Sequence record: MK327928.1 | Length of the DNA stretch: 64,000 nucleotides | Source: Escherichia phage vB_EcoM_G2133 | Strand: one strand, 5' to 3' | Part shown: positions 1 to 64,000 of the stretch, piece by piece | Numbering within the stretch: position 1 is the first letter of the stretch | Layout of the letters: each line of letters opens with the position of its first letter | The notes under the pieces: generated by a model | Told to the model about the DNA's origin: nothing | Database searches by the model: none | The model's input: the letters and a program-made list of their open reading frames with translations, nothing else | Made by a program: the position numbers and the translations under genes

Positions 1-11
1 AATTTTCCTTA

Positions 12-2244
12 TTAGGCCGCAAGGGCCTTCATAGTTTTAGCGATTTGGGAAACTTCATCATCGCTTAAAGAATTACGATAACCGATGAAGTCGGAAACAA
101 TACGGAATTTCTTGGTAAACTCAGCAACCATTTTATCACTATTTTTTGAAGCATTACGTGATAATTCATCAAAGAGATTAGTTACTGTCCAGATATCATG
201 ACCGATGGTATCTTTTCCACCATTGAAATACACACCGCGTAATGAACTAACCATATTACCAAGTCGTGTATATTCTTCAGAAACTTCATCTGTACTGAAG
301 TACTTCATCATAAAATCTAGTTCAGGATACTTGATAATTTTATCAATATATCGTTGAGCTGAACTTGAATAACCTACATACTTATCATAATCTACATCAT
401 CAAAAGCATCTACATATAAATCACGCAAAGCTTCAAAAATACATTGGCACTGACCGAGTTCTTTTACCTTTTTCTGTAAAAGCGGACGAATAACATAAAA
501 TTCATTAATGCCAATAAGATTAGCCATACGAATCAAAATATTCATAGATGGATGACAAAGTGATGTAGTACCATCCAGCCATACGAATCAAAATATTCAT
601 AGATGGATGACAAAGTGATGTAGTACCATCCATAGAGAAAATATCAGAACGATGCATATACGCTACATAACCAGTAATTTCATCTGCTTCTGACGTAAGT
701 GTAAATAGTTCCTCTTTTTCCCAGCGCCCGTCTTTAATTTCAAACTTAAATGCTGTAGCAGCTTTAGGACGAGGAGCTTTACTTTTAACTACCTTTGGAA
801 TATAGCTTTTAACTAAAGCTTCAATTTCTGACAAATAATGAATGTTAACTTCATCACTTTCAAACATCGCTATAATATCAGGAAGCAAATCAATCTGCGA
901 TTCTACTTCTGGATTAATAAACAGAAGGCGTTCGTTGTGATGAATATTCAAAGCGTTATTAAATTCACTATCATCTAACGCACGTGCTAATCCACGGACA
1001 ATATTAACACGATTTTTAATATTATCAATAACAATATTAATTTTTGTTGTATTAATACCAAACAGACGATAGCTTGATGCAACGGCTGAAGTTTCATGAC
1101 TTTGCTTAATGCGTTTCAGTCGAGGGTCAAGATTTACTTCATACACAACTCCTGCATTGCATAACTTACTATCAGGTTCAAACATACTCTGCATCTTTTT
1201 ATATGACAGATTTTTAGTCGTGAATTTGACTGAATTACTAATCATATAATCTCGAGCAGAATACCCCATCTTCATCAATTCACGATATGTGTGACGAGGA
1301 GATGTAGATTCTTTAAATCGTTTTACATCTTCATTAAATGCTTTCTCACTGAGTTCTTTAACACGCTCAATAATATTTTTACGAGTACGATCATCCAGCG
1401 AAAGAGCCTCGCGAGATGGAGCAATATCAAGTGAACCCATTGGAAACTTAATGTAATTCACTTCATTGCGAATGCTTAGCCAGTTACGGTCTCTAATAAC
1501 ACCATCGATAGGATAAACAATACCGCCATAGATAGCATATAATCCACCACGATCAGGCCAGTATCTTTCTGGATTTACACCGTAATAGTCATCAAAATCC
1601 GGAAAATAATCAATTTCGCGGTCAAGACCGTTAATGATAGCCAAATCTTTGAACGGTCGCATGATATAAGAAACTTCATAAGCAAAGTTTCTAAAGTCTT
1701 TTTCTTCAACTGGAACTACGATTTCAATACCAGTTTTATCATCTGGACCCATTTCTTTTACGAATGTAGGTTTAATCTGTGGGCCATCGCCATCCATGTA
1801 AGCTACATAACCACGAATTTCACCTTTATGGTATGAAGTAATACTAAACGTATCAGTATAACTAAACGGAGATTTAGAACCTAAACCAAATCCGCCAATG
1901 AAATCGTTAGATTCAGCCTTAGATGAACTGAAGTATGAATTATACAGACCAGGAGAATTATCATCACCCTGAATATCAAAATCACTCATACCCGGACCAA
2001 AATCTCGGCAAACAAATCGTGGATCTAAACGTCCAGGAACTTGAATGATAAATTTTTCAGGATTTCCATTGAGAGCATGGGCATCAATCATGTTGGTAAT
2101 CAATTCACGGACTACTGCGCGAATTTTGTTTGTATACAAATCAGATGACAGAATTTTAAATACTTTAGGAGATGCTGTGATGCTAAATGCTTTTGATTTA
2201 GAACCATTACCAAGAATTGTTTCTTTTTCAGTGGTGATAATCAT
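12..2244 (-). pseudogene. rIIA: rIIA rapid-lysis gene, frame broken by a 55-bp tandem duplication (574-codon ORF 520..2244 plus stranded 3' part 12..545)
   Basis: N-terminus [20 protein letters not shown]; both ORFs encode MNILIRMA at the junction; removing one 55-bp copy gives a single 725-codon ORF. Confidence 0.85.
522..631. repeat. perfect 55-bp direct tandem duplication (2 copies) inside rIIA
   Basis: 522-576 and 577-631 are identical: agccatacgaatcaaaatattcatagatggatgacaaagtgatgtagtaccatcc. Confidence 0.95.
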
Positions 2245-2254
2245 AATTTCCTCA

Positions 2255-2458
2255 TTAATTCATATTACGCTTAATAACTTCAGCAACTTCTAGTAGTTCA
2301 TCTTTAGTTGCGGTGTCGGATTGAATTTTATCTCTAATATCTTTAAAGCGGTTTTTAAATTCTTCGGCTTCTCCCATATCGAAAAAGCGTTGAATGATTC
2401 TATATTCTCGATGAACTGCTTTATCAAAAAGTTCTAAATTTACTTTATATGATTTCAT
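2255..2458 (-). CDS. hypothetical small protein (rIIA.1-like)
   Basis: 67-aa ORF between early promoter 2484..2513 and rIIA. Confidence 0.5.
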
Positions 2459-2483
2459 TTCAATATCCTCATTTGCCCAATTA

Positions 2484-2513
2484 ATTATACCACATCCTTG
2501 TGGTAAAGTAAAC
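2484..2513 (-). promoter_or_regulatory. T4-type early promoter (GTTTAC, 18-bp spacer, TATAAT)
   Basis: minus strand GTTTAC (2513..2508) and TATAAT (2489..2484) preceded by tgg. Confidence 0.6.
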
Positions 2514-4333
2514 TACTGGCTCATCCATTCTTTACGAAGGTCAGCATTATCTCCCATAAGCATTTCAAAAAGCTCTTTCCAATTCTCAGGAAGTTTAACA
2601 ACATCATATACTGGGTTTTGAATCATCTCACGATATTCAGATTTTTCCAAAGAGCCAAGTCCTTTAATATAACGGATGCTATGTTTAGGTAGAGCATCTT
2701 TGGCACTCTCATATTCAGCGACTGTATAAAACCATTCTTGTTTTTTACCGACCTGAGCGATGATTACAGGAGTTTTGACAAAGCGAATTCGTCCTTGTTC
2801 AAATAGTTCTGGCCAATTACTAAAAAATCCGAGCAGAGAAGGATAAATGCTTCCTAGACCATCATGGTCAGCATCAGTCATAATAGCAATATTGCGATAA
2901 TTCAAGTTTTCAGCTTTTTCACCAAGAACTAGACCAGTGATTGCGCAAATATCAAATAGTTCTTTGTTTTTAAGCATATCAGCATATGACATACCCCAAC
3001 TGTTGAGAACTTTACCACGTAATGGATAACCACCATGAAGTTCTTTATCACGAACATCAATAAGATAGCCGATAGCAGAATCACCCTCAGTCAAGAAAAG
3101 AGTAGTATCAGCATCTTTACCGCAAAGATTCGCTTTAATATGTTTATGAACCTTAGCTTTAGAAGCCTTTTTAGCTGCTTTAGTTTCTGCTGCTTTTTCT
3201 GCCGCCAATTTACGAGCCAAAGCAGCTTCAATAATCGGCATTAGAATTGCTTCATTATTTAGAATAGCGCGTGAAATCTTTTTAGCATCAAGCTGAATAT
3301 GACTACGAATTTCGCCAAATGGAGAAGTCAAACACTCTTTAGTTTGAGAATCAAATCGCATGTTTTTCATATCACGAACAAACATAACGATAATCAAACA
3401 TTCTTTGACACGCGCTTTAGTTACATCAATTTTGAACTTACGTTTGATTTGTGGAATAAGGTCTTCACAAATATCATCCATAACACAATCAATGTGATGG
3501 CCACCATTCTTAGTGTGAATGTTATTCACATAAGTTAATTGACGAAAACCATCCGGTGAACGACCAACCGCAATAGAACAATTTTCTTGCTCTTGGACGA
3601 TAGCATGCTCATCATATTGGCGTGCATATTTCTTAAAATTGCCCTGAACCTTTTTACCATTAAAGGTAAATTGAATATCAGGATAAACAACAGCAAGTGT
3701 CTGGAGACGATCCAGTGTAATGTCAAGATAAACTTGGGACAGCTCATTAGTTTCAAATGACATAAAATCAGGAATGAAAGTAACACGAGTTCCTTTCCAT
3801 TTTCCAGGAATATCTTCCCATGATTTATTTTCCATGCCATTTGAACAACGAACTACAATATTATTTTGACCATCACCAGTTTCACCGACAAACATCACAG
3901 AAAAAATGTTTGTCAAACTAGAACCAACACCGTTCATACCACCAGTGACGCGTTCTTTATCATCACCAAAGTTACCACCTGCTTTTGGAATAGTCCAGGC
4001 AGCAACTGGACCAGGAATTTCTTCACCGGTAGGTGTTTTAACCATCGCCTGTGGAATACCACGACCGTTATCTTCAACTGTTACTTGATTGTTTTTAATA
4101 GTAACATTAATTTTATTTGCGAATTTAAACTTAGTACGAATACCTTCATCTACTGAGTTATCGATAATTTCATCAATAAGCTTAACAAGACCAGGTACAT
4201 ACTGAACACTTTCCCATTTACCAAACAGAAAGCGCTCATGCATTTCATTAGCAGAAGAGCCAATGTACATGCCACTACGCTTTTTGATATGTTCAATATC
4301 GCTCAGAATTTTAATTTCATTCTTAATCATCAC
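2513..4333 (-). CDS. 39: DNA topoisomerase II large subunit gp39 (ATPase plus Toprim), uninterrupted
   Basis: 606-aa ORF; N-terminus MIKNEIKILSDIEHIKKRSGMYIGS; Toprim LTEGDSA; DNGRGIP ATPase motif. Confidence 0.85.
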   Translation of the reverse strand: MMIKNEIKILSDIEHIKKRSGMYIGSSANEMHERFLFGKWESVQYVPGLVKLIDEIIDNSVDEGIRTKFKFANKINVTIKNNQVTVEDNGRGIPQAMVKTPTGEEIPGPVAAWTIPKAGGNFGDDKERVTGGMNGVGSSLTNIFSVMFVGETGDGQNNIVVRCSNGMENKSWEDIPGKWKGTRVTFIPDFMSFETNELSQVYLDITLDRLQTLAVVYPDIQFTFNGKKVQGNFKKYARQYDEHAIVQEQENCSIAVGRSPDGFRQLTYVNNIHTKNGGHHIDCVMDDICEDLIPQIKRKFKIDVTKARVKECLIIVMFVRDMKNMRFDSQTKECLTSPFGEIRSHIQLDAKKISRAILNNEAILMPIIEAALARKLAAEKAAETKAAKKASKAKVHKHIKANLCGKDADTTLFLTEGDSAIGYLIDVRDKELHGGYPLRGKVLNSWGMSYADMLKNKELFDICAITGLVLGEKAENLNYRNIAIMTDADHDGLGSIYPSLLGFFSNWPELFEQGRIRFVKTPVIIAQVGKKQEWFYTVAEYESAKDALPKHSIRYIKGLGSLEKSEYREMIQNPVYDVVKLPENWKELFEMLMGDNADLRKEWMSQ

Positions 4334-4357
4334 TTATCCTCGTTTGGTTTCGGGAAT

Positions 4358-4382
4358 ATTATACTCCAATATTCATAAAGCT
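4358..4382 (-). promoter_or_regulatory. MotA-dependent middle promoter for gene 39 (aGCTTTA box, 12-bp spacer, TATAAT)
   Basis: minus strand aGCTTTA-tgaatattggag-TATAAT, about 25 nt upstream of the gp39 ATG with GAGGA ribosome-binding site. Confidence 0.5.
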
Positions 4383-4400
4383 AAAGGCCCGAAGGCCTTT
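4383..4400 (-). terminator. stem-loop with UUCG tetraloop (aaaggcc-uucg-ggccuuu)
   Basis: 7-bp stem and 4-nt loop at the 3' end of ORF 4400..4669. Confidence 0.5.
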
Positions 4401-4669
4401 TATTTAAAACGGATAGTCGAATCCTTAAAGAACAGCCCAGAACATACTGTTCCTTCTACTTTCTGCCCGGTAGGTCCAATAGCACGAAATCCAGTATGTT
4501 GGAAATCATTTTCAGAGCAACCGAACCAGTTATATCCAGTGATTTCAATATTAGTAAAACCGCTTGAAGATAAAACTTTGGTTGCATTATCAGCATCAGT
4601 ACATCCTACTAAAGATACTGCTAATACTAATGCTGCGATAGAACGATTAATATATTTCATAATTTTCAC
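4400..4669 (-). CDS. predicted lipoprotein
   Basis: 89 aa; signal peptide with lipobox LVGC. Confidence 0.5.
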   Translation of the reverse strand: MKIMKYINRSIAALVLAVSLVGCTDADNATKVLSSSGFTNIEITGYNWFGCSENDFQHTGFRAIGPTGQKVEGTVCSGLFFKDSTIRFK

Positions 4670-5037
4670 TTAAATTTAATGGCTTGAAGAAGACTAATAA
4701 CTCTCAAGCGACTTCTTTCATCTTTAACTGTAAAGGAAAGAGGGTCACCAGATTTCATAGTGATAGTACATGCAAAATCAAAATCTTCTGTGATTTCTTC
4801 GAAGAAGTCAAATTCTTCATCATAAATTAGAACACTACTTTGCAGACTGTGAAGAGTTTTTCCAGCATTTCCAGATGCTGTACCAATCATTGTAACATTA
4901 TGACCTTTCATATCTTCAACGATAAATTCACTAGTCAATATTACAGCATTAATAGAACTATTCCTATTACTAGCAGAAAGTAGAAATTTCTGTTCTTCAC
5001 CTTCGCGAATACGATATTTCTTACCCATTTTAAACAT
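4666..5037 (-). CDS. hypothetical protein
   Basis: 123-aa ORF in the operon, stop abuts next start. Confidence 0.45.
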   Translation of the reverse strand: MFKMGKKYRIREGEEQKFLLSASNRNSSINAVILTSEFIVEDMKGHNVTMIGTASGNAGKTLHSLQSSVLIYDEEFDFFEEITEDFDFACTITMKSGDPLSFTVKDERSRLRVISLLQAIKFK

Positions 5038-5039
5038 AA

Positions 5040-5216
5040 TTATCCCTTAAGTAAGTCGTAAAATCCGCCATTCACATGCTTAGGAGCAGAAGGCCGACGA
5101 GTAGACAAACGATGACATTTAGGGCAAACATCATTTTCTCGTTCAGAAATCTTTTTAATTTTTTCATATTCATGCCCACAATCTTCGGATTGGCATTTAT
5201 AATCATACATTGGCAT
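5040..5216 (-). CDS. small zinc-ribbon protein (FmdB-like CxxC...CxxC), 58 aa, not in ORF track
   Basis: translation MPMYDYKCQSEDCGHEYEKIKKISERENDVCPKCHRLSTRRPSAPKHVNGGFYDLLKG; stop overlaps next ATG. Confidence 0.5.
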   Translation of the reverse strand: MPMYDYKCQSEDCGHEYEKIKKISERENDVCPKCHRLSTRRPSAPKHVNGGFYDLLKG

Positions 5217-5218
5217 AA

Positions 5219-5644
5219 TTATTCCTTAAAGTGTGCTTTCAGCATCTGATACAAAGACCATGCCTGTTCATTATTTTCAATAGTAACTTTCATGACCGGG
5301 AATTCTGTGAAATCTTCTATTTGTTCTTGCTCTTTCTCTTCCTGCTCTTGCTCTCCAGATGCCTGATATGGATTTTCCACTTCATCAAAGAACCCAGCTT
5401 CGTTAGTAGAAAGCCAGATAAAGTTTTCGTCAAGGATATCACCATGTGTTGCGTATCCAACCATGCCAGTAGATGTCACAATTTTAGTAGGACGCCCAAG
5501 ATAATCAGCATCTAAAATTTTAAAAGGTTCCATACCTAAACGCCGTGCGTAGATTCCGTTATCAGTATGGTCTTTAATAAAATTTTCTTGAGCTTGTTTA
5601 TTTTTAAATTGATACCATTTATTAACTTCAAATTTAATAGCCAT
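5219..5644 (-). CDS. hypothetical protein (goF-like by size and position)
   Basis: 141-aa ORF, acidic [11 protein letters not shown] stretch. Confidence 0.4.
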
Positions 5645-5859
5645 TAATAAATTTCCTTCCAGTAAGTTGTGCCATCTTCAGTAATTTCACGAAATACACC
5701 GTAAATTGGCTGTTTATCACCGACTTTCTCATACACATAAACCGAAGTCAAGTGAGTAAACTTAACAGTATGTTCCTTTTTAACCACTACCAAATCTGGA
5801 TCAAATAATACATCTTCAAATTCGTCATTAGTGCAATTCTGAACAATTTTACGTTTCAT
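5644..5859 (-). CDS. hypothetical protein (cef-like by size and position)
   Basis: 71-aa ORF. Confidence 0.4.
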
Positions 5860-5872
5860 TACAATTTCCTCA

Positions 5873-6142
5873 TTAATTAAACAGTGGAGCGATACGTTTC
5901 AGAAGAGTAGCAGCACCTTTAGCGAATTTTACATCATGAAAAACAGTTTCTTCTTCTGTAACAACTCGAACTTTAATATTTTCACAATCCCAATTTTTAC
6001 GAACAATCTTCAAAAGCTGCAGTAAATCTTTACATTCAGCAATATCGATAACACATCCACGAGAATCTTCCATTATCGCACGATAACCGTAAGCCATACC
6101 ATAATCGTTGAAAGATTGCTCGATGATAATTAAGTTTTCCAT
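5873..6142 (-). CDS. hypothetical protein (likely start at ATG 6142; track start 6154 is TTG)
   Basis: GGAG 8 nt upstream of ATG; leader shared with ORF 51169..52137. Confidence 0.45.
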   Translation of the reverse strand: MENLIIIEQSFNDYGMAYGYRAIMEDSRGCVIDIAECKDLLQLLKIVRKNWDCENIKVRVVTEEETVFHDVKFAKGAATLLKRIAPLFN

Positions 6143-6166
6143 TTTATTCTCCAAGTTGTTTTCTGT

Positions 6167-6209
6167 ATCAGTAGTTGATATTGATATAGTACCATAATCA
6201 ACTACTGAT
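6167..6209. repeat. perfect 13-bp inverted repeat (atcagtagttgat / atcaactactgat) around a promoter -10-like box
   Basis: arms 6167-6179 and 6197-6209, 17-bp spacer containing tatagtacc. Confidence 0.8.
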
Positions 6210-6239
6210 GTATATAGTTTTATGAAAAAATTTTAAACT

Positions 6240-6728
6240 TTATGCATAGAGAGCATTGCTATAGTGTTTAATCCAACTTTCAGGAATGACTTTGTATGTT
6301 CCTAAAAATACCACGTTGTACAACTTAACGCCATCTTCTACCCATTGATCGGTAATGTATGCACACATAGCGCGAGTATAAACAGCCTTTCCATCATCTT
6401 TGATAAATTTAAATTCGCAAGGAGCAACGAACTTAATAGCTTGACCGAGTTTCCACTTAAAGTCTACACCTACATGCGAAGTATCAATCGTTTCAATTCC
6501 TTTAGCAGGAACAGCTTTCAAAAACGCAGACTCAAGAAATTTCGCACGAACATAGCCAAACTGAGGTTTAGACTTTCCATCTTTAGGAATGATACGCACT
6601 TTTACTTCAGAATCTTCATCTTTAACACCGTGTTTAAGCTGAATGCTTACAATTTCGACCAATTTTCCTGCTGCTTTAGAACGGGATTTATCAGATACAC
6701 GAGCTAATTCACCAATATTAATAATCAT
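6240..6728 (-). CDS. motB: MotB-like protein
   Basis: 162-aa ORF at the T4 motB position; C-terminus paralogous to ORF 6805..7338. Confidence 0.55.
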   Translation of the reverse strand: MIINIGELARVSDKSRSKAAGKLVEIVSIQLKHGVKDEDSEVKVRIIPKDGKSKPQFGYVRAKFLESAFLKAVPAKGIETIDTSHVGVDFKWKLGQAIKFVAPCEFKFIKDDGKAVYTRAMCAYITDQWVEDGVKLYNVVFLGTYKVIPESWIKHYSNALYA

Positions 6729-6772
6729 AGTTATCTCTCACTTGTTAAAAAGATTTTATACTCCGCGGGACC

Positions 6773-6802
6773 ATTATACTCTGGTCCCAAGAGTTTGTAA
6801 AC
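6773..6802 (-). promoter_or_regulatory. T4-type early promoter
   Basis: GTTTAC (6802..6797), 18-bp spacer, TATAAT (6778..6773). Confidence 0.6.
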
Positions 6803-6804
6803 TA

Positions 6805-7338
6805 TTAATTTAAAATAGCTACCACCGCACTACGAGGTACTACGCTAAAATCACCTGCATGAACAACATTCAGAAGTTCAACGCCATCTTCAATCCATTG
6901 GTCTGTTACCCAACCACAGACCGAAATAAATGGAGTCTTGATAGCTACCGCACGAGTCAGAAGGTCAGTAGGATCGCATTCTTGGAAGAGGATGAATTCA
7001 TCTTCATAAACCAGATTTTTCTCTATTTTGTTATTATCTAAACGACGACCGTGGACAATATAAGATTTAGTAAACCATTTACTTTTTTCAAAGTCTTCAA
7101 CAATAAATTCGCCTTCGCCAAAAACATCAGTCAGAATTTTATGGCCGGAAATCAAGGCATTAGTTTTAATTTTAGGTTCAACTAGTTTGTAGGTTTTGCC
7201 GATTTCAATAGCGGTAGTCATAATAGGTTCCTTAATTTCCAGTGGTTTAACAGGGCATACATAAGTACTTACAACATCAAAATCAACCAGTTTAGCTGCA
7301 GGATTTGGTGTGTATTCAGGATTATAATTAAATTTCAT
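6805..7338 (-). CDS. hypothetical protein, MotB paralog
   Basis: 177 aa; C-terminal TDQWIEDGVELLNVV matches motB TDQWVEDGVKLYNVV. Confidence 0.5.
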   Translation of the reverse strand: MKFNYNPEYTPNPAAKLVDFDVVSTYVCPVKPLEIKEPIMTTAIEIGKTYKLVEPKIKTNALISGHKILTDVFGEGEFIVEDFEKSKWFTKSYIVHGRRLDNNKIEKNLVYEDEFILFQECDPTDLLTRAVAIKTPFISVCGWVTDQWIEDGVELLNVVHAGDFSVVPRSAVVAILN

Positions 7339-7340
7339 AA

Positions 7341-7841
7341 TTATCTCATTTCAATAAAATCTACAAGTTCAGCATGGGATTTACGGAACATTACTTGATG
7401 CCCACCAATGATAACTTCATCTTCAGGAACTTCATATATAGCGAGATAAAATCCTTTAGAAGCTAATTCTTCACGCTCTTCTCGTGTGAACCATCTCATC
7501 ATATCATATTCGCTAGCAAAAGCAAAATGATAAAGAGCTATAAACCATCCTGGAATATGATATTCTACTCCAACATAATCTTTCTTGAACTTAGTATTAA
7601 TTACTATATTAGCGTTTTTAACTAATAGTTTATCTTCGTGCGGTAAAGGAATTCTTTTATTATTATCGCTATGATGCATAAAATTAGGTCTGTCATAACC
7701 TACGTGTAATAGCCACTCTTCGCTCCATGAATCTATTATACTCCTGTACGGCGTTATTTGAACACAAAGATTTCGACGTATTGTTATAGCATCTTCATAA
7801 TCAAGAATACTAAACGATGATTCAACACGATAAATTTTCAT
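7341..7841 (-). CDS. hypothetical protein
   Basis: 166-aa ORF. Confidence 0.45.
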   Translation of the reverse strand: MKIYRVESSFSILDYEDAITIRRNLCVQITPYRSIIDSWSEEWLLHVGYDRPNFMHHSDNNKRIPLPHEDKLLVKNANIVINTKFKKDYVGVEYHIPGWFIALYHFAFASEYDMMRWFTREEREELASKGFYLAIYEVPEDEVIIGGHQVMFRKSHAELVDFIEMR

Positions 7842-7869
7842 TTTTATTATCCTCAGTAGCTATGGTGTT

Positions 7870-7899
7870 ATAATACCATAACTAACCGAGGAAGTAAAC
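7870..7899 (-). promoter_or_regulatory. T4-type early promoter (-10 TATTAT)
   Basis: GTTTAC (7899..7894), 18-bp spacer, tggTATTAT. Confidence 0.45.
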
Positions 7900-7905
7900 A
7901 ACTTT

Positions 7906-8589
7906 TTATCGTTTAGTTGGAAGAGACAGAGGATCGCAATCTTCCTCTGACGGAGCATCTTCAAGACCCATAGCGTATCGCAAAGCATACTTCATCATCA
8001 GGATGTCTTTCGCACAGTCATGAATAGAATCATGCGCAACGAATCCATCTAAAGTTCCTTTTGGAAGAGGACACGTGGTCATATCACGAACAAGCAGAAG
8101 TGCTTCAATTCTGGTACGAATATCACGCTGATTCCAGAATTTACATGGTTCTAACTTAAATGTGTCAAGTTCATTCTCAGAAACACCATTAAGACGTTGA
8201 ATATCACGAATTAGATCGACTAAAATTGGAAAATCAAACGACATTCCACGGCACCAGCCTTGAGATTTCCAAGGATCGATATTATGCGCATTGATGTAAT
8301 CATTAAATTTTACAATACCATCGATAGTGCTTACATCTTCATCTGATGGTGCAATATTTTTTCGAGCTTCAGGAGACTGATTTTTCCACCATTCGATAGT
8401 GCTTTTAGTAAAAAGACGATGTCCTTTTTGGCTTTTTAAATCAAATTTGATTTTAATGCCACGTGAAACTAGTTCATCGAATGTTTCAACCACTTCTGGA
8501 TTAGGGTCAAAAGCAATTACAGCTAAATCAATAACCGCTGCTTTTTCACCGCTTCCCATTGTTTCAAAATCTATAATAAAATCAAACAT
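7906..8589 (-). CDS. dexA: exonuclease A (DEDDh 3'-5' exonuclease)
   Basis: 227 aa; N-terminal FDFIIDFETMG exonuclease motif. Confidence 0.7.
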   Translation of the reverse strand: MFDFIIDFETMGSGEKAAVIDLAVIAFDPNPEVVETFDELVSRGIKIKFDLKSQKGHRLFTKSTIEWWKNQSPEARKNIAPSDEDVSTIDGIVKFNDYINAHNIDPWKSQGWCRGMSFDFPILVDLIRDIQRLNGVSENELDTFKLEPCKFWNQRDIRTRIEALLLVRDMTTCPLPKGTLDGFVAHDSIHDCAKDILMMKYALRYAMGLEDAPSEEDCDPLSLPTKR

Positions 8590-8846
8590 TAAATTTTCCT
8601 CGCTAAATCACGAATTTGACCTACAGTATAGTCTTGAATATAAACTTTATTGATAGGCTCATCAATAAATTTTGCCATAGATTCAATGTCTTTTTGTATT
8701 TCTTCAAGACTGTATACTATCTTTAAAGCTTTTTCGCGAATAGTAATATTTTCAGGACCCTGATTTTCTTCAATGACAGCTTTAACATTTGTCATAAGAG
8801 ATTTAAATTGGTACCAACTTAATTCAATCATTAATAATCGCCTCAT
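8589..8846 (-). CDS. hypothetical small protein (paralog family 1 of 3)
   Basis: 85-aa ORF; similar to the next ORF (LEEIQKDIESM vs LEEIERDLIAL). Confidence 0.45.
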   Translation of the reverse strand: MRRLLMIELSWYQFKSLMTNVKAVIEENQGPENITIREKALKIVYSLEEIQKDIESMAKFIDEPINKVYIQDYTVGQIRDLARKI

Positions 8847-9084
8847 AAAGATAGCTAATTTCGCCTAAAACATAATCATTAATTGTAACAGTTTTCACTT
8901 CACCGCAAAAGAATTCTAACGCAATTAAATCTCGTTCAATTTCTTCTAATTGAAGCATCAACTTACTAGATTCAATTTTTACAGTTTCACGATTTTTACC
9001 ATGAGCAATTTCATAAATTTCGCTAACTTTATCCTGAAGAAGATAAAACTGATCTTTAGTTATTTCCACGAATAGCTTCCTCAA
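8824..9084 (-). CDS. hypothetical small protein (paralog family 2 of 3)
   Basis: 86-aa ORF. Confidence 0.45.
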   Translation of the reverse strand: MRKLFVEITKDQFYLLQDKVSEIYEIAHGKNRETVKIESSKLMLQLEEIERDLIALEFFCGEVKTVTINDYVLGEISYLYEAIIND

Positions 9085-9316
9085 ATTTAATTAGTAATTT
9101 ACAGACACTTTCATCTAGTGTAATTACCGTATCTGTATTACTGTGATATGATTGTTTTTCAATTCGTTTAATTGCTAATATAGTATCACTTATAAGATAA
9201 AGCTTATGAAGGAGCTCAGCTCCTGTTACCATAACATTAAGATTATCTTGCTTATTAGTATGCTTCCTTATACCATCTATTAGACGATTTAAATATTTTG
9301 AATTGATGTTAATCAT
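9056..9316 (-). CDS. hypothetical small protein (paralog family 3 of 3)
   Basis: 86-aa ORF. Confidence 0.4.
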   Translation of the reverse strand: MININSKYLNRLIDGIRKHTNKQDNLNVMVTGAELLHKLYLISDTILAIKRIEKQSYHSNTDTVITLDESVCKLLIKFEEAIRGNN

Positions 9317-9322
9317 ATATCC

Positions 9323-10642
9323 TCACACATAAAACACATCATAACGACCACGAGTGACACCAACATAAAGAAGCTGCTGAGCTAATTCAGCATCTGCATA
9401 ATGAATACAAGGCGTATAAATGAAAGCACGGTCTACAGACATACCCTGCGCTTTATGGAATGTTGATGCAGGAAGTGCTTTCACTTTACTGAACTGTGAT
9501 TTAGCATCCCAAAAATCACTCCACGGAGCTTTTCCGCCTTTGTTCCAATTTTTATAAGTTTCTGCCGTTTTACCTAAAAATAGGTTAAACTTATACAATT
9601 CTTCATCGGATGAAATTATTTTAATCTTTTCACGATAATATTCATCATCGCCGTAAGTTTCTACTGTTAAATCCCAATGACGAATTAGATATTCTCCAGG
9701 AACACCACGAGCTTTAACAAACGTCGATGTATACTCTGCTTCTATAATACGAACTAATTGTCCGTTATTAAAAATAATTTCTGACACAGGCTTTCCATCA
9801 ATTTTATATGTTTTAATTAATGGTTCCTGCATTACAATAATTTCACCGACAATAAAATCTTTATCAGTTTCAAAAATCTTTTTACGAATAATGCTATTTA
9901 ACTTATCAACAGATTTATTCGTAAATGCCATTACACGATTTTCAAACAAATCATCTAGAGATTTGACGATTGAAAAATAATTTACCATAAAATCGCGTAA
10001 AGCGGTATCACCTGTAAATCCACGTACTCCATGCCCGTCAACAACTTTATCATAAATCCACTTACCGTTACGAACATCAGTAGCTACATCAATAATAGGA
10101 GCATTACTGCGTTTAACTTCAGTAAGTTCACACTGATAAAAATCTTTGTGTGTAAAGAACGGACTGATATAAGCAGTGTTTTCTCCTGGGTCAACAGGTC
10201 TAATTTGCTTATTATCACCTATTCCAATTATAGTACACCACGGCGGGATAGTTGAAAGCAGAATTTTAAATAGCTTTCTATCATACATTGACACTTCGTC
10301 GCAGATTAATACCCTGCATTTAGCTAAATCTGGTACTTCCTTCTGCTCGAAGAGGACATTTTCTTCATATGTTACTGGGTTAATTTTAAGAATACTATGA
10401 ATAGTACTTGCTTCTTTCCCTGATAGTTTTGAAAAAATCTTTTTAGCTGCATGAGTAGGAGCTGCTAAAATAATACCAGTTTCACCCGTAGATATTAAAG
10501 CTTCAATGATGAACTTAGTAAGAGTAGTCTTACCGGTACCGGCAGGTCCATTAATAGTTACATGGTGTTTCTTTTCTTTAATAGCCTTCATAACAATGTT
10601 AAAGGCATTTTTCTGGCCTTCGGTCAAATCATCAAATGTCAT
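9323..10642 (-). CDS. dda: Dda DNA helicase (SF1B)
   Basis: 439 aa; Walker A GPAGTGKTT; Walker B LICDEVSM. Confidence 0.8.
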   Translation of the reverse strand: MTFDDLTEGQKNAFNIVMKAIKEKKHHVTINGPAGTGKTTLTKFIIEALISTGETGIILAAPTHAAKKIFSKLSGKEASTIHSILKINPVTYEENVLFEQKEVPDLAKCRVLICDEVSMYDRKLFKILLSTIPPWCTIIGIGDNKQIRPVDPGENTAYISPFFTHKDFYQCELTEVKRSNAPIIDVATDVRNGKWIYDKVVDGHGVRGFTGDTALRDFMVNYFSIVKSLDDLFENRVMAFTNKSVDKLNSIIRKKIFETDKDFIVGEIIVMQEPLIKTYKIDGKPVSEIIFNNGQLVRIIEAEYTSTFVKARGVPGEYLIRHWDLTVETYGDDEYYREKIKIISSDEELYKFNLFLGKTAETYKNWNKGGKAPWSDFWDAKSQFSKVKALPASTFHKAQGMSVDRAFIYTPCIHYADAELAQQLLYVGVTRGRYDVFYV

Positions 10643-10950
10643 CGTAAATTCCCTGCAATTGGTATACTAACAATACGCCCAGTATCTAAAATTCGCTGAT
10701 ATAATCTTTGCGTGTCTACGTCAGGCTTAACATGTTTAACTTCTATTTTATTAAACCAAAATTTACGTGGAGTCTCAACTAATCTTGGAATTCCTTTACC
10801 TAAAGCTAGTCGATACTGCTCTTTAAGAGTGGTAAATACTTTATCAGCAATCTTCCATTCAAAAAATACAGCAGGACGATGTTCATCAAGCGGAACTGGC
10901 GCCGTAAATCCGTCTTTGTCTCGGTAAACTATCGCGTATACATAAACCAT
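10639..10950 (-). CDS. hypothetical protein (dda.1-like)
   Basis: 103-aa ORF overlapping dda start by 4 nt. Confidence 0.45.
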   Translation of the reverse strand: MVYVYAIVYRDKDGFTAPVPLDEHRPAVFFEWKIADKVFTTLKEQYRLALGKGIPRLVETPRKFWFNKIEVKHVKPDVDTQRLYQRILDTGRIVSIPIAGNLR

Positions 10951-10951
10951 A

Positions 10952-11698
10952 TTATCCTCGGATAAGTTTAAAAATTGAACAATTTAGCGGGTATCCTCTT
11001 TTCAGTTTAAGTTTATCAATAAAAGACAAATTTTGATACCGCTCTACACCTTGAATAATTTTATCACACATATCATATTGCATTTCTGCTTCTGACAGCT
11101 TTTTCACAATTTTCCAATCCGAGCCTTTAAGAAGAACGTTCAATTTAACAACTTCAGCGCCTTCTGCTATGCGAGAACCATCAATACGAGCTTTAAGCGC
11201 TATAATCCTTAGCTTAATGTCAGAGGTCTGTTTTGATTTAGAAAGCTGAGAAATGTGTTCAATTCGGTTTTCACGTTTTTTCTGTATAGCTTTAATTTGA
11301 TTATAAGTCTTTTTGATTTTAGCCCATTTCTTTTCATCTAAATTTAGTTTATGAACTTTTTTCGCAGATGAACGACCAATTCGCAAAGCAAATAAATCAC
11401 GCTTTTCAATCAACTCTTCTAAAGTATAATCAGAACGAAATGTATTATACTTTTTCTTTACTGCAATAACATTCCCTTTAATGTATCCAACGTTATTATC
11501 AAAACGTTCTAATGATAATTTCTCTCCTTCAACACGATTATCAAAAGGTTCTCCTGAGTAAGCACAAACTTTCTGATCTAAAATGTTCTTAATGTAATTG
11601 AAGTCTAAGTTAAAATCTTTAGAACGTCTTTTTGCAGATGCCTGGGTATGCTCTAGACGACGTTTAATTTTACGAATTTGGTTATTAGACAGCTTCAT
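10952..11698 (-). CDS. hypothetical basic protein (Srd-like by position)
   Basis: 248-aa lysine/arginine-rich ORF. Confidence 0.4.
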   Translation of the reverse strand: MKLSNNQIRKIKRRLEHTQASAKRRSKDFNLDFNYIKNILDQKVCAYSGEPFDNRVEGEKLSLERFDNNVGYIKGNVIAVKKKYNTFRSDYTLEELIEKRDLFALRIGRSSAKKVHKLNLDEKKWAKIKKTYNQIKAIQKKRENRIEHISQLSKSKQTSDIKLRIIALKARIDGSRIAEGAEVVKLNVLLKGSDWKIVKKLSEAEMQYDMCDKIIQGVERYQNLSFIDKLKLKRGYPLNCSIFKLIRG

Positions 11699-11734
11699 AT
11701 TTTTCTCACATCTTACGGACGGTTAACTACTTAT

Positions 11735-11764
11735 ACTATAACATTTTTACTTTAACTTGTAAAC
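11735..11764 (-). promoter_or_regulatory. T4-type early promoter (-10 TATAGT)
   Basis: GTTTAC (11764..11759), 18-bp spacer, TATAGT. Confidence 0.5.
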
Positions 11765-11820
11765 AACTTTATGAAAAATGCTTTAAAACTTTCATGGTAT
11801 AATGAATCTAAGTCCTTCCA

Positions 11821-12423
11821 TTATAGATTAAATCCTTCAAAATCAAGAGTATAGATAGTGTATGTTGAATACTTTTTGTACTCATATCTATCTGCAATTC
11901 TAAATACACTTCCAGCTGGTATCATTACTTCTTGTTCATCTGAAACTAATTCCATATTACGATAACGATGGCTATCTGGAAACTTAAAGTTTGGATTGTA
12001 TTCTTTACAGCGTAGAGCTTTTATAGCATACTCCTGGAAATTGAATACCATAGGAGCTTTGAATTCAAAAATAACTTGTGTGTTATATTCTAAACCAGAA
12101 GCAAAATGTAGAGCTATATTTTTATCATATGAAGCTGATACTACTTTATCAAATGTAATAATATCAATTCCTTGATTTAACACCTGCTTAGTCTCAGCTG
12201 GAACACCTCTCCAAAGAGGTTTATCGTTTGGAACCAAACGAGATTTGATTATTTCATTTAACCAAGTATGGTCATCTGGTTTATTAGTAATACAATGAAT
12301 TAAAAGTTCAATTTCAGATAAATTAAACCCTTCAGAAAGTAATTCTTCACGAATAGAAGCACGCACCGATGCATCCATTGATTTTATTTTAAAATCTTTT
12401 AGTTGCATTACCGAGTATTTCAT
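11821..12423 (-). CDS. modA: ModA-like ADP-ribosyltransferase
   Basis: 200 aa, size and position match T4 modA; paralog of the next ORF. Confidence 0.55.
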   Translation of the reverse strand: MKYSVMQLKDFKIKSMDASVRASIREELLSEGFNLSEIELLIHCITNKPDDHTWLNEIIKSRLVPNDKPLWRGVPAETKQVLNQGIDIITFDKVVSASYDKNIALHFASGLEYNTQVIFEFKAPMVFNFQEYAIKALRCKEYNPNFKFPDSHRYRNMELVSDEQEVMIPAGSVFRIADRYEYKKYSTYTIYTLDFEGFNL

Positions 12424-13043
12424 TCAACTACCTCAATATCATAAACTTTAAATGTTCCAAATGAATCGTGTAATTTTTCTTTTGAAATAGAAGTTATTCT
12501 ATACTTTCCAATTGGAATCATCCATTCCTGTTCACGCACAATCATCATTAAGTTATCAGTACGCTCTGAATCTAATCCATCAGTATCTTCATACGTGTAC
12601 TTAAACTCAGTATTAGGAGAAGAAAGTATAATATCGCTGATATGGTCAGAATAATTAAAAGCTTTATTAGTTTTTAAGCGAAGTATTATTTTAGTAAAAT
12701 ATTCAGCGTAAGAAAAAGAACATGCTGTGAGCAAACTAGTAGTAAATGAATCTACTCTATTCGTTGAAAACACTTCTCCAACTTGTAAATCTTTAATAAG
12801 TTCTTCTGTTGATTTTGATATACCACGATATAACTGATATGGTGATTTAGTTAAATGCTTTTTAATGATTTTATTCAATTGCCGATGAAGAGCTTCATTC
12901 TTTTTGGCTTCCATACATTGCCAAAGAACTGACTGCTCAAAGTCAGTAAATTTTTCACAGACCTTTTTATACATATCATATTGAAAATCGACGCTTTCAG
13001 CTTTTATAGATAACTGTTCAACATCTGCAAGATTAATAATCAT
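12420..13043 (-). CDS. modB: ModB-like ADP-ribosyltransferase
   Basis: 207 aa, 4-nt overlap with modA. Confidence 0.55.
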   Translation of the reverse strand: MIINLADVEQLSIKAESVDFQYDMYKKVCEKFTDFEQSVLWQCMEAKKNEALHRQLNKIIKKHLTKSPYQLYRGISKSTEELIKDLQVGEVFSTNRVDSFTTSLLTACSFSYAEYFTKIILRLKTNKAFNYSDHISDIILSSPNTEFKYTYEDTDGLDSERTDNLMMIVREQEWMIPIGKYRITSISKEKLHDSFGTFKVYDIEVVE

Positions 13044-13110
13044 GATAGCCTCCGTATACTTCAGAAGCTATCATATCATCGTTAGAAAGGAAAGTAAACA
13101 ACTTTTTGAA

Positions 13111-13293
13111 TTATTTTGCCCAGGGAGCCCAAGGCGGAGGGTCAAGATGGTATGAAGCTAGTTCTTCTAGAAGAGCATCTGGGGCTTCAATTCCATAATT
13201 CTGTAATACTATACGGTACTCTTTCTTATAATCACTAGAATCATTCTGGATATTCGTAGAATGATTATCTTCTAACATCTCAAATAAATCCAT
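13111..13293 (-). CDS. hypothetical small protein
   Basis: 60-aa ORF. Confidence 0.4.
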   Translation of the reverse strand: MDLFEMLEDNHSTNIQNDSSDYKKEYRIVLQNYGIEAPDALLEELASYHLDPPPWAPWAK

Positions 13294-13301
13294 ATTAATT
13301 C

Positions 13302-13772
13302 CTAGCGATAAAAACCAAATTGACGATTAGCTTCAATAATCTTTCTTTCTTCTTCGGACATTCTCCATCGTAGTCCAACATCAAAATGAGCCCAGACCAT
13401 CCTAACAAATGCATTTATATCTTTAATATCTTCAATAATGAATGTTTTACTTTTAGAAGGTTGACTCGCTAATTTAACTTTATCGTCTTCAAACATGTCA
13501 AAAAGACCATATTCATGAGCTCTTTTATAGCCTTTAATAGTTAAAGCTTCAGAAGAAGAAAATGGTGAATCTGTATTCTGCAAAATATCTTCAGTATGCT
13601 TTATAATTAGAATAATATTTTCTGGATATTTTCTTTCTTTTATATCTTTAATTAAAATATCCGGATTTTCTGCTAAAGGAATAATTAATGAGCATTTTTT
13701 ATCAAGTGTATTTACTGATTTACCTTCTTTAGACATAAATTCTATTGAATAATGTTTTGCTACTTCAATCAT
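13302..13772 (-). CDS. hypothetical protein
   Basis: 156-aa ORF. Confidence 0.45.
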
Positions 13773-13917
13773 GGGATTTCCTTTTGCCTACTAATGGACC
13801 ATCGGGAATTTTGTTTTCCTGGATATATTTCTCATTTTCTTCCATCATTTTACTGCCAATTTTAAGAAGCAAATCCAGTGCTTCATTTGCTTTAGCTTTA
13901 GCCTCTTCCAGCGTCAT
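13765..13917 (-). CDS. hypothetical small protein, 50 aa, not in ORF track
   Basis: [50 protein letters not shown]; stop overlaps next start (ATGATTGA). Confidence 0.45.
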
Positions 13918-13925
13918 ATCTTTGT

Positions 13926-14129
13926 TCACGATTTATCCCCATAGATGTCTCTCATCAATTTAAGCGCTGAGCGTTCTAATTTCTTTTCTTTCTCAGCACT
14001 AATCATTGATTTCATCCATTCTTCTGATTCGTTCTGCATTTCTTTATTTGCTTGTTCAACCCAACCATCATCAATGTACATTGAGTTTGGTCTATTGAAC
14101 CATTCAAGAATCTTCTTGAGAGCTTTCAT
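13926..14129 (-). CDS. hypothetical small protein
   Basis: 67-aa ORF. Confidence 0.4.
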
Positions 14130-14601
14130 TTATTTTACCTAAAACAATAGTAGGAGCATTGTCAAATTTATGAATTTTTAGCAAATTTGGATTTAAATTA
14201 TTCCATAAAGAGGTAATAAAATATGATAGCGCACTTTCGTCCGTAATTATAAATTTATTTCCTTTATCTATTTTCCAATCATATATTGAATCATATGAAT
14301 AGAAGGATAACGGTTTATTATTATAATATGCTTCAGCAACATCAATATAGTTAGATTTAGTAAATGCTTGAATTGCCATAAATGGAGAATTTTGTACAGT
14401 TTCAATAATTCCGATCTTTTTAAGTTTTATTTCAACATCTTCTGGAATTGGCATTGAAATAAAATCTTCTACTAGATACATGTTATTGTCATATCTTTTA
14501 TCAATCATTACTGCTACGGTAATTGGAACATCCTTGACAAACGCCATACTAATGCTATTGATAGACATTTCAAACAAAATTGCTTCCATAATTTTCCTCA
14601 A
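14104..14601 (-). CDS. hypothetical protein
   Basis: 165-aa ORF. Confidence 0.45.
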
Positions 14602-14939
14602 TCACAAGATGTAGATGAACAACTAGAATCACAAGAACTTCCACATGAATCGCCCGTCCATACATAAACAGGAACATTTGTATCATATGAATCAGAACTA
14701 GACTGTGTTTTCTGTGCATTAGATGATGTAGTAGGTGTTGACCAGCGCCAAGGATTTTTATAATATTCTTGGGCTTCTTCATAAGTCATAGTAACTGCTT
14801 CTACTGTTCCATCTCCCATATAAACATACTCAACTACAGTTAAAGGAAGGTAGTCATTTGAAATAGGAACTACACCTTCTCCGGGAGTTGTAGAGAAAAA
14901 ATCTGTAAAGAAACTTTTAAACCAATTAAAGATAAACAT
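14598..14939 (-). CDS. hypothetical protein with Cys/Ser-rich C-terminus
   Basis: 113-aa ORF ending [18 protein letters not shown]. Confidence 0.45.
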
Positions 14940-15145
14940 TACAAAAAGCCTCTCTTGAATTCGACTTGCTTTTCGCCATAATCATATCGAATCTCTGCAT
15001 TAAATTCGACAGAACCATCTGCGTACATCATAAATGAATGAACAACAACTTCTGTAGACCATGGTTGCAGTTCATATTTCTTCATTACATGCCGTGAAAT
15101 GATAATATCTAAATCTTCATTTGGTTTAATCCAACGATTTAACAT
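14939..15145 (-). CDS. hypothetical small protein
   Basis: 68-aa ORF. Confidence 0.4.
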   Translation of the reverse strand: MLNRWIKPNEDLDIIISRHVMKKYELQPWSTEVVVHSFMMYADGSVEFNAEIRYDYGEKQVEFKRGFL

Positions 15146-15171
15146 AGTGCTCTCCTCTATAAGATAATTCT

Positions 15172-15201
15172 ATTATACCATACTCATTTTGGAAAGTAAA
15201 C
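15172..15201 (-). promoter_or_regulatory. T4-type early promoter
   Basis: GTTTAC (15201..15196), 18-bp spacer, tatggTATAAT. Confidence 0.55.
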
Positions 15202-15215
15202 CGTTTAAATGAAAA

Positions 15216-15237
15216 AAGGACTCCCGAAGGAGTCCTT
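15216..15237 (-). terminator. stem-loop with UUCG tetraloop downstream of soc
   Basis: aaggactcc-cgaa-ggagtcctt, 9-bp stem. Confidence 0.55.
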
Positions 15238-15241
15238 GAAT

Positions 15242-15487
15242 TTATTCACCAGTTACTTTCCACAAATCTTCATTTGCAGCAATCCATTCAGTACGTTGAT
15301 TTTCTTCATATACTGTAGAATATGCTGCTTTTTCTGAAGGGAATGTCTGGTAATGAGCGCCAGAAATTTTGTGAACGTCAGAATAAAGAGGGAAAGCTAC
15401 GGAAATTTCCTTTCCTTCAATTTTCTTATTTCCATCTAATTTCTGCTCAAATGTTTTGATATTAACATAACCGCGAGTACTAGCCAT
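15242..15487 (-). CDS. soc: small outer capsid protein Soc
   Basis: 81 aa, MASTRGYVNIKTFEQKLDGNKKIEGKEISVAF; own late promoter. Confidence 0.8.
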   Translation of the reverse strand: MASTRGYVNIKTFEQKLDGNKKIEGKEISVAFPLYSDVHKISGAHYQTFPSEKAAYSTVYEENQRTEWIAANEDLWKVTGE

Positions 15488-15503
15488 GTAATTCTCCTTT
15501 TAT

Positions 15504-15713
15504 TTAAATTACATGATTATTTATAATAAATTCTCGCGGAACGGTAAAATATCCAATTTTAGTTAATATAACAACATCGCCGTTAATAATTACCGGAGAA
15601 TAATCGTCTGGAGCATTAAATTTCCAATGGGCTCTAATATTATATCCATCAGAACCAAATGCTCGACTAGCCGGTCTCCCGGCTTTTTGCCATGCATAAA
15701 AATCAAATTTCAT
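15504..15713 (-). CDS. hypothetical small protein
   Basis: 69-aa ORF. Confidence 0.4.
   Translation of the reverse strand: MKFDFYAWQKAGRPASRAFGSDGYNIRAHWKFNAPDDYSPVIINGDVVILTKIGYFTVPREFIINNHVI
15518..15525 (-). promoter_or_regulatory. late promoter TATAAATA for soc
   Basis: exact TATAAATA on minus strand about 30 nt upstream of the soc ATG. Confidence 0.55.
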
Positions 15714-15916
15714 TTTGAATGCTCTATAATTAATTTTAAGGCTTCTTCACGCACCAACTTGCCTAATGGTATATGACCAGTTTTAATTGTGTAAGCTTTG
15801 TGGAGCTGATTAGATAAGAGCTCGTATGTGAGCTCTTTGTCATAATTTTTAAATAGCTGGTCAATACGTTTCTTGCGGGCTTTCTTAAGCTGGCGTTTAT
15901 TTAAACGAGCCATCAA
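15710..15916 (-). CDS. hypothetical basic small protein
   Basis: 68-aa ORF. Confidence 0.4.
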   Translation of the reverse strand: MMARLNKRQLKKARKKRIDQLFKNYDKELTYELLSNQLHKAYTIKTGHIPLGKLVREEALKLIIEHSK

Positions 15917-16431
15917 TAACCTCGGTCTTGACGAGCGAAGTTTTCAGCATTTTTCAGATAATAAAGTTTAAAGATTTCTTCAGCTGACATTCCAAGAGCA
16001 ATGAATTTATTCATGAAAAAGTGAAATTGGTCAATCAGTTCAAATTTAATTTCAAGCTGATCTTCAGGAGATAAGTCTTGAATTTTCTTGGATTGCATTT
16101 CAGAATAACGTTTCTTCCAAGGTTTCCATACGGCAGAAGCTTCTTTTTCACCATTACTCATACCACCAAGAGAAGTATATAGCTCGCGAGTTTCGTCTGC
16201 GATATAATCGTCTTGGTTTCGCAGCCAAGCAAGAACTTCTCCTGCGGTTTCAAGTGAATCAGGATGACGATTTGTTTCTGGTTTATCATTAGCCAAACGA
16301 ATCTGTAAATGCCGCTGCATATCAAGCATAACCTGCAGTGGGTCAATATTGTGCATAATATTCTCAGCATATGCACGATTTGCTTTATCAACACCTTCGA
16401 TCAAATGAGCACATTCATTAAAGTGAGCCAT
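15913..16431 (-). CDS. 56: dCTPase/dUTPase gp56 (MazG-like); start at ATG 16431
   Basis: 172 aa from MAHFNECAHLIEG with AAGGA ribosome-binding site; track ORF extends upstream through the promoter. Confidence 0.7.
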   Translation of the reverse strand: MAHFNECAHLIEGVDKANRAYAENIMHNIDPLQVMLDMQRHLQIRLANDKPETNRHPDSLETAGEVLAWLRNQDDYIADETRELYTSLGGMSNGEKEASAVWKPWKKRYSEMQSKKIQDLSPEDQLEIKFELIDQFHFFMNKFIALGMSAEEIFKLYYLKNAENFARQDRGY

Positions 16432-16465
16432 TATTTTTCCTTTCAATTCATGGGTTAGTAGATTA

Positions 16466-16490
16466 ATTATACAATAAATATATAAAGCAA
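16466..16490 (-). promoter_or_regulatory. MotA-dependent middle promoter for gene 56
   Basis: minus strand TTGCTTTA, 11-bp spacer, TATAAT. Confidence 0.45.
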
Positions 16491-16502
16491 TAAGGAGGAC
16501 AT

Positions 16503-16703
16503 ATGGTACAAAAATTAATGGCACTTGTTAATGCCATCAAAGGTAATAAAAAGCGTATAGCTTTTACTATTTCTGCTATGGTAGGAATTTTACTCTGGAA
16601 CTTTATTTTATCACCTGTTGCAATTGCGCATGGTATTAATATTCCAGTAGTTACTCTTGATACATTCGTAGATTTAGCATTTGCTTTAGTTGGGTTAATT
16701 TAA
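16503..16703 (+). CDS. small hydrophobic protein (two predicted transmembrane segments) on the plus strand
   Basis: 66-aa ORF in the gp56/gp61 intergenic gap; AAGGAGG 5 nt upstream of ATG. Confidence 0.45.
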   Translation: MVQKLMALVNAIKGNKKRIAFTISAMVGILLWNFILSPVAIAHGINIPVVTLDTFVDLAFALVGLI

Positions 16704-17728
16704 ATCTTAGCATATTTAGATAGCCGCATTTTAGCCATCAACCCCTGAGCAATATTATTTTTCATATATTCCATAATTTGTTCAGGGGTTGCACCTTCCT
16801 TTCTAATCATATCATTAACATCTTTTGATTTCCAGGGAGATTTATCCCAAAACATAACCCTTTCTCCTGCATCAACTAATTTAGTCATTCGCTTAATAGT
16901 GTCAGGATGACGAGGTTCATTATCTAAAACCCACACGCGTCTATCTTTAAATGGAACAACTTCTAGGTCTAATTGACCACCAGTAATAGCTATACCATTT
17001 TCAATAAAAAGTGAATCTATAGGTCCTTCTAGAACATATACATCACCATCTTTAACTCGTTCAACTCCATAGATTTTTGTTGCTTCAGGATAAGCTTTGA
17101 TGGTGATATATTTTTGAGGAGCATCTTTCTTTAATGCACGTCCTTGAAACGACTCAGCTTTTCCGTTAGCATTATAAATTGGAATAATAAGACGAGGCTC
17201 AGAAATTTCCTTTTTGTATGTTCCTGGTGCTATGCTATTAACTAATTTAGGCCATTCGGTTGTAAACCAAAGATATTTCCATTTATCTTTTGGAATACAA
17301 CGAGCTTTTACGTATTTTATAATTGGATGGTCTTCCGCCAGTTTATCTAATCTAACACATGACGGAAGAGATTTAATTATTTTCTTCTCAGGTTGTTTAG
17401 GAAGTTCTTTAGGTTTTTCTACTGGACGACTTTTACCTTTTTCTTTTCTTATTTCAAAGATATACTCACGATATAAATCAGGTTCAAACTCCTTTAAATA
17501 TATTCCGATTGGTGCATGATAGTTACAGTTATAACAATGAATATTTCCTTCATTATTATCACCATAATACCATCCACGAGCTTTATTCTGGTCGGTTTTT
17601 GAATCTCCACAAACAGGGCATCTAAACCGTAATTTAAAAGTTGAACTATTATTTACTTGTGTGAATTTAGGTAAATGAGCTAATGCACGGTATGCAAACT
17701 CATTATCAATCCAAGGTATTGATGACAT
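16700..17728 (-). CDS. 61: DNA primase gp61
   Basis: 342 aa; N-terminal zinc ribbon CPVCGDS...CYNC; Toprim-like core. Confidence 0.85.
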   Translation of the reverse strand: MSSIPWIDNEFAYRALAHLPKFTQVNNSSTFKLRFRCPVCGDSKTDQNKARGWYYGDNNEGNIHCYNCNYHAPIGIYLKEFEPDLYREYIFEIRKEKGKSRPVEKPKELPKQPEKKIIKSLPSCVRLDKLAEDHPIIKYVKARCIPKDKWKYLWFTTEWPKLVNSIAPGTYKKEISEPRLIIPIYNANGKAESFQGRALKKDAPQKYITIKAYPEATKIYGVERVKDGDVYVLEGPIDSLFIENGIAITGGQLDLEVVPFKDRRVWVLDNEPRHPDTIKRMTKLVDAGERVMFWDKSPWKSKDVNDMIRKEGATPEQIMEYMKNNIAQGLMAKMRLSKYAKI

Positions 17729-17730
17729 TT

Positions 17731-17895
17731 TTACTCTTCTTTTTCTTTAGATTCCTCTTTTTTCTTTTTAGGAATCTGTTCAGGACCTTTATTTACTACA
17801 GCGCCTGATGTTGTTCCAGTAGAGATATTTTCAGGACTACCACCTGAATCTCCAGCAAGCATATCTTCTTTGATAAATTCTTTATATGTTTTCAT
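17731..17895 (-). CDS. small protein with internal-protein-like capsid-targeting N-terminus, 54 aa, not in ORF track
   Basis: MKTYKEFIKEDMLAGDSGGSPENISTGTTSGAVVNKGPEQIPKKKKEESKEKEE; N-terminus matches MKTYQEFI of ipII/ipIII. Confidence 0.5.
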   Translation of the reverse strand: MKTYKEFIKEDMLAGDSGGSPENISTGTTSGAVVNKGPEQIPKKKKEESKEKEE

Positions 17896-17896
17896 A

Positions 17897-18523
17897 TTAA
17901 CCTCTATTCATAAAAGCATTAAAAATTTGGTCATCAATAGAAACATTTACTTTAGACTGTTTTTCAGATGGCAATTCATATCCACATATTACAATTTTAT
18001 GATCAATATCAAAATACACAGAAGCAATATGATTAATGATGTTTTCAGTAAAGTCTAAATCAACATCAATATCTTTTTGACCACAGCCCAAAGGATAAAT
18101 AATGCGAGTAATTCGATTATCTTTAACAAAGATTCCACCGACATACTCTGTGCTGCGTTTAAAGTCTACACGCCGACGAAATGAAAAATATTCAGGCTCT
18201 TTATGAGCTCGGCTCATAGGGCACAACGAATAACTAGAATAAGAGATGTCAAATCCTACGCCTTCAATATGAACTAAATTGTCATGATTAAACCAATTAT
18301 AATCATATGCCAAGTCCATTAGACTGTCATATGTGAAAGACACCGGATTAACATCATTGGTCATAAGCATATAATTAGCAACTGCTATAATTTCATTATT
18401 TTTAACGAATACAAACCGTGATTGATGCGAATGACCTGGACCTGCGTTTTCACGATTAATGATATAACACTGGGCACCTTTATATTTGTACGTGTCTTTA
18501 CACTTGTGCATTTGATAAAGCAT
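17897..18523 (-). CDS. hypothetical protein
   Basis: 208-aa ORF. Confidence 0.5.
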   Translation of the reverse strand: MLYQMHKCKDTYKYKGAQCYIINRENAGPGHSHQSRFVFVKNNEIIAVANYMLMTNDVNPVSFTYDSLMDLAYDYNWFNHDNLVHIEGVGFDISYSSYSLCPMSRAHKEPEYFSFRRRVDFKRSTEYVGGIFVKDNRITRIIYPLGCGQKDIDVDLDFTENIINHIASVYFDIDHKIVICGYELPSEKQSKVNVSIDDQIFNAFMNRG

Positions 18524-18816
18524 TATTCACCTACTACTTCAGCGATGATATTTTTATTATTAAAGTTTTTATCGCAATACAGAACATAATTATACTGCAT
18601 TACACCACCAGACTTAAGCTGTTTTTGCACTTCAGCTTTCATTTCAGGGCGATCGCGCTCAACGATATTCATAATATCTGCTTCAATTTGAGTTTCAACC
18701 TCAGTCTGATCTGCCGTCATAGACCATTCGCACAAATCTTTATCATAACCTGCCATAGCAGGCTGAGCAGCACAAGAAGCTAAAGCAAAAATTGTGGCAA
18801 AGATAAATTTTTTCAT
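18523..18816 (-). CDS. sp: Spackle-like periplasmic protein
   Basis: 97 aa with cleavable signal peptide MKKFIFATIFALASCAAQPAMA. Confidence 0.65.
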   Translation of the reverse strand: MKKFIFATIFALASCAAQPAMAGYDKDLCEWSMTADQTEVETQIEADIMNIVERDRPEMKAEVQKQLKSGGVMQYNYVLYCDKNFNNKNIIAEVVGE

Positions 18817-18844
18817 GATAATCTCCTCAGTAGTTTATGTTTAT

Positions 18845-18874
18845 ATAGTATCTCAATTTCCAACAAAAGTAAAC
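18845..18874 (-). promoter_or_regulatory. early promoter variant (-10 TACTAT)
   Basis: GTTTAC (18874..18869), 18-bp spacer, TACTAT. Confidence 0.4.
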
Positions 18875-18876
18875 AG

Positions 18877-19134
18877 TTATTTTAAAACTTCTGCGTAATC
18901 ACATGTTACAAACTGTTTCTCTAACTTGACGATTTTACGAAAGTATCTTTTGCATTGGCGAATCTGCCGCTTCGTAGGGCGAACAGCAAACTTAATAAAT
19001 TCCACTCGACCAAATGGAGGGATTTCTTCTGCTGGAATATCTAACACCAATTCCCACGTATCTGCAATAAGTGCTTTGAATTGCGTATTTTTCCTGACGT
19101 TATACGGAGTAGGTTTAAATAAAACAATATGCAT
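18877..19134 (-). CDS. hypothetical protein (likely start ATG 19134, TAATATG junction with dmd)
   Basis: 85 aa from MHIVLF; track ORF 18877..19176 overlaps dmd. Confidence 0.45.
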   Translation of the reverse strand: MHIVLFKPTPYNVRKNTQFKALIADTWELVLDIPAEEIPPFGRVEFIKFAVRPTKRQIRQCKRYFRKIVKLEKQFVTCDYAEVLK

Positions 19135-19135
19135 A

Positions 19136-19318
19136 TTATCCTCGGCAATCCACTTCACATACTTTCTTGTCATCAATGAAAGCTTTAACTACTGCTTTAT
19201 TAACTTCAGCATATTGAGTAGTAGCCCATTGAACGTCATCTTTCATCATTGTGATTTCTTTAGTAAACATGCTTTCATTCTTAAACCACCCCATAAAAAC
19301 TACCTTTACCAATTCCAT
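19136..19318 (-). CDS. dmd: Dmd antitoxin
   Basis: 60-aa ORF MELVKVVFMGWFKNESMFTKEITMMKDDVQWATTQYAEVNK, immediately downstream of gp41. Confidence 0.65.
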   Translation of the reverse strand: MELVKVVFMGWFKNESMFTKEITMMKDDVQWATTQYAEVNKAVVKAFIDDKKVCEVDCRG

Positions 19319-19347
19319 AACAATCTCCTCATTTAACCAACAAGACT

Positions 19348-19377
19348 ACTATACCATAGTCTTGTCAGCTTGTAAAC
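19348..19377 (-). promoter_or_regulatory. T4-type early promoter (-10 TATAGT)
   Basis: GTTTAC (19377..19372), 18-bp spacer, tatggTATAGT. Confidence 0.5.
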
Positions 19378-20804
19378 TAAAATTTTAATTCATTCGCCAA
19401 AGCATCTAACTGAGCTCGAGTGGATTCATTTCTTTGATAGCGATTCTGCTCAGTCTGAATCTGTTGTGAACCTGCTACTTCGTTCACTTCAGTTGGAGTA
19501 GAATCTTGTTCAATTTCTACCCATTTTTGATTTCCTTTTTGAACACCCATCAAAAACTTATTCCACTTATTCTTATCACCGTATCGTGATTTGATTTGCT
19601 TAATGAGTTGTTGTTCAGCAGCTGCTAGCTCCTCGGTTTCAATGACCGCAAGCATAAAATCAGCTGTTGCTGGAAGACCGGCAGATTCTGCAATATCGCT
19701 CATGTTAACATCGGAAGAGTCCCAAGCTTGTTTACCAACCTGTGCTGCAGTCCAAAGAACAGTTTCGGTTTCAACAGCCAAAGCACGCAATTCCTCTGCA
19801 ATAGCTTTAACAGTTGTGTAACTATTTTCTGAATAAACTCTAATGCGGCAAGATTTACAAATACCCAGATAGTCGACAATAATGATTGTTGGAACAAAAT
19901 TCTTTTTGAGCTTCAATTCGTTTAAAAGTGATCGAAATGTATTAGCGTCTGCTCCACCAGTTGGATACTGTTTAACGATTAAACGACCGAGAGTAGATTT
20001 CTCACGCCATTTTTCCATTTTTCCTTTATACTCAGCGTAAGAAATATGCCCATCATCAATGTCATCAAGAGAAACATCAAGCATATTAGCATCAATACGT
20101 TTCGCACAGACTTCTTCTGCCATTTCCATGGAAATGTAAAGAACATTATGTCCGAGCTGCAAATAATCTGCTGCCAATGAACACAATCCTAATGACTTAC
20201 CAACGTTAACGCCAGCCATTAAAACGTTCAGTGTTCCAGTCTCAGCTCCGCCTTTAGTAATTTTGTTCAGAATTCTGAGTTTAAATGGAACCTTACGAGC
20301 TTTATTCATATAAGATAGCCAACGTGCTTCGTAGTCATCCATCCAATCATGACCAACGTAACTATCAAATGAAATTGATAATGCTTGGCGCATGATGTCA
20401 GGAATAGCACCAACATCCGGCATTTTCTTATTTCGTTTTTCCGGAGGAAGTTCAGCATTAGTTTGAATTTCGATTATTTTAGACGTAGCATTAAACATCG
20501 CCCTTTGCTGAACATATTTTTCTGTTTCTTTTATTAACCAACTGTGGTCTTCCGGAGAATCAGCCAGTTTTGAAATAAGTGTTTTTACACCAGAATATTC
20601 TGTTTCAGTAAATGAACTATTTTCTAATGCAACATTTAACGCATTAATAGATGGAACGCTATGATACTCATTGACATGAGATTTAATTAATTTGAATGTA
20701 TTTTTAGCTGGACCACTTTCAAAATATTCTGAATCCATATATGGCCAAACTTTTGAAAAATAAGCTTGATCAAATATAAGATGAGAAAGAATAATTTCTA
20801 CCAC
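19377..20804 (-). CDS. 41: replicative DNA helicase gp41 (DnaB-like)
   Basis: 475 aa; Walker A GVNVGKS. Confidence 0.85.
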   Translation of the reverse strand: MVEIILSHLIFDQAYFSKVWPYMDSEYFESGPAKNTFKLIKSHVNEYHSVPSINALNVALENSSFTETEYSGVKTLISKLADSPEDHSWLIKETEKYVQQRAMFNATSKIIEIQTNAELPPEKRNKKMPDVGAIPDIMRQALSISFDSYVGHDWMDDYEARWLSYMNKARKVPFKLRILNKITKGGAETGTLNVLMAGVNVGKSLGLCSLAADYLQLGHNVLYISMEMAEEVCAKRIDANMLDVSLDDIDDGHISYAEYKGKMEKWREKSTLGRLIVKQYPTGGADANTFRSLLNELKLKKNFVPTIIIVDYLGICKSCRIRVYSENSYTTVKAIAEELRALAVETETVLWTAAQVGKQAWDSSDVNMSDIAESAGLPATADFMLAVIETEELAAAEQQLIKQIKSRYGDKNKWNKFLMGVQKGNQKWVEIEQDSTPTEVNEVAGSQQIQTEQNRYQRNESTRAQLDALANELKF

Positions 20805-20813
20805 ACTTACTCC

Positions 20814-21176
20814 TTAAAAGAATTTAAACTTTTTCTTTGACCTTTTATTAAATGCATCTTGTAGTTGCATTGTAATACATTTTTCTACATGAGGAGCTAA
20901 CTCAGCTTTTCTTTCTTGGTCAAGAACAGCAAAGTCCATTACAACCTTTCCATCAACCCAATCCAGTTTAGTTACATACACTATATGTGTAGAACCATCT
21001 TCTAGTTTAATGACAATCTCCTGGATAACATTTTCCATGGCAGATTTAATTATCTTAAGAGACTCATTAAAAAGATGTTCTTTTCTTTCTTCTTCCCCCT
21101 CCGAAGAGGGGGATTCATCGATAATTTCTAGATCTAAATCTAAATCATCTTTATTCATTAAATTCTTCCATATCAC
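20814..21176 (-). CDS. 40: gp40-like protein
   Basis: 120-aa ORF between gp41 and uvsX; acidic N-terminus. Confidence 0.55.
   Translation of the reverse strand: MIWKNLMNKDDLDLDLEIIDESPSSEGEEERKEHLFNESLKIIKSAMENVIQEIVIKLEDGSTHIVYVTKLDWVDGKVVMDFAVLDQERKAELAPHVEKCITMQLQDAFNKRSKKKFKFF
21095..21112 (-). other. GC-rich perfect hairpin with UUCG loop inside the gp40 coding region
   Basis: ccccctc-cgaa-gaggggg; 7-bp G/C stem in codons 22-28 of gp40, about 40 nt 3' of the uvsX stop. Confidence 0.5.
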
Positions 21177-22332
21177 TTAACTGCTCGAGGTCAGTTTCTA
21201 AATCAGCTGCTGATTTACTTTTGCTTTCTGGAGATTTAAATTTTTCAACCTTTGAGTTAATCAATTCATCAACTTCAGCTTCAACAATTTCATTACTATC
21301 AATAGCACCTAACTGATAAGCACGTTTAATAGCATCTCGGAATGGTTGATGCTTAAATAAAGGACCCCAGAATGTAGTGCAGTTAGTATCTTTTGCACGC
21401 CAAGATTTTTCTTCGCGAATCATCTCGCCGGTTTCTTCATCAAGAAATTCACGAGCATACCAACCATTTTTAGGTTTTACTACAAATCCTAATTCTAGAG
21501 CCATATCTAACAATCCAGAATAAGGATCGATACCACCGTCAAATTTAACATCAATAAAGAATTTACTTTTTTCTTTAACGGTACGAGATTTTTCTACATT
21601 TAGAACAAATTGATACCCCTGAAGATCAGAACCATCTTTAATCTGACGTTTACCGATAATGAATACGGTATCAGCCGAATACATTACGCCTGTACCACCT
21701 GTCATCACGGTTTTACTAAACATTTCAATGGTTTCAATTGTATGGTTAACCGCAACACATGGAATATTTTTAATGCTAAAATAAGGAGTAACAATACGGA
21801 ATAATGACTTCAGTGATTTAGCACGAGTCATATCTGCCACAGATTTTTCATTCAAGGCATCTTCCGTTTCTTTCTTGGAAGCCATATTACCAATTGAGTC
21901 GATGAATACAATAACCTTTTCACCACGCTCAATAGCTTCAAGCTGGTTCACCATATCAATTTTCAGCTGTTCAACTGACTGAATTGGCGTATGAATTACT
22001 CGTTCCGGGTCAACTCCCATGGATCGCAAATAAGCTGGAGTAATACCAAATTCACTATCATAGAATAGACAAACTGCATCAGGATATTTGTTCAAATATG
22101 CCGCAACCATAGTCAAAGACATATTTGATTTAAAGTGTTTAGAAGGTCCTGCGAAAATAGTTAAACCAGACTGCATACCACCATCAATTGCACCAGAAAT
22201 AGCAATATTAAGCATTGGGATTTTTGTACGGATTACATCCTTTTCATTAAAGAATTTAGATGTAGTCAGTTCAGCAGTCATTTTAGAAGTGGAAGCTTTA
22301 ATCAAACGGGATTTTAAATCTGCAATAGACAT
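21151..22332 (-). CDS. uvsX: UvsX recombinase (RecA/Rad51 family)
   Basis: 393 aa; MSIADLKSRLIKAS; Walker A GPSKHFKS. Confidence 0.85.
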   Translation of the reverse strand: MSIADLKSRLIKASTSKMTAELTTSKFFNEKDVIRTKIPMLNIAISGAIDGGMQSGLTIFAGPSKHFKSNMSLTMVAAYLNKYPDAVCLFYDSEFGITPAYLRSMGVDPERVIHTPIQSVEQLKIDMVNQLEAIERGEKVIVFIDSIGNMASKKETEDALNEKSVADMTRAKSLKSLFRIVTPYFSIKNIPCVAVNHTIETIEMFSKTVMTGGTGVMYSADTVFIIGKRQIKDGSDLQGYQFVLNVEKSRTVKEKSKFFIDVKFDGGIDPYSGLLDMALELGFVVKPKNGWYAREFLDEETGEMIREEKSWRAKDTNCTTFWGPLFKHQPFRDAIKRAYQLGAIDSNEIVEAEVDELINSKVEKFKSPESKSKSAADLETDLEQLSDMEEFNE

Positions 22333-22409
22333 TCATTTTTTCCATAGGCATCATTATATTTTCCTCACTGGTTAAAGATAGAGTAATTATAACACAATAA
22401 ATTTAGGCA

Positions 22410-23252
22410 TTAATCAACTGCTATTGGATGAATAGCATTAAACTTATGAAATGCTTCTGATTTTTCTTTACGCGAAACACACATGCGAAGAACCTTTAAT
22501 GGCTCGTCTTCTTCACCCAACGATTTTCGTTTTTCAATATTTGATGTTTTCCAACGAGCTTGCTCTGGAAACTCTCTATTGATTTGCTCAAGCGCTCTAT
22601 TATGTTTAGAATTACTACGAATTGAACTACACCCACCGGGAGCGTGTGATTTTCCAGATACAACTAGATATTTGAACAAGGCCAAATGCGGATAACCTTG
22701 ATTAATTAAATTGAGAAATGCATACATATCTTCGCATAAATCAATTTTTCCATACCCAATTTGTTCTGTCGTAAGTTTTCCGAGGTCATACCATGTATTC
22801 GTGAATCCATATGAGTTTTCACGATAATTACCCCAAGATGAAGTAATTTTAAAAATTGGTAGACGAGCATGACCGTGATAATACCCGCAATCCATGGCAT
22901 CTTCAACGTATTGAATCAATTCATAGAACTGTTCACGAGTTAATTGATTAATTTTATCTACACGCCGTTTATCGTCTCTCTTTCGTATTGAACTCATACG
23001 AATAGTAGTATCATCATCAATCATCCAGATTCGTTGACCTGCATACATATCAGTAATTGCTTTACGAGTACCGGCAATTCCATTAACATCATCAGGAATA
23101 GTTATAATTTTAGCTCTAGACCCATAAGCATCATAATAAGCTTTTTCTTCGTGTTCACGCACTACAATATGGGGTTCATAATCAGTCGGAAACATATTAA
23201 GGGCAGAAACTGCCCCTGCACGTTGATAGCTCGGAATTACGAATTGAATCAT
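22410..23252 (-). CDS. GT-A fold glycosyltransferase at the beta-gt locus (possibly beta-glucosyl-HMC-alpha-glucosyltransferase)
   Basis: 280 aa; DxD motif in IWMIDDDTTI; much shorter than the 351-aa T4 beta-gt. Confidence 0.45.
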   Translation of the reverse strand: MIQFVIPSYQRAGAVSALNMFPTDYEPHIVVREHEEKAYYDAYGSRAKIITIPDDVNGIAGTRKAITDMYAGQRIWMIDDDTTIRMSSIRKRDDKRRVDKINQLTREQFYELIQYVEDAMDCGYYHGHARLPIFKITSSWGNYRENSYGFTNTWYDLGKLTTEQIGYGKIDLCEDMYAFLNLINQGYPHLALFKYLVVSGKSHAPGGCSSIRSNSKHNRALEQINREFPEQARWKTSNIEKRKSLGEEDEPLKVLRMCVSRKEKSEAFHKFNAIHPIAVD

Positions 23253-23890
23253 TTAAGTGCCTTGCATTTGTCAAAATGGTATCTTGTCATATTTGGCCCA
23301 CGTCCTTTTAGTCCGCAATGCGGACATATTTTTTCTATCAAATTATGAGGTTTTCCTTTACGATTTTTAGACATCGTTTCTTTAATTATTTTAGCTTTTT
23401 CTGCGCCAAAAATTTCTTCATAAGTTTTACCAGAATTTTCCTTTGCTCGATTTATAATTCCATATGCCTGCTCATTTTTACCATACATTGGATTACCTTC
23501 GCCTTTCATTCTTTTAGAATGATCAGGACGCTTGATTCCACGAAAGGCATTTCCGCACTTATATCTTTCTTCTGGAGATAGTTTTTTACCGTACATTCCA
23601 TTTAATTTGCCTGGAAAACTTCCTCCCCATGCTTCATTCTTTAAATTATATGAATCCGGACAATTAGCAGCATCTAAACAAGTTAAAATAATTTCTTCAA
23701 CCTGTCTAAACATTGGTCCTTCATATAATATTTCTTTATTAAAGGATTTTATTCCATATTTCTTTTTAGCATGTTGCCAAACTACACCCGAACCATCATA
23801 ATTCGGGTTGTGACCATCATGACTTCCTATATACCACTTTTTAGTTTTAGGATGTTTATACTTATAAACATGTGGCACATTTACTTCCAT
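23249..23890 (-). CDS. GIY-YIG homing endonuclease (Seg-like)
   Basis: 213 aa; HVYKYKH...KWYIGS motif; C-terminal zinc finger CPHCG. Confidence 0.6.
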   Translation of the reverse strand: MEVNVPHVYKYKHPKTKKWYIGSHDGHNPNYDGSGVVWQHAKKKYGIKSFNKEILYEGPMFRQVEEIILTCLDAANCPDSYNLKNEAWGGSFPGKLNGMYGKKLSPEERYKCGNAFRGIKRPDHSKRMKGEGNPMYGKNEQAYGIINRAKENSGKTYEEIFGAEKAKIIKETMSKNRKGKPHNLIEKICPHCGLKGRGPNMTRYHFDKCKALK

Positions 23891-24621
23891 TTTCCAGTAT
23901 AATCCTTTTTAGCAATATGAGTTTCACCAGTGTTCCACCAATGGTCAACTAAATAAAACTGATTTTCGTACACATGAAGACTTCCAACGTTCCATATAAT
24001 AGAACCTGCTTTATATTGCCGCGATGGGTCGCCTGCATTCAAATCAGATACTAATTTATCTAATACGTATTTTTGCCATGCATAGTCATTACGATAGCCT
24101 GCCCAGCAATCATTGCTTCTCATGTTAACAACCGCATTAATTTTCTTGTCACGAATCAGATACTGCACGGTATTCGTACACATGAAATCTGACATACCAT
24201 CTTTATTGTAGTCAAACTGCATAGATGGACGAGTATAAATCATGATACCGCGCCGAGAATCAGGATTTTGACCAAGTTCAGCTAAACACATATCATACTG
24301 GGCATAGTTATCTTCTGACCAGATAGCCCAACCATAATTTGAGTTAATTTCACCTTTAGAAGATGCTACTTGTTGCCAAATCTTCGGTGTTTCACCCGGA
24401 ATATCTTTAACGAACAAGCTTTTAGATTTATACCATTCAAGTTCACGCTGAATGTATTCATCATTAAGAGCGCCAAAAATAAACGGTTCATCTGCTACAA
24501 ATGATGCGCCAATAATTTCAATAGTTTTAACACCTGTTTTATCAACTACGAAATCTTTTTCCTTTAATGCAAGCCCCAAATGAAGACGGATTTCTTCAAC
24601 TGTCATAGAGTCACTAATCAT
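23881..24621 (-). CDS. 42: dCMP hydroxymethylase gp42
   Basis: 246 aa, thymidylate-synthase-like fold, T4 gene position. Confidence 0.8.
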   Translation of the reverse strand: MISDSMTVEEIRLHLGLALKEKDFVVDKTGVKTIEIIGASFVADEPFIFGALNDEYIQRELEWYKSKSLFVKDIPGETPKIWQQVASSKGEINSNYGWAIWSEDNYAQYDMCLAELGQNPDSRRGIMIYTRPSMQFDYNKDGMSDFMCTNTVQYLIRDKKINAVVNMRSNDCWAGYRNDYAWQKYVLDKLVSDLNAGDPSRQYKAGSIIWNVGSLHVYENQFYLVDHWWNTGETHIAKKDYTGKWK

Positions 24622-24628
24622 TTAAACC

Positions 24629-24778
24629 TCAATTGATGCATTCATATTTAACTTGTAACAGTAATAAGCTCCAACCTAAAATAACAGTTGGAATCATAAG
24701 AGGAACCGTTACACTATAGTATATACTTATTATAATCATCAAGATTAAAAGCAATGCTGCTATAATTTTGCTTTTCAT
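24629..24778 (-). CDS. small hydrophobic membrane protein, 49 aa, not in ORF track
   Basis: MKSKIIAALLLILMIIISIYYSVTVPLMIPTVILGWSLLLLQVKYECIN; ATG overlaps imm stop (ATGA). Confidence 0.4.
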   Translation of the reverse strand: MKSKIIAALLLILMIIISIYYSVTVPLMIPTVILGWSLLLLQVKYECIN

Positions 24779-25026
24779 TCCTTCTCTCTGATGATAATTA
24801 CTTGATTTGGTTGTGCAGACTTTTTAGTTTCACCAGCAATTGACCAAATAAATGTAATAAACCAACCAATAATTGACCAGTTAAACAGTAAAGACGTGAA
24901 AAAGATTCCTACTGTCGATTTTGACCCACGCATCAAGGCGATAAACCATGGAAGCATGTATATAATAATAGCCAACACACCTGAAACTAAAACCATAAAA
25001 ATTGAACCTGCTACTAAAGTTTCCAT
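24775..25026 (-). CDS. imm: immunity (superinfection exclusion) membrane protein Imm
   Basis: 83-aa ORF with two hydrophobic helices. Confidence 0.7.
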   Translation of the reverse strand: METLVAGSIFMVLVSGVLAIIIYMLPWFIALMRGSKSTVGIFFTSLLFNWSIIGWFITFIWSIAGETKKSAQPNQVIIIREKE

Positions 25027-25033
25027 GTTTTCC

Positions 25034-25414
25034 TCACTTAGTCAAATTTTTTACACATGAATTATAAGAATTTACTACATACTCCATCGGAGCATTTTTA
25101 CCAGTACGCCATTGGTAATTATTAGCCCAATTAGCCCAAAGTTCGGCGCAGTAGTTTTCAATTTTTTCTTCGCGTGTAATTACATCCGAATTACGATATG
25201 CTTGAACAGATTCATCTGGACGAATAGCTTCGTCAAAATTCGCCTGCATTTGTTCTACTGTTTGCTTTGGAGCTTCTTTATAACACTTGACATTAGGATT
25301 ATAAAATTTGCTTGAACAGTTTACAATTTTTCCTACATCAGACTGATTTACTACCGGTCCTTGAGCTACACAACCAGTAAGACCTAATGCAATAACCAAA
25401 ATAGCGATTTTCAT
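25034..25414 (-). CDS. predicted lipoprotein (imm.1-like)
   Basis: 126 aa; signal peptide with lipobox LTGC. Confidence 0.5.
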   Translation of the reverse strand: MKIAILVIALGLTGCVAQGPVVNQSDVGKIVNCSSKFYNPNVKCYKEAPKQTVEQMQANFDEAIRPDESVQAYRNSDVITREEKIENYCAELWANWANNYQWRTGKNAPMEYVVNSYNSCVKNLTK

Positions 25415-25448
25415 TTCATTCTCTAAATCCGTATCAGTTGATAGTTGT

Positions 25449-25478
25449 ATAGTACCACAGAAGAACAGTCTTGTAAAC
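25449..25478 (-). promoter_or_regulatory. early promoter variant (-10 TACTAT), member of a repeated promoter-leader family
   Basis: GTTTAC (25478..25473), 18-bp spacer, gtggTACTATAC. Confidence 0.45.
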
Positions 25479-25566
25479 AGTTTTGTGAAAAATTTTTTAG
25501 GGAATTCTAAAGGTCCAGAATCATCTGTTTTTCATAAGTATAGATTTATATTACTTGTATGAAAAA

Positions 25567-25582
25567 GGGACCCGGAGGTCCC
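25567..25582 (-). terminator. stem-loop gggacc-cgga-ggtccc downstream of gene 43
   Basis: 6-bp G/C stem, 4-nt loop, 14 nt after the gp43 stop. Confidence 0.5.
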
Positions 25583-25595
25583 TAGATTTATTCTA

Positions 25596-28292
25596 TCAGC
25601 CAAACAGGAAGTCTAACGAAGCTTTTTCTTCATAGTCCATACCAGCCGATTCACACATACCTGCAAGCGGTTTAACAAACGATTTTTGGAACAAAGTTGA
25701 GTAGTCAATCCAAGATAGTACATCAGAACGAATTTCTTTTGGAAGTTCTGTACCTGATGGCCAAGCAATGCACTTGTCACCAAATGGATTTCCTTCACGT
25801 AATGGAAGAACCATTACTTTATTTCCATCCAAAATTGGAGCTACACCTAAACCGTTAACAGCTCGACGATAAGTTAGCACACCACGAATATGGAACGGGC
25901 ATTTAAATCCTGGCCAACCTTTATCATCATATTTCGCTATATCGTTCGCAGTTTTTACTTCAGCAATAACTTTATAGTCAAGTTGACGATATTCTTTCTC
26001 GAAGTTCTTGTAATATTCTTGGACAGACTCTTCACCTTCCTGAAGAATACGACGAATACTTTCTTCGAGAGCTTCTTGTACTGCTTTTGGTGTTGAACTC
26101 TGTTGAGTTTCCATACCCATGATTTTTAGATGCGGTTCAGCAAATCGCTTATCTTCCATATCATAAACGTTCAGAGCATAACGTTTTTTCGCTTTCCAAA
26201 ATCCGCCAACGCCCTTTGAACCAAGTGGAGGACAAGAAATAGCTTCACGGTCCATATGCATCAGATGCTCGCGGTTATTCATATAATCACATAACTCACG
26301 ATATGCAACATCAATCATAGGTTCCATCTTTTTCTTACCGAACTGATTCATGAATTCAACTAAATCGTTCTGCTCTTTAAAACGGTCAAGACCAACTTTT
26401 TCAATAACTTTATCTACGCAAACATATACCGAATCAGTATCACCTGCTGCGATGAAATCTTCACCGTTAGTTCCGCATACTTTATTCAGATATTCATTAA
26501 TTTTACGAGCAATCCACTGAATACCGACTTGACCAAAAATTGTGATAGCAGTAGCATTTCGCAAATCATAGTAACGGAAATGAATATTACCAAGAGCACC
26601 ATAAAGACTGTTAATAAGAATTTTACGGTTCAGCTGATTTGTATTAGCAAGTGTAGCCGCTTTTTCACATTCCTCAATCAGACTATTGAGAACAGATTCG
26701 GTGTAATTCGACAGTTCATTTAAAAAATCATCAGTGAACTTAACATATCGTTCAACTTCTGGTTTAGTTGAACAAGACCCTGCGCCTTTCATAATAATCT
26801 TTTTAATAGCTTCGGCATTCATTTCTTCAGCGAACATTTTCTTTTTCCAATCTTTACGCTGGAAAAATACTTTAGCGATTTCCTTTGGAATGATACCTTC
26901 TTGGTGCTTATCATACATCCATCCATTCGGAGAGCAAGAATATTCATCACTTGGCTTAGGAGCCGTTCCTGCGATATATTCATGAATTGGATGAACTTTA
27001 AACTGCCCACGAATAGTCTCAGGACTAATGTTAACCTGACGAATAATGCTAGGATACAGAGACGTCAAGTCAAAACTCATAATGTATCGACGAGCAATCG
27101 GTTTAGGTTCAAATACAAATGCACCTGGAAAACTCTGTTTAACGTGCGAACCTTGTTGAGGAATAACCTTATGTTCACCTTTCAGTGAGTTAAAAATAAT
27201 AGCATCCCAAGTTTTAATAGGACTCATTACACCAGAAAAAGGCATTTTAGCGTAATAAGACATACTTAAAACTAGATCGATAAACCCGCGAATTTTATCA
27301 ATTGCTTGAACTGATTCTACGTCAATGATGTTATAACTAATGTATCGTTGATGATTAGTCTCACGAAGTTTATTAATAGGACCGTCGTATGGTAATTTAC
27401 CTTTTTTGGTTTCATGTTGAGCAACTGATTCCAAAGAGAATGACGGCAAATTAGTAAAAGCAAATTTCTTGTACAAATCTAAATAATCAAGAATAGATAC
27501 GCCATCAATAGAATAAATTTCTTTGCTACCGTACATATTTTGAATTAGTTTAGATTTTACCCGACCGATTGGAGAGAAACGTTTCATACTGCGTTCACCT
27601 AGAATCATTTTAACACGATTCATGATATATGGAACGTCAAACCCCTCAATATTCCAACCAGTAAAAATAGCAGGTCGTTTCTGTTCCCAGAGATTGATAT
27701 ATTCCATGAGCATATCACGCTCATTATCGAATGGCATATAAATTACTCGGTCAAGAATTTCTTGAGGAACTTCATCACCACCTTCACAGTCAAGCTTAGC
27801 AGCTAACTTTGCATCCCATTTTGATACTGAACCATACATTGAATTCAAAAGGTCGAAAACATAAAAACGATCATCAATTGAATCATAATGAGTGATAGCA
27901 TCAATTTCATATTCAGCTTTCATTGGGTCAGGAAATTTATCACCAGTAACCTCAATGTCACAGTTAGCTACACGAACAAATTTTCGGTCATAAACAATTT
28001 CTGAACCATACGTATCACTGATATAAGCGAGTTTAAAATCGTTCATACCGAGAGCTTCGAGACCGATGTCTTCCATTCGCTTCATCCAATCTCGAGCATC
28101 TTTCATTGATGGAAATTTTTGAGGAGCGCAGTTTTTACCGTAGATGTCTTTGTATTTTGACTCTTCCTTACAATGCCTAAACATAGTCGGAAGATATTCT
28201 ACTTCACGAGTACGTTCCTTTCCGTTTTCATCAATATAACGTTCAACAATGTTATTTCCGACTGTTTCAATAGAGATATAAAATTCTTTCAT
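25596..28292 (-). CDS. 43: DNA polymerase gp43 (family B)
   Basis: 898 aa; MKEFYISIETVGNNI; 3'-5' exo motifs and polymerase motif AAGDTDSVYV. Confidence 0.9.
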   Translation of the reverse strand: MKEFYISIETVGNNIVERYIDENGKERTREVEYLPTMFRHCKEESKYKDIYGKNCAPQKFPSMKDARDWMKRMEDIGLEALGMNDFKLAYISDTYGSEIVYDRKFVRVANCDIEVTGDKFPDPMKAEYEIDAITHYDSIDDRFYVFDLLNSMYGSVSKWDAKLAAKLDCEGGDEVPQEILDRVIYMPFDNERDMLMEYINLWEQKRPAIFTGWNIEGFDVPYIMNRVKMILGERSMKRFSPIGRVKSKLIQNMYGSKEIYSIDGVSILDYLDLYKKFAFTNLPSFSLESVAQHETKKGKLPYDGPINKLRETNHQRYISYNIIDVESVQAIDKIRGFIDLVLSMSYYAKMPFSGVMSPIKTWDAIIFNSLKGEHKVIPQQGSHVKQSFPGAFVFEPKPIARRYIMSFDLTSLYPSIIRQVNISPETIRGQFKVHPIHEYIAGTAPKPSDEYSCSPNGWMYDKHQEGIIPKEIAKVFFQRKDWKKKMFAEEMNAEAIKKIIMKGAGSCSTKPEVERYVKFTDDFLNELSNYTESVLNSLIEECEKAATLANTNQLNRKILINSLYGALGNIHFRYYDLRNATAITIFGQVGIQWIARKINEYLNKVCGTNGEDFIAAGDTDSVYVCVDKVIEKVGLDRFKEQNDLVEFMNQFGKKKMEPMIDVAYRELCDYMNNREHLMHMDREAISCPPLGSKGVGGFWKAKKRYALNVYDMEDKRFAEPHLKIMGMETQQSSTPKAVQEALEESIRRILQEGEESVQEYYKNFEKEYRQLDYKVIAEVKTANDIAKYDDKGWPGFKCPFHIRGVLTYRRAVNGLGVAPILDGNKVMVLPLREGNPFGDKCIAWPSGTELPKEIRSDVLSWIDYSTLFQKSFVKPLAGMCESAGMDYEEKASLDFLFG

Positions 28293-28350
28293 AGATATTC
28301 CTTAGTTTATAGCCCGAGTTATTAGGCTCTTGATATATTATACTCCAAAT

Positions 28351-28368
28351 AAGGGGCCGAAGCCCCTT
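28351..28368 (-). terminator. stem-loop aaggggc-cgaa-gcccctt downstream of regA
   Basis: 7-bp stem, 4-nt loop, followed on the minus strand by ggagTATAAT. Confidence 0.5.
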
Positions 28369-28370
28369 GC

Positions 28371-28739
28371 TTAATTACCAATCGTATATTTAGGAACGAG
28401 ATTCCATTCATGTTTTTGTTTAAAAGAAATAACTCGGAAGTTATTAGTTAAATCTTTCATAAAAGTTCTTTGACCAGGAACGATTTCAATCAGTCCCCAA
28501 TCTTCTAATAGCCATGCAATCGAATCACGACGAACTTCATCTTCTTCTGTCATTTCAACTTGGCGACCATCCATACGAAGCATTTCTTTAAAATGAACGA
28601 TATAGTATAGTCCTTTTTTCTGAAGAATATGACAGGACTGATACAGAACTTTATCTTTATTATTAGCAATTCCCATACGAGTCAAAGTTTCTTTTACTTT
28701 CAGAAAATCTTCAGGTTTTTTAAGAGTAATTTCAATCAT
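28371..28739 (-). CDS. regA: translational repressor RegA
   Basis: 122-aa ORF at the T4 regA position. Confidence 0.75.
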   Translation of the reverse strand: MIEITLKKPEDFLKVKETLTRMGIANNKDKVLYQSCHILQKKGLYYIVHFKEMLRMDGRQVEMTEEDEVRRDSIAWLLEDWGLIEIVPGQRTFMKDLTNNFRVISFKQKHEWNLVPKYTIGN

Positions 28740-28740
28740 T

Positions 28741-29325
28741 TTACCATTCCAATGCTAGTTTTTTGAGTTGTTTCTGTTCTTTTACGTTCTTAGTCACTTC
28801 TTTCAAAAAATCATCCGTGACTAATCCTTTAAGTTCTTTTAATACTAAAGGTAGTTTTCCATTTTTAGTAAGAATTGATTTATAGTTAATTGCATCATTT
28901 GTATTAACTTGATACCGCTTAGCAAGTAACTTAATAATCAATACTTCGGTGGAATCTTCAACTAGTTTTGCCCATTTACCATATCTTTTACCACGAGGAA
29001 CTGCAGCCATTAGATAATTAAAATGAGCTTCATCACTTAAGCCTGATCCAATTAAATTCATAGCATATACAGCTGGCATGCACTCCGGAAATTGCGATAA
29101 TGCATTCTCAACCATGTATTTTGAATAATCTTTTTGAGCAATAGAGCATTTAGTTTTATTATTAATAGCTCCAATTATTTCAAAAAACTCATTTTCAGCT
29201 TTTTCTTTAAAAGAATCGGCAGCGGATTGGACAGCTGTCCAATCTTTAGAATACCAAGCAACTTGATGCTCGTTTAATTGAATATCATCTTCAAATAAGC
29301 TCATATCACTTCCACTGCATTTCAC
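28741..29325 (-). CDS. 62: clamp loader small subunit gp62
   Basis: 194-aa ORF between gp44 and regA. Confidence 0.7.
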
Positions 29326-30280
29326 ATGCTAATTGAATGAAAAGATAAGCTAAATGTAATTCAGTGTTAGCTGCAATTCCATGATACTGATTATTTTCAC
29401 CAACAATTTCGTACATACGAATAATACTTTGCGGAGTTACACGTGAATAGATTTCTTCGGCAAGTTTACCCACGAACCACGAATAATCAGCCGCATATTT
29501 TGGTGCTAAAGCTCTGAGTTGTTTAACATCTTTATTTTTGAGAGACTCAAGAACATCATCAATAGCACCACGATCGTTAGTAACCAGTGATAAAATACCA
29601 GCATCCAAAACACCTTTAGATGAATAACTATCGAGCTCGCCAATAGTTTTACGAAAATCAGGAAAATTCTTTTTAACCAAAGCTGCTACAACTTTCATAT
29701 CAGCTATAGCAATTCCTTCATGCTTACAGATTTCAGTCAATCGACGAATCATCTGCTTCATCATTTCAATTTTATCTTCATCGGTCGGTTGACCGAACGT
29801 AATAACTCGGCAGCGTGACTGAAGCGGTTTAATAATACCATCAATATTATTAGCAGTAATAATAATACTGCAGTTTGAACTATAAGCTTCCATAAAGGAA
29901 CGAAGATGTCGCTGAGACTCTGCTAACCCTGAGCGGTCAAATTCATCAATAACGATTACTTTTTGACGACCATCAAATGAAGCAGCGCTGGCAAAATTAG
30001 TCAAAGGACCACGAACGAAATCAATTTTACAGTCTGATCCATTCACAAACATCATATCAGCATTTACATCATGACACAATGCTTTTGCTACAGTTGTTTT
30101 ACCTGTTCCTGGAGAAGGAGAATGAAGAATAATATGTGGAATCTTACCTTTACTTGTAATAGATTTAAAGGTTTCTTTATCAAAGGCGGGAAGAATACAT
30201 TCATCGATAGTAGATGGACGATATTTCTGTTCAAGAATGTGTTCTTTTTCATTTACGGTAATCATAATTTCCTCATTCAA
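29306..30280 (-). CDS. 44: clamp loader ATPase gp44 (AAA+)
   Basis: 324 aa; Walker A GTGKTT; Walker B VIVIDEFD; SRC motif. Confidence 0.85.
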
Positions 30281-30297
30281 GTTTTAGTGTAAATTAT

Positions 30298-30315
30298 AAA
30301 GGGCCGAAGCCCTTT
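30298..30315 (-). terminator. stem-loop aaagggc-cgaa-gcccttt downstream of gene 45
   Basis: 7-bp stem; identical hairpin sequence at 35885..35902. Confidence 0.5.
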
Positions 30316-30316
30316 A

Positions 30317-31003
30317 TTAAAAATCGTGGGTAGAATCAGCTTCAAGAGCTACTACATAATTCGCATGTTCACCTTCAAATTTAGCAGCACCTTGTTTACC
30401 TTTTGCCCAGAGCAGAAGTTTATAATTTCCTGGTTGCATTTTCATATTTGCCATATTGATAATGAAATTAAATGTATTTTCACCATCATAATCACCAAGA
30501 GTCAAAGAATATTTAACACGGGTCAAAGCAGAATCTTCTACTTTATTAAAACCGTTAATTACGATTTTACCTTCTTTTACTGTGATAGCAATTGTATCAA
30601 TTTGCAGACCACGAGATACACGCAATAGTTGTTGAAGGTCTTCAGCTTTAATTTCAGTAACAACAGATGCTACCGGGAATGGAATTGGTTTATTAGGAGC
30701 AACTACTGTACTCGGATCGGCTGCTGGCCAAAAAATTGTTGAACGAGCATCAGCAATTTTAATATTTCCATCTTCTGACTGGGAAATTTCTGCATCATCA
30801 TTAACTAGAGACAGAATACCGAGAAAACCGTTCAAATCGTAAATTGCTACATCAAAATCAATAACGTCAGAAATATTTGCTTCCGCATAAGTTGTACCAT
30901 TAACTGCGCGAGTCATAATAAATTGACCTGATTTAAGCATAATACCGGAGTTAATAGTAGCAAAATTTTTAAGCAGAGCAGTAGTATCTTTAGACAGTTT
31001 CAT
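30317..31003 (-). CDS. 45: sliding clamp gp45
   Basis: 228 aa; MKLSKDTTALLKNFATINSGIML. Confidence 0.85.
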   Translation of the reverse strand: MKLSKDTTALLKNFATINSGIMLKSGQFIMTRAVNGTTYAEANISDVIDFDVAIYDLNGFLGILSLVNDDAEISQSEDGNIKIADARSTIFWPAADPSTVVAPNKPIPFPVASVVTEIKAEDLQQLLRVSRGLQIDTIAITVKEGKIVINGFNKVEDSALTRVKYSLTLGDYDGENTFNFIINMANMKMQPGNYKLLLWAKGKQGAAKFEGEHANYVVALEADSTHDF

Positions 31004-31058
31004 GTAATTTCCTTCAATTCAAATGAGATTTAATTTTATAACTAATTTAATAAAGCAA

Positions 31059-31448
31059 TTAACGATTAAAATCAGCCGCAATTGTTTCCGCAACAATTTG
31101 AGCAGCAACAATTAGACGTTCATCTGCATTGCCGCAATAATCATCTTCAAGGCGTTCACCACATGAAGTCATAATAAATTTAGCACCGGCGTTTAGGGAT
31201 TCTGTAGTATGTTTGCGCATTAGTTCAATCCATTTATTACTTACTTCACGATCGATAGCTTCATAATATGCATGACGAGCAGGTGCAGATTTAATTTTGT
31301 TCTGAATAACTTCCATTGCGTTATCAGAAAGAGACAAAACCCATGCTCGACGAATTTTATTTTGGTTTTGTGGATTTGATTCAGAACGCACGTGTTTTGG
31401 CTGAATATCTTTTACGTCAACAGTATAATTCACAGTAATTTTAGTCAT
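31059..31448 (-). CDS. rpbA: RNA polymerase binding protein RpbA
   Basis: 129-aa ORF directly upstream of gene 45. Confidence 0.6.
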
Positions 31449-31457
31449 AATACACCT

Positions 31458-31646
31458 TTAGTCATAATAATCAGTAACAGTCCAAGATTCATTTCTATTG
31501 GACATTATTTTTGTATATTCTGCTTTAAATGCATTCCTAAGCATAGATTCAGTAACTATATGCTCTTCATTAGAAAAATTATTTCTCAGAATATATCGTT
31601 TTATTTCAGGAATAGTTAATAGATGCTGTCCAGTTGAATATTCCAT
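31458..31646 (-). CDS. hypothetical small protein (45.2-like)
   Basis: 62-aa ORF. Confidence 0.45.
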   Translation of the reverse strand: MEYSTGQHLLTIPEIKRYILRNNFSNEEHIVTESMLRNAFKAEYTKIMSNRNESWTVTDYYD

Positions 31647-31663
31647 GTTTTTCCTCCATAGAG

Positions 31664-31687
31664 ATTATACTCTAATAAATTAAAGCA
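31664..31687 (-). promoter_or_regulatory. MotA-dependent middle promoter (TGCTTTA, 11-bp spacer, TATAAT)
   Basis: minus strand tatGCTTTAatttattagagTATAAT upstream of the 45.2/rpbA/45 block. Confidence 0.45.
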
Positions 31688-31701
31688 TAATCTCTTATAA
31701 A

Positions 31702-33384
31702 TTAAACCATTACAGTAAATCGACCAACTTTCTTCATTTGAAGATGCTGACCGTATGCTTGCGGGTCATGGTCTCTATGTGAAATAACAAAAACGTTAGT
31801 ATTTTTTAAACTATCTAAAATAGTTGAAATAGCTTTTACACCTTCAACGTCGGTCGCTGAATCAAAAACTTCATCAAGAATTAGTGTGTTTATTTTAACA
31901 CCTGAAACTTTTTCAGCAATATCACGCCAAGTAAATAAAAGAGCAATATCAATTCGTGCTTTTTCACCTTGACTGAATGAAGCATAACTAAAATCTTCAC
32001 GACCACGGGATTTAATTGTCTCATTAAATTCTTCATCTAATGTAAACACATAATCCGCTTCCATTATTTTAAGATAATGGTTAATCTGCTTATTAAATAA
32101 TGGAATGTACTTTTTAATAATAGCACCTTTAATACCAGAATCTTTGAGCATATCAGTCAAAATTCCTCGGTGGTATTTTTCCATTACTAAATTAGTTTTT
32201 GTCTTAACAATTTTATCAAGTTCTTCTTGAAGCAGTGCTATTTCATCAGCATGGTCAATAAACTCAGAAGATGCTTTTTCTATAGCCGCTTTAACCTTTT
32301 TAGCTTTATCTACCGTCGTGATTAGAGATTGCTTTTTATTGCGAATATCATTTGCCAACGACTGTTGGGTTTTAATATTATCTCGGTATTCATCAACAAG
32401 AACTCTTAAATTATCACGATGTGTTGAAAGCTGTTCAAACGAATGCGTACATTCAGAAACTTTATCTTTAATTTTAGAAACAACTTTATCACCGGAACTT
32501 AATTGTGACAAACAGGTTGGACATAATCCACCTTCGTGATACATATTAATGACTTTATTATACGAGTCAATTTTTGATTTAATTAAAAATGCTTCTTGAC
32601 CGATTTTATTAAATGCATCAGTCGGGTCTTCATCCAAAACAATATTAACTAATCTTTCATTAGCTTCTTCTATTTCCGATTTTAGCGTTCTAGCTTCTTT
32701 TGCCAAATCATCATACATATTTTGAAGACGAGTAAGGTTGTCACCCGTTAATTTTTTCTGGCGTTCAACGTTATCATTATATATTTTAATTTGTTGGATA
32801 ATACTATCTTTTTTAACATCAAGCACTTGGTTTTGTGAGTTTAATTCACGTATTAGTGCTTTATTAAGCTTATCCATTTCAGCTAATGTTCCTACCTCGA
32901 GCAGGTCTTCCACAAGCTTTCTTCGCGCAGGGGTCGACAAACCCATGAAAGGGGTATACCCTGCTGTACCAAGGACAACAATCTGCTTGAAACTGGCATA
33001 TGACATTCCGATAAGCTGTTCAAATTCTGCTTGGAAATCTTTACTGCTGGCAGATTCATTAAGACGTGTATCGTTAACGGTGATTTCGAAAACGTTTGGT
33101 TTTTGTCCTCTTTTGATATAGTACTTTTTCTCATCATATTCCATCCACAGTTCAACTAAAAGTTCTTTCTTATTTGTGCTGTTTATTAATTGACCTTTCT
33201 TTACATCGCGAAATGGCTTACCAAAAAGCCCAAATGTGATGGCTTCTAACATAGTAGACTTACCACCGCCATTTCGGCCAGTAATAAGAGTTTTTTGAAC
33301 CTTATCTAATTGAATGTCAACTCCATTTTGACCAACTGACATTATATTTTTATATTTTACTCTATTAAGTTTAAATGATTTCAT
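31702..33384 (-). CDS. 46: recombination nuclease subunit gp46 (Rad50/SbcC-like ATPase)
   Basis: 560 aa; Walker A GRNGGGKST; coiled-coil middle; C-terminal LILDEVFD. Confidence 0.85.
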   Translation of the reverse strand: MKSFKLNRVKYKNIMSVGQNGVDIQLDKVQKTLITGRNGGGKSTMLEAITFGLFGKPFRDVKKGQLINSTNKKELLVELWMEYDEKKYYIKRGQKPNVFEITVNDTRLNESASSKDFQAEFEQLIGMSYASFKQIVVLGTAGYTPFMGLSTPARRKLVEDLLEVGTLAEMDKLNKALIRELNSQNQVLDVKKDSIIQQIKIYNDNVERQKKLTGDNLTRLQNMYDDLAKEARTLKSEIEEANERLVNIVLDEDPTDAFNKIGQEAFLIKSKIDSYNKVINMYHEGGLCPTCLSQLSSGDKVVSKIKDKVSECTHSFEQLSTHRDNLRVLVDEYRDNIKTQQSLANDIRNKKQSLITTVDKAKKVKAAIEKASSEFIDHADEIALLQEELDKIVKTKTNLVMEKYHRGILTDMLKDSGIKGAIIKKYIPLFNKQINHYLKIMEADYVFTLDEEFNETIKSRGREDFSYASFSQGEKARIDIALLFTWRDIAEKVSGVKINTLILDEVFDSATDVEGVKAISTILDSLKNTNVFVISHRDHDPQAYGQHLQMKKVGRFTVMV

Positions 33385-33399
33385 TTTGTATCCAATTGT

Positions 33400-34261
33400 T
33401 CACAATGAAGAAAATTCTTTAACTAAAGCCTGTAATGAAGCCTCTATTGGATATCCATTCTTAACTAACATTTTCCTAAACATCACATGTTTAGGACGAT
33501 TATATGATATCCACAATTCATACAATTTATCTTTATTATCCCAATGATAACCTTTTCGTCGAGATGCTATATGAGCTTTTCTAATCTCCGGATTTTTCCA
33601 ACTAGCAGCTACTGAATTTGATATAGCTATTTTATATTCAGGTTTTGATAAAGCAGCACGAACAGCCTTTTGGTGTTTAATTTTATTTTCTTCGTTATTA
33701 AACCATTCCCTTGAAGCCATTGAAATTTTTTGTTTTGTTTTAAAATTATTTAATCTTTCTTTGTTATCTTTCCTATTTTTTGCTACTGAAAAATATTTTA
33801 ATGCCCTTTCTCTAGCAGCATTTCTATTTTGCGGATTTGAATAATACTGTTGAAGCCTTTTTGATATTGTGTCACTTACATCTTGTTTTATAAAACTATA
33901 CTCAGCAGCTATTAAATCAACTTCGGCTAAAGATAAATTTTTATATGTTTTTCCTGACATCATTCTATTTAAAGCATTTAGCATTTAGCATTTTTCCATT
34001 TTTACCTTTTGCTAATAAGAAATGTGCTTTAAAATGATTAAAATGACTTAAATTAACTAAATTCCATGTAGATTTTAAATATTCAGGAAATATTGATTTA
34101 GGAAGCACGTGGTGTGCTTCCGTTTTACCTGGAGTTTTAACAGTTGAATTCATAGAAATAAAATTAATGTAAGACTTGGCGTCTTCTTCACTCAACGCTA
34201 ATTTTTCAACTAATTCCTTTATTAAAAATTCATCATTAATGTCAAGTTTAAAATTCTTCAC
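33400..34261 (-). pseudogene. HNH homing endonuclease (Mob-like) split into two ORFs by an extra copy of a 7-bp repeat
   Basis: ORF 33965..34261 carries HNH motif EAHHVLPKS...NLVNLS...HFKAHF; ORF 33400..33984 matches the C-terminal half of the intact HNH ORF 53868..54647. Confidence 0.65.
33973..33993. repeat. heptamer agcattt x3 (minus strand aaatgct) at the HNH frameshift point
   Basis: three exact tandem copies; two copies would give a continuous reading frame. Confidence 0.9.
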
Positions 34262-34473
34262 AAAAGATTCCTTTTAATGTATCTTTTAGACCATTCTATC
34301 ATATCATCATAATCTAAAAAGTATTCATCAAATTCAGCCATGCAAACAACACCTTGTGCTGTTTTTGATGTAATATAAATTATTCCAACATATCTAGAAT
34401 CTTCTTCGGTATAATCAATGTTTGCTATGAATTCATCATTAATGTCAAATGTCGAAAACTTCACAGTATGCAT
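34258..34473 (-). CDS. hypothetical small protein (likely start ATG 34473)
   Basis: 71 aa from MHTVKFSTFDINDEF; N-terminal coding sequence repeated at the HNH start. Confidence 0.4.
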   Translation of the reverse strand: MHTVKFSTFDINDEFIANIDYTEEDSRYVGIIYITSKTAQGVVCMAEFDEYFLDYDDMIEWSKRYIKRNLL

Positions 34474-34708
34474 CCTTAATACAAGATACAGCCATATCTC
34501 GTAATGATTTAGGCGTGTCATTATCTAAAATGTTGAAGTTAAAAGATACAGCCCAATCAGTGCAGACTGTAACCTTTTTAATATAATTATCTTCAACCTC
34601 TAGTGGTTCAAACCAGTATTCAATAATTTCTTTATGACCAATATCATCTTTTACTTCGCATTCAAAATGCTGACTCATCATAACATTTTTAAATTCATCA
34701 AAAGTCAT
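34445..34708 (-). CDS. hypothetical protein
   Basis: 87-aa ORF immediately downstream of gene 47. Confidence 0.45.
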   Translation of the reverse strand: MTFDEFKNVMMSQHFECEVKDDIGHKEIIEYWFEPLEVEDNYIKKVTVCTDWAVSFNFNILDNDTPKSLRDMAVSCIKDAYCEVFDI

Positions 34709-35724
34709 TGTGTTGCCTCTACATATAACTGATTTGCATATTGAATAAGTGCTTCACGGTCAGAATCAGTGATGTCTGGAATTGCATTAATGTATTCTTC
34801 CATCAATGTCTGAAGCGATTGAACTTCAACTTCTTCACTGTTATCTGACTCGACAGAGTTATCAATCTTTGACACAACTCGTAATGAATGCACAACTTTT
34901 TCTAGTTCAGATTCGAACTTCGTCAGATTTTTGTCTACTTCAGTTACTATAACACGTACTGATAGATTTGTAAAATCTTTATAGTCAATTTTTCCTTTAA
35001 ATGGATAATGAATTCTACGATGCCAGGTAGTATTGTTTGGAATAAATTCCATTCGTTCTGTTTCTGTATCAAACATCCAGAACCCGCGAGGGTCATTCTC
35101 GTCACCTGCTGTTAGTGTCCATGGTGTCCCAATATATCTGACGTTAGCAGCCTCAGAAATAGTATGGAAGTGACCAGACCACACTTCTTTATAAGTCTTA
35201 AGGAAATCAGGTTCAAGACCATGAGATTTCATTCCTTTATAAAAATAAAATCCATTCAGTTCCCAGTGACCAACACAAAAAGAAGCAGATGAAGTTTTGA
35301 TGTGCTCAAGAATTTCACCAGTATTTTCTTCGCACATCCAAGGAATCAAATCAATCAAACACCCGTCAAAATCTACTGTAGTAGGCTTATCATATACTTT
35401 AACATTAGGATATTTAGCCAAAAGCTCAGTAGAAGCATTTGGAGTTAAAGTATTTTTAAAGTGCATATCATGGTTTCCTACAACAGTATGTAGGGTAATA
35501 CCAGCATCATCAAGCATTTGAACTATTTCACGAGCGAACTCCATAGTTTTATGCGTGATTGCTTTTCGCACATCAAAAATATCGCCGTATTGAATCCATG
35601 TAGTAATTTCATTTTTCTTAGAATATTCTATGGCTTGTTTAATTCCATCCAACTGAATGGATTGAACCCACTCATCATCGGCTTTAACGCCTAAATGCCA
35701 ATCACCTAAATTTAAAATTTTCAT
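34705..35724 (-). CDS. 47: recombination nuclease subunit gp47 (Mre11/SbcD-like)
   Basis: 339 aa; phosphoesterase motifs LGDWHLG, GDIFD, GNHD. Confidence 0.85.
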   Translation of the reverse strand: MKILNLGDWHLGVKADDEWVQSIQLDGIKQAIEYSKKNEITTWIQYGDIFDVRKAITHKTMEFAREIVQMLDDAGITLHTVVGNHDMHFKNTLTPNASTELLAKYPNVKVYDKPTTVDFDGCLIDLIPWMCEENTGEILEHIKTSSASFCVGHWELNGFYFYKGMKSHGLEPDFLKTYKEVWSGHFHTISEAANVRYIGTPWTLTAGDENDPRGFWMFDTETERMEFIPNNTTWHRRIHYPFKGKIDYKDFTNLSVRVIVTEVDKNLTKFESELEKVVHSLRVVSKIDNSVESDNSEEVEVQSLQTLMEEYINAIPDITDSDREALIQYANQLYVEATQ

Positions 35725-35859
35725 ATATCAAGAACCGTCATTGAAATGCAAAATAAAATTATTGAAATAAATCCATCTGGAGTGCTAAAGAACCCAATCC
35801 AACATGCTCTAGTGAATAGATAAAATGCAAGAAAAAGTATCACATATCCAAGAAATATC

Positions 35860-35883
35860 ATTATATCAAACTCCGTATAAAGC
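35860..35883 (-). promoter_or_regulatory. MotA-dependent middle promoter for gene 47 (aGCTTTA, 12-bp spacer, TATAAT)
   Basis: minus strand aGCTTTAtacggagtttgaTATAAT immediately 3' of hairpin 35885..35902. Confidence 0.45.
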
Positions 35884-35884
35884 T

Positions 35885-35902
35885 AAAGGGCCGAAGCCCT
35901 TT
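35885..35902 (-). terminator. stem-loop aaagggc-cgaa-gcccttt at the alpha-gt stop
   Basis: 7-bp stem, UUCG loop on the minus-strand RNA. Confidence 0.5.
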
Positions 35903-37103
35903 ATTTTGTAATAATGTCAAACTGTTCTTTAAAGCAGAAGCTTGAATCTTGATGTTGATACAAAAATTCATACGCTTTTTCACGTTCGCGGTCATAAAGA
36001 GCTCGGTCAGATGACAGTTCTTTAATACGCTCAAACGTTGATTCCATATCATTTTCATCAAACCAAATGATACCGCTATCATGCGAGGTCAAAGGAGTAT
36101 TATCAACACGGAATTTTAAATTTTCGCCAGTAGATTTCCAAAATACCGGAATTGTTCCACATGCACCAAGCTCGAGATGAGTATATTCTAAAGAACGCTG
36201 TAGATATTTTTTATCCAACTTACTCAGCTGATAACCAAATCCGGATTTACTCATGCGTTCAAGCATTTCGCTATTTACATAACGGTCAAGAATTTGCGTT
36301 GGCAAATTAGGAGCAATTTTAATTTGGTCTACTTGATGAAGACGATAATACTCGTATGGAATTCCTTTTTCTTTAATAGGAATGAACGCTGGAGAACGTT
36401 CCAGACCTTCCATAATAGTACTTAGTCCTGCAGGTTTAAGATGTTTTTCATGAAAATCAAACATCTGATAAAAACCTTTCCATGTAGTCGTACGACCAAT
36501 CCAACGGTTGATATTCATGTTAATTTCAGAAACATCTTTCCAGTAGGTTGATCGAACCTTCGCAATATCCATAGGAGGCTGAAAGTTATATACTGTCGGC
36601 GCTTCTTCAATATCATCAAACAGAGAAACTGTTTCCGGATACCATTCTTTCATCAGAACTTTATTAAAATCGCCATTATCAGAATGGCTAAAAATAACAT
36701 CAGCTCGACGAACAGTTTCTTCTAATCCCAAATTTCGACGCAAAGAAAGAGAAGAATGGTCATGCTGATAAACTACAACACGAACAGAAGGTTTAATGTT
36801 ATCAATAATTTTTTTATAGTTATTAATAGTGTCTTCTTCAACCGAAGTAGCAGGAACTGAATTGATAATTAGAATATCACAATCATTTACCAGCTTAAGT
36901 GTTTTATCGTATTCTTTTGCCAATAAAACCGGAATTGAAAATGATTTATAATCATGCGCGCAATTACGAGTAAATGATTTATCTTTAGCATAAACCAAAG
37001 TCACTTCATGACCATTTTTAATAAACCAATCACGTTGCTCGAGTGAGAATTTAGTTACACCACAACCTTCAAGACCTCGAGCCATAAAAATACATACTTT
37101 CAT
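35901..37103 (-). CDS. agt: DNA alpha-glucosyltransferase
   Basis: 400-aa ORF, MKVCIFMARGLEGCGVTKFSLEQRDWF. Confidence 0.75.
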   Translation of the reverse strand: MKVCIFMARGLEGCGVTKFSLEQRDWFIKNGHEVTLVYAKDKSFTRNCAHDYKSFSIPVLLAKEYDKTLKLVNDCDILIINSVPATSVEEDTINNYKKIIDNIKPSVRVVVYQHDHSSLSLRRNLGLEETVRRADVIFSHSDNGDFNKVLMKEWYPETVSLFDDIEEAPTVYNFQPPMDIAKVRSTYWKDVSEINMNINRWIGRTTTWKGFYQMFDFHEKHLKPAGLSTIMEGLERSPAFIPIKEKGIPYEYYRLHQVDQIKIAPNLPTQILDRYVNSEMLERMSKSGFGYQLSKLDKKYLQRSLEYTHLELGACGTIPVFWKSTGENLKFRVDNTPLTSHDSGIIWFDENDMESTFERIKELSSDRALYDREREKAYEFLYQHQDSSFCFKEQFDIITK

Positions 37104-37153
37104 TTAATATCCTCTTTGTTTTGGTTTATTTTACCAAAAATTTATAAAGCAAT

Positions 37154-37173
37154 ATAGGAGCCGAAGCTCCTAT
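37154..37173 (-). terminator. stem-loop ataggagc-cgaa-gctcctat
   Basis: 8-bp stem, overlaps stop of small ORF 37170..37286. Confidence 0.5.
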
Positions 37174-37286
37174 CCACATAATACGCCATACAGAGGCTCG
37201 TTAGAACTTTTAAATTTTATGCGCTTATATTTTATAGTTCCTTCTGCTTTAGCTTTATCATGAGACTCTTTAAAGCGTCTCATCAT
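37170..37286 (-). CDS. hypothetical basic small protein, 38 aa, not in ORF track
   Basis: MMRRFKESHDKAKAEGTIKYKRIKFKSSNEPLYGVLCG; AAGAGGA ribosome-binding site. Confidence 0.35.
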   Translation of the reverse strand: MMRRFKESHDKAKAEGTIKYKRIKFKSSNEPLYGVLCG

Positions 37287-37346
37287 TTCCTCTTTAGAGG
37301 AACGAATTTTATTATAATCTATTTCAGAAGTCTGGGTGTTCATCTT

Positions 37347-37553
37347 TCATAACTGCCACCATTTTTTGACTTGATAAGAATCAACCCACACTTTCATATT
37401 AGGGTCTGCTCTTACAATAGGAGAATTAACTTCTTTAATTGAACTATCATGGTATTCTTTTTCAGAAATTTTCACACAAAGATGACCATTCAAAGATTCA
37501 GTAAATCCTGCATTAATTTTAAGACGCTTGAATTTTACGTGTGTAAGCATCAA
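37347..37553 (-). CDS. hypothetical small protein
   Basis: 68-aa ORF. Confidence 0.4.
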   Translation of the reverse strand: MMLTHVKFKRLKINAGFTESLNGHLCVKISEKEYHDSSIKEVNSPIVRADPNMKVWVDSYQVKKWWQL

Positions 37554-37836
37554 TCATATCCTCAATCTGCGATCTAGTAGTCTTCCAAAGAATACTGATG
37601 AGTTCATCGTTATATGGCTGTTTTAGAATATCCCGACTTTTCTTGATAGCATATTCGTATTGAGCAAAATTATTATTTTCAGCTGCAATCTGAGCGTGCT
37701 TATAAAGACGATTCAGTTCGCGTTTGTTTTTAGACAATAACTTATTTGCTTTTCTTTCTGCTTCAAGACGGTTCTTTTCTTCAATAGAAGAAATAAGCTT
37801 TTCCACTTCATCATTAATTTCGGGTTTATCAGTCAT
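37519..37836 (-). CDS. hypothetical protein
   Basis: 105-aa ORF. Confidence 0.45.
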   Translation of the reverse strand: MTDKPEINDEVEKLISSIEEKNRLEAERKANKLLSKNKRELNRLYKHAQIAAENNNFAQYEYAIKKSRDILKQPYNDELISILWKTTRSQIEDMIDAYTRKIQAS

Positions 37837-37837
37837 A

Positions 37838-38056
37838 TTATTTCTCTAATATAAAATAAAAATCATCATCTGTTAAATGATACCGATAGTTTAATTCTAC
37901 ACCATTAGATTTAAAAGCGGTATCATACGGATTTTCTGGATCAATATCAATGTCAAGAGCTAAAACTTCCCTGAGATACATTTTAAGTAAATAGGGAATA
38001 GCTTCAACTTCAGGTATTTCTTCCAAGAATCCGGAGAGGTTAATCGTTAGCCTCAT
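37838..38056 (-). CDS. hypothetical small protein
   Basis: 72-aa ORF. Confidence 0.4.
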
Positions 38057-38603
38057 ATAAAAAATCCAAACTAGGAGAATCGTCTACAACACTTTTCTTT
38101 TCAGCCCCCGGTGTTCTATAGGTTGATTCTTCGTAATGCGTCATTTTATCGTAGATGTCTTGAATAAAAGTTTCATCTACTAACGCAACCATATCGTCGT
38201 CACGGCTGTCATAGACATTGTGAACGAAGTAACTATATTTCTTTGCAACTTCCTTACGTTCTTTTTTAATACGTTGGACGAATGCATTAAAACAAGCTTG
38301 AGTTATATACGCATGTGGGTTTTTATATTTCGTTTCATCAAAATTGTGAAGCCCCTTAATAGAAGCTTCTATACCATCTGCAATCATTTCTTGTTTCCAA
38401 GACTGGGTGTATCCTGAAAAGTTGAAACGTTTAGATAAGCCTTCTGCAATAAGCATAATGGCTAATCCGATAGTATCATTCTGACGAACTACTTTATTTG
38501 GGTCTTTATTATTTGCTAATTCTGTTTTCCAATCAATAATAGCTTGTAAAAGCTCTTTATTGTTTACGTAATTATATTTAGGCTTAGTTTCTGACATTTT
38601 CAC
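38040..38603 (-). CDS. 55: late transcription sigma factor gp55
   Basis: 187 aa; [26 protein letters not shown]. Confidence 0.8.
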
Positions 38604-38675
38604 CTCTTAGCTCAATTCATAGATCTATTATATCATAATATTTGAAGATCTATCTTAAAGCATAGAGGATATCAG

Positions 38676-38945
38676 TTATCTAAGTAAGCAGTATGCTTGG
38701 AACACTTTCTCCATCATCTTTTTAAATTCATGAATATCTATGTAATGATCATTAATATCAGCGCGATATAAAAAGTCTAAAAACTTTTTATGGGTATTAG
38801 AATATTTACTTCCAGTTAATTCAGAAACATGGCTTTCCCAATATCCAACACCAGTTTTATTTGGGAAAAATGAAATTTTCATGTATTGGTCAACATAGAA
38901 AATACCAAAATTTTCAATAGCAATAGAAATATTAATTAATTTCAT
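38676..38945 (-). CDS. hypothetical protein
   Basis: 89-aa ORF. Confidence 0.4.
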   Translation of the reverse strand: MKLINISIAIENFGIFYVDQYMKISFFPNKTGVGYWESHVSELTGSKYSNTHKKFLDFLYRADINDHYIDIHEFKKMMEKVFQAYCLLR

Positions 38946-39157
38946 ACATTCATCAACTTAGCCGCTTCGAGAGCTGCATCTAGTGAATCAAATTGGTCAA
39001 CATATTCAATCAATTCGCCGTAATTAGCATATAACCACCATTGGCTAAATTCATACTCAAGGATGAATCCGTTTCCTTCAATTTGAGTTAAACCAATGCC
39101 ATTTGTATTTACTTCATATCCAGCAAGACGCAAATCGTTAATAAGAGCTTCGTTCAT
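38942..39157 (-). CDS. hypothetical small protein
   Basis: 71-aa ORF. Confidence 0.4.
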   Translation of the reverse strand: MNEALINDLRLAGYEVNTNGIGLTQIEGNGFILEYEFSQWWLYANYGELIEYVDQFDSLDAALEAAKLMNV

Positions 39158-39159
39158 AA

Positions 39160-39486
39160 TTATACCTTAGTAATTTTCAGGTCTGCAAATTTTTTCTTGC
39201 GTTGATTTTTCATACGACGAATAGTCTTATCGGAAATTTCATGCTTTTGATAAGCTTTAGATTCTACACCAAAAGCTTTAACATCAAATTCTGACAAGAT
39301 ATATTGAACCAACAATTCACGGACAGTATTGCGTCCAATCTTCTGATCATTCTGTTTCATCGTCTGATGAAGCTCTTTTTCCCATTTATCCAAAATTTGA
39401 GGAGTTACAATATCGCCTTTTTCTAGCAAAGAAACTACTTTATCATATGCGTAAGAATTGATGGCGTTTTTAATTTGAATAGTCAT
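39160..39486 (-). CDS. hypothetical protein
   Basis: 108-aa ORF. Confidence 0.45.
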   Translation of the reverse strand: MTIQIKNAINSYAYDKVVSLLEKGDIVTPQILDKWEKELHQTMKQNDQKIGRNTVRELLVQYILSEFDVKAFGVESKAYQKHEISDKTIRRMKNQRKKKFADLKITKV

Positions 39487-39525
39487 ACATTATCCTCAAT
39501 TACGTTAAAATTTTATTATCCAAAA

Positions 39526-39541
39526 AAGGGCCGAAGCCCTT
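39526..39541 (-). terminator. stem-loop aagggc-cgaa-gccctt
   Basis: 6-bp stem, UUCG loop. Confidence 0.5.
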
Positions 39542-39740
39542 AGCTAAACTTTTTGGCACCCTTCCAGCCTTCATACATCATTGCGGCTGATATTAATATT
39601 GCTCCTGAGCAACTTGAATATTTGTGATTCCAAAACCAGTTCAGAAAAACTTCGTCATCAATACCTTGTGCTATCATATTTTCAAAGAACTGACGACGAG
39701 CTTCGGCAATTCGCTGCGATAATTTAGATTCAGGATTCAT
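39540..39740 (-). CDS. hypothetical small protein
   Basis: 66-aa ORF. Confidence 0.4.
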   Translation of the reverse strand: MNPESKLSQRIAEARRQFFENMIAQGIDDEVFLNWFWNHKYSSCSGAILISAAMMYEGWKGAKKFS

Positions 39741-39872
39741 TTAAATTTCCCAATTACCGTTTTCATCAATAAATTTAATCCAGTCATTTACTGACCACTT
39801 AGTTGTATCACCCTTTGGAGTAACATTTAAAGTGTATAGCCCTTGCTTAAAAAGCATGCGTTTGATATTCAT
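39741..39872 (-). CDS. hypothetical small protein (start ATG 39872, GAGGA site)
   Basis: 43 aa MNIKRMLFKQGLYTLNVTPKGDTTKWSVNDWIKFIDENGNWEI. Confidence 0.35.
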   Translation of the reverse strand: MNIKRMLFKQGLYTLNVTPKGDTTKWSVNDWIKFIDENGNWEI

Positions 39873-39879
39873 ATTTTCC

Positions 39880-40173
39880 TCAGCTGTAACGATAACACTC
39901 GTTTGATTTACGTTTAGCGACTCGTTGAGAAGTATTATAATCAAAATCATCGTCAATGTAAACTGATTTTTTCAACTTTCTTACTTCACCGCGTAATTGA
40001 CGATTTAACTCATCTTTAACTTCTGAATCAATACCTTTCATTCTACGCCATTTATCTGAGCGAAAAATGTTTTCAACCATATCTTTATGACTTACACCGT
40101 CAGGAGCTTTACGCTTTCCGAAATAGTCATAATCACGCACTTTCAAGTCTTTACGACGATACGTTTTACCCAT
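39880..40173 (-). CDS. hypothetical basic protein (start ATG 40173)
   Basis: 97 aa from MGKTYRRKDLK. Confidence 0.45.
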   Translation of the reverse strand: MGKTYRRKDLKVRDYDYFGKRKAPDGVSHKDMVENIFRSDKWRRMKGIDSEVKDELNRQLRGEVRKLKKSVYIDDDFDYNTSQRVAKRKSNECYRYS

Positions 40174-40348
40174 GGAGTTTAATTTCCTTAGCAACTGAAC
40201 TAAATGCAGCACGATCACAAATCATGCGTTTATGTAACTTGAGTATAATATAGCAAACTTCAAAACTATTTACATGAGTAACACGAACAGCATTACCATT
40301 AATGAGATAATACTGTCCCTTTTTAATTTCTTTATCAACCATAACCAT
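40166..40348 (-). CDS. hypothetical small protein
   Basis: 60-aa ORF directly downstream of early promoter 40378..40407. Confidence 0.4.
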   Translation of the reverse strand: MVMVDKEIKKGQYYLINGNAVRVTHVNSFEVCYIILKLHKRMICDRAAFSSVAKEIKLHG

Positions 40349-40377
40349 ATCAATTCCTCAAAGGTAATTCATATGTT

Positions 40378-40407
40378 AATAATACCACGGTTTGAACTTG
40401 TTGTAAA
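40378..40407 (-). promoter_or_regulatory. early promoter (-10 TATATT)
   Basis: GTTTAC (40407..40402), 18-bp spacer, gtggTATATT. Confidence 0.4.
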
Positions 40408-40489
40408 CAACTTTGTGAAAAATATTTTAGGGAATGACAAGAAGGGAACGATAGCTTAGAATGGTAATATACAGAATGTAAGAAAGAAA

Positions 40490-40502
40490 GGCCCAGAGGG
40501 CC
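40490..40502 (-). terminator. short G/C stem-loop downstream of nrdH
   Basis: ggccc-aga-gggcc. Confidence 0.3.
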
Positions 40503-40506
40503 CGCC

Positions 40507-40815
40507 TTAGTCTTCTATGATATCTCTATCATATCCAAGTGAAATGAGAGTTTCTTTGAAGTGTTTAATGTTCTTTTGTCTAGAATCATTGATGAAAATG
40601 ACTGGATAACGAATGTTAAGAGATGTGAATCCAGCGCGTTTAGCAAGAGATACAATCAGTGGACGATCATACTCAATCTTACCATTATTTGTAAGAACTT
40701 TATAGAAAGTAAAAGGAGCATTGAGCTCCTTTAGAAGTTTTGTAACTGATTGACATCCAGGACAACGACCTACTTCATCTGGAATTCCATAGACTTCAAT
40801 CTTATTTTGTTTCAC
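40507..40815 (-). CDS. nrdH: glutaredoxin-like protein NrdH
   Basis: 102 aa; redox motif CPGC. Confidence 0.6.
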   Translation of the reverse strand: MKQNKIEVYGIPDEVGRCPGCQSVTKLLKELNAPFTFYKVLTNNGKIEYDRPLIVSLAKRAGFTSLNIRYPVIFINDSRQKNIKHFKETLISLGYDRDIIED

Positions 40816-40817
40816 AA

Positions 40818-41030
40818 CTATTCCTTACTAAGAGCAGCATTCAGCTTGTTAGTAATTTTATCCAGACGCTCATTGAACTCACTAGAAGATAAGCCCTTTT
40901 CTGGAGAAATCAAACTAATCACGAAAAATATAGCAATAAAAGGAATAAGGAAAATAGCTCCAACTGCCATAAACAGAAAGAATGTTACAGTTGTAAGAAA
41001 ATCAGCTAAACCTTTACGAAATTTATACAT
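40818..41030 (-). CDS. small membrane protein
   Basis: 70 aa with central hydrophobic helix. Confidence 0.4.
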   Translation of the reverse strand: MYKFRKGLADFLTTVTFFLFMAVGAIFLIPFIAIFFVISLISPEKGLSSSEFNERLDKITNKLNAALSKE

Positions 41031-41145
41031 ATTTTACCCTTAATTGATTAACCAAGCATTGATAAGCACTAAACTATACTGTGAATAAAATTCTGGACCA
41101 AAATGAAAAATCATATCATTTATAGTATCCATAATATAATTCAAT

Positions 41146-41616
41146 TTAATCATGTTTCCACACCCCATCGGTATTTGACCAAAGCCGCTGATTATCTGAT
41201 CCTCGCCACAGCTTTTTAGTCGGAAGATTTTTCTCATACTTCCCATCAATAATAACATCAACATATTTAAGCATTTCTAGTTGTTTAATATCTTCAAACT
41301 TATATCCTGTCCACAACCAAATGCTTTTATTGGGATAAAGATTTTTTACTGTTTGAACAATACAATGAATAACATCTCGATTGTCAGGATAGAGAGGGTC
41401 TCCTCCAGTTATAGTCAATCCTTCTATATAATCATTATTCAAACATTCAATTAATTGTTCTAGTGTTTCACCAGTGAATGGAATACCATTTCTAGCATTC
41501 CATGTTGATTTATTATAACACCCTTCACATTTATGCAAACAACCTGTAACGAAAAGAACGACCCTGCAACCAGGGCCATTCACAAAATCGCAAGGATAAA
41601 ATCTATCATAATTCAT
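41146..41616 (-). CDS. nrdG: anaerobic ribonucleotide reductase activating protein NrdG (radical SAM)
   Basis: 156 aa; CLHKCEGCYN cluster motif. Confidence 0.8.
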   Translation of the reverse strand: MNYDRFYPCDFVNGPGCRVVLFVTGCLHKCEGCYNKSTWNARNGIPFTGETLEQLIECLNNDYIEGLTITGGDPLYPDNRDVIHCIVQTVKNLYPNKSIWLWTGYKFEDIKQLEMLKYVDVIIDGKYEKNLPTKKLWRGSDNQRLWSNTDGVWKHD

Positions 41617-43430
41617 TGGTGTTTAACCCTATGCATGATTTCTTTATTTTTGCCGAGATTAAATCCGCGTTCGTTCGGATTTCCCAAATAACCACATGTT
41701 CTTCTTATGGTATTCATCTTTTTAGGATCAGTTTCTCCACAAATAGAACAAACAAATCCGTTTTCAGTAGGAGTCATTTCATGGGTACTTCCACATGTAA
41801 AACATTTATCTACCGGCATGTTAACACCAAAATAATCTAAATGTTGTGCAGCATAATCCCATACAGCCTCAAGACCTTTTAGATTATTTTTCATATCAGG
41901 AAGTTCAACATAAGAAATGTGACCACCTGTCGCAATGAAATGATATGGCGCTTCACGAGAAATCTTTTCAAACGGAGTAATATTTTCTTCTACTGAAACA
42001 TGGAAACTGTTAGTGTACCAGCCTTTATCAGTAACATCTTTTACACTTCCATATTTTTCTGTATCGAGTTTACAGAAGCGATAACAAAGGTTTTCAGCAG
42101 GAGTAGAATATAAACTAAAAGCAAATCCGGTTCTTTCAGTCCACTGTTTAAGATGGGCATTCATTTTAGTTAAAATTTCCTGTCCAATATCACGACCGAC
42201 AAGAATATTCAATTCGTGAATACCAATGTATCCTAGGGACACTGAACTTCTACCGTTTTTAAATAACTCAATTATGTCGTCATCAGGTTTAAGACGAACC
42301 CCGAATGCACCTTCTTGGTAAAGAATAGGAGCAACAGTAGCTTTAACTCCTTTTAAGGAACTAATTCTACACATCAAAGCTTCAAAACATAAATCCATTC
42401 GTTCATTGAATAATTCAACAAATTTCTGTTCATTGAACTGTGTTCCAATATAAGAATCTAACGCTATGCGAGGAAGATTCAATGTTACAACACCAAGATT
42501 ATTACGTCCATCAAGAATTTCATTACCAGTCGAATCTTTCCATACGCTCAAGAAACTACGGCAACCCATTGGAGAAACAGGAACAGATGAACCAGTGATA
42601 GCTTTATTGTTCTTAGCTGAAATAATATCAGGATACATTCTTTTGCTTGCGCACTCTAAAGCAAGCTGTTTAATATCATAGTTCGGATCGTCTTTATAAA
42701 GATTAACACCTTCTTCAACGAACATAACAAGCTTAGGAAAAATAGGAGTTATCCCATCACGACCGAGACCTTTAATACGATTTTTCAGAATTGCTTTCTG
42801 AATCATTCGTTCAGTCCAGTCAGTTCCCGTACCAAATGTAATTGTTACAAAAGGTGTTTGTCCGTTTGAACTAAAGAGAGTATTTACTTCATATTCATAA
42901 GCTTGGAATGCATCGTATACGTCTTTTTCTGTTTTAGATTGAGCATAATTCAGTGCATCGGCGATTTGCCATTTTTCTGCATCCTCAATATGTTTTGCAT
43001 AGGTACGTTTAACATAAGGAGAAAGTACTTTATCTACATTCGCAAAAGTCGTTCCGCCGTACTGGTGTGAAGCAACCTGTGCAGTAATTTGTGCCATAAT
43101 TGCAGTAGCAACACCGATTAATTTAGGAGTTTCAATCTGCGCATTACCAAGCTTAAATCCGTTCTCAAGCATTCCTTTTAAATCTACTAAACAACAATTA
43201 GTAAATGGAAGAGCAGGGGAATAATCAATATCATGGAAATGGATAATTCCGCTTTCATGCGCTTTCATAATAAAAGACGGGACCATATTTTTGGCAATGT
43301 GTTTAGACACAATACCAGCCATAAGGTCCCGTTGAGTTGGAAAAACACGAGAATCTTTATTAGCATTCTCGTTTAAAAGGTCTTTATTAGTTTTATGAAT
43401 CAATCCTTCAATTTCTTTTTCAATTGTCAT
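41613..43430 (-). CDS. nrdD: anaerobic ribonucleotide reductase NrdD, uninterrupted
   Basis: 605 aa; C-terminal glycyl radical motif RRTCGYLG; zinc ribbon CFTCGS...CSICG. Confidence 0.85.
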   Translation of the reverse strand: MTIEKEIEGLIHKTNKDLLNENANKDSRVFPTQRDLMAGIVSKHIAKNMVPSFIMKAHESGIIHFHDIDYSPALPFTNCCLVDLKGMLENGFKLGNAQIETPKLIGVATAIMAQITAQVASHQYGGTTFANVDKVLSPYVKRTYAKHIEDAEKWQIADALNYAQSKTEKDVYDAFQAYEYEVNTLFSSNGQTPFVTITFGTGTDWTERMIQKAILKNRIKGLGRDGITPIFPKLVMFVEEGVNLYKDDPNYDIKQLALECASKRMYPDIISAKNNKAITGSSVPVSPMGCRSFLSVWKDSTGNEILDGRNNLGVVTLNLPRIALDSYIGTQFNEQKFVELFNERMDLCFEALMCRISSLKGVKATVAPILYQEGAFGVRLKPDDDIIELFKNGRSSVSLGYIGIHELNILVGRDIGQEILTKMNAHLKQWTERTGFAFSLYSTPAENLCYRFCKLDTEKYGSVKDVTDKGWYTNSFHVSVEENITPFEKISREAPYHFIATGGHISYVELPDMKNNLKGLEAVWDYAAQHLDYFGVNMPVDKCFTCGSTHEMTPTENGFVCSICGETDPKKMNTIRRTCGYLGNPNERGFNLGKNKEIMHRVKHQ

Positions 43431-43900
43431 TTTAAACTCTTTCTAAGCTGCTTCTTAAATGAAGCTATTAACTGTGTTTTGGTGTCAGATTCATTATATT
43501 CAAATCCTCTTTGAAGCATCTCAGCCATCATTTCCTCTTTTCCTAAACGAGAAAATTCCTTTGATTTATCTCCAACAAAGTTAGGGTGAATATTATTTTG
43601 GGTGTAATCGGATTTTAAATAAGTAAGTAAATTTTCTAACCATTCAAGATAATCAACACCTTGTCCCTTTAAGCCAGAACGATTAAATTTATGCTTCATT
43701 TGACCTTCTGCGGCATTGCAGAGATTACAAAGCAATCCACGTACCTTTCCTGCTTTTGGTCCATTTAATTCATGGTCATGGTCGAGGTGATTAGCTTGAA
43801 CATCAGGATTTAGTTCTCGTTGGCAAATTAAGCATTTACCGTTTTGTGCATCATAAAATTTCTGTTTTTCTTCTTTGTATAATTTGCCAGTCAATAACAT
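43427..43900 (-). CDS. 49: endonuclease VII (Holliday junction resolvase) gp49
   Basis: 157 aa; CLICQ...HLDHDHELNG...CNLCN. Confidence 0.8.
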   Translation of the reverse strand: MLLTGKLYKEEKQKFYDAQNGKCLICQRELNPDVQANHLDHDHELNGPKAGKVRGLLCNLCNAAEGQMKHKFNRSGLKGQGVDYLEWLENLLTYLKSDYTQNNIHPNFVGDKSKEFSRLGKEEMMAEMLQRGFEYNESDTKTQLIASFKKQLRKSLK

Positions 43901-43941
43901 AATAAACCCTTACCTTAAATAGATAAGGGTATTTATTATTT

Positions 43942-44427
43942 TCAAGTATTGTAAAACATTTGATTCAATCGCTTATATTGCCGAATCTTTTGGTCAGAAA
44001 AAGAAATTTGGGTTTCAAGCCATTCAATATATTCTGCCGCAGCTTGCATCAAATTTCCTTCATAGCCATCGTTATTTTCTTGTGCAGCTAATTTAGCTAA
44101 TGCGTATGAAATACGTTCACCTTGAAAATCAGCTTTAGGCTTCTGAACAACTTGATTAGTTCTCTCTACAACTTCTTCAATTTCGCCATTTTCTACTGAT
44201 TCAGTATTCCACAAGCACCAATACGTAATTGGCTTATCGTAGATGTTAATAATCTTTCCATCAGAAAGTTCAATTTCAATAATTCCAGTATCAGGCTCTA
44301 TATCATCTTCACATTCTTTTGCAAGTTCACGAACTTTAAAGACAGTACCTGCACTAAGTTCCGGCCAGTAATTACACAGTCCTGTATCAGCACGATTAAT
44401 TCTAAACCACTTATCTACTGTAATCAT
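43942..44427 (-). CDS. pin: protease inhibitor Pin-like (start ATG 44427)
   Basis: 161 aa from MITVDKWF; track start 44445 is TTG inside the promoter leader. Confidence 0.55.
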   Translation of the reverse strand: MITVDKWFRINRADTGLCNYWPELSAGTVFKVRELAKECEDDIEPDTGIIEIELSDGKIINIYDKPITYWCLWNTESVENGEIEEVVERTNQVVQKPKADFQGERISYALAKLAAQENNDGYEGNLMQAAAEYIEWLETQISFSDQKIRQYKRLNQMFYNT

Positions 44428-44467
44428 GTCCCATCTCCATATCAATTAAGTCATTTATCGTTGGTTC

Positions 44468-44497
44468 ATTATATATTGTTTCTTCATCAGTGTAAAC
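44468..44497 (-). promoter_or_regulatory. T4-type early promoter
   Basis: GTTTAC (44497..44492), 18-bp spacer, TATAAT (44473..44468). Confidence 0.6.
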
Positions 44498-44517
44498 CGG
44501 TTCTTCCTGCTCTGGCT

Positions 44518-44760
44518 CTACAGTTTCCCATCTAGCCGCCCACCAGGGTTTAACCCCCGAAGCTTATTAAGTTCTTCATAATCAATCCAGGATTCTAATC
44601 CTGATGGCAAATCAGATTCAATTTCCCAAAGAAGCTCTTCAATTTTCTGAAGACGATCTAGTTCTTCAGCTGGAATAGTAACCATTGATGGAGTTCTTGA
44701 TACACTAATATCGTAAATCATATTTACCCCAGTTTGACCATGCAATCGCCGTATTTCCAC
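44518..44760 (-). CDS. hypothetical protein
   Basis: 80-aa ORF; C-terminus encoded by an unusually GC-rich patch. Confidence 0.4.
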   Translation of the reverse strand: MEIRRLHGQTGVNMIYDISVSRTPSMVTIPAEELDRLQKIEELLWEIESDLPSGLESWIDYEELNKLRGLNPGGRLDGKL

Positions 44761-44939
44761 TTAGAAATAGACTTTTCGCCATTAGAATAATAAACTTCGA
44801 GTTTAGCACGGTTATTTTTAATTTGAATAATCTTTGCTGTCATCAAAGTTCCATACCCATAATAAACTGCAACTTCATCACCTACATATACCGCGCTTCC
44901 GCGGTAATCATGGATATAGTCAGTTCCTTCGAGCATCAT
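44724..44939 (-). CDS. hypothetical small protein
   Basis: 71-aa ORF. Confidence 0.4.
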   Translation of the reverse strand: MMLEGTDYIHDYRGSAVYVGDEVAVYYGYGTLMTAKIIQIKNNRAKLEVYYSNGEKSISKWKYGDCMVKLG

Positions 44940-45199
44940 TTAAAGTATTCCCGCAATTGGTCAAATCCACCAATATGACTTCCATCAGGAGCAAATACCT
45001 GAGGCATTGTCAATCCAATTTGAGTATCACGACCTAGTTTAGTCAGAAGCTCAGCGATTTTCTCATCATCAAAAACACTTTTTTCCGGCATAATGTTGAT
45101 AAATTCAAACGTCTGTTTCTTCACGGTCAAAAGACGTTTTGCATTATCACAATACACACATTTGTGGATGTTGCTATCATAACCATATACTTTAAACAT
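44936..45199 (-). CDS. nrdC: thioredoxin/glutaredoxin NrdC
   Basis: 87 aa; MFKVYGYDSNIHKCVYCDNAKRLL with CVYC active site. Confidence 0.8.
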   Translation of the reverse strand: MFKVYGYDSNIHKCVYCDNAKRLLTVKKQTFEFINIMPEKSVFDDEKIAELLTKLGRDTQIGLTMPQVFAPDGSHIGGFDQLREYFK

Positions 45200-45200
45200 A

Positions 45201-45443
45201 TTATTCCTTAATTCCTAGTACTTGTTTAAAAGTCTCGTCGTAATCAAGACTTTGGCCCGTTTGTTCTTTATGTTTGTATATAATATCACTTACTTCTGAT
45301 AGCATATTTTTATATGAACGAGTTAAAGCTGATTTAAGCACGCTGTATCTATCAGGAAATTTACCATGTTCATTATAATAAGCTATTGCTAATTCACGGA
45401 CTGCCTTTTCAGCAGTCTCCATATATTCTTTACGCTTTGTCAT
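45201..45443 (-). CDS. hypothetical protein (start ATG 45443)
   Basis: 80 aa from [13 protein letters not shown]. Confidence 0.4.
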
Positions 45444-45744
45444 TTTCTTCTCGGTCAAATCGGTGTTTACAATGGCGACATTTATAACGAAGATTACTAG
45501 TCTGCCAATGGACCAATTGCACCTGTTCAGTTCCACATTCAGGGCAATTAGGAACGTTTTTAGAAGCACGTTCGCGGCGTTCAACCATGACCATTACAGA
45601 ATCCCAATTAATAGGGCTGCTATAATCATCACAACCATGAATCTTTCCACGCATTTCCAAATCGTCTTCTTCACCGGCCATAATAATTTTAATTAAACTG
45701 GAATTACTTGAAGCTGCAATGTCTTCTAATAGACGCTTTTTCAT
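45430..45744 (-). CDS. zinc-ribbon protein
   Basis: 104 aa; CPECG...CRHCKH. Confidence 0.45.
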
Positions 45745-46673
45745 TTCAATATCTCAATAGCATTACGTAAACCATTTGCTTTTGCATTAAGAGCTTTTAA
45801 CAATTTGGTGTGTTCTGCAATTTGGGCTTCAACTTCAATCAAACGAGCATTGAGATATTCGCGTTCTTCACTCAGATTATCAGCCTTTTCTGCTTTAGGT
45901 TCTTTTACAACTTGCTTATATGTATTAGGGTTCTTCAGTTTAATTAGAATGCGTGAACTGTACAGCATTGAACCATTATCTTCGGTTTCGTCATACATTT
46001 CCACTACGTCCATCATCTCCACCATCGTGCAGAGTTTATAAGACAACGAACGAATAATTTTGTTGTGCTTATTAATTTCTCTAGCTGTCATGGTGCCGAG
46101 ATTACGTGAGTAATAATAAGGAACCTGGATATTAATTAATACTGATGAACCACCTGGCTTGTGTGTTACTTCATCAGCAATAACCCAATCCTTAACATGA
46201 ACTGTATTTGTACGGTCATCTCCCGCGGTAAATAGTTTACGAGCATGCTTAAAAAGCATATTCACTTGGTCATTGAATTGACAAGCGAATTTATCAGCAA
46301 ATTTAGTTTCGGGAATGGTAGATAACCAATCAGCCAAATGGGTCTTTTTAACATCGTTAACAATAGTAAATTCAACCAAATCGGTTATAGATGTCTCAGA
46401 TTTAATGAAGCTCGGCTTCATAAAGTTTTTAATGTTATCACTAGCTACAGTAGAAGATAACAGACGAGAACGTTTAAACCATTGAAGCAAATTGCCTAAC
46501 GAATGAGAATAAGCGTTTTGAGTATCTTTACAGATATGATTTTCCTGGCCAACATATTGAAGGAAATCACGAAGAATATTATTATTGATTACTGCCCTGT
46601 GTCCTATCTGATAATTACGATGTTTAGTAATAAGACTGTCAAAATAATCAATATAATGTTTACGAGTTTTCAT
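45741..46673 (-). CDS. coiled-coil C-terminus protein, paralog 1 of 4
   Basis: 310 aa; shared FRxxLKxIL/ASxL motif and C-terminal heptad-repeat helix. Confidence 0.5.
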   Translation of the reverse strand: MKTRKHYIDYFDSLITKHRNYQIGHRAVINNNILRDFLQYVGQENHICKDTQNAYSHSLGNLLQWFKRSRLLSSTVASDNIKNFMKPSFIKSETSITDLVEFTIVNDVKKTHLADWLSTIPETKFADKFACQFNDQVNMLFKHARKLFTAGDDRTNTVHVKDWVIADEVTHKPGGSSVLINIQVPYYYSRNLGTMTAREINKHNKIIRSLSYKLCTMVEMMDVVEMYDETEDNGSMLYSSRILIKLKNPNTYKQVVKEPKAEKADNLSEEREYLNARLIEVEAQIAEHTKLLKALNAKANGLRNAIEILK

Positions 46674-46725
46674 GTTCTTCTCACTTTGTTAATGATTTGT
46701 ACTCCGAGCCATCCTTGGCTTTAAA

Positions 46726-47727
46726 TTACTTAATTAACTGTAAAGCTTGTTCAAGACGATCAAGACGATTAACAGATTCTTCCCAAATCCTTTTAGCCTG
46801 CTCATATTCTTTCTGCGCTTTATTAGAAATTTCTAGAACTTCTTTATAAGCTTTTTCTAGTGCAATAACTTCTGGACGAATTTCTACCGATTCAGGTGAA
46901 TCATCAAGATTATCCATTAGTTCCTCAAGGGTAGTTTCTTCTTTAGGAGTATTCACAATTTCATCACATTTTTGCTGGTAAATTTCTTTATCAGTCGGTG
47001 AGTACGCACACTTTACTTCACGAAGACTAATTACAATTTTATATCCTTCCCAACCACCCATATTTTTGAAAGGATATGTATGAATACTTTTTACAGTTTC
47101 CATACAATCCAAAGCCGTCTCTAATTGATGAGTTATAGTGCTAGCAATTGAGAAAAATTTATTAATATTCTTTTGGTTAGCTTCTGGTGTAAAAAATTCG
47201 TAATTCACAAAAATAGCTACTTTATTTTTATCAAGCTCATATTCTTTTACGATAATCATATCAGAAGCCAAAGGATGAATTTGACGATAATCGCCATAAC
47301 ATAATTTAGAAGCTGATTTTAGAATTTGTCCTTTAAAAAGTCTGAAATTACTAATCCAACGACGAGTAAAAATATTCTTAGGGTCTTCTTTGATATTAAG
47401 ATGATAAGAATTAACATCACCGAACCAATTGTATCCTATTACACCTTTAGTTCGTTTAATTTCTTTCCCAAAATTACCAAGAATATCCCGATTAACTAAA
47501 TATGAAAGAAGACGAGACCCTTTAAAGATTATCTTAATATCATCTTTATCTACACGGCTAGAAATTTCACGAACTTCATGAATAAATTTACTGGAAGAAA
47601 CAATACTTGCATCAATACTACTGAGCCATTGATTGATAATAGAAAGAACAGCGTTCTGACTAGACATGGGTTTAACTTTATCATCAATAACGCTATTGAA
47701 TGATTTGATATATTCGTTACGAGTCAT
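46726..47727 (-). CDS. coiled-coil C-terminus protein, paralog 2 of 4 (start ATG 47727)
   Basis: 333 aa from MTRNEYIKSF; GAGGAG ribosome-binding site. Confidence 0.5.
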   Translation of the reverse strand: MTRNEYIKSFNSVIDDKVKPMSSQNAVLSIINQWLSSIDASIVSSSKFIHEVREISSRVDKDDIKIIFKGSRLLSYLVNRDILGNFGKEIKRTKGVIGYNWFGDVNSYHLNIKEDPKNIFTRRWISNFRLFKGQILKSASKLCYGDYRQIHPLASDMIIVKEYELDKNKVAIFVNYEFFTPEANQKNINKFFSIASTITHQLETALDCMETVKSIHTYPFKNMGGWEGYKIVISLREVKCAYSPTDKEIYQQKCDEIVNTPKEETTLEELMDNLDDSPESVEIRPEVIALEKAYKEVLEISNKAQKEYEQAKRIWEESVNRLDRLEQALQLIK

Positions 47728-47755
47728 ATTAATCTCCTCAGTAGAAAGTAAGAAC

Positions 47756-47785
47756 ATTATACCACATCCTTGTGGCAAAGTAAAC
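47756..47785 (-). promoter_or_regulatory. T4-type early promoter, near-identical to 2484..2513
   Basis: GTTTAC-tttgccacaaggatgtgg-TATAAT. Confidence 0.6.
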
Positions 47786-48807
47786 TAGTTCAGTGCATTT
47801 AGTGCATTGTTCAGTTTAGAACGTTGCTTTGTCAGATTTTGAACCCTTGACTGAGCTTGTTCTAACGCCTTTTCAGCTTCTAGCACTTCATTGGTCGCTT
47901 TAACGAGTTCATCATCTACTGCCTTAAGAGACTTCTCAATCGCGTCAGCGTGCCATTTTTCTACAGGTTTAAAATTTGAATTTTCAGTAGGAAGAAAACT
48001 CACTTTATTAAGTTTACATGCATCTTTATTACCTGAACTATACATCCAAAATTTAGGATCGTTTGATAAGTAATTAGATAAATTTAAGTTATCTTGCACT
48101 TCCTGCTTTTTCTCTTGTGTAACTTCGTCCTTTCTCAAAAAATCATATTTAAATGAAACGATCATATCAAGTTCATATGTTGTCGTATCTAATTTAAATC
48201 GTTCGAAATGCTGCGAAATCTTAGACTGAACAGCAGAAACAACATCCATATACTTAAATGCTTCTGTCAACTGTGATTTAAGGCATTCACAAATTGAAAG
48301 AGAATTTTTTGTATTAGGTTTAAAGCTAATTCGTGCAGTTCTATTATTTTCTTTTAATGGTCTTACTTCCATCTGAAGAGTATAACCATCAAATTTCAGG
48401 TTCTTTAAGTTAATATCAGAACCTTTTAATCGACTCGCAGTTGATAAAATTTGCTTTAATTGTCTACGGAACAGAGCAATAAATCTCCATTCAATACGAT
48501 AATGATTTGGATTGAAAAATCCAGATGATAAATCGACCTTACTTTGACCAACGCCTTGAACAAATAGAGGATTTTTATAATCAATAGTTTTACAGAAATC
48601 GGTGAGCTGCTCACGAGCAGTCATTTGTGTAATATACCCTGCTTCATTAAAATTACGCACCCATTCACTGCTGTTCAGATGTTTAAAGGCGTGAATGGAA
48701 CAATTAACTTTATTAAGGTCTAAATTATTTTCACACAAAAATGTCATAGCATCACGAGTATAGCTTGCATTACGAACCATATCTTCAATTTGAGAACGAG
48801 TTTTCAT
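47785..48807 (-). CDS. coiled-coil C-terminus protein, paralog 3 of 4
   Basis: 340-aa ORF. Confidence 0.5.
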   Translation of the reverse strand: MKTRSQIEDMVRNASYTRDAMTFLCENNLDLNKVNCSIHAFKHLNSSEWVRNFNEAGYITQMTAREQLTDFCKTIDYKNPLFVQGVGQSKVDLSSGFFNPNHYRIEWRFIALFRRQLKQILSTASRLKGSDINLKNLKFDGYTLQMEVRPLKENNRTARISFKPNTKNSLSICECLKSQLTEAFKYMDVVSAVQSKISQHFERFKLDTTTYELDMIVSFKYDFLRKDEVTQEKKQEVQDNLNLSNYLSNDPKFWMYSSGNKDACKLNKVSFLPTENSNFKPVEKWHADAIEKSLKAVDDELVKATNEVLEAEKALEQAQSRVQNLTKQRSKLNNALNALN

Positions 48808-48815
48808 AGTGTTCC

Positions 48816-49727
48816 TTAAGATTTAAGTAAATCAACAATTTTAATTAATTTTTCACGTTCAGATTTAGCTTTACTACTCAATCCAGATAGTCTAAAGATT
48901 TCATCGTCATATTGTTGAATAGAAATATTCAGCTCTTCAATCTGTTTATTAAAATAATCAATTTGTTCAGAATGTTTTTCATTACTACGAACTGATACAG
49001 GTTTTGTAGGCAATTTAGTTGAACTAGATTCATCCGGGCGATAAATTAAAATACAACTTGAACCAATTGGACATTTTGCACCAGATGAATATTCTAATGT
49101 TCCGGCTTCTTTTAAAACTTCAAAAGCTAAACAGAGATGATGCCCCATATTAACATAATCAGTAGAGCGAGCTCTGATGTAATAATCATCTCCGCGAATA
49201 CTAAATTTAAAGCATTTAAGGTCTTCTGTATTATTGGTCTTAAAAATCATTTGTTTATTTAGACCTTTAGCTAATCGAGCGCCTAATGCTAATAATCGTC
49301 GTTGATTTTCCCACAAATCTGCGATCATTTGGTCAAATGATAATTTCGGCATTAGTCGACCATAAAGGTCGTATCCTTTATTATAATTGCGAAGGATTTC
49401 ACTCGCGTTAATACGGGACAATGCTCCAATTTTATTAAGGGCTTTCATAATGCGATTAGATAAACTCATTCCAGACCCGTTTGTTCGCTGTAAATGTTTT
49501 TCTAATCCAAATCCAATATCAACTTTAAATTTATCTAAAATTTCAGCATGAACATCTCTGTCAATAACATTCAAATCCAGAGTTGGGTTAAATCTATGAA
49601 AAAATTTATCTGGCTCTCCACGACGAAGTACAGTCCATTCATTCATCATTTTTTTATTAACTAAAGATTTAATTACTGCATTGACATTATTAATTACGAC
49701 TGACATATTTTCCTCACTCAATTTCAA
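48816..49727 (-). CDS. coiled-coil C-terminus protein, paralog 4 of 4
   Basis: 303-aa ORF. Confidence 0.5.
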   Translation of the reverse strand: MKLSEENMSVVINNVNAVIKSLVNKKMMNEWTVLRRGEPDKFFHRFNPTLDLNVIDRDVHAEILDKFKVDIGFGLEKHLQRTNGSGMSLSNRIMKALNKIGALSRINASEILRNYNKGYDLYGRLMPKLSFDQMIADLWENQRRLLALGARLAKGLNKQMIFKTNNTEDLKCFKFSIRGDDYYIRARSTDYVNMGHHLCLAFEVLKEAGTLEYSSGAKCPIGSSCILIYRPDESSSTKLPTKPVSVRSNEKHSEQIDYFNKQIEELNISIQQYDDEIFRLSGLSSKAKSEREKLIKIVDLLKS

Positions 49728-50121
49728 TTTTACTAAATATACAGAATAAGATGGAACAGACTATATAAGCACCACACACAGATTGAACTAATACCATTCC
49801 AAAGAACCAAACAATATTATCAAACAATGTCTGTTTTACGTCGAAAGGACGTAAACTTACAGTAATATTATCGCCTTTTTCTATTGATGAATACATCTCT
49901 GGTGAAATATATTCGCTAAATCTATAACCGTCTTTGAGTTCATATACAGCAATAAACGATAAACTAGACCCCTTTCCTTGAGTTCCTGTAAGGGTATTAA
50001 CTACAGTAACATCATAATCTTTATAATGCATATAATCATTAATTGCGTAATAACCATATGCAATTGCTATACATAAACAACATATCAATAAATTCAATCT
50101 TTTAATTATCAACTGTTTCAT
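49714..50121 (-). CDS. membrane protein (two predicted transmembrane segments)
   Basis: 135-aa ORF. Confidence 0.45.
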   Translation of the reverse strand: MKQLIIKRLNLLICCLCIAIAYGYYAINDYMHYKDYDVTVVNTLTGTQGKGSSLSFIAVYELKDGYRFSEYISPEMYSSIEKGDNITVSLRPFDVKQTLFDNIVWFFGMVLVQSVCGAYIVCSILFCIFSKIEIE

Positions 50122-50176
50122 AATAATCTCAATTAAAAGGGCTTAGAACCATTATACCATCCTTGGTATAAAGCGG

Positions 50177-50704
50177 TTATGCGAGTACCGTCTTTAACCG
50201 TTCTTCAAACTTCCGAAGAGTATTCTGGCGTTCAGCTCTTTGCTTTTTGTAAGTTTCAATACGCTCTGAAATGAGAGTGTATCGTTCATTTACTGATTCT
50301 TTCATAAAATCAGGAATTTCACGAGAAGCTTTAATCTCGTCAAATTTATCAATAACAGCTTGCTCTTCAGCAATTAAGTTATCATACATCAAAATATCTT
50401 TCTTGATGAACTCAATATCTTCTTGAGTTACACGAGATAATTTAGATGCTTTATCCTTTTTGTACTGTTCGTTAGTATCACGAGACCAGTGTAATGTACG
50501 ATTTTTATTCGTATTCTTGTAAATTTCTACAATACCAATCTCATCGATAATAACGATCCAATTCCAACGGGATTTGTAAATTTGTCCTCCATCAACAGTG
50601 ATTTCACCTCCAATTGAGATGTCATTAAAGAACTTGCTTTGTGCTTCAGATTTAAATTTACCATCGTTGTAATTTACCAGGTTGAAAATATCTTTAGCGT
50701 TCAT
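50177..50704 (-). CDS. hypothetical protein (start ATG 50704)
   Basis: 175 aa from MNAKDIFNL; GGAGG ribosome-binding site. Confidence 0.45.
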   Translation of the reverse strand: MNAKDIFNLVNYNDGKFKSEAQSKFFNDISIGGEITVDGGQIYKSRWNWIVIIDEIGIVEIYKNTNKNRTLHWSRDTNEQYKKDKASKLSRVTQEDIEFIKKDILMYDNLIAEEQAVIDKFDEIKASREIPDFMKESVNERYTLISERIETYKKQRAERQNTLRKFEERLKTVLA

Positions 50705-50732
50705 TTTGTGTTCCTCCGTAGTTGATAGTTGT

Positions 50733-50762
50733 ATAGTACCACAGAGGAACAGTCTTGTAAAC
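50733..50762 (-). promoter_or_regulatory. early promoter variant (-10 TACTAT), repeated promoter-leader family
   Basis: GTTTAC (50762..50757), 18-bp spacer, gtggTACTATAC. Confidence 0.45.
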
Positions 50763-50764
50763 AA

Positions 50765-51067
50765 CTAAAAGAAACTTCTTTCACAATTTTTTCCACTGAA
50801 CCAAGCGCTCACTGCTTTCTTAGTCTCAGGAGCAGTGTTATCCATAAACCATTCAAAGGCAGCCTTTTTATGATTCTGGAGGGCTTCTCGGGCTTTAATC
50901 TGCTCACGGTCTATTAACACTAACATATGAGCCTTTCTTGTCACCAGGGGCTTCTTATGATTTTTTGAATACTCCCAATCATTTGTCCATCGCATCGTTG
51001 TTGCGAACTGAAATACTGCTTCTTTAATTTTAGTTTCGTAAATTTCACGAGCCTTTGAGTATAACAT
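50765..51067 (-). CDS. hypothetical protein (start ATG 51067)
   Basis: 100 aa from MLYSKAREIYE; GGAGG ribosome-binding site. Confidence 0.4.
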   Translation of the reverse strand: MLYSKAREIYETKIKEAVFQFATTMRWTNDWEYSKNHKKPLVTRKAHMLVLIDREQIKAREALQNHKKAAFEWFMDNTAPETKKAVSAWFSGKNCERSFF

Positions 51068-51168
51068 CACTACCTCCATTTACCAGTTTAATTCTAATCA
51101 TCTTTTTGATGGCAGTCCATATAATCTATTTCTGAACTGCCTTTTTGTCATAGAAGGCCTCTTATGAA

Positions 51169-52137
51169 TTATTTCAGAAGAGTAACCTCAGCAATTTCTT
51201 CCCAACCGTTTTTGTCGGTCATAATAAAGTCAGCAAGATAAAGTGCAGTACGCAGTGAAACATTGCGTAAACGGTTAACATTGACTTTCATCCATGATAA
51301 TGCTTTATAAGTTTCTTCATCAGAAAGACCGCGCTTTTGCATCATGTCGGTTGAAAGAATAACATCTTCAACCCTGACCATAATTTCTTCATTAGTGTGA
51401 ACACCCAAATCTAAATAAACTGAGCGGGACACTAATGCTTGTAAATGTGGAGCAAGTTTAGTACCACGGTCTAATTCGCGGTCAATATCAACGTTTGTGA
51501 TAAAAACAATCGTTCCTTTAAATTCAAACTCACGCTCAATGCCTTTTTCTTCTAAGTAAGAAGATGCAGTGCTCCAGCAGACTTTACGGGTCTCTCCAGT
51601 GTCCAGAGCAGCTTTCAGAAGATTAAGAATGTCCATATCAGAGAAAACATCCACATCATCAATCAAAAGGACAGAATTCTCTTCACGATTATTCCAGAGC
51701 TGTTCATAAAGACCGATACCAGAGATTTTACCGTTAATGCTTTTATATTCAATGTATCCAATATCATTTGCTTTATTTAAAGCTTTATCTAAAGAATACG
51801 TTTTACCAATACCTGCTGCTCCCGAGATAATTAATGAACGAATGTTTCCGTTAATAATACCATTCGTCATCATTCCCATAACATTAAATCTTTTATTAAT
51901 GCGGGTTTTCATATCTTCATATGATTCTTTAACTTCTTCAACTTTTACACCATCATATGAAATGTCTGATTTGTAAACCCAAACACCGCGACGTTTACCG
52001 TCAATTTCAACAAAAACTTTACCATCTCCTTGTGCATCTACTGGAGCATTATCTGGGAACCATTCGCCTAAGAGCTCAAAAGTTCCAGAGATTTCTTTAC
52101 CGAAGTAGATACCCTTATTGATAGTTACAGTTTTCAT
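51169..52137 (-). CDS. P-loop ATPase (AAA-like)
   Basis: 322 aa from MKTVTINKG; Walker A GAAGIGKT; Walker B LLIDDVD. Confidence 0.55.
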   Translation of the reverse strand: MKTVTINKGIYFGKEISGTFELLGEWFPDNAPVDAQGDGKVFVEIDGKRRGVWVYKSDISYDGVKVEEVKESYEDMKTRINKRFNVMGMMTNGIINGNIRSLIISGAAGIGKTYSLDKALNKANDIGYIEYKSINGKISGIGLYEQLWNNREENSVLLIDDVDVFSDMDILNLLKAALDTGETRKVCWSTASSYLEEKGIEREFEFKGTIVFITNVDIDRELDRGTKLAPHLQALVSRSVYLDLGVHTNEEIMVRVEDVILSTDMMQKRGLSDEETYKALSWMKVNVNRLRNVSLRTALYLADFIMTDKNGWEEIAEVTLLK

Positions 52138-52174
52138 TTTATTCTCCAAATCTGTATCAGTAGTTGATAGTTGT

Positions 52175-52204
52175 ATAGTACCATAAAGCTTTATGCTTGT
52201 AAAC
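52175..52204 (-). promoter_or_regulatory. early promoter variant (-10 TACTAT), repeated promoter-leader family
   Basis: GTTTAC (52204..52199), 18-bp spacer, TACTATAC. Confidence 0.45.
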
Positions 52205-52235
52205 CGTTTTGTGAAAAAATTTTTGAAATAAAAAA

Positions 52236-52253
52236 GGGGACCTCTAAGGCCCC
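52236..52253 (-). terminator. G/C stem-loop with one bulge
   Basis: ggggacc-tctaa-ggcccc after the stop of ORF 52263..52748. Confidence 0.4.
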
Positions 52254-52262
52254 TTTATGCTT

Positions 52263-52748
52263 TTATTCCATTTCTATTATATGCATGTTCTTTTTGCTAT
52301 CAAAATATATGTTTTTAACTGTTAACTCCGAATTAATTGGCAATAAAAACTCTCTTTCATAATCTACCATACAAAGGTTATCATAAAGCTTGTTAAGCTT
52401 ATCATCGTCAGTTTGGCCAGATTCTTCAATTGCGATTAAATTTTCTAAAATGTCAATCATAGCAGTCGAATAGTCAAAAACGTTTGCATTTTTTAACACT
52501 ACTAAAACATTAGTCATATAGCGTTCTGCAGCAAACGTTTCAGCTATATGAGACTCACTGCTAAAGGAAGTTATTCTTTTAAATTTGATTCTCCTATTAA
52601 CTTCAAACTTATAAGATAGCACTTCCTCTATTGTAAGTCCTCTAAAAAGTGTGTCTTTAATCTCAAGTTTGTCTTTAATGTAATCATTAACACGCTTATG
52701 ATTAAAATTATTAATTTTGTTGCCAAGGCATTGCATTAAAATATGCAT
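52263..52748 (-). CDS. hypothetical protein
   Basis: 161-aa ORF. Confidence 0.45.
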   Translation of the reverse strand: MHILMQCLGNKINNFNHKRVNDYIKDKLEIKDTLFRGLTIEEVLSYKFEVNRRIKFKRITSFSSESHIAETFAAERYMTNVLVVLKNANVFDYSTAMIDILENLIAIEESGQTDDDKLNKLYDNLCMVDYEREFLLPINSELTVKNIYFDSKKNMHIIEME

Positions 52749-52794
52749 TGTATTCTCCTCAATTTTTAAAGAGCAATTAATTAACTACACGTAT

Positions 52795-52824
52795 ATTATA
52801 ATATGCTTTGCGGCAGAAGTAAAC
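52795..52824 (-). promoter_or_regulatory. T4-type early promoter
   Basis: GTTTAC (52824..52819), 18-bp spacer, TATAAT (52800..52795). Confidence 0.55.
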
Positions 52825-52854
52825 AACTTTGTGACGTCATTTTAAACAAAAAAA

Positions 52855-52870
52855 GGAGCCCGAAGGCTCC
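52855..52870 (-). terminator. stem-loop ggagcc-cgaa-ggctcc
   Basis: 6-bp stem, UUCG loop, after the stop of ORF 52874..53884. Confidence 0.5.
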
Positions 52871-52873
52871 CTA

Positions 52874-53884
52874 TCATTTATAATAACTTCGATGGTTTTC
52901 AAGATAGACTTTCTCAAGGAAGTCATCCCAAAAACCCATGTCCACTTTTTGCTGCATACCGTTCTTAGAAGCTTCAGTAGATGCTGCTTCTACTTGATCG
53001 ACCACATCTTCCAAAAACTCTTGAACGGTTTTAAATGGATGTTTACCCAACTTCACGTCGAGAATAAATGGAGCGTCTTGAAGTGGATAAACCAAGTCGC
53101 CAGTTTTGTAAATTTCCAATAGTTGAAGTCCACCACGACAGGCATGGCTCAGAGCTTTCCAGTCAATACCTTCATTGGCTTCGGCCTTACGAGCACGTTC
53201 ACCATATTCAGCATCTAATTTGTTCAGTGACTGCTTAAGCTCAATAAGAGAAAGAGTTGTCTGATATTTACGACCCAACACTGTGTAAAACGTTTGTGGG
53301 CCTGTTTTCTCATGATTATGGAACACCCATTCACAGAATTCGTTTTCTGGAAGACGATGCTTAATATCTTCAACTTTAGTACGACGCTGCTTAATGGAAC
53401 CGTCTTCTTGGTAATCAACCCATTGCTCAGGGATTTGATTAACTACTTTCAATACATCACGTAATGCAGCCAAACGAGAACCCTTGACACCGTATTTAGA
53501 AGCTTGCTTGCGGACATATCCTAAATAGGATTTCATGTTAGTCGTATAAAAACGAGAACGGTTGTCTTGAATAAACTTCCATACATCAGGCAAATCGGAT
53601 TTAACCACTAGTTCAGGTGGAGTGTGAAGCATATCCAACGCTACAGTTTCACCATCTGCCGCTAATTTAAAGAAATATTTAAGACTGTATAGTTCATGGT
53701 CAATATCATCTTTAGTGTTTTTAGATGATGTGTTGTTAGTGTTTTTACTCATGTGCTCTTTGACATTTCCGATAAGAATATCACGAGCAGGAGGAACAAA
53801 AATTTCTTTAAAATCTACATCAGATTCTGGGGTAGAAGTTCCATAAAGATGACTACCAAAATAAGACTTAACTACAGTTTTCAT
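52874..53884 (-). CDS. predicted nucleotidyltransferase (pol-beta superfamily fold)
   Basis: 336 aa from MKTVVKSYFGSHLYGTSTPESDVDF (GS-x10-DxD signature). Confidence 0.45.
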   Translation of the reverse strand: MKTVVKSYFGSHLYGTSTPESDVDFKEIFVPPARDILIGNVKEHMSKNTNNTSSKNTKDDIDHELYSLKYFFKLAADGETVALDMLHTPPELVVKSDLPDVWKFIQDNRSRFYTTNMKSYLGYVRKQASKYGVKGSRLAALRDVLKVVNQIPEQWVDYQEDGSIKQRRTKVEDIKHRLPENEFCEWVFHNHEKTGPQTFYTVLGRKYQTTLSLIELKQSLNKLDAEYGERARKAEANEGIDWKALSHACRGGLQLLEIYKTGDLVYPLQDAPFILDVKLGKHPFKTVQEFLEDVVDQVEAASTEASKNGMQQKVDMGFWDDFLEKVYLENHRSYYK

Positions 53885-54647
53885 TATTAGACCTTTCATA
53901 ATCTTCATTAAATTGTACAATCAATCGATGATAATTAGATTTTGGATATCCTAATTTACTTATATAAGTTCCGAATGACCCACGTTTAGGTCTATTTAAT
54001 TTAATCCATAACTTATAAAGTAAGTCATAGTCTTGCCAATGTTTACCAGTTCTTTGTCTAATTTTAGATGAATTTGATTGTTTCTTTTTAGTTTCAAAAT
54101 TATTCAAAGATTTTTTGACTGCAGCAGAGTGTTTTTCTTTAACTCCCGGTCGTTTAAAAGCAGCTTTCACCCCTTTAGATATTTTTTCTTTAACTTCCGG
54201 TTTGTTTTGTGCTTCTAACTGGGATTCTGAAATTTTAGCCCTTATTTCAGGAAGACTTAATGTTATCGAACGTTTTTCTCTGTATTCATTAGACTTCCAC
54301 ATTTCTTTCATTGTATTAGAATGTATTTTTGAAAATTTTTCTCTAACTAACTGATATCCTCTTGAAGTTAATTTGAGATTTCTTCCTAAAGAATCTTCTC
54401 CAAAATTATAAAATGACCACCATGCATAAATTAATCCAGGCGAATTATAATGAATTTTAGCTAAAAGCCAATGGGCTATAAAATGCTCTCTAGCTGTTAA
54501 TAAAACTAGATTATCAGAATCATCATTACCACCAATACAAGATGGAATAATATGATGCTTTTCCGTATAAAAATTTAATTTAGATTTATCTAATTTTCTG
54601 AGTTTTCCTTTCTTAATTAAATTATTATATACTTTAGTATAATTCAT
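53868..54647 (-). CDS. HNH homing endonuclease (Mob-like), intact
   Basis: 259 aa; EKHHIIPSCIGGNDDSDNLVLLTAREHFIAHW. Confidence 0.65.
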   Translation of the reverse strand: MNYTKVYNNLIKKGKLRKLDKSKLNFYTEKHHIIPSCIGGNDDSDNLVLLTAREHFIAHWLLAKIHYNSPGLIYAWWSFYNFGEDSLGRNLKLTSRGYQLVREKFSKIHSNTMKEMWKSNEYREKRSITLSLPEIRAKISESQLEAQNKPEVKEKISKGVKAAFKRPGVKEKHSAAVKKSLNNFETKKKQSNSSKIRQRTGKHWQDYDLLYKLWIKLNRPKRGSFGTYISKLGYPKSNYHRLIVQFNEDYERSNNENCS

Positions 54648-54721
54648 TGGTTCTTCGTCTCATTTAATTTTGCTTTGCATTTATAACACATGTCTGTTCC
54701 ACTTGAAATAAACATATTTCC

Positions 54722-55255
54722 TCACTTCGAAATCATAGTTGGAATGACAGAATCAAGATAAGTCTTTAGCGCAATAGCTTCGTCTTTGGTAAATGTGACA
54801 ATATGTGATCGAAAATCGTCAATTTGGCGAATAGTTAAGACATCTCCCTCTTCATAACATTTTGATACATTTAAAAGAGTTTCATCATTCTGATTGCAAG
54901 CGTTAGTAATAATAGCATTGCAATTTTTGAGCCATTTTAAACTATGTTTTCTTTCATTAGAATAATAAAAATATTTAATCTTAGCTATAAAACTATCCCA
55001 ATGGATAACTGATAAACACATTGACTCACTTTTAATATTAAATCCTGGGCATGAAGAATAAAAATGAATTTTGTGCTCATCATTGATGCTTACAATTTTA
55101 TCAGTATAAGGATATTCAATTTGGGTTAAATGAATAATTTCACTAGATGTAAAATACAGCATATCGTCTTCTTGCGTCAAACGATACATATTATTTACTT
55201 TTTCTATAGCCAATTCACCAAAAAGTGGACTAACTTCTAATACTAATCGTTTCAT
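54722..55255 (-). CDS. hypothetical protein
   Basis: 177-aa ORF. Confidence 0.45.
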   Translation of the reverse strand: MKRLVLEVSPLFGELAIEKVNNMYRLTQEDDMLYFTSSEIIHLTQIEYPYTDKIVSINDEHKIHFYSSCPGFNIKSESMCLSVIHWDSFIAKIKYFYYSNERKHSLKWLKNCNAIITNACNQNDETLLNVSKCYEEGDVLTIRQIDDFRSHIVTFTKDEAIALKTYLDSVIPTMISK

Positions 55256-55256
55256 A

Positions 55257-55535
55257 TTAATCCTTTTTATTTGCGCTGATTTGTTCTAAAATTTTAGAGT
55301 ATTCCTTTGTATCAGATTTACGTACAATCGATACGCTATACGGCATACTATCGGTGTCTTTTATAAAGCGTTCCAAATGACACTCTAATAAAATTTCTGG
55401 ATTATAAATCGTGTACATCAAATTACCTGTTGCTCCACGATATTGACAGATTTCTACTGATTGAACATCATTCCATAATTTTGTTAAGACCAAATCACCT
55501 ACTTCTAATTTAGGAAAGCCCATGTTATTCACCAA
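55257..55535 (-). CDS. hypothetical protein
   Basis: 92-aa ORF. Confidence 0.45.
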   Translation of the reverse strand: MVNNMGFPKLEVGDLVLTKLWNDVQSVEICQYRGATGNLMYTIYNPEILLECHLERFIKDTDSMPYSVSIVRKSDTKEYSKILEQISANKKD

Positions 55536-55710
55536 TTAAAGTTTCAATATAAGAATCAAGATTTACTTTAGCTTCTTCCATAAGAGTTTTGTATTTAATC
55601 TTGTTGGCATGTCCGGAGAAAGCTGATTCATCAATAATTGTTGATGTATGAACAGCTTTACTATACGTCTCAATTAATTCTCTTAATTTAAAAGCCTGCT
55701 CACTTGTCAT
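55525..55710 (-). CDS. hypothetical small protein
   Basis: 61-aa ORF. Confidence 0.4.
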   Translation of the reverse strand: MTSEQAFKLRELIETYSKAVHTSTIIDESAFSGHANKIKYKTLMEEAKVNLDSYIETLIGE

Positions 55711-55842
55711 TACATACTCCTTTGAATAATATCAATAATGTTGTTCACTAGATTATAAGTAAACATTGGGTAATTATATTGAATCATCACATACACAACA
55801 AACAAAACTTTCATTCTCTTCTCCTTGACAGTTGACAAGATT

Positions 55843-55872
55843 ACTATACCATAACCTTGCCAACTTGTAAAC
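55843..55872 (-). promoter_or_regulatory. T4-type early promoter (-10 TATAGT)
   Basis: GTTTAC (55872..55867), 18-bp spacer, tatggTATAGT. Confidence 0.5.
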
Positions 55873-55874
55873 CG

Positions 55875-56030
55875 TTAAATGTTGTTTTCAATAAAATTTT
55901 GAAGCTTTGTGTGAGCATCAACCATGATTTTCATTTCTTCTTTGGCGAAAGCTGTGCCTCTTTCACGAGAAGAACATTCATAGTCAGAAACTGCATTAGC
56001 ATATTCTTCAATTAGTTTCATTAAAAACAT
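55875..56030 (-). CDS. hypothetical small protein, 51 aa, not in ORF track
   Basis: MFLMKLIEEYANAVSDYECSSRERGTAFAKEEMKIMVDAHTKLQNFIENNI. Confidence 0.35.
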   Translation of the reverse strand: MFLMKLIEEYANAVSDYECSSRERGTAFAKEEMKIMVDAHTKLQNFIENNI

Positions 56031-56037
56031 CTGCTTT

Positions 56038-56232
56038 TCAGTTTTCATTATTCCACCTAATCATTTCAAGATATTGAACTAACTTAGCTTTGGATTTATC
56101 CAAATCCTTTTTAGCTGCTTCTATACCGTCGTATGAATATCCTTCACAATGCTCAACTGCTAATTGATATGAATCTATTTCAATATCACGTGCTAATTTA
56201 ATGATTTTTTCAAACTGTTCGCGTGTTAGCAT
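56038..56232 (-). CDS. hypothetical small protein
   Basis: 64-aa ORF. Confidence 0.4.
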   Translation of the reverse strand: MLTREQFEKIIKLARDIEIDSYQLAVEHCEGYSYDGIEAAKKDLDKSKAKLVQYLEMIRWNNEN

Positions 56233-56234
56233 AA

Positions 56235-56438
56235 TTAAACTCTCGTATTATGATCGATAATTTCATCAAGAAACATATCTAACGCTTCTAAAGCATTATC
56301 AACTTTAGCTTCAAGTTCATCAGCACCTTTATTTGCAATGCCTGACGAAAACCAAGCAAAGTCACTAAGTTCCTCGTCTGCCTTGCGAATTGAAGCCACT
56401 AATTCCTTGATTTTATCCGCTTGCTCTACACTAATCAT
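56235..56438 (-). CDS. hypothetical small protein (start ATG 56438, TAATG junction)
   Basis: 67 aa from [14 protein letters not shown]. Confidence 0.4.
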   Translation of the reverse strand: MISVEQADKIKELVASIRKADEELSDFAWFSSGIANKGADELEAKVDNALEALDMFLDEIIDHNTRV

Positions 56439-56626
56439 TATTCCACCACATATGAAAGAGAGAATATTGCACACGCCATGTGAGTTGCAACTTCATCACA
56501 CATATTATAACGTTTCTTAAGAAGTTCTACAAGTTTTTCACTGGTAACTTCATCCATGTTGACGAAAAAATCACCATTAATGATGACGTAGATATTTCCT
56601 TCTTGATTAAGTGCTTCAATTTTCAT
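56438..56626 (-). CDS. hypothetical small protein (start ATG 56626)
   Basis: 62 aa from [11 protein letters not shown]; GAGGAG ribosome-binding site. Confidence 0.4.
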
Positions 56627-56654
56627 GATGTTCTCCTCTTTATCCGATGGTTGT

Positions 56655-56684
56655 ATAGTACCACGGCTCAAACGAAAAGTAAAC
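56655..56684 (-). promoter_or_regulatory. early promoter variant (-10 TACTAT), repeated promoter-leader family
   Basis: GTTTAC (56684..56679), 18-bp spacer, gtggTACTATAC. Confidence 0.45.
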
Positions 56685-56699
56685 AGGTAAAATGAAAAA

Positions 56700-56717
56700 A
56701 GTCTCCCGAAGGAGACT
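56700..56717 (-). terminator. stem-loop agtctcc-cgaa-ggagact
   Basis: 7-bp stem, UUCG loop, 5 nt after the stop of ORF 56722..57108. Confidence 0.5.
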
Positions 56718-56721
56718 AATG

Positions 56722-57108
56722 TTATTCGAGGGAAAGAAGATATTTACTCTGGTAAAACATTCCAGTAATATCATCTATAGTGCTTTGGATGGCTGGAGGC
56801 ATTTCTTTATAAATGCTGTTAGATTGGTCTAATATGCGATCAATCATTTTAATTGTGTCGGTAGGAAGTTTACTGGCATCTGGAATTGAAGGTGTGTATT
56901 TTCTACCAGAATACCCCAAATACTGCTCACCAAATTTGTCAATCAAATCTGGTAACTCGGAGAAAATAAAATCGTATGCTTTATGTCTAGCATAACTTTT
57001 AGTTTCAAAATGTGCAGAATGAAAATAAGCTTGTGCAGCCATTAATAAACCTAAGTATTCATCTGCCTTTGAAGGTTTTCCACTTTGTGAAAAGTCGCTG
57101 AATTTCAT
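56722..57108 (-). CDS. hypothetical protein
   Basis: 128-aa ORF. Confidence 0.45.
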
Positions 57109-57398
57109 TCAGTCTCCAATTTAATGTTCATAATTCTAGCGTATGATTGTGCCATCTCCGCGCCTCGTTCTATACATTCAAAATCAGAAGAGCACGGGTC
57201 ATTTTTATAGGTCGTTCTCATAAAACTATAGAATTGTTCAGACGATTCTACGCTTTTATTTTCAAAAAGCATATAAACATGTCTAATACCAGATTCCATA
57301 AATTTATCAAAATGAGGATCGACATTCGCTTCAATTGGTGGAGATAAAGCAAATGACAATCCTAGCATGGCAAATAGTGCCGTTGCTTTTAAGGCCAT
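57105..57398 (-). CDS. rI: lysis inhibition regulator RI
   Basis: 97 aa; MALKATALFAMLGLSFALSPPIEANVDPHFDKF with N-terminal signal-anchor. Confidence 0.7.
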   Translation of the reverse strand: MALKATALFAMLGLSFALSPPIEANVDPHFDKFMESGIRHVYMLFENKSVESSEQFYSFMRTTYKNDPCSSDFECIERGAEMAQSYARIMNIKLETE

Positions 57399-57410
57399 AA
57401 AGGCCTCCTA

Positions 57411-57623
57411 TCATTTTTGTCCTGTATTTACTTTATGCCGGTGCACGGCCTTAACTTTATCAAGGTATTTTTCAAAATTTCGCAATCTAGTATAGTCTGC
57501 CGGAGATTGGTTGAGTGATACTTCTCGACGCAAAGCTGAAATGATATTTCCAACTTCCCTACGAATTTCATCTAATTGAAGCACAGTAAGATTGCGAAGT
57601 TGCTTTTCAGTTAATTGTAGCAT
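57411..57623 (-). CDS. hypothetical small protein
   Basis: 70-aa ORF preceded by a late promoter. Confidence 0.4.
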
Positions 57624-57648
57624 ATATACCCCTTTAGTTAGATAAACC

Positions 57649-57656
57649 TATTTATA
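57649..57656 (-). promoter_or_regulatory. late promoter TATAAATA
   Basis: exact TATAAATA on minus strand about 30 nt upstream of ATG 57623. Confidence 0.4.
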
Positions 57657-57665
57657 ACTTTTGCA

Positions 57666-58247
57666 CTAACCGAGCTTTTTAGTTAATTCATTCCAATGTT
57701 TTCTACACAAAGAAACATAAATTTCATCACCAATACAGATTTGATTACCTTCTTTAACTGGTGTTCCATCTTCCATTAATCGAGCTGTCATAATCGCTTT
57801 TTTGCCGCAATGACAAACTGCCTTTAGTTCAATAAGTTTATCTGCAATCGCCAAAAGTTCTTTAGAACCTTCAAACAATTTTCCAGCGAAATCAGTCCTT
57901 AGACCATAAGCCATAACAGGAACATTATATGTATCAACAATTCGACTTAATTGATGCACCTGTTCAGTTTTTAAAAACTGAGCTTCATCTACAAATACGC
58001 AATGAATATCTTTTTGTGCTTCAGCCCATTTATAGAACTCAAAAATATCCATATCATCTGTAATAATATTCGCTTCCTGTTTAATTCCAATGCGAGAAAC
58101 GACTTCGCAGACAGAATCGCGAGTATCAATAGCAGGCTTAAGAACTAATACACTCATTCCACGCTCTTTATAATTATGCGCAGCAGTCAAAAGAGAAGCA
58201 GATTTTCCAGCATTCATTGCTGCATAAGTAAAAATTAAACTCGCCAT
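57666..58247 (-). CDS. tk: thymidine kinase
   Basis: 193 aa; P-loop AAMNAGKS; zinc motif CHCGKKA. Confidence 0.8.
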   Translation of the reverse strand: MASLIFTYAAMNAGKSASLLTAAHNYKERGMSVLVLKPAIDTRDSVCEVVSRIGIKQEANIITDDMDIFEFYKWAEAQKDIHCVFVDEAQFLKTEQVHQLSRIVDTYNVPVMAYGLRTDFAGKLFEGSKELLAIADKLIELKAVCHCGKKAIMTARLMEDGTPVKEGNQICIGDEIYVSLCRKHWNELTKKLG

Positions 58248-58256
58248 ATCACCTTC

Positions 58257-58442
58257 TTAAAGCGTATTCACATAAGCTATTAATTCGTTTTCTTTCTTAT
58301 CAAACCGATCAGCAAATTCTTCCTGCTGTTCGGGAGATAACGGGCCGTATTCATCATAAAAGGTGTTTGCTTCTGTATGCTCATCTAGAAGTTCATGGAT
58401 AAGCTCAAACAATTTATCTTTTTGTTCTTTTCTTAGACTCAC
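58257..58442 (-). CDS. hypothetical acidic small protein, GTG start
   Basis: 61-aa ORF with no internal Met; GTG overlaps upstream stop (GTGA). Confidence 0.4.
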   Translation of the reverse strand: MSLRKEQKDKLFELIHELLDEHTEANTFYDEYGPLSPEQQEEFADRFDKKENELIAYVNTL

Positions 58443-58615
58443 AGTATGTCAATCCCCAAAAGTTTTAAAATGACTCGTTTCTGATTCATAACCGCTACGA
58501 TTGAATGACCGTTAGGGTCTTTTTGACCCGATCCAATTATAAATCCTTTTTGTGCAGAAAGTTCAATCAAAACATCAAGTTCACGTAATAATTGATATTT
58601 TAAATCATCATTCAT
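58439..58615 (-). CDS. hypothetical small protein, 58 aa, not in ORF track
   Basis: MNDDLKYQLLRELDVLIELSAQKGFIIGSGQKDPNGHSIVAVMNQKRVILKLLGIDIL; ATGA overlap upstream, GTGA overlap downstream. Confidence 0.4.
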   Translation of the reverse strand: MNDDLKYQLLRELDVLIELSAQKGFIIGSGQKDPNGHSIVAVMNQKRVILKLLGIDIL

Positions 58616-58839
58616 TTTGGTTTGCCTTCTTTAACGAAATCAGGATAAGGATAAAATCCCGAATAAAATCCTTCACCTTTATGATTGATGCATCCTTTAT
58701 TAGAACAATAGCACCAATAATCGAAATCACAAGCCATTTCATCATTACATAAAGCAAAAACAACAGGCCATTTACACTTTTCACAATGGGCATTTTTAAG
58801 AATACTAGTTTGGCTCATAACCATGTAACCTTTAAGCAA
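58612..58839 (-). CDS. Cys-rich small protein
   Basis: 75 aa; CEKCKW...CYCSNKGC. Confidence 0.4.
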   Translation of the reverse strand: MLKGYMVMSQTSILKNAHCEKCKWPVVFALCNDEMACDFDYWCYCSNKGCINHKGEGFYSGFYPYPDFVKEGKPK

Positions 58840-59042
58840 TATTCTTCTACGTGCTGTTTACGACCTTTCTTATCAATAAAGGTATATTCAACGAATGTTC
58901 CAATGTAGTCTTTATCTACATCATGTGGACTATTAATTGGACATTTAGTACGGCAAATGCGTTCCCATTGACGGATAATTACTGCCTTATTCTTTGGGTC
59001 ATACGGATGTGGATAATGTATATTCATAATAATGGTTCCCAA
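58815..59042 (-). CDS. hypothetical small protein
   Basis: 75-aa ORF. Confidence 0.4.
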   Translation of the reverse strand: MGTIIMNIHYPHPYDPKNKAVIIRQWERICRTKCPINSPHDVDKDYIGTFVEYTFIDKKGRKQHVEEYCLKVTWL

Positions 59043-59491
59043 TCAACAATCACAATTTCTAATTTAGAAGAATATGTATCTAAAATCCCCTCAATAATAT
59101 CCCAGTTCCCTTTACCTATGCCTGCACCAATCCTAGGCATATAGATTGTAGGTTTAATCAGTTTATTTTCACCAAACTCATTTAATTCTAACATACAATT
59201 CATTAAAGCGGAATACTCAAAATTTGGCCCTGGTTGAAATTGAGTATAAAGGTTGAAGCAATACGCTTTATGAGTCCTAAAGTATTTTTCATAGACTGAG
59301 TAAGAACCGAGTTTAGTTACATCACCCCATTCAGTCTGTAATTTATCAGCTTCCAAAATTTTAGGGAAAGCTTTGGTTAATTGACCTGCGACTCCAGCTT
59401 TCATCGTGTGAAAACAATTACATCCATGCGCAATATTTTTACCTTCAGCGAAAAGGGCGACAATATCGCCCTTAATATATTTTACAATCAT
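59024..59491 (-). CDS. macro-domain-like protein (tentative ADP-ribose binding or hydrolysis)
   Basis: 155 aa; IVALFAEGKNIAHGCNCFHTMKAGVAGQ resembles the macrodomain N-x-x-N / G-x-G core. Confidence 0.4.
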   Translation of the reverse strand: MIVKYIKGDIVALFAEGKNIAHGCNCFHTMKAGVAGQLTKAFPKILEADKLQTEWGDVTKLGSYSVYEKYFRTHKAYCFNLYTQFQPGPNFEYSALMNCMLELNEFGENKLIKPTIYMPRIGAGIGKGNWDIIEGILDTYSSKLEIVIVDWEPLL

Positions 59492-59835
59492 CTAGTACTC
59501 AATCCTCGATTATAAGAATCTACCAAACGGTCAACCATTGAATGACAAGCGGCTTTATCTTTCTCCTCCGCAACTGAGCATTCTAAGGTATTCCACTTTT
59601 TAGCATATCGTTTTAACAATGTATCGTTTTTGTATCTGCTTGATTTATCTCTTTCTCCGTCTTTATATGCATATATTAATTTCTGCGCAAATTCAGCTTG
59701 GCATGCTTTATTTTTCCCACAATAATCTGCCGCAGTGCGGTTTACATATTCTCTAATTTCAGTATATGATGTATCTGCTGACGCAGAAGCAGAAAATGAA
59801 ATTAATCCTATACATAAAACCAAAATTTTAGTCAT
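59488..59835 (-). CDS. secreted small protein (Vs-like by size and position)
   Basis: 115 aa with signal peptide MTKILVLCIGLISFSASASA. Confidence 0.4.
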   Translation of the reverse strand: MTKILVLCIGLISFSASASADTSYTEIREYVNRTAADYCGKNKACQAEFAQKLIYAYKDGERDKSSRYKNDTLLKRYAKKWNTLECSVAEEKDKAACHSMVDRLVDSYNRGLSTR

Positions 59836-60373
59836 TTACTATTTCCAAAAGTTTATTATTTTTAAGGTAGTTAGCCTTTTCTAGGACTTCAGAAGCATAT
59901 TTAGAACCTGCTTTAACATTCCATCCCGAATTATAAGAGGATATTGCTTTTCTTATATCACCCTTATGTATATTTAACCAATAAGAAAGTTCAATGTACG
60001 CCCAGGAAGCTGAATTGGATCGTTTATTCAACATTCTTTTTATTTCAGCATCGGTCATATTATAACCAAGTTCCTTAACTCTCGCTCGCATAGTAGGCAA
60101 ATAATTTTGGAACATTCCGTAGGCGTGATGCTTTGGTTTAGATTTTAAATTAACTCCGCCAGAGCTTTCTTGCCATAAAATAGCAGCCATTATATGACCT
60201 AATCCGCTCTTGTGGATATTTTTGTGTGTTTTATATTTTCCATCCTTAGAAAATTGTTCCCCGAATTGATACGCGTAACGCATGTTATCGAGTTGGACAT
60301 TACTGAAAGTATGCTCGGAGCTATGTGCCATCATTGAAATGGCCAATAGACCAGCGAGTAGTGCTTTTCTCAT
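59828..60373 (-). CDS. periplasmic lytic-transglycosylase-like protein
   Basis: 181 aa; signal peptide; LWQESSGG ... GMFQ ... SYNSGWN. Confidence 0.45.
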   Translation of the reverse strand: MRKALLAGLLAISMMAHSSEHTFSNVQLDNMRYAYQFGEQFSKDGKYKTHKNIHKSGLGHIMAAILWQESSGGVNLKSKPKHHAYGMFQNYLPTMRARVKELGYNMTDAEIKRMLNKRSNSASWAYIELSYWLNIHKGDIRKAISSYNSGWNVKAGSKYASEVLEKANYLKNNKLLEIVND

Positions 60374-60380
60374 GCTTACC

Positions 60381-60842
60381 TCATTGAGTTTTAATTACTG
60401 CTTTAGAAGCCTTTCCTGGTAAACGACGACTGTTGATAATTGCCATCCTACATTGAAGTGACGGGTCTTTGAACTTCGCGTTAGGTTTACAAACTGTAAA
60501 TCCAAGCCAAAGATTTCCATCTGTGATTTCTAAACGTCCAGGACGATATTCAACCCCATCAATAAAATCCTCGTCAATGTCAGGACGCGGAGGCATACTC
60601 AGGAATTCATTAACTTCTAAAACATGGTCTTTTATTTTATGGAATAATTCAAAAACGTATGTCTCATCAATCTCCCGTTGAATTGCGCGATCAAGAAGAT
60701 GCTGAGAATATTTTAGATGAAACGATGAGACTCCTGCTGCTTTTGATGCCTCACGAATCTCATTGTTAATTTGACGAAACTCCGACTCAAAGTGACGACG
60801 AAGCTTATTTCGACGGATAAAAACTTCTGTATTGATAGTCAT
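60381..60842 (-). CDS. regB: endoribonuclease RegB
   Basis: 153 aa; MTINTEVFIRRNKLRRHFESEF. Confidence 0.7.
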   Translation of the reverse strand: MTINTEVFIRRNKLRRHFESEFRQINNEIREASKAAGVSSFHLKYSQHLLDRAIQREIDETYVFELFHKIKDHVLEVNEFLSMPPRPDIDEDFIDGVEYRPGRLEITDGNLWLGFTVCKPNAKFKDPSLQCRMAIINSRRLPGKASKAVIKTQ

Positions 60843-60869
60843 GTTATTCTCCTCTTAACTGATAGAAAA

Positions 60870-60899
60870 ATTATACCACAGTCAAGAGGAAAAGTAAAC
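60870..60899 (-). promoter_or_regulatory. T4-type early promoter for regB
   Basis: GTTTAC (60899..60894), 18-bp spacer, gtggTATAAT. Confidence 0.6.
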
Positions 60900-60901
60900 A
60901 G

Positions 60902-61222
60902 TTATTCTTTAAATCTGATCAATTTATTCATAGACTTTGAAACTTCTGCACGAACCTCATGTAAGTTTTTAAGCTGTTCAAGACGCTGTTCATAGTAAGC
61001 AATTTCATCTTCTTCGAGACAGTCCTGTGAATCTTCTTTAAGATAGCGTGCATAGTCCTGGAAAGCTTTACGGACTACTTCCTGGAAGTCATCAAGACTT
61101 TGAATTTTCTTAGGAGCAACAGATACACGACGAGGGGCAGTATAATACTCATAACCAAACCCTGCGCTTAATTGAGCCATTAGTATTTTTCCTCTGGTTG
61201 GAACACTGCGCGACAAGCCCAC
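60902..61222 (-). CDS. hypothetical protein
   Basis: 106-aa ORF. Confidence 0.45.
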
Positions 61223-61482
61223 ATACTGGCTTCTTTGAGTTTCGTTTTAGCAATAGTTAACTGATCGAGGCTTTCGGCATAATTCTTCGCGAATTCACAG
61301 TCTTCACAATTATCTAGTGCTTCCCAAAATTCATCGTATAAAGCGTCAAAGATAAGTCCTAAACGAACTTCAGCATCTTTGATAGCATTCACTTTACCGA
61401 TTTTCTCTTCAGTATGTGGCTTATAACCTTTAATATCTTCAATCATATTTGACTTCCTCACCAGTACATAAATCATATTCAA
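61180..61482 (-). CDS. hypothetical protein
   Basis: 100-aa ORF. Confidence 0.45.
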
Positions 61483-61660
61483 CTAAACGAATAGGTTCAT
61501 GAATGCCATATCCTTGAACAGAAATTTCTGTCGTAGGATAAATTCCATCAATATCACCCATGGTCCACGCTTCATTAAATTGCTGTTCGCCTGAATTACT
61601 AAACCACTCGGCGAAAGCATTTAGCACATCTTTAGAACCTTCAATAATTATCTTTGCCAT
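61439..61660 (-). CDS. hypothetical small protein
   Basis: 73-aa ORF. Confidence 0.4.
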   Translation of the reverse strand: MAKIIIEGSKDVLNAFAEWFSNSGEQQFNEAWTMGDIDGIYPTTEISVQGYGIHEPIRLVEYDLCTGEEVKYD

Positions 61661-62022
61661 TACAAACTCTCAGTAAAGGTACGAGCGATAACGTCGCGCT
61701 GCTGTTCCGGAGTCAGAGAGTTAAAGCGAACTGCATAACCGGATACACGGATGGTCAGCTGCGGATATTTTTCCGGATGCTTAACTGCATCTTCCAGAGT
61801 TTCACGACGCAGAACGTTAACGTTCAGGTGTTGACCACCTTCAATTTTAACTGTAGGCTGTTGCTCAATTTCAATTTCACGGGCATGCAAACCGTAGAAA
61901 ATTTCTGGGTCTACAAAAGAGTCCTCTTTAAAGGTTTTAGAGACAATAATTCGTGCTTGAATACCATCTTCAAAATAAATAGTACCTTTATGTGTGCCTT
62001 CAAGAATTTGATATGCTTTCAT
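61660..62022 (-). CDS. autonomous glycyl-radical cofactor (GrcA/YfiD-like)
   Basis: 120 aa; C-terminal 60 aa [59 protein letters not shown] with RVSGY glycine-radical motif. Confidence 0.7.
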
Positions 62023-62029
62023 ATAAACC

Positions 62030-62361
62030 TCAATTAGAAAATAAATTTATCCAAGATTGTTCTTTAATTAAAAACGGCTCAGAATCATATGCCATTAAAC
62101 TCTGTGTGATTAGTCCTTTAAAAGGTCCATCAATAAATTCCATGGTAAAATATGGAATTTTATTCATTAGCCGTGCATTAGGAGCAGTACATAAAACTCT
62201 GCATCCTTTGAATACGCCTTTTTGTAATTTGTATTGCTTGGGATAAAATTCGCTCAAAATATTATTATTCGCTAAAATTTCAAAATGATTCACCAATTTA
62301 TTTTTAATAGTTTTTGGCGAAAAATAAAGATATTCGAAAAGCTGAGTGTCTGTCATCATTG
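62030..62361 (-). CDS. hypothetical protein (start ATG 62361, ATGA overlap)
   Basis: 110 aa from [10 protein letters not shown]. Confidence 0.4.
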
Positions 62362-62943
62362 CATTCCGATTACGAAAAACTGTGGACGAGTAATACCACC
62401 AATACAACAGTTAATATTACAGCAGCAGTGTACAGTGTCAATATGGACACTATAAATCTTATCCATATCAGGAGATTTGACAGGCTCATCAATTATATAC
62501 AAAATTCGCGAAAGCGATAAACCTCTGAACTTGCTTCCTTTATTACCTATAAAACTGCGCACAGAATCAGTAAATAAACGAAAACGTATATCATCATTAG
62601 AATAACGCGAAAATTCCTTTTTAATGTTATTTGCAGAAATTTTAGCGTAAGCTGAAGTATTAGAAAGAACAATAACTGTTCCGCCATCATACAGCCAATT
62701 AGCAGCAAAGTTAGTCACAGCAATTGATTTACCGGATTGACGTCCACCATCTAGTCGAAGTGTGCAATACTGTTTAAGTAAATCTTCAAATGGCGGAATA
62801 TATTCGTTTTTACAAATTTCTTCTACTCTAGCATCAGAATGGTGTGTAAAAGCATTCATCAGGGATAGATAAGGTCCAGTTAAAAATGTTCTCATTTTAT
62901 TCTCTCTAAATTTGGGCCATTCCATGGCGCATGAATTGTCCAT
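62356..62943 (-). CDS. P-loop NTPase with Cys-rich C-terminus (start ATG 62943)
   Basis: 195 aa from MDNSCAMEWPKF; Walker A GGRQSGKS; Walker B ILYIIDEP; tail HCCCNINCC. Confidence 0.45.
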   Translation of the reverse strand: MDNSCAMEWPKFRENKMRTFLTGPYLSLMNAFTHHSDARVEEICKNEYIPPFEDLLKQYCTLRLDGGRQSGKSIAVTNFAANWLYDGGTVIVLSNTSAYAKISANNIKKEFSRYSNDDIRFRLFTDSVRSFIGNKGSKFRGLSLSRILYIIDEPVKSPDMDKIYSVHIDTVHCCCNINCCIGGITRPQFFVIGMQ

Positions 62944-63008
62944 TTCTGTATTTACCCCCTCCAAGTAATTATGATTATACTATCACAATTCTAGGAGAAA
63001 GTAAACTG

Positions 63009-63311
63009 TTATTTACCTTTAATTACTTTAGCTGCTTCGATAGCCGCTTGCTGAAGGTCATCCATAGACATACCGAATTTAGAAGCAAAGTTATCAATTT
63101 TCTTTTCGACAGCATTCAAAGGCTTGGCCTGTTTACCTTCATTAGCGCCAGGAAGAGCGAGAATACGCTCTTTGTCAATATAAAGGCTTACAAGTTTCTT
63201 ACGGTCTTTATCGGACAAATCATGAAATGAATGGGCCTTTTTATTTATAGCGGCTTCTAATTTACCTGCACTCACTCGCGCTTCAGTAATAAATTCTTGA
63301 TATGTTTTCAT
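63009..63311 (-). CDS. ipII: internal protein II (packaged in capsid)
   Basis: 100 aa; N-terminal capsid targeting sequence MKTYQEFITEA. Confidence 0.75.
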   Translation of the reverse strand: MKTYQEFITEARVSAGKLEAAINKKAHSFHDLSDKDRKKLVSLYIDKERILALPGANEGKQAKPLNAVEKKIDNFASKFGMSMDDLQQAAIEAAKVIKGK

Positions 63312-63352
63312 ATGTTTCCTTTAAATGTAAATAGGTCTGAGTATTAGCTTTA

Positions 63353-63931
63353 TTAGGAATTACGGGCTGCATTAGCAACGGCGTAAGCGTACTGAACATT
63401 AGCGTCTTTAAACGTACCTTTAGAGGTATCTAGTTCTGCCTTAAAGCCGCCTTTAGTCATAACATCGGCAAATTCTTTACGGAAAGCCATTGCATCAAGA
63501 CTTCTCCATAATGATTTGTGCTTGGCGAATTCAAGACCAGCGTAGTTGACAGCCTTAGCTAATTTGTTATCAATAACCCATTTACCAGCTTTAGGCACAA
63601 ACACCGGGCCTTTCTGTTTAGAGAACAGTTTTAAATTCCAGCGACGAAGGTCACCGTCGGCTTTAACAAAAGCTGCGTCTAAGTTACTAGCAACAACATC
63701 CTGAATATGGCCAAATTTAAGCCCATCAACTTCAATATTTAGATCGGTACGCCAGCGAAGTCCTTCCCAAGCGAAAGCTTTAAAGTCGGAAGCCTTTGTA
63801 GCTAAGTACCGTTCAATAGGAGCTGTTTTAGGGTCAAAGCCGTTTCCCGATCGGTAGGTCCACTCATCTTTATTAATGCCTTTGGCCTTTACTACAGAAG
63901 CTTCGGCAATAAATTCTTGATATGTTTTCAT
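63353..63931 (-). CDS. ipIII: internal protein III (packaged in capsid)
   Basis: 192 aa; N-terminal capsid targeting sequence MKTYQEFIAEA. Confidence 0.75.
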   Translation of the reverse strand: MKTYQEFIAEASVVKAKGINKDEWTYRSGNGFDPKTAPIERYLATKASDFKAFAWEGLRWRTDLNIEVDGLKFGHIQDVVASNLDAAFVKADGDLRRWNLKLFSKQKGPVFVPKAGKWVIDNKLAKAVNYAGLEFAKHKSLWRSLDAMAFRKEFADVMTKGGFKAELDTSKGTFKDANVQYAYAVANAARNS

Positions 63932-63959
63932 GTGTTTCCTTGTTTGTTTTGATAGAGTA

Positions 63960-63989
63960 ATTATACCATATTAATACTTAAGCGTAAAC
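63960..63989 (-). promoter_or_regulatory. T4-type early promoter for ipIII
   Basis: GTTTAC (63989..63984), 18-bp spacer, tatggTATAAT. Confidence 0.6.
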
Positions 63990-64000
63990 CGTTTAAGCTT

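Follow-up and report, generated by a model that had tools for sequence, protein, structure and literature searches.

SPAdes, at its defaults for reads shorter than 150 nt, and metaSPAdes use 55 as their largest k. In the case of the T4-like phage 132, the default SPAdes contig carried 55-bp overlapping ends; these were trimmed off first, and only then was the sequence re-opened at the T4 start. For cheese phages, 127-bp 'artefactual DTRs' of de Bruijn assembly have been described. The Phage Annotation Guide (PMC8785237) names terminal repeats in mid-sequence and artefactual circularisation among the common assembly problems, and advises that T4-like genomes be opened after rIIB (PMC8785237). 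If trimming were omitted from a workflow such as that used for phage 132, the product would be a perfect internal 55-nt tandem repeat.

Tandem duplications of the classical rII kind far exceed 55 nt in length. As to the sequences found at the boundaries of rearrangements in T4, segmental amplifications show 6–10 bp of microhomology (Srikant et al.), earlier work, including that on rII tandem duplications, found 2–10 bp (as cited by Srikant et al.), and deletions show roughly 3–13 nt (Wu et al., PMC8262927). A smaller kind of change is known from the rIIA genes of T2, T4 and T6, where +/-1 slippage in an A6 run constitutes a homopolymer 'contingency locus' (bioRxiv 10.1101/2025.10.21.683753).

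Here we describe a perfect 55-nt tandem duplication inside the rIIA gene of Escherichia phage vB_EcoM_G2133 (record MK327928.1), of which a stretch of 64,000 nt, referred to below as the window, was analysed. The closest known match to this locus is the documented k-mer overlap artefact: it shares with the 55-bp SPAdes overlap of phage 132 perfect identity, two copies, a k-sized length and a setting in a T4-type, circularly permuted genome whose opening was moved to the T4 start, whereas, unlike the published overlaps, which lay at contig ends and were trimmed, it is internal and lies within a gene, 521 nt from the record start. It resembles the classical frameshift and duplication mutants of T4 rII (Benzer; Crick et al. 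1961; Kumagai et al. 1993) in its location in rIIA, in a length that is not a multiple of three, in the truncated product and in the stranded distal part, but it differs from the classical duplications in that the phage is not T4 and the junction homology is 1 nt as against the reported 2–10 nt. If real, it would also be comparable to the rIIA contingency locus as a frameshift that inactivates rIIA reversibly and entails the same trade-off between lysis inhibition and RexAB sensitivity; unlike that locus, however, it is a 55-nt duplication and not a +/-1 slippage, and the corresponding run in the window (six T at 142, + strand) is unaltered. Taken together, the comparisons reported below lead us to regard the duplication as probably a finishing artefact, namely an untrimmed 55-nt assembler overlap that would be absent from the phage DNA.

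Identity of the genome

The window covers the initial 64 kb of a Tequatrovirus genome whose start was set by the T4 convention. Its first 62 nt (1..62, +) are identical to the T4 reference NC_000866 and the record starts exactly at T4 coordinate 1; as rIIA is colinear with that of T4 (12..2189) after one copy of the repeat is removed, a re-opening of the assembly took place. The closest database genomes showed only 95–97% identity across 25 kb stretches, with at most 97% to any record.

The gene for the topoisomerase II large subunit (2513–4333, -) is a single uninterrupted gene of 606 codons, and lacks the T4-specific gene 60/60.1/mobA insertion and its 50-nt translational bypass, so that the phage is not T4. 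Exact protein look-up with both start variants of this 606-aa subunit gave no match on record. The possibility that the sequence came from T4 proper or from one of the classical laboratory strains with an rII mutation was considered and was ruled out by the unsplit topoisomerase large subunit, the absence of dam, beta-gt and denV, and 75 mismatches to T4 in rIIA. No dam homologue was found between genes 56 and 61 (window ~16431–16703) and no denV between vs.8 and ipII (window ~62943–63012), while beta-gt, segF, mobB, mobC, 49.2, 49.3 and tk.1 are likewise without a counterpart in the window.

Further differences from T4 were seen at several loci. The nrdD gene (41613–43430) is unsplit, with 605 codons, and lacks the nrdD intron with I-TevII. 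The place occupied in T4 by segA and beta-gt holds instead two ORFs of 280 aa (22410–23252, -) and 213 aa (23249–23890, -), of which the former encodes a beta-glucosyl-HMC-alpha-glucosyltransferase (PHROG 842, E = 2e-87), indicating glucosylation of the T2/T6 type, and the latter a homing endonuclease; another homing endonuclease ORF lies at 33400–33984. T4 motB.1 is replaced by a 177-aa ORF (6805–7338, -) with a full-length match to PHROG 2333 (unknown function); the C-terminal 40 residues of the ORF also match a MotB-like regulator family.

Structure of the duplication

Two identical 55-nt units lying back to back inside rIIA had been noted from the sequence, and both Tandem Repeats Finder and pattern matching confirmed them at the positions given in Table 1. 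Tandem Repeats Finder reported one array at 522–632 (period 55, 2.0 copies, 100% matches, 0 indels, score 222), by far the strongest in the 64 kb window, where all other tandem repeats scored 56 or less. The runner-up (47803–47844, period 22, 1.9 copies, 80% matches, score 56) is situated in the nrdC.4/nrdC.5 boundary region. The unit, AGCCATACGAATCAAAATATTCATAGATGGATGACAAAGTGATGTAGTACCATCC, runs from AGCCATACGA to ...ACCATCC and, with up to 3 mismatches allowed, was matched in the window only by the two copies themselves (0 matches expected, 100 shuffles).

Table 1. Positions in the window of the two repeat copies and of the reading frames into which rIIA is divided.
Feature	Position	Strand	Description
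Copy 1	522..576	.	100% identical to copy 2; would be the 3' terminus of the contig as first assembled if the repeat is an untrimmed overlap
Copy 2	577..631	.	would be the 5' start of the original contig on the same assumption
N-terminal rIIA ORF (ORF1)	520..2244	-	574 aa, comprising RIIA residues 1–556 and an 18-aa out-of-frame tail (tblastn)
C-terminal rIIA ORF	12..545	-	177 aa; start is the wild-type Met549 inside the second copy (along the gene)
Stop/ATG overlap	520..527	-	ATGGCTAA on the gene strand; TAA of ORF1 at 520–522, in-frame wild-type ATG (Met555) at 525–527

The novel junction falls between 576 and 577 (...GATGTAGTACCATCC|AGCCATACGAATC...), and the 28-mer that spans it is GATGTAGTACCATCCAGCCATACGAATC. 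The period-55 register is prolonged by 1 nt only (A at 522 and at 632), giving a junction homology of 1 nt. When arbitrary 55-nt cuts were made in this window, 53.5% shared 0 nt, 28.7% 1 nt, 17.8% at least 2 nt and 0.17% at least 6 nt; the observed homology is therefore at chance level, as 82% of such cuts give 0–1 nt. The breakpoints showed neither repeats, direct or inverted, nor quasi-palindromes that keep to the 55-nt period: a nearby CCATA pair is spaced by 51 nt, not 55, and hence out of register. The duplication boundaries bear no restriction sites or scars.

Reading frame and protein products of rIIA

The original prediction, that the duplication breaks the rIIA frame and leaves the 5' ORF with an 18-residue tail, was borne out. 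T4 RIIA residues 1–556 matched the window with 98.7% identity (tblastn), and the break between the two ORFs comes at residue 556 of 725, with the TAA stop of ORF1 created at the distal duplication boundary. The lesion thus lies within the rIIA coding sequence and destroys its frame, as a loss-of-function change in rII would. The further statement that 177 codons are stranded held in part: a 177-codon ORF is indeed present, but because it begins at an ATG in the second copy it re-encodes 8 residues (MNILIRMA) already contained in the first ORF, and the wild-type part that is truly stranded amounts to 169 codons. The C-terminal fragment matched positions 546–724 of the 725-position PHROG 612 profile 'RIIA lysis inhibitor' (E = 1e-39). 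On reading the sequence, no Shine-Dalgarno motif was seen upstream of either candidate ATG.

Deletion of one copy yields, as had been foreseen, a single 725-codon ORF at 12..2189, coordinates which are also those of rIIA in the T4 reference. Alignment to T4 rIIA, which had been proposed as a check, showed the restored gene to be colinear, with no indel and with 75 differing positions, and the restored RIIA protein differs by 2 residues from its top database match (P0001). Residues 43–143 of RIIA gave a weak match to HATPase_c_3 (GHKL-type ATPase), below the Pfam cut-off, and no solved RIIA structure was found by which residue 556 might be judged as a domain boundary.

The flanking genes had been described as intact, and tblastn with 119 T4 proteins agreed with this for rIIA.1 and the topoisomerase gene. 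In the same comparison rIIA was the only disrupted gene in the 64 kb window, and the other lysis-inhibition genes rI (57108..57398) and sp (18526..18816) were intact. With nothing else broken in 64 kb, the rIIA duplication is an isolated event, and not a sign of general decay or poor base-calling.

Occurrence of the junction in other sequences

A 40-mer centred on the junction was used as a probe, with seeding possible solely via the junction-spanning 28-mer. It found no match in 50,697 phage records, 20,395 E. coli genome records and 72,556 plasmids, and exact junction patterns were absent from IMG/VR, JGI metagenomes and GTDB genomes. In all of the matching Tequatrovirus phage records (~497), a 601-nt query across the locus aligned to ~546 nt, that is, to one copy. 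The neighbouring gene gave a concordant picture, in that 10/10 independent contigs encoding an identical RIIA.1 carry an rIIA of 725 codons; identical rIIA.1 occurs in thousands of contigs, and none of the ten retrieved exceeds 97% identity to the window.

At the protein level, exact look-up of the 574-aa and 177-aa rIIA fragments gave no match on record, and all of the best 120 matches listed in a protein search with RIIA are 725 aa long, from which no base rate of broken rIIA can be derived. A literature search for a 55-bp rIIA duplication returned nothing relevant.

Origin of the duplication

An untrimmed overlap could have arisen as follows. A circularly permuted genome of the T4 type would form a closed cycle in a de Bruijn graph assembler, and this cycle would be output in linear form, with the same k bases at both ends of the contig. 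If such a contig were re-opened at the T4 start with neither 55-nt end removed, the old ends would be joined head to tail. A perfect two-copy 55-nt tandem duplication would result wherever these ends happened to lie, in this case in rIIA and 521 nt from the new start, and the rIIA frame would be broken on paper only. We infer that an assembler and parameters of this kind were used and that the reads would lend the junction no support. Four independent properties of the locus probably reflect such an overlap. The repeat length equals an assembler k-mer size (55 nt, as in the SPAdes overlap of phage 132); the record was rotated after assembly, as its 62 initial nucleotides shared with NC_000866 indicate; the copies are identical, adjacent and exactly two; and the breakpoints are arbitrary, with no homology above chance (1 nt). 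The absence of the junction from all collections searched and the otherwise undamaged 64 kb also count in favour of an artefact. What chiefly speaks against one is the position, since rIIA, a non-essential gene and classic mutational target whose lesions laboratory stocks tolerate or select for, makes up ~1.3% of the genome (2.2 kb of ~167 kb) and a random contig end would fall in it only that often. By our own order-of-magnitude weights, the length favours an artefact tens-fold and the junction homology ~3–4 fold, while the position favours a real lesion ~10-fold; weighed together, these place the artefact clearly ahead, yet do not prove it.

It had been proposed that the duplication is a discrete lesion of the classical rII type, whether spontaneous, selected or engineered. 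In its natural form this would be a spontaneous rIIA frameshift allele genuinely present in the phage stock and fixed by plaque picking or laboratory propagation. Such a biological lesion is not the best-supported reading, given the k-sized 55 nt, the re-opened record and the chance-level junction homology, and we consider it unlikely, although it has real points in its favour. The change sits in a classical mutational target, in a window whose other genes, rI and sp among them, are undamaged, and for a genuine lesion this position is about tenfold likelier than for a random contig end. Moreover, loss of rII is tolerated and recurs in laboratory evolution, the trade-off between lysis inhibition and RexAB sensitivity being documented, and tandem duplications in rII are known in T4, according to the passages of Srikant et al. 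that cite Kumagai 1993. Biology, however, has no preference for exactly 55 nt, the length of the documented SPAdes overlap, and the boundaries do not lie at direct repeats of 2–10 nt, as in T4-type recombination duplications, but share 1 nt, compared with the 2–13 nt typical of T4 events; against this, not every genuine duplication needs microhomology. Similarly, the allele occurs in no other sequence searched, but a recent real duplication would be perfect and unique too. A direct repeat of 55 nt should also be unstable in a phage of the T4 type, in which recombination is very active. The identity said to be required for classical homologous recombination is ~50–150 nt (Wu et al., PMC8262927) and 55 nt lies within this range, so that a real duplication would be expected to revert frequently to rIIA+. 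This property could make the duplication a reversible switch, from which rIIA+ is regained at high frequency by recombination and in which a split RIIA made via reinitiation is partly functional; we regard such a switch as very unlikely. Were it to exist, it would constitute a larger-scale analogue of the rIIA homopolymer contingency locus.

Two further explanations were weighed against the untrimmed overlap that we favour. In a hybrid of the artefactual and biological accounts, the join would again be an untrimmed 55-nt overlap, but the contig would have ended in rIIA because minority r variants in the lysate had branched the assembly graph there. De Bruijn contigs do end at graph branch points, and hypermutable sites in rIIA together with minority variants have been found in read sets of T2, T4 and T6 (bioRxiv 10.1101/2025.10.21.683753), so that this scheme would account at once for the k-sized length and for the improbable position. 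It is nevertheless purely inferential, and the sole long homopolymer run in this rIIA (six T at 142) is ~380 nt away from the join; we judge it to be quite unlikely. Constructs with direct repeats in rII are a classical means of measuring deletion and recombination by rII+ selection on lambda lysogens, and this tradition is what speaks for an engineered direct-repeat reporter; an in-silico edit of the record belongs to the same class of explanation. Yet the phage is neither T4 nor another laboratory workhorse (unsplit topoisomerase, without dam, beta-gt or denV, and no more than 97% identity to any record), and the boundaries are free of restriction sites and scars, which makes deliberate construction or editing extremely improbable.

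Implications for the record and for the phage

If the duplication is an artefact, the record is 55 nt too long and its rIIA would be wrongly called a pseudogene or two genes, with the consequence that a wild-type phage could pass for a rapid-lysis, Rex-sensitive mutant. Comparative genomics, inference of host range or of defence systems, and therapeutic dossiers based on the record would all be affected. A simple screening rule for re-opened circular assemblies follows from this, namely that any perfect two-copy tandem repeat of 55, 77, 99 or 127 nt be checked against the reads.

If, alternatively, the lesion is real, RIIA would be truncated past residue 556 and would end in an 18-aa junk tail, with the C-terminal 169 residues out of frame, and the phage would be predicted to lyse rapidly, forming r plaques on E. 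coli B, and to be excluded by lambda RexAB. Termination-reinitiation at the stop/ATG overlap (Table 1) could then yield an N-terminal (residues 1–556) and a C-terminal (555–725) fragment. The allele would be one more member of the best-known class of phage mutations, and knowing of it would help in interpreting the plaque phenotype of the stock and its plating on lambda lysogens. Nothing here is new in kind, whether the duplication is an artefact or a real lesion.

Other divided or frameshifted genes

The rIIA gene of Escherichia phage vB_Eco_EH2 (OZ034684.1, locus 1767–3889) is also annotated as two CDS, the first of which is likewise 574 aa long. Unlike the duplication described here, the split in vB_Eco_EH2 is due to 1-nt deletions in homopolymer runs (T6 to T5, A4 to A3), which suggests homopolymer base-calling errors, and the shared length of 574 aa is a coincidence. 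The rIIB region of vB_Eco_EH2 is similarly annotated as two CDS.

An apparent second frameshift in the window, in vs.5, was considered as a sign of poor assembly and rejected, as the vs.5 homologue (61440–61660, -) is an intact ORF of 73 codons, compared with which the T4 reference has 1 nt fewer (TTTCGCGAG in T4 versus TTTCGCCGAG in the window). Owing to this difference the annotated 58-aa vs.5 of T4 continues in another frame past codon 17, and from the sequence comparison the T4 vs.5 annotation may represent a frameshifted or aberrant version of the gene.

Follow-up and report, generated by a model that had tools for sequence, protein, structure and literature searches.

Split and unsplit forms of the gene for the large subunit of the type II topoisomerase are both known among the relatives of phage T4. 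In T4 and a minority of its relatives a mobile element has inserted into the TOPRIM coding region, giving rise to genes 39 and 60. The element comprises the HNH homing endonuclease gene mobA, a short extension for each half of the protein and a 50-nt bypass gap, together replacing 64 nt. The unsplit gene has been described as the parental, MobA-free allele; MobA insertion removes a 64-nt region of this gene and brings its own diverged copy, and in the T4 clade the element brings along another 9 nt of homologous sequence, located past the gap (bioRxiv 10.1101/2022.08.31.505936). According to Bonocora et al. (2011), as summarized in that preprint (bioRxiv 10.1101/2022.08.31.505936), the MobA element is transferred into T2 in mixed infections. 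The insert-free state of gene 39 is also discussed in a review of T4 mobile elements (PMC2988022), and for the two-subunit enzyme of T6 there are cryo-EM structures and measured activity (PMC11461880). T2 and T6 carry the unsplit gene, and RB14, RB32 and RB51 annotate theirs as "60plus39".

Here we compare these systems with the same locus in Escherichia phage vB_EcoM_G2133. The DNA that was analysed, which we call the window, is a 64-kb stretch that makes up the left end of this Tequatrovirus (T4-like) genome; it runs in register with T4 coordinate 1. Megablast searches with window positions 1-8000, 1-25000 and 25001-50000 matched hundreds of T4-like genomes, and found no record that is at least 99% identical over a long stretch. 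The best full-length matches, to Tequatrovirus isolates such as VEc74, S2_01, ECML-134 and RB14, are only about 96-97% identical. Since no long match reaches 99%, the phage is a separate isolate, and T4, T2 and T6 themselves are excluded.

The window opens in rIIA, which begins at position 12 and holds a perfect 55-bp tandem duplication (522-576 is repeated as 577-631). Through the frameshift that it causes, rIIA is broken into ORFs 520..2244 and 12..545; deletion of one copy restores a RIIA of 725 aa with 13 differences from T4. Fifty-five is a default k-mer size of assemblers, so an untrimmed overlap from contig circularisation is a likely cause. The alternative is a genuine rII mutant.

Gene 39 of the window ("60plus39") is an uninterrupted gene for the topoisomerase II large subunit, of 605 aa and a stop codon, at positions 2513..4330 on the minus strand; the ORF listing, Pfam and the lengths of homologues agree on this. 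The ORF as listed runs over 2513..4333, which is 606 aa when counted from a GTG, and its translation opens V-M-IKNEIK. In the preliminary description it was taken as a single ORF of 606 codons, a reading that is right about continuity and one codon too long. A Shine-Dalgarno sequence, GAGGA (read from the sequence at 4337..4341, minus strand), precedes the ATG at 4330-4328 by 6 nt, whereas the GTG at 4333 is only 3 nt away from GAGGA, within the spacer. As a start codon the GTG was ruled out for this spacing, and because all homologues begin at the ATG. The genes of RB14, T2 and T6 are annotated as 1818 nt and 605 aa, and residues 1-605 of the T6 structure chain (PDB 8ylu chain C) align with residues 1-605 of the window protein at 1375 bits. 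Taken together, the spacing of the ATG, the homologue lengths and the T6 alignment set the gene at 2513..4330 and 605 aa, with the ATG at 4330 as its likely start. The chance of 606 open codons arising at random is about 3e-22 at 34.3% GC, where each codon has a stop probability of 0.079.

The protein has the domain order of a type IIA topoisomerase ATPase/TOPRIM subunit, and all features that define this class occur in one chain: the GHKL region, the transducer with its QTK loop, and the TOPRIM glutamate and DxD motifs. On the minus strand, the HATPase_c match covers aa 48-150 (3881..4189; Pfam 2.1e-9, 38.3 bits where the cut-off is 26.4) and includes the GHKL boxes EIIDNSVDE (N-box, 54-62), DNGRGIP (G1, 87-93) and GGMNGVGSS (G2, 130-138). 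It is followed on that strand by a GyrB-type transducer (DNA_gyraseB, aa 251-385, 3176..3580; Pfam 1.7e-12), with a QTK loop placed by motif position at aa 329-331. Two TOPRIM motifs were identified by comparison with T4, both likewise on the minus strand: the glutamate motif EGDSA (aa 415-419, 3074..3088), which in T4 lies within gp39, and the acidic motif DADHDG (aa 486-491, 2858..2875), which in T4 lies within gp60 and ends at the GGA take-off codon. The TOPRIM-associated C-terminal domain, TOPRIM_C, completes the chain (aa 520-605, 2516..2773, minus strand; Pfam 4.4e-7). That the ATPase and Toprim regions stand together in one ORF, as had been claimed from the sequence, is therefore borne out by the Pfam domains and by every motif.

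Beyond the phages, the same architecture of GHKL ATPase, transducer and TOPRIM is found in bacterial GyrB/ParE and in the N-terminal half of eukaryotic topoisomerase II. Human Topo II alpha and beta (about 1e-58 to 3e-59) and ParE of S. pneumoniae (9.5e-47) match the window protein over nearly its full length, and all are distant in sequence. The phage enzyme relaxes DNA without supercoiling it (PMC11461880). Its partner subunit, gp52, is encoded outside the window, as gene 52 is not annotated within the first 68 kb of T4.

The comparison with T4 shows where the split gene departs from the unsplit one. By blastp, residues 1-473 of the window protein correspond to residues 1-473 of T4 gp39 at 98%, and residues 472-605 to residues 27-160 of T4 gp60 at 96%. 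The 43 extra C-terminal residues of T4 gp39 and the 26 extra N-terminal residues of T4 gp60 have no blastp counterpart in the window ORF. At the nucleotide level, blastn gives two blocks, one joining window 577-2848 to T4 522-2793 and the other joining window 2913-4662 to T4 3911-5661. The 64 coding nt between these two blocks (window 2849..2912, minus strand; by codon comparison they begin at the third base of A473 and end with S494) stand in place of 1117 nt of T4 (2794-3910), which are annotated there as the tail of gene 39, the mobA remnant, 60.1, the gene 60 leader and the 50-nt bypass region. This is the insert-free MobA target region, and its length is the size of the region that MobA is published to delete (bioRxiv 10.1101/2022.08.31.505936). 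Both phages have rIIA, rIIA.1 and 39.1 as flanking genes.

Split into codons, the window sequence is GAT GCT GAC CAT GAT GGT CTA GGA AGC ATT, contiguous and in frame, where T4 has GAC GCA GAT CAC GAT GGA, the 50-nt gap, and then TTA GGT TCT ATT. G491 (GGT) is thus followed directly by L492 (CTA), and there is no stop after the glycine codon. With a GGT codon and no gap, bypassing is not needed in this gene. The many synonymous differences between the two phages fall only within the part that is element sequence in T4. A T4-type gene 60 bypass cassette, with its 50-nt gap, GGA take-off codon and stop, GGA landing codon and split ORF, was not found in the window. Searched by tblastn, T4 60.1 has zero matches in the window, and the 37-aa mobA fragment matches only weakly, to the window's mobD and not at the gene 39 locus. 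The gene therefore shows both of the features by which we tested for an insert-free ("parental") Topo2L gene: the element's extensions, mobA and 60.1 are lacking, and the 64-nt target region is intact.

The insert-free relatives differ from the window by point substitutions only. In T6, T2, RB14, RB32 and RB51 the gp39 ("gp60plus39") gene has the same position, between rIIA.1 and 39.1, and the same domain order. In T2, T6 and RB14 it encodes 605 aa, like the window, with 96.3-97.6% nucleotide identity and 3-5 amino-acid differences. T313I and R333C are found in the window protein and in none of T4, T2, T6 and RB14. Within the target, the 64-nt region differs from T2 at 2 nt. One codon there is CGC (R479) in the window and CAT (H479) in T2, and this H479R change is shared at the nucleotide level with RB51 and RB68. 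An R479 allele unique to this phage was considered and rejected, as the 86-nt site region is identical in 24 records, RB51 and RB68 among them.

A similar picture is found at nrdD, the gene for the large subunit of the anaerobic ribonucleotide reductase. In T4 this gene carries a 1035-nt insert, consisting of a group I intron with I-TevII, and mobC lies nearby; both are absent from the window. The preliminary description had nrdD at 41613..43430 as one ORF of 605 codons, and we can confirm this: the gene (minus strand) is a single, intron-free ORF of 605 aa with Pfam matches to NRDD (1.4e-170) and Gly_radical, and it is colinear with the two T4 exons, which aa 1-179 and 181-605 match at 98.9% and 99.8%. 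The site of the I-TevII intron, empty here, lies near 42893-42894, the T4 insert falling between window 42892 and 42895. Rfam found no group I intron anywhere in the 64-kb window, while the T4 positive control was recognized as Intron_gpI (RF00028, 105 bits), and at the gathering thresholds no RNA feature that might hide an intron or a recoding signal was found in the whole window. Neighbouring nrdG (41146..41616, minus strand; ORF listing and comparison with T4 and T6) overlaps the end of nrdD by 4 nt, which leaves room for neither the mobC of T4 nor the different, seg-type endonuclease gene that T6 has between nrdG and nrdD. T2 is like the window and most of Tequatrovirus: its nrdD is intron-less, colinear over 605 aa and 97.5% identical in nucleotides, and its nrdG abuts nrdD.

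The uninterrupted forms of both genes are common. In the phage collection, a query of window 2200-4700 found the contiguous gene 39 layout in 521 records, at 80% cover or more in one place, while the T4 MobA/bypass cassette (query T4 2794-3910) was found in 43, many of which are T4 stocks. The contiguous nrdG-nrdD-49 layout (query window 41100-43950, same cover) was found in 723 records and the T4 nrdD intron (query T4 44815-45849) in 27. The unsplit gene 39 is already published and is the usual state among T4 relatives; together with the "60plus39" annotations and the literature, the counts for this gene make our result the correct reading of a known and ordinary state.

Other loci of the window vary in a more mixed fashion. 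T4 has segA and beta-gt between uvsX and gene 42; at this place the window has a gene for a 280-aa beta-glucosyl-HMC-alpha-glucosyltransferase (22410..23252, minus strand; PHROG 842 at 2e-87, Pfam TAGT at 1.8e-10). It is 95.1% identical to T2 and 94.4% to T6, and has no match in T4, so that the short transferase that had been noticed at the beta-gt locus is indeed present, as in T2 and T6. The alpha-glucosyltransferase gene alpha-gt was located at 35904..37103 (minus strand) by tblastn with the T4 protein (91.5% over 400 aa), and is 97.3% identical to T2 in nucleotides. The T4 beta-gt query had no tblastn match in the window. This set of genes, alpha-gt and beta-alpha-gt with no beta-gt, is the one found for HMC glucosylation of the T2/T6 type, which the phage would be predicted to perform.

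The homing endonuclease genes follow another pattern. mobD, which is absent from T2 and T6, is present in the window and 99.7% identical in nucleotides to the T4 copy, between flanks of 96.4% and 91.2%; an identity this high inside such flanks shows that homing-endonuclease DNA has been exchanged with T4-type phages. Copies of segF, mobB, mobC and I-TevII were not found by tblastn at their T4 positions in the window. The T4 mobB and mobC proteins match the window's mobD only, and distantly, and segF and I-TevII have no match at all. A seg-type endonuclease gene at 23249..23890, adjoining beta-alpha-gt and gene 42, is in none of T4, T2 and T6. It was considered as a possible new gene and rejected, as at least 80% of the query is matched in 77 records, with 100% identity in vB_EcoM-G28. 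Like the stretches of T2 and T6 that were examined, the window has no denV, and the dam gene that is present in T2 is absent from it.

Whole-window alignments to the three reference phages were made by blastn. T4 covers 89.8% of the window at 95.4% identity over the covered part, T2 92.1% at 95.9% and T6 91.1% at 95.2%. The slightly lower coverage by T4 is mostly due to inserts of its own, namely the mobA cassette, segF, dam, segA with beta-gt, mobB, mobC, the nrdD intron and denV. Over the 64-kb window, nucleotide identity to T2 or T6 is not clearly higher than to T4, and among 8-kb bins the closest of the three changes repeatedly. The shared coding parts of gene 39 are marginally nearest to T4 (98.2%/97.0%, against 97.9%/95.9% for T2 and 97.6%/96.8% for T6), and nrdG is 98.9% identical to T2. 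The window is, by its sequence, the usual T-even mosaic.

We are confident that gene 39 of this phage is an ordinary insert-free ("parental") T-even allele, in a phage that never acquired the mobA element, the I-TevII intron or mobC. The gene forms an ordinary single cistron whose ribosome binding site is good, and one mRNA is translated conventionally from the ATG at 4330 into a 605-aa GyrB/ParE-like protein with GHKL ATPase, transducer and TOPRIM regions. Judging from the T6, T2 and T4 homologues, this protein would pair with gp52 to form a heterotetrameric, ATP-dependent, DNA-relaxing type IIA topoisomerase for phage replication. The 64-nt target is still in place, and nrdD and the nrdG-nrdD junction likewise never received the intron and mobC, respectively. 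It might be objected that a real insert was collapsed or skipped by the assembler, leaving an ORF that only appears continuous, and the exact 55-bp duplication in rIIA does mean that the window already contains one likely artefact. Yet a unique insert of 1.1 kb normally survives assembly, the junction keeps the reading frame and recurs unchanged over 86 nt in 24 independent records, and hundreds of independent genomes share the layout; we give an assembly error next to no chance. The gene might also have been split by the MobA element at one time and re-created when the element was precisely excised. Re-fused genes of this kind are known in a clade of Aeromonas phages (bioRxiv 10.1101/2022.08.31.505936), and the mobD identity of 99.7%, against 96.4% and 91.2% in the flanks, speaks of endonuclease traffic with T4-type phages. 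The re-fused Aeromonas genes retain sequences related to the extensions, however, and the window ORF holds none. Its length is exactly the 605 aa of T2, T6 and RB14, and its 86-nt site is identical to RB51 and RB68, 2 nt from T2 and separated by many synonymous differences from the copy in the T4 element. Such a history is most improbable in our view. Neither do we put much weight on the idea that the CGC/R479 allele, or some other feature, makes the site a poor substrate for MobA and so acts as a natural resistance allele that keeps the phage free of mobA, which we consider very unlikely.

A question of a different kind is what the ordinary insert-free allele says about kinship. From the unsplit gene 39, the intron-less nrdD and the short transferase, the preliminary description had placed the phage closer to T2 and T6 than to T4, as if these were shared derived markers of a T2/T6 lineage. 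At all three loci the phage does agree with T2 and T6, it lacks denV like the stretches of these phages that were examined, coverage is slightly greater for T2 (92.1%) and T6 (91.1%) than for T4 (89.8%), and nrdG and alpha-gt are 98.9% and 97.3% identical to T2. Furthermore, T4 has its separate gene 60, bypass, mobA and nrdD intron at all the corresponding positions, and the window has none of them; the outcome named beforehand as refuting the claim, a best match to T4 itself with gene 60, mobA and the intron in place, did not occur. That said, lacking the mobile inserts is the majority and ancestral state (521 against 43 records for gene 39, 723 against 27 for nrdD), and therefore carries no signal for grouping. 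Identity to the three phages is about equal, the proposed alignment against them has no clear winner when run over the 64 kb, as the best reference differs from bin to bin, and gene 39 is marginally nearer to T4. mobD is common to the window and T4 only, among the three references, the dam gene of T2 is missing, T4, T2 and T6 all lack the seg-type gene of 23249..23890, and the best database matches are other isolates. The matching loci thus stand as observed, and the closer kinship is doubtful: we consider a T2/T6 lineage marked by these loci unlikely. What sets the phage apart from T4 goes back to homing endonuclease elements that have spread patchily, with no special kinship to T2 and T6.

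For annotation the consequence is direct. The correct entry at this locus is one topoisomerase II large subunit of 605 aa, from the ATG at 4330 and with no recoding event, and nrdD should be entered as one uninterrupted gene. Beyond annotation the finding has little significance, as this is an ordinary state. The intact 64-nt region may be a potential homing site for MobA, given its near-identity to the same region in T2, which is a recipient. With textbook empty sites for both the MobA/bypass element and the I-TevII intron, the phage is predicted to act as a recipient in homing crosses. The window also illustrates that homing-endonuclease inserts are a poor guide to the relatedness of T-even phages, since it mixes states that are T4-like (mobD), T2/T6-like (beta-alpha-gt and the lack of denV) and other (the seg-type gene by gene 42).

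The rIIA gene (12..2244, minus strand) contains a perfect 55-bp tandem duplication at 522-631, in which positions 522-576 of the window sequence are repeated exactly at 577-631. The duplication shifts the reading frame, resulting in two ORFs, 520..2244 (574 aa) and 12..545 (177 aa). When one copy is deleted a 725-aa RIIA is regained, with 13 differences from that of T4. The T4, T2, T6 and RB14 phages each carry one copy of this segment, in contrast to the two found here, and the database matches listed all align in at least two pieces. Either the phage carries a true rII mutation, or an overlap between contig ends was left untrimmed on rotation of the genome to the coordinates of T4. The latter is a candidate source because assemblers commonly use a k-mer of 55. 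In gene 39, the topoisomerase II large subunit, we found two substitutions, R333C (3332-3334, minus strand) and T313I (3392-3394, minus strand), that are found in none of T4, T2, T6 and RB14. The former lies two residues past the QTK loop of the transducer domain; both may be sequencing errors.

Upstream of gene 39, just past the 39.1 stop, there is a GGCCTTCGGGCC hairpin (4363-4399, minus strand) whose loop is UUCG and which runs into T residues. A TATAAT-containing stretch comes after it. Judging from sequence, these look like a candidate terminator/promoter pair ahead of gene 39.

Gene content was also compared with the reference phages. No homologues of T4 dam and T4 denV were identified by tblastn in the whole 64-kb window, the places concerned being about 15.5-16.5 kb and 62.9-63.0 kb. 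T2, unlike the window, has dam at the corresponding place, while neither T2 nor T6 has denV in the stretches examined, as is the case here. A 161-aa ORF (52263-52748, minus strand) matches an ‘RNA polymerase ADP-ribosylase’ PHROG (phrog_832, 6e-24); this stretch gives a blastn match in T2, and none in T4 or T6.

Several differences involve homing endonucleases. A seg-type gene of 213 aa (23249-23890, minus strand; PHROG 314, 1.8e-31, with a weak NUMOD3 match) sits between beta-alpha-gt, a glucosyltransferase gene, and gene 42, where T4, T2 and T6 have none. It was found in 77 records at a cover of at least 80%; among other isolates, the vB_EcoM-G28 copy is 100% identical. Downstream of gene 46, a broken HNH homologue (33400-34153, minus strand; PHROG 655) consists of two overlapping ORFs of 62 and 194 aa. 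T2 likewise has two pieces, whereas T6 has a single ORF of about 285 aa and T4 has nothing at this locus. This is probably a decaying endonuclease gene.

The nrdG gene (41146-41616, minus strand) is 98.9% identical to that of T2, yet just 78.6% (nucleotides) and 80.8% (amino acids) identical to that of T4. On these identities the divergent copy is T4's, which adjoins the homing endonuclease gene mobC, and its divergence is consistent with sequence replacement around the endonuclease insertion. The HNH endonuclease gene mobD (53868-54647, minus strand), present in T4 and absent from T2 and T6, is 99.7% (nucleotides) and 99.6% (amino acids) identical to T4 mobD, while its flanks are less similar, at 96.4% and 91.2%. 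This pattern looks like the recent horizontal spread of an endonuclease gene.

Follow-up and report, generated by a model that had tools for sequence, protein, structure and literature searches.

Two hairpin-promoter modules

We analysed a stretch of 64,000 nucleotides from Escherichia phage vB_EcoM_G2133 (MK327928.1), which we call the window. The window belongs to a Tequatrovirus: RB32, RB33, T6, VEc74 and many other genomes of this genus match it at ~97-98% identity. Two short modules lie on its minus strand, one in front of gene 39 and one in front of 47.1 and gene 47. In both modules the parts follow each other in the same order: a stop codon with an A-run, a GC stem, a UUCG loop, the returning stem, AGCTTTA, 12 bp and TATAAT. 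Site 1 (4400-4358, minus) reads AAAGGCC-TTCG-GGCCTTT A GCTTTA tgaatattggag TATAAT. Site 2 (35902-35860, minus) reads AAAGGGC-TTCG-GCCCTTT A GCTTTA tacggagtttga TATAAT. A sequence-only reading of the window had reported the coordinates, strand, UUCG loop, 12-bp spacing and TATAAT of both sites, and all of these match to the base.

Site 1 lies between ORF 39.1 (4400..4669, minus, 89 aa) and gene 39 (2513..4330, minus), the large subunit of DNA topoisomerase II in its fused 60plus39 type. Hairpin 1, AAAGGCC-UUCG-GGCCUUU, occupies 4383..4400 on the minus strand, with its loop at 4393-4390. The 39.1 stop codon (TAA, 4402-4400) enters the hairpin: its last base is the first A of the stem. The MotA box of promoter P39, TTTAGCTTTA, covers 4376..4385 (minus), and its first three T double as the 3' end of the stem. 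The -10 hexamer TATAAT (4358..4363, minus) stands 12 bp past the box, with GGAG in the spacer (4367-4364, minus) and a predicted start at G 4351. A leader of 21 nt with the Shine-Dalgarno sequence GAGG then leads to the ATG of gene 39 at 4330, the gene that P39 serves.

This phage differs from T4 around site 1 and elsewhere: gene 39 is fused, mobB is missing, 39.1 is longer and there is an extra ORF upstream. Gene 39 is a single ORF of 605 codons, without the gene 60 split, the bypass hairpin or the mobA seen in T4. ORF 39.1 has 65 aa in T4 instead of 89. The extra ORF (4666-5037, 123 aa) lies between a 39.2-like ORF and 39.1 and is absent from T4. Hence, the region upstream of hairpin 1 is variable.

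Site 2 follows a-gt (alpha-glucosyltransferase, 35901..37103, minus), which has this module downstream and a third module, described below, upstream. Hairpin 2, UAAAGGGC-UUCG-GCCCUUUA, occupies 35884..35903 (minus, loop 35895-35892), and the a-gt stop codon TAA (35903-35901) lies inside its 5' arm. The MotA box of P47, again TTTAGCTTTA (35878..35887, minus), overlaps the 3' arm. The -10 hexamer TATAAT is at 35860..35865 (minus) and the predicted start is T 35853. The two modules had been placed upstream of gp39 and gp47, respectively. Gene 39 is next after site 1, but the next ORF after site 2 is 47.1 (35721..35861, minus), a predicted membrane protein of 46 aa that is conserved in Dhakavirus. 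Gene 47 (34705..35724, minus), a subunit of the recombination endonuclease and the conserved gene served by P47, starts only at 35724. Its ATG overlaps the 47.1 stop codon, and a ribosome-binding site of its own is not obvious.

At P47 the promoter shares its sequence with the start codon of 47.1 and with the ribosome-binding site of this ORF, which is a RegB target. The ATG of 47.1 (35861-35859) lies inside the -10 hexamer, as TATAATG, and therefore upstream of the P47 start (~35853). Thus 47.1 is encoded only by early RNA that reads through the site. The GGAG in the P47 spacer (35871..35874, minus) is the Shine-Dalgarno sequence of 47.1 and, on read-through early RNA, a RegB cleavage motif. 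In T4, RegB cleaves the GGAG of 47.1 moderately (Durand 2006, PMC1702504).

The T-run between the GC stem and GCTTTA has several roles at once. It extends the stem by pairing with the A-run and the stop codon, it starts the U-tail, and it supplies the (a/t)3 flank of the MotA box.

Likeness of the two sites

The modules are not a chance product of base composition. GCTTTA-N12-TATAAT occurs four times in the window, and 0.05 occurrences are expected from dinucleotide shuffles. The 25-mer AAAGGSCTTCGGSCCTTTAGCTTTA occurs twice and its expected number is 0.00. An exact 22-mer search in IMG/VR found Tequatrovirus contigs only, at these same two loci.

The sequence-only reading called the modules nearly identical. 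This is right for the first 26 nt (24/26 alike), where both mismatches belong to a single compensatory flip of a C-G pair to a G-C pair in the stem. It is too strong for the whole 43-mers, which agree at 32 of 43 positions, with 2 of 11 alike in the rest of the spacer. By inspection, the flanks of the two sites show no likeness. Hence, sites 1 and 2 are alike in their functional motifs only. A recent duplication of a larger segment is ruled out, because the likeness does not extend beyond the modules and is missing from the spacers.

The promoters are orthologues of T4 P39 and P47

MotA-dependent promoters are defined by the box wwwTGCTTtA, a spacer of 12 +/- 1 bp and TAtaaT (PMC2988021). At both sites the box TTTAGCTTTA has one deviation (A for T) and an exact GCTTTA core, and TATAAT follows exactly 12 bp past it. 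A scan for sigma-70 -35/-10 pairs lists neither site. Ergo there is no usable -35.

In T4 (AF158101), all 43 nt of site 2 are identical and site 1 differs in 3 spacer bases. P39 and P47 of T4 hold the same genomic position as our sites, upstream of gene 39 and of 47.1/47, and we find no functional difference between the T4 modules and those in the window. Hinton 2010 (PMC2988021, Table 1) compiles 58 T4 middle promoters whose starts have been mapped. According to this table, P39 starts at 5349 (citing Guild et al. 1988) and P47 at 36576 (citing Guild et al. 1988, Hsu & Karam 1990). Each start lies exactly 7 nt past the TATAAT of the matching T4 module, at a base that corresponds to G 4351 or T 35853 of the window. 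Seven Tequatrovirus copies of the P39 module vary in the spacer only.

The claim of MotA-box middle promoters is thus borne out by two T4 promoters that are mapped and MotA-dependent: judged by sequence, the promoter halves of sites 1 and 2 are the orthologues of P39 and P47. The same dependence on MotA would be expected in this phage. The genes motA and asiA lie outside the 64-kb window (~161-163.6 kb in T4), and this phage presumably encodes both, as its ~97-98% identical relatives do.

An exact GCTTTA-N12-TATAAT also stands on the plus strand at 11780-11803. T4 has it too, at 11867 between srd and modA, and the 58 middle promoters listed for T4 do not include it. It may be a middle promoter in antisense or divergent orientation, or it may have arisen by chance.

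The hairpins as RNA elements

On the transcribed strand both sites form GC-rich stem-loops, with stems of 7-8 bp, four G-C pairs and a tetraloop. Folding 27-nt stretches gives -10.7 kcal/mol for hairpin 1 and -11.8 kcal/mol for hairpin 2. Folds of the whole 81-nt regions have weak z-scores (-1.4 to -2.0), and these folds give no evidence of a larger conserved structure beyond the short hairpin. At gathering thresholds, Rfam gave no match anywhere in the window; no curated RNA family covers the hairpins.

UUCG hairpins are strongly biased by strand. The window has ten on the minus (transcribed) strand, with GC-rich stems of 6-9 bp, and two weak, AT-rich ones on the plus strand; across the whole T4 genome the strands carry 17 and 3. 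All ten minus-strand hairpins, both sites included, have the loop closed by a C-G pair (C-UUCG-G). Hairpins of this class in T4 mRNA are where the unusually stable C(UUCG)G tetraloop was originally discovered (Tuerk et al. 1988, according to PMC4371310), and UUCG is frequent in the intergenic stem-loops of T4, terminators among them (PMC1702504). Sites 1 and 2 resemble the T4 C(UUCG)G hairpins in their GC-rich stem, their C-G-closed UUCG and their intergenic position right after a stop codon.

The stems are kept while their sequences change. In an alignment of 12 hairpins, taken from the window and from related phages, pairing holds in 94.8% of cells, and both sides have changed in 7 of 8 pairs; the set mixes orthologues and paralogues, leaves out the misaligned gene-47 hairpin of Erwinia phage Cronus and, since it was picked as hairpins, leans towards structure. 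None of 500 shuffles of these 12 hairpins reached the observed percentage paired or the observed covariation score.

The U-tract is the weak part of the structure. The minus-strand tail at both sites is UUUAGCUUUAU, a short and interrupted U-tract in which, counted by hand, about 4 of the 8 bases next to the full stem are T. The tail breaks after three U because it enters the MotA box, which sets sites 1 and 2 apart from the T4 intrinsic terminators (PMC2988022; PMC1702504). A simple terminator scan (at least 5 T in the 8 bases past the stem) calls neither site on the minus strand. Hence, termination may be weak or absent here. We dropped the filing of the two hairpins as canonical intrinsic terminators for the same reason.

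A terminator or RNA-stability element had been proposed for the two hairpins. The fold is indeed stable and the Mosigvirus orthologue is annotated as a terminator, but the U-tract is too weak for the simple consensus. A literature search for T4 3'-end, Term-seq or RNA-seq boundary data yielded nothing usable for sites 1 and 2. We infer that the two hairpins are probably leaky terminators or 3'-end protectors.

Hairpin 2 (35884-35903) passes the terminator scan on the plus strand only, where its tail is TTTTGTAATA, and could also stop antisense (late-direction) transcription. Elsewhere in the window, AGGGACC-UCCG-GGUCCCU followed by UUUU (25566-25583) is a terminator-like hairpin with a UNCG tetraloop, called by the scan on both strands.

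A third module and other hairpin-promoter composites

The second copy of the module is real, but the repeat is not limited to two loci. A third module lies upstream of a-gt (37128..37173) and is the orthologue of T4 PmobB (Pa-gt.1). Its hairpin, AUAGGAGC-UUCG-GCUCCUAU (37173-37154, minus), passes the same terminator scan. It is followed by the MotA box ATTGCTTTA (37153-37145, minus), an 11-bp spacer and the -10 hexamer TAAAAT (37133-37128, minus). This phage has no mobB homing-endonuclease gene. Hence, the promoter of the third module serves a-gt directly.

Among the 58 listed T4 middle promoters, four (P39, P47, PmobB and P43) have a UUCG hairpin that ends at most 35 nt upstream of the start. 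Measured from the T4 start site, the 3' end of the hairpin is at -32 for P39, at -31 for P47 and at -33 for PmobB. At P43 it is at -19, so that the hairpin overlaps the promoter. In the orthologue of P43 in the window (28330-28368, minus), AAGGGGC-UUCG-GCCCCUU ends only 8 nt before TATAAT. Thus the hairpin fills the place where the MotA box is expected. The loop with its closing pairs, GCTTCG, resembles the core GCTT(t/c)A, but it lies 15 bp from the -10.

Hairpins of this kind also precede promoters of other classes. Three UUCG hairpins on the minus strand (15216-15237, 52853-52872 and 56700-56717) have good U-tracts. T4-type early promoters (GTTTAC-N17-TAnnnT) lie 14-28 nt past them; those that go with the hairpins at 15237, 52870 and 56717 are of the type GTTTAC-N17-TATAAT. 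We class these three as PeSL-like cassettes, that is, stem-loops with early promoters. In T4 (AF158101, ~125564), the stem of site 1 (AAAGGCC-UUCG-GGCCUUU) is followed at once by the late-promoter motif TATAAATA, and identical hairpin sequences recur at unrelated loci. Since hairpins precede middle, early and late promoters, the general rule is a terminator-like hairpin followed by the promoter of the next unit, whatever its class.

Comparison across T4-like genera

We compared the regions upstream of genes 39 and 47 in T4-like contigs from IMG/VR and in named representatives. In front of gene 39, Mosigvirus (p000v/ATK48) has AAGGGC-UUCG-GCCCUU, TTTGCTTTA, 12 bp and TAGAAT, and two further lineages share this layout, their loop being UUCG or UUAG. 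In Erwinia phage Cronus, AAAGGCC-GCAA-GGCCUUU is followed by TTGCTTTA. The stems of the orthologous gene-39 hairpins vary with pairing kept, and the loops are UUCG, UUAG or GCAA. Karamvirus-like Enterobacter and Klebsiella phages, among others, keep the MotA box and the -10 without a hairpin. ORF 39.1 is absent in Mosigvirus.

In front of gene 47, JS98/IME281 (Dhakavirus) has AAAGGAGC-UUAG-GCUCCUUU, TTTGCTTTA and TAAAAT, and two lineages have the promoter without a hairpin. Altogether, P39 or P47 orthologues without a hairpin occur in several genera (loci L017-L020, L025, L032 and L033). Cronus (L039) has a different hairpin before gene 47 and no promoter after it. About 80 nt upstream of its gene 47, the 3' end of a-gt contains a perfect GCTTTA-N13-TATAAT. 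This different hairpin, AGCCCGG-ACCU-CCGGGCU with UUUU, comes after it, so that the parts stand in the opposite order to those of the T-even module.

Hairpin and promoter thus each occur alone in relatives, which makes them two separable elements that are packed together. The proposal of a coupled element has to be restricted accordingly: the parts do occur together, but coupling is not required.

Where both parts are present, their phasing is tight. In all eight hairpin-bearing modules that we examined, from four lineages (Tequatrovirus, Mosigvirus, Dhakavirus and Erwinia phage Cronus), 4-6 T-rich nt separate the end of the GC stem from GCTT. In Mosigvirus and Dhakavirus, 5-6 U follow the orthologous hairpins (UUUUU in Mosigvirus). 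In the ATK48 (Mosigvirus) record, the orthologous hairpin is annotated, on an ARNold prediction, as a putative terminator.

A probable leaky terminator followed by a middle promoter

In our view, each site very probably consists of two independent and already characterised T4 elements in a very short intergenic gap. The C(UUCG)G hairpin would form on the RNA of the upstream early unit (39.1 or a-gt), starting from within the stop codon. Most likely it would act as a leaky intrinsic terminator and as a barrier to exonucleases at the 3' end. It would lower, without abolishing, early read-through into gene 39 or 47.1/47. A MotA/AsiA-dependent (sigma-appropriation) promoter would come directly next, with its MotA box centred near -30. 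Once MotA and AsiA have been made, P39 and P47 would set transcription going again for genes 39 and 47, which serve replication and recombination.

This mechanism fits the two-pathway model of T4 middle genes, in which the extension of early transcripts is combined with middle promoters being activated (PMC2988021). It also fits the case of mobE and nrdB in T4, which is a precedent for the suggested arrangement of a terminator and a middle promoter. There, ~30% of transcripts end at the mobE terminator, and nrdB has its middle promoter downstream of it (PMC2988022). As at sites 1 and 2, a weak terminator is combined with a downstream middle promoter that secures an essential gene. The mobE terminator, however, lies in the mobE coding region, apart from the promoter, whereas the elements in the window abut and share a T-run.

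The sequence-only observation is real, non-random and functional. Both interpretations that it offered, a terminator or RNA-stability element with a middle promoter and a recombination-prone regulatory cassette, are essentially right. Everything essential about the modules is already in the T4 literature. Hence, the modules are already known. They are ordinary, previously described punctuation of tightly packed genes in T4-like phages, and their importance beyond correct annotation is small. A reading made without tools has recovered textbook elements of T4, P39 and P47 together with the UUCG hairpins that precede them.

Termination itself is where the leaky-terminator explanation may be challenged. 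The hairpin may be purely post-transcriptional, with near-complete read-through: it would protect the 3' end after an endonucleolytic cut (by RegB at the spacer GGAG, or by RNase E), or it would be a folding nucleus. The weak U-tract at both sites agrees with this, as does the GGAG that lies 12-19 nt past the hairpin at both sites. The moderate cleavage of the 47.1 GGAG by RegB in T4 (PMC1702504) and the expression of 47.1, which is possible from read-through RNA only, point the same way. Yet the orthologous hairpins of Mosigvirus and Dhakavirus, with their 5-6 U, are called terminators, and comparable weak T4 terminators still stop ~30% of transcripts (PMC2988022). At site 1, moreover, the GGAG is followed by UAUAAUAUUCC, which departs in several positions from the RegB optimum GGAGAAUAAAA while keeping A at 6, 8 and 9. 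We consider a purely post-transcriptional hairpin unlikely.

Alternatively, the hairpin may be mechanistically coupled to the promoter. It could act on the DNA as an insulator or as an auxiliary MotA site, with the palindrome or its loop sequence GCTTCG as the site, or polymerase with MotA and AsiA, positioned over the U-tract, could modulate how early transcription arriving there terminates. The constant phasing of 4-6 T-rich nt across eight modules would be expected from such coupling, and so would P43, where the hairpin with its GCTTCG loop overlaps the expected position of the MotA box. However, the phasing is accounted for by genome compaction and the shared T-run. Most middle promoters do without the hairpin as well (54 of the 58 listed in T4 have no adjacent UUCG hairpin), P39 and P47 orthologues lack it in several genera, and Cronus gene 47 has a hairpin with no promoter after it. 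Together, these observations leave coupling very improbable.

A bolder reading takes up the same phasing. As the stem always ends 4-6 T-rich nt before GCTT, the MotA box itself would form the U-tract of the terminator. Such a module would be an early-to-middle hand-over switch. The hairpin with its UUUAGCUUUA tail would leak early polymerase into 39 or 47.1/47, and once polymerase with MotA and AsiA sits on the same DNA, it would not only start transcription there but also block early transcription that arrives, or terminate it. We think it improbable that the modules work in this way, or that modules of the PmSL type (see below) actively move a-gt among T-even phages.

Hairpin-promoter modules as possible sites of cassette exchange

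The idea of a recombination-prone regulatory cassette has a published counterpart. In T4-like phages, PeSLs (cassettes of a stem-loop and an early promoter) mediate indels and form mini-circles (Arbiol 2010, PMC2839356). PmSLs, in which a Mot box and a -10 stand behind the stem-loop, were named in Vibrio phage nt-1 (Comeau 2014, PMC4122927). The modules in the window share with both a stem-loop directly upstream of a promoter, a short gap, repetition, and a location near indels or variable genes. In PMC2839356 and PMC4122927, only PeSLs (early promoters) are listed for the T4/PST pair, and PmSLs are described in Vibrio phage nt-1. Compared with the PmSLs of nt-1, the modules in the window (Tequatrovirus) have a stem that abuts the Mot box and no AT-rich linker.

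The PmSL layout is present three times in the window, at 4400, 35903 and 37173. The modules at 37173 and 35903 also bound an indel. JS98/IME281 (Dhakavirus) lacks a-gt and has a single module between a-gt.2 and 47.1. JS98-type sequence is homologous to the window as far as 37143, inside module 3, and again from 35817, shortly after module 2.

The modules may thus be mobile regulatory cassettes of the PmSL type, whose stem-loops and MotA boxes offer patches of homology for recombination to swap, insert or delete the gene next to them (a-gt, 39.1). Duplication or gene conversion, and not convergence, would then account for the two copies. Besides the a-gt indel, the gene content upstream of hairpin 1, which varies between T4, this phage and Mosigvirus, is in line with such exchange. 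Sites 1 and 2 also share 24 of 26 nt, including the non-consensus A before GCTTTA. Against this, the common stretch is short (~26 nt) and nearly every position in it is functionally constrained, which leaves room for convergence, and the spacers (2/11 alike) and, by inspection, the flanks are dissimilar. The a-gt indel itself reveals neither direction nor mechanism. Taken as a whole, mobile cassettes with copies of common descent are conceivable but, on balance, doubtful. They are compatible with a leaky terminator followed by a middle promoter.

The comparison does support a role of the modules as an evolutionary junction at which cassettes may be exchanged. The gene a-gt, which serves DNA modification, is an indel with a module of the PmSL type on either side, and the PmSL layout, named in a Vibrio phage, extends to Tequatrovirus, Mosigvirus, Dhakavirus and Erwinia phage Cronus.

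Follow-up and report, generated by a model that had tools for sequence, protein, structure and literature searches.

A stem-loop is superimposed on a sigma-70-type early promoter at the motB/cef junction of T4-like phages, and we propose, at about even probability, that it acts there as a folded nucleic acid, most likely as an intercistronic RNA element. Its anatomy, its conservation and covariation among relatives, and the separability of hairpin and promoter are matters of direct observation. The window, by which we mean the whole stretch of 64,000 nucleotides that was analysed, comes from a T4-like myovirus of the genus Tequatrovirus that shares about 97% identity with phages such as PE37, and its genes lie on the minus strand. 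The element lies between the motB stop codon (TAA, 6240-6242) and the start codon (ATG, 6140-6142) of an 89-aa ORF. It is a perfect inverted repeat whose arms, ATCAGTAGTTGAT at 6167-6179 and the exact reverse complement at 6197-6209, are 17 nt apart, and an imperfect extension lengthens the arms to 20 nt at 85% complementarity. The centre of the palindrome contains tatagtacc; the minus (coding) strand reads GGTACTATA, with the -10 box TACTAT, and the symmetry centre (6188) falls inside the -10. A previous inspection of the letters alone (hereafter the sequence-only reading) had reported this 13-bp repeat around a -10-like box; the coordinates and the perfect complementarity were borne out, and the box is genuine (TACTAT, minus strand). 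Read along the coding strand, the parts are the following.

6773 to 6801, minus strand: upstream motB early promoter, TTTACA-17-TATAAT, presumed source of read-through transcripts with both arms
6215 to 6239, minus strand: UP-like A/T-rich tract agtttaaaattttttcataaaacta, directly past the motB stop codon, near-identical to that of the 52-kb site and of other early cassettes
6209 to 6214, minus strand: -35-like hexamer TATACA, aligning with GTTTACA of the 52-kb site, 17 bp upstream of the -10
6197 to 6209, minus strand: 5' arm ATCAGTAGTTGAT, in the promoter spacer, at about -30 to -18
6186 to 6194, minus strand: extended -10, TGG followed by TACTAT; TGGTACTAT is identical to canonical early promoters at 52180, 50738, 56660 and 25454
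6167 to 6179, minus strand: 3' arm ATCAACTACTGAT, starting 7 nt past the -10 at the predicted +1 (6179); part of the shared leader
6143 to 6166, minus strand: linker and SD, A-rich and unstructured, with GGAG at 6149-6152, outside the stem; the ATG follows at 6140-6142
5873 to 6142, minus strand: 89-aa ORF behind the palindrome leader (phrog_3720, function unassigned)

The start at 6179 is predicted from its spacing to the -10, and the 3' flank of the stem is acagaaaacaac. Several features of a T4-type early promoter are present: a 17-bp spacer, a TGn extended -10, a -10 of the TAnnnT form and an A/T-rich UP region. The TATACA hexamer scores 5/6 against TTTACA and 4/6 against TTGACA, the T4 early consensus being TTTACA/GTTTAC, and it also serves as -35 in Dhakavirus-type relatives. 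The sequence-only reading had held that the -35 was replaced by an inverted copy of the leader; instead, ATATACA aligns with the GTTTACA of the 52-kb site and the upstream arm fills the 17-bp spacer, so that the -35, judged by this alignment, is weakened rather than replaced. A MotA-dependent middle promoter was rejected, as there is no TGCTT MotA box at about -30 (consensus from PMC2988021). Genes further downstream include topoisomerase subunit 39 and the zinc-ribbon gene 39.2 ('FmdB-like transcriptional regulator' in records). Gene 39 (2513-4333, minus strand) is a single 606-aa ORF in the window, which thus has the unsplit form of the topoisomerase; the T4 record has a 516-aa gp39, an insertion splitting the subunit.

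The same leader is found at a second early cassette of the window, site A at 52 kb.

52135 to 52255, minus strand: site A cassette, with a terminator hairpin and T-run at about 52230-52254, TTTACA at 52198-52203 and TACTAT at 52175-52180
52156 to 52168, minus strand: site A leader arm by alignment with the palindrome site, followed by the SD and the ATG at 52135-52137

The palindrome site and the 52-kb site have in common the UP-like tract, the position of the -35, the 17-bp spacer, TGGTACTAT, the leader ATCAACTACTGATACAGA, the SD and the ATG; their leaders differ by a 6-nt indel. This alignment confirms the recurrence of the downstream arm, leader and start at 52137-52170 that had been read from the letters. 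The 13-mer ATCAGTAGTTGAT has three exact matches in the window: the two arms of the palindrome and 52156-52168. In T4-like genomes, canonical early promoters of at least four classes are followed by exact copies of the leader; an exact-pattern scan of IMG/VR for the leader gave 35 matches, mostly in unrelated coding sequences, and information came from the T4-like matches only. Among cassettes that share the leader, the spacers are unrelated and a terminator hairpin often lies just upstream, and the motB/cef copy is the only one whose spacer is complementary to the leader. The spacer of the 52-kb promoter (52182-52195, minus strand) holds a perfect 14-bp palindrome of its own, CATAAAGCTTTATG, and GCATAAAG is found again immediately ahead of the upstream terminator and at the motB stop codon of the palindrome site.

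By itself, the length of the palindrome is only mildly unusual: a Markov simulation of perfect inverted repeats of at least 13 bp with loops of at most 40 nt gave about 0.125 expected per 64-kb window (5 in 40 simulations), and two were observed. The other one (41829-41841/41878-41890, AAAATAATCTAAA, 36-nt loop) is within a coding region and very AT-rich, and is probably due to chance. The fold at the motB/cef junction is more distinctive, with z = -4.8 as RNA and z = -5.5 as DNA, none of 200 shuffles being as stable. What led us to reject a chance origin is the conservation and covariation of the palindrome in relatives; these data show that it does not result from chance, and they mark the element as a selected feature and not noise.

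Within Tequatrovirus, a 76-nt query covering the element matched 336 of 506 records at 99% identity or more; over the surrounding 1.2 kb that level was attained by none. Substitutions in the sampled records fell in the linker or just 5' of the -35, apart from a single arm variant, an A to G change in the 5' arm (SA21RB and vB_SsoM_113) that retains a G.T/G.U wobble. The palindrome is more conserved in Tequatrovirus than the neighbouring linker and coding DNA. The SA21RB record (L064; features at 18-76, 1127-1182 and 2148-2198) carries submitter annotations of a 'T4 early promoter' overlapping a 'rho-independent terminator' upstream of motB.2 and motB, and of a 'terminator' lying exactly on the homologue of the palindrome. 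The T4 motB-cef gap contains the identical palindrome, leader and ATG, where the palindrome is unannotated although T4 is among the best-studied phages; the site is not discussed in the MotB, GoF and DksA papers. The 89-aa ORF is intact in the window and in some relatives and absent from other genera, in which cef directly follows the hairpin. In T4 a frame-breaking 208-bp deletion leaves just the promoter, leader and ATG (locus L001, about 1490-1560), so the element is retained even when the adjacent gene is dead. The same or similar truncations of the ORF were observed in further relatives.

To follow the junction beyond Tequatrovirus, cef-upstream regions were gathered from many genera, IMG/VR genomes included, with MotB and Cef as anchors. 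Roughly 1,000 such regions were located. At least 12 T4-like genera have a -35/-10 promoter and a stem bridging the -10 at the same junction. The layout is nearly always a GTTTAC-type -35, a 17-bp spacer, a -10 (TACTAT, TATAGT, TATTAT or TATAAT), an A/C-rich linker, the SD and the ATG. Stems are present in Winklervirus, Tegunavirus, Marfavirus, Kanagawavirus, Karamvirus, Gelderlandvirus, Mosigvirus, Dhakavirus, Tulanevirus, Serratia phage 92A1 and further IMG/VR lineages, with arms such as these.

Winklervirus: GGTGTAGGAG/CTCCTACACC
Tegunavirus: TTGGTAGGAG/CTCCTACCAA
Kanagawavirus: TTGGTGTAGGA/TCCTACACCAA
Karamvirus: AGGGCTAT/ATAGCCCT
Gelderlandvirus: AGGGTTAT/ATAACCCT
Mosigvirus: GGTCTAT/ATAGACC
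Dhakavirus: GGTAGGGTA/TACCCTATC
Serratia phage 92A1: AGTGTGTAGAG/CTCTACACACT
Aeromonas Tulanevirus: TGGTGTGGC/GCCACATCA
Locus L116: TGGTAGAAGAC/GTCTTCTACCA

The arms comprise at least 10 different sequences, vary in length from 5 to 13 bp and in spacing from 4 to 17 nt, and keep their complementarity by compensatory changes; in most genera they form a compact palindrome of 20-26 bp. Covariation was counted on a 17-sequence alignment (A4) at the seven pairs outside the TGn/-10 positions. Cells were paired in 83.9% of cases, compared with 67.3% in shuffles (0/500) and 34-54% when the partners were slid; six of the seven pairs had changed on both sides, and the covariation score was 0.468 versus 0.161 in shuffles (0/500). 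Tequatrovirus itself has undergone a register shift: a leader insertion of about 13 nt has placed the 3' arm about 6 nt further downstream, on a conserved ATCAAC plus the insertion, and the spacer is complementary to the shifted arm, so that the stem is kept although the paired nucleotides have turned over. Taken together, these comparisons indicate that the cef-junction stem is kept by compensatory evolution across T4-like genera.

Hairpin and promoter can nevertheless come apart. Gaprivervirus (SP18, TH22 and several IMG/VR genomes) has a GATAGGG-loop-CCCTATC hairpin 3 nt before the cef SD, with no -10 in the loop and no -35. Conversely, Jiaodavirus keeps the promoter without the cef-junction stem, which is thus dispensable in some lineages. 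Phage F2 (cef at 2189 of its locus, L066) also does without the usual hairpin; its spacer TTCTCCTCT is an anti-SD to the cef SD AGAGGAGAA, the predicted SD accessibility is 0.33 in read-through RNA versus 0.69 in promoter-initiated RNA, and F2 appears, on this prediction, to have swapped to a type that masks the SD. In L122 (IMGVR_UViG_2706795719) a canonical GC-rich terminator, AAAGAGGT-TTACAA-GACCTCTTTTATTTT, overlaps the promoter upstream of cef: the -35 TTTACA forms its loop, and the 17-bp spacer before TATTAT consists of its 3' arm and T-run. These four cases argue that the hairpin is not there to regulate the cef promoter and that the promoter needs no hairpin. The cef promoter of Jiaodavirus, a Klebsiella lineage, has an inverted repeat inside its spacer, CCACAAGGATGTGG (L078, L079 and L118-L120), which is also present in two early promoters of the window with their -10 at 2489 and 47761 (minus strand); this recurrence suggests a second shared promoter type with a small hairpin.

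The pairs that depart from Watson-Crick pairing bear on the nature of the folded strand. Among clean stems, outside the positions constrained by the promoter, there are five independent G.T pairs, with the G always in the 5' arm, and no A.C pair. The pattern (n=5, P about 0.03) is suggestive only, of folding of the sense strand, be it in RNA or in the non-template strand of DNA; at the same suggestive level, neither a duplex site nor a two-sided cruciform would be expected to show it. The count over all pairs (27 G.T to 6 A.C) was not used as evidence, since the TGn and -10 consensus dictates the innermost pairs.

We then considered what such a fold might do. Masking of the SD, of the gene-e type, was rejected. 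The stem ends 14 nt from the SD in the window, and 3-12 nt from it in other genera. The predicted probability that the SD to AUG region is unpaired is 0.43 in read-through RNA versus 0.46 in promoter-initiated RNA, whereas positive controls, early promoters of the window with the SD in the 3' arm, did respond (0.32 to 0.70, 0.33 to 0.65 and 0.30 to 0.54). Since the 5' arm makes no difference to predicted SD accessibility, no effect on translation is expected. A canonical intrinsic terminator was rejected because no U-run follows the 3' arm, although the SA21RB record (WebGeSTer) annotates one; a terminator scan returned no terminator-like site in 5500-7500, and the region between the motB stop codon and the -35 holds no GC-rich hairpin with a T-run, whereas the 52-kb site has one. 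Rfam covariance models found no match in 5700-6900 on either strand at an E-value of 1 or less. RNase III has a stem-length requirement, and an RNase III site is unlikely as the general function, the stems of other genera being only 5-13 bp.

Published T4 RNA-seq at 5 min gives 32.6 reads/nt for motB, 32.8 for cef and 41.2 for goF, and each of these values roughly doubles when a motA amber phage infects (PMC6024815 Table S1). In these data the RNA level is flat across the palindrome, with neither a jump nor a drop; in T4 the element thus neither terminates strongly nor adds strong promoter activity, barring cancellation of one effect by the other. More broadly, motB.1, motB, cef, goF, 39.2 and 39.1 go up 1.5- to 2.1-fold in the motA amber infection while dexA, motB.2, dda and dda.1 go down 2- to 4-fold, and these opposite responses place a boundary between MotA-dependent and early-promoter RNA between motB.2 and motB.1.

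The mechanism that we favour is as follows. Transcripts from the motB promoter would read through the junction and carry both arms, and the hairpin would fold; RNA from the internal promoter would begin at the first base of the 3' arm, would thus be missing the 5' arm, and would form no hairpin. By position, with the 5' arm at about -30 to -18 and the 3' arm at the predicted +1, folding is possible in read-through RNA only. The hairpin would then set the fate of that RNA, as a decay barrier, a processing mark or a structural insulator just 5' of the A-rich linker and SD; its overlap with the promoter would follow from the shortness of the junction, about 60-100 nt. We infer both the RNA level of action and the specific role. 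The flat T4 RNA-seq profile, with no visible steady-state effect at the site, counts against this mechanism.

Three other explanations were weighed against this one. The element might be a composite of terminator and promoter, comparable to the PeSL cassettes, in which the hairpin pauses or partly terminates motB RNA and the overlapping promoter re-initiates, so that the two units are insulated. Such cassettes have been described as a promoter with a terminator stem-loop (PMC2839356, PMC4122927); a true terminator stands just upstream of the promoter at site A and at other cassettes with the same leader, the L122 junction has a canonical GC-rich hairpin and T-run with the -35 in the loop, a WebGeSTer run marks the homologous palindrome of SA21RB as a rho-independent terminator, and partial termination cancelled by re-initiation would also give a flat RNA-seq profile. 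However, L122 is the only lineage with a U-run past the 3' arm, where the others are A/C-rich instead; the T4-type stem is AT-rich with a 17-nt loop, the terminator scan of 5500-7500 was empty, and exact cancellation in two infections, wild type and motA amber, would be a coincidence. We consider this composite unlikely. Even less support can be given to the absence of any function, by which cassette recombination or templated (quasipalindrome) mutation inverted the leader into the spacer and the result hitch-hikes with the promoter. T4 is known to undergo quasipalindrome-templated mutation, the leader is both shared and mobile, and a perfect 13-bp inverted repeat is not astronomically rare; moreover, T4-type genomes shuffle at such cassettes (PMC2839356, PMC4122927). 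Against this, independent lineages have a stem at this position although its sequence differs among them, its covariation is significant, the stem was kept through the Tequatrovirus register shift, and the palindrome is better conserved there than the linker and coding DNA beside it; we regard a functionless origin as very improbable.

The sequence-only reading had suggested an operator-like palindrome or cruciform that could bind a dimeric regulator or silence the promoter. Such a switch at the DNA level could be an operator on the -10 for a dimeric phage or host protein, or a supercoiling-driven cruciform, and would shut off or tune the promoter. The palindrome is centred exactly on the -10, its 20-26 bp in most genera is an operator-like size, its fold is significant as DNA (z = -5.5), and topoisomerase subunit 39 and zinc-ribbon 39.2 are encoded downstream. 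Dyad symmetry kept by compensatory change is also expected of a duplex site with a co-evolving dimer, as a symmetric site needs it too. The operator is nonetheless disfavoured. While complementarity holds, the sequence and length of the arms and the spacing of the half-sites (4 to 17 nt) vary even between related genera, and a binding protein would have had to re-evolve its specificity and geometry repeatedly; no candidate regulator was found to co-vary with the arms, gp39.2 being nearly invariant while they change. The Gaprivervirus hairpin has no recognisable promoter to repress, and Jiaodavirus and F2 have the promoter without the cef-junction stem. The non-Watson-Crick pairs are G.T and never A.C, and wherever one arm of a cruciform held a G.T pair, the opposite arm would have an A.C mismatch. 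A 17-nt loop disfavours cruciform extrusion, and the T4-type loop is of that length. In addition, a review (PMC2988021) describes no sequence-specific repressor of T4 early promoters. On balance a DNA-level switch seems to us distinctly unlikely.

A further idea, also distinctly unlikely, is that the element could serve as a dedicated regulator of the cef-goF-39.2-39.1-39 early operon, either as an RNA operator for a product of the operon or as a topology-sensing, strand-specific DNA hairpin upstream of the topoisomerase gene. In the first version the read-through hairpin and A-rich linker may be the target of the operon's own product; GoF has a predicted LSm-like RNA-binding fold (PMC12152347). 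If true, this would be a device not yet described for T4 early genes, conserved across Straboviridae.

Stems that bridge the -10 are not confined to the motB/cef junction. Several canonical early promoters of the window have them, with z = -4.6 to -6.9; they are strong at 60875, 7875, 50738 and 6778 and weaker at 56660, 15177 and 40384 (all on the minus strand). At 60875, 7875 and 50738 the spacer includes a pyrimidine-rich anti-SD, and the SD of the gene that follows forms the 3' arm. The SD is predicted to be about twice as accessible in promoter-initiated as in read-through RNA at 60875, 50738, 56660 and 40384, but not at 7875; on these predictions, the SD-masking promoters of the window follow the logic of gene e at early promoters. 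A promoter-in-hairpin device known at a few late-promoter genes would thus seem to be far wider at early promoters, and to occur there in two forms, one that masks the ribosome-binding site (several promoters of the window) and one that does not (the palindrome site). With both arms in read-through RNA only, transcripts of the same gene from the upstream and the local promoter would not be equivalent, which bears on an old T4 question, that of delayed-early (read-through) versus immediate-early expression. The natural variants without the stem or without the promoter make the palindrome a clean, mutable test case. The palindrome sequence itself is already known, as an old sequence in a model phage; what is new is that compensatory change has conserved it so deeply, that hairpin and promoter can be separated, and that promoter-bridging stems, mostly SD-masking, recur at early promoters across the window.

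The element resembles several known systems and differs from each. Palindromic repressor operators that overlap a -10 exist, and like them it has dyad symmetry centred on the -10; unlike them, its half-sites and spacing vary among relatives, its hairpin outlives the promoter and it has no known cognate protein. Intercistronic hairpins that act as decay barriers include stabilisers of the REP type and stable hairpins found between T4 cistrons, none of which is known to be superimposed on a promoter. The palindrome is like these in being a hairpin devoid of a U-run between polycistronic early cistrons, with an unstructured A-rich stretch after it, and unlike known intercistronic stem-loops in its superimposition on a promoter. 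With the PeSL (promoter-early stem-loop) cassettes of Arbiol 2010 (PMC2839356) and Comeau 2014 (PMC4122927) it shares an AT-rich region, an early promoter (TTTACW-N17-TAYWAT in the cassettes), an SD, a start codon, and a hyperplastic region with a variable ORF alongside, and its leader is common to at least three other cassettes. Site A at 52 kb has the textbook PeSL layout (PMC4122927). The PeSL stem-loop, however, is a terminator just upstream of the promoter, where the palindrome site has none; here the stem spans the -10, its 5' arm belonging to the spacer and its 3' arm to the transcript. The closest parallel is provided by T4 genes e, soc, 49 and I-TevI, in which a promoter is nested in an inhibitory stem-loop (Uzan & Miller 2010, PMC3014915). 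As in those genes, the promoter lies within a stem-loop, both arms would be present in read-through RNA only, and the arrangement is conserved in T4 relatives. In those genes, however, the promoters are late ones and the 3' arm holds the SD and/or AUG, so that translation is blocked (PMC3014915), whereas the promoter at the palindrome is of the early sigma-70 type and its SD lies outside the 3' arm.

Follow-up and report, generated by a model that had tools for sequence, protein, structure and literature searches.

Two adjacent open reading frames (ORFs) in the genome of Escherichia phage vB_EcoM_G2133 (MK327928.1) are, with a probability of about 0.96, the orthologues of the phage T4 genes modA and modB, which derive from a tandem duplication and encode early-expressed, arginine-specific mono-ADP-ribosyltransferases of the R-S-ExE clade (cholera-toxin/C3-like type). 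The two genes are present as paralogues that keep an intact catalytic motif and the ADP-ribosyltransferase (ART) fold, and they lie in synteny with T4. The window referred to below is the whole stretch of DNA that was analysed, 64,000 nucleotides in length. The genes at and around the locus are the following:

9323..10642: dda homologue, flank on the srd side, order as in T4
10952..11698: srd homologue, flank of modA, order as in T4
11821..12423, minus strand: modA ORF, 200 amino acids, ATG start
12420..13043, minus strand: modB ORF, 207 amino acids, ATG start
13111..13293: modA.2 homologue, flank of modB, order as in T4
Beyond modB, on the same side as modA.2: modA.3 homologue, with a Pfam T4_MRH match

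A preliminary description of this DNA had reported adjacent ORFs of 200 and 207 amino acids at the modA/modB position of T-even phages. Both are found at the same coordinates in the ORF list, on the minus strand, and their flanking genes follow the same order as in NC_000866. The two reading frames share four nucleotides (ATGA), which hold the TGA stop of modB and the ATG start of modA. The window comes from a T4-like (Tequatrovirus) genome in which the T4 order dda, dda.1, srd, modA, modB, modA.2 is kept, and the pair occupies the srd–modA–modB–modA.2 position of the Tevenvirinae early region. The same gene order is annotated in T4 NC_000866 and in phage FriedrichMiescher. Window positions 9323-15525 are colinear with T4 9410-15610 at 97.4% identity, and the 1.9-kb locus is matched by approximately 500 Tequatrovirus records at a DNA identity of at least 95%. 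With regard to the window as a whole, the G+C content is about 35% throughout and the GC skew is negative and uniform. The best match to the whole window among phage records reaches 95.6% identity over 25 kb and no record is identical, a partial match that is normal for mosaic T-even phages.

The window also departs from T4 in several places. Between dexA.2 and dda, it contains around 230 bp more than T4 (9091..9323), and a small hypothetical ORF is annotated there in phage FriedrichMiescher. T4 positions 15610-16307, with the segF homing-endonuclease gene, have no match, and about 425 bp of other sequence is found instead (window 15525..15950). As measured at T4 position 49000, the window is shorter than T4 by approximately 3.2 kb.

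At the protein level, 198 of 200 residues are identical between the window protein and T4 ModA (99%; NP_049635, UniProt P39421), and 198 of 207 between the second protein and T4 ModB (96%; NP_049636, UniProt P39423), with no gaps in either alignment. The first protein shares with T4 ModA its length of 200 amino acids, its locus between srd and modB, the residues R72, S96 and E163-x-E165 and the same upstream and downstream signals, and differs from it only by S53T and C185Y, neither of which touches the catalytic motif. Likewise, the second protein has the 207 amino acids of T4 ModB, the same locus, a leader that is 100% identical and the R73-G74 and E171-x-E173 residues, and differs by nine substitutions (K54R, H55Q, E58K, K80E, H105L, E118K, T119I, D126N and K182R). 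The ModA allele is found with 100% identity in phages Kelasse and ECO95, and the ModB allele, which shares 99.5% identity with the sequence that represents a 712-member cluster, is therefore a common variant. Compared with T4, modA differs at 11 nucleotides and modB at 26; nine and 15 of these, respectively, lie in codons with an unchanged amino acid, and the other 11 in modB are in changed codons. As the differences are mostly synonymous, both genes are under purifying selection, and are thus real genes and not chance ORFs. No evidence against orthology with T4 modA and modB was found.

In T4, the targets of ModB include S1, EF-Tu and trigger factor (PMC3014915), and with NAD-capped RNA the enzyme places RNA chains on arginines of S1 and L2, a reaction known as RNAylation (PMC10468400). 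Since the window ModB differs from that of T4 at nine positions, its target range or its RNAylation efficiency could differ slightly. A shifted target range or RNAylation capacity in this allele would fit with the non-synonymous share of differing nucleotides, higher in ModB (11/26) than in ModA (2/11), and with the charge changes E58K, K80E and E118K, which the model places in surface helices. However, the R-S-ExE residues are untouched by the nine substitutions and the allele is widespread, which makes such a shift unlikely, and a ModB that acts as its T4 orthologue does is the preferred reading.

The relationship between the two proteins, described earlier as paralogous, is borne out by BLASTP (26% identity over 179 residues, E=8e-15). 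Both also match PHROG 832, 'RNA polymerase ADP-ribosylase' (1e-33 for ModA and 3e-41 for ModB). Searches of Pfam-A, NCBIfam and PDB sequences with ModA and ModB gave no match. Near-identical homologues carry a precomputed PF26816 label, and the copy of Pfam that was searched returned no match; this silence of the Pfam, NCBIfam and PDB libraries is attributed to their content, since PHROGs, structure and the comparison with T4 are all decisive.

In a tblastn search of a phage collection, Mod-family matches were found at 1438 places in 928 records. Among the rows sampled, every record with a ModA of at least 96% identity had two such places, and distant Tevenvirinae (Klebsiella, Serratia and other Escherichia phages, with 25-38% identity) had one. 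These sampled rows suggest that two Mod paralogues per genome may be a Tequatrovirus feature.

The catalytic motif is formed by W71-R72-G73, S96-A-S98 and E163-Q-E165 in ModA and by Y72-R73-G74, S99-F-T101 and E171-Q-E173 in ModB. The preliminary description had left the R-S-E residues to be inspected by alignment with T4; the triad is complete in both proteins and, together with the 99% and 96% identity and the ART fold of the models, it upholds the assignment to ModA and ModB. With regard to the wider family, a word-indexed homologue search gave three proteins, and a profile search together with an exhaustive search of representative proteins was used instead. The Mod family appears small: of the 1.84 billion representatives scanned exhaustively with the profile, 64 reached E<=1e-3. 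When 43 full-length members were aligned, the only columns without variation besides the start methionine were R72, G73, S96, E163 and E165 (ModA numbering). In T4, ModA E165A shows no ADP-ribosylation (PMC11404850), the ModB double mutant R73A,G74A has no catalytic activity, and the burst of T4 with this mutant is about four-fold smaller (PMC10468400). The residues that are essential in the T4 enzymes are all kept in the window ModA and ModB.

AlphaFold2 models, built on an alignment of 13 sequences, were obtained with a pLDDT of 91.5 and a pTM of 0.84 for ModA, and of 88.5 and 0.83 for ModB. In both, a mixed beta core comes after four helices at the N-terminus. The ModA model has R72 on strand 70-73 and S96 on strand 95-98, with E163 and E165 where helix 149-163 meets strand 165-168; as modelled, this placing of the R, S and ExE residues in the secondary structure is the layout expected for R-S-E enzymes. 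In a Foldseek comparison with the PDB, all 50 of the top 50 matches for each model were ADP-ribosyltransferase toxins or effectors of the R-S-E clade (E 1e-6 to 5e-4, probability 1.00, TM about 0.4-0.55). The ModA model was closest to Certhrax, Iota Ia, XopAI, HopU1, C3, Vis and Tre1, and the ModB model to Plx2a, Vis, Certhrax, Iota Ia, CDTa and C3 (E about 1e-6 to 1e-5); VIP2 and ExoS were also among the fold matches. The best match of the ModA model in BFVD was Sf22 ModA, with a TM of 0.95. Aravind's group places ModA and ModB in a 'Mod family of the RSE clade' (PMC9503650).

The C3-like, Iota/CDTa, Certhrax and Vis toxins (PDB 4fk7, 4h03, 1g24, 4xzj, 5urp) resemble the phage enzymes in fold class and in the R / S-x-S / ExE layout of the active site. 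Conversely, these bacterial R-S-E toxins show only 10-18% sequence identity to the phage enzymes, with a TM of about 0.45-0.55, and the phage enzymes are intracellular early proteins that are not secreted, have an N-terminal four-helix region of their own and act on other targets. Another comparison is offered by Alt, which T4 injects, and which belongs to the R-S-E clade and has an overlapping target, Arg265 of RNA polymerase alpha. Unlike the Mod proteins, Alt is large and packaged in the head; it belongs to the Alt/VIP2 family, and its gene lies elsewhere in T4. No Alt-like match was found among the window ORFs with the Mod profile.

Several signals for expression surround the two genes:

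11735..11763, minus strand: early-type promoter between modA and srd, predicted by consensus scan (TTTACA, 17-nt spacer, TATAGT, TG)
12420..12423, minus strand: ATGA stop/start overlap; immediately before the modA ATG stands GAGG, which resembles a Shine-Dalgarno sequence
13035..13080, minus strand: RNA hairpin over the modB start, its 3' arm with GGAGG and AUG, its 5' arm overlapping the -10 hexamer
13070..13098, minus strand: early-type promoter upstream of modB, predicted by consensus scan (GTTTACT, 17-nt spacer, TATGAT, TG before the -10 hexamer)

The sequence at 13070..13098 probably acts as a promoter, GTTTAC being the T4 early -35 consensus (PMC1524935). The ATG of modB is preceded by a GGAGG Shine-Dalgarno sequence, and the 111-nt modB leader, with the promoter and the hairpin, is 100% identical to that of T4. 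The ATGA overlap and the GAGG sequence suggest that the translation of modA may be coupled to that of modB, and the predicted promoter at 11735..11763 marks the downstream boundary of the modB-modA unit. The hairpin over the modB start has a folding energy of -20.8 kcal/mol (z=-5.19), and none of 200 shuffled sequences folds as well. As its 5' arm overlaps the -10 hexamer, transcripts that start at the proximal promoter should be translatable, since they would lack this arm. In transcripts that read through from further upstream, conversely, the hairpin should close the modB ribosome-binding site. The same hairpin logic is documented for the T4 genes e, soc, 49 and I-TevI, and modB is absent from the examples of hairpin-controlled T4 genes in that source (PMC3014915).

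In T4, ModA is made early and ADP-ribosylates Arg265 on both RNA polymerase alpha subunits, which blocks the contacts of the alpha C-terminal domain (alpha-CTD) with UP elements and CRP, and the deletion of modA has little phenotype on laboratory hosts (PMC2988021). The activity, targets and timing proposed for the window proteins draw on their 96-99% identity to these experimentally studied T4 proteins. After infection, host RNA polymerase would initiate at the T4 early-type promoter that immediately precedes modB, giving one transcript for modB and modA, on which modA would start where its ATG overlaps the modB stop (ATGA). In each enzyme, the strand with the Arg, the strand with Ser-x-Ser/Thr and the ExE loop would hold NAD+ between them, and arginines of host proteins would receive the ADP-ribose on their side chains. 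Given the identity with T4, ModA would act on Arg265 of both alpha subunits, and the alpha-CTD would lose its contacts with UP elements and CRP. On the same grounds, ModB would modify proteins of translation (ribosomal protein S1, EF-Tu, trigger factor and L2) and, with NAD-capped RNA as donor, may place whole RNA chains on S1 and L2.

The two genes are adjacent, as the preliminary description held, but the pair is not the full count of Mod-family genes in the window. When the family profile was compared with all six-frame ORFs of the window, it recovered modA, modB and a third gene at 52263..52748, the next best match having E=0.038. The third gene and its surroundings are arranged as follows, in the direction of transcription:

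52872..52853, minus strand: terminator hairpin upstream of the third gene, a cassette boundary
52823..52795, minus strand: early promoter of the third gene, a cassette boundary
52263..52748, minus strand: third Mod-family ADP-ribosyltransferase gene, 161 amino acids, with R36, S61-F-S63 and E131-R-E133, absent from T4
52253..52237, minus strand: second hairpin, downstream of the third gene, a cassette boundary
52203..52175, minus strand: nrdC.10 promoter, downstream of the third gene

The profile E-value of the third protein (1.4e-43) is inflated by the inclusion of its 93%-identical orthologue in the alignment. In BLASTP, it shows 27% identity to ModA (E=7e-10) and 30% to ModB (E=1e-13), and it also matches PHROG 832 (6e-24). 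Its R36, S61-F-S63 and E131-R-E133 residues fall in line with the catalytic columns, and it lacks the stretch of about 37 residues with which ModA and ModB begin, their two N-terminal helices. A 161-aa 'ADP-ribosylase' of phage ACG-C40 in BFVD matches the ModA model with a target-normalised TM of 0.79. At the third-gene locus, ACG-C40 encodes a protein with 94% identity to the window ORF; judging by phage name and length, the BFVD entry is probably the protein of that locus, and the model lends indirect structural support to a third ART.

The third gene lies between the homologues of nrdC.11 and nrdC.10, where T4 has only a gap of 114 bp. In its flanks (52170..52880), the boundary modules are imperfect direct repeats, and the single boundary module of T4 looks like a recombinant of the two modules of the window. 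This layout resembles the promoter-early/stem-loop cassettes that are proposed to shuffle genes among T4-type phages. The gene is found at an identity of at least 90% in 43 phage records, and it occupies the same locus in all five of the phages examined: SV76 (species T2), SYGD1, 215Ecol030PP, ACG-C40 and the Moonvirus CF1. In relatives, it has been annotated automatically as 'ModA', 'ModB' or 'ADP-ribosylase', and a search of the literature for this third Mod-family gene found no paper.

A 2025 preprint describes a counter-defence function for Alt, and flags a ModA orthologue in a Mokosh type I transposon screen (bioRxiv 10.1101/2025.11.20.689424). We tentatively suggest, at clearly less than even odds, that the third Mod enzyme may be an accessory effector with a host target of its own, for instance in counter-defence as for Alt, and, as a separate matter, that the modB hairpin may limit the toxic ModB to transcripts from its own promoter.

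The preliminary description had further supposed that the window encodes both writers and a reader or eraser of ADP-ribosylation. With regard to gene content, this holds, as the window includes a macrodomain gene outside the modA/modB unit:

59024..59491, minus strand: tk.4 (adfM) macrodomain gene, 155 amino acids, Pfam Macro

A functional pairing does not seem likely, given the distance of 46 kb and the anti-DarTG2 phenotype of this gene. The protein scores 25.0 bits against Pfam Macro (PF01661), for which the gathering score is 22, its sequence matches in the PDB are BT1257 and Poa1p-type, TARG1 and DarG-type macrodomains, and it is identical to T4 Tk.4 at 153 of 155 residues. In a writer-eraser cycle, Tk.4 would take off the ADP-ribose groups placed on host proteins by ModA and ModB. 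This would be in keeping with a genuine macrodomain that exceeds the Pfam gathering score and is related to TARG1- and DarG-type hydrolases, and with the location of all three genes in one early region and on one strand. However, tk.4 lies 46 kb from modA and modB, is not co-transcribed with them and, by its published anti-DarTG2 phenotype, probably shares no substrate with them, and Tk.4 homologues are found in around 2,700 phage records, as compared with around 930 that have a Mod-family gene. Moreover, cleavage of Arg-ADP-ribose is not known for macrodomains. The marks left by ModB are arginine N-glycosides, which ARH1 removes and ARH3 does not (PMC10468400), and the hydrolases that remove them are of the ARH1 type. 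In the 2025 preprint, in which Tk.4 was renamed AdfM, a transposon screen gave one significant hit, tk.4, as the sole gene that T4 needs conditionally on a DarTG2 host, its clean knockout was sensitive to DarTG2, an effect specific to this system, and the activity proposed for AdfM was the removal of ADP-ribose from DNA (bioRxiv 10.1101/2025.11.20.689424). Given this reported role against host DarTG2, Tk.4 is probably not an eraser of the ModA and ModB marks, and a writer-eraser cycle between these genes appears very improbable.

As an observation on Tk.4 itself, the window protein differs from that of T4 only by G31K and S32A, in codons 31-32 (about 59396..59401), through a clustered change of several nucleotides (GGTTCA to AAAGCT). 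The HTMGxG loop is not kept in the window, which has HTMKAG; G31 is conserved in T4, RB69, Sf23, CHI14 and rV5, and the loop is otherwise conserved across five genera. The K31-A32 allele was also found in phage BYEP02 and in one IMG/VR contig.

That one or both Mod genes are decaying duplicates with catalytically dead products, as the dispensability of modA on laboratory hosts and the absence of Pfam and NCBIfam matches might suggest, is close to implausible given two full-length frames with all motif residues intact, mainly synonymous substitutions, exact or near-exact alleles common to hundreds of phages and confident structure models.

With ModA and ModB as active orthologues of the T4 enzymes, the biology concerned is already known: two of the best-known phage ADP-ribosyltransferases are found in another T4-like genome, and their alleles are already in public databases. 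The value for annotation is that the window would carry the T4-type set of host-takeover enzymes, including a ModB predicted to perform RNAylation. The side observations are worth more than the main finding. Tk.4 G31K offers a naturally occurring loop variant of an anti-DarTG2 factor that was described only recently, and the third ART is the one item that is perhaps worth follow-up. If this third Mod gene is an active accessory enzyme on a mobile early-gene cassette, it would constitute a natural experiment in target diversification.
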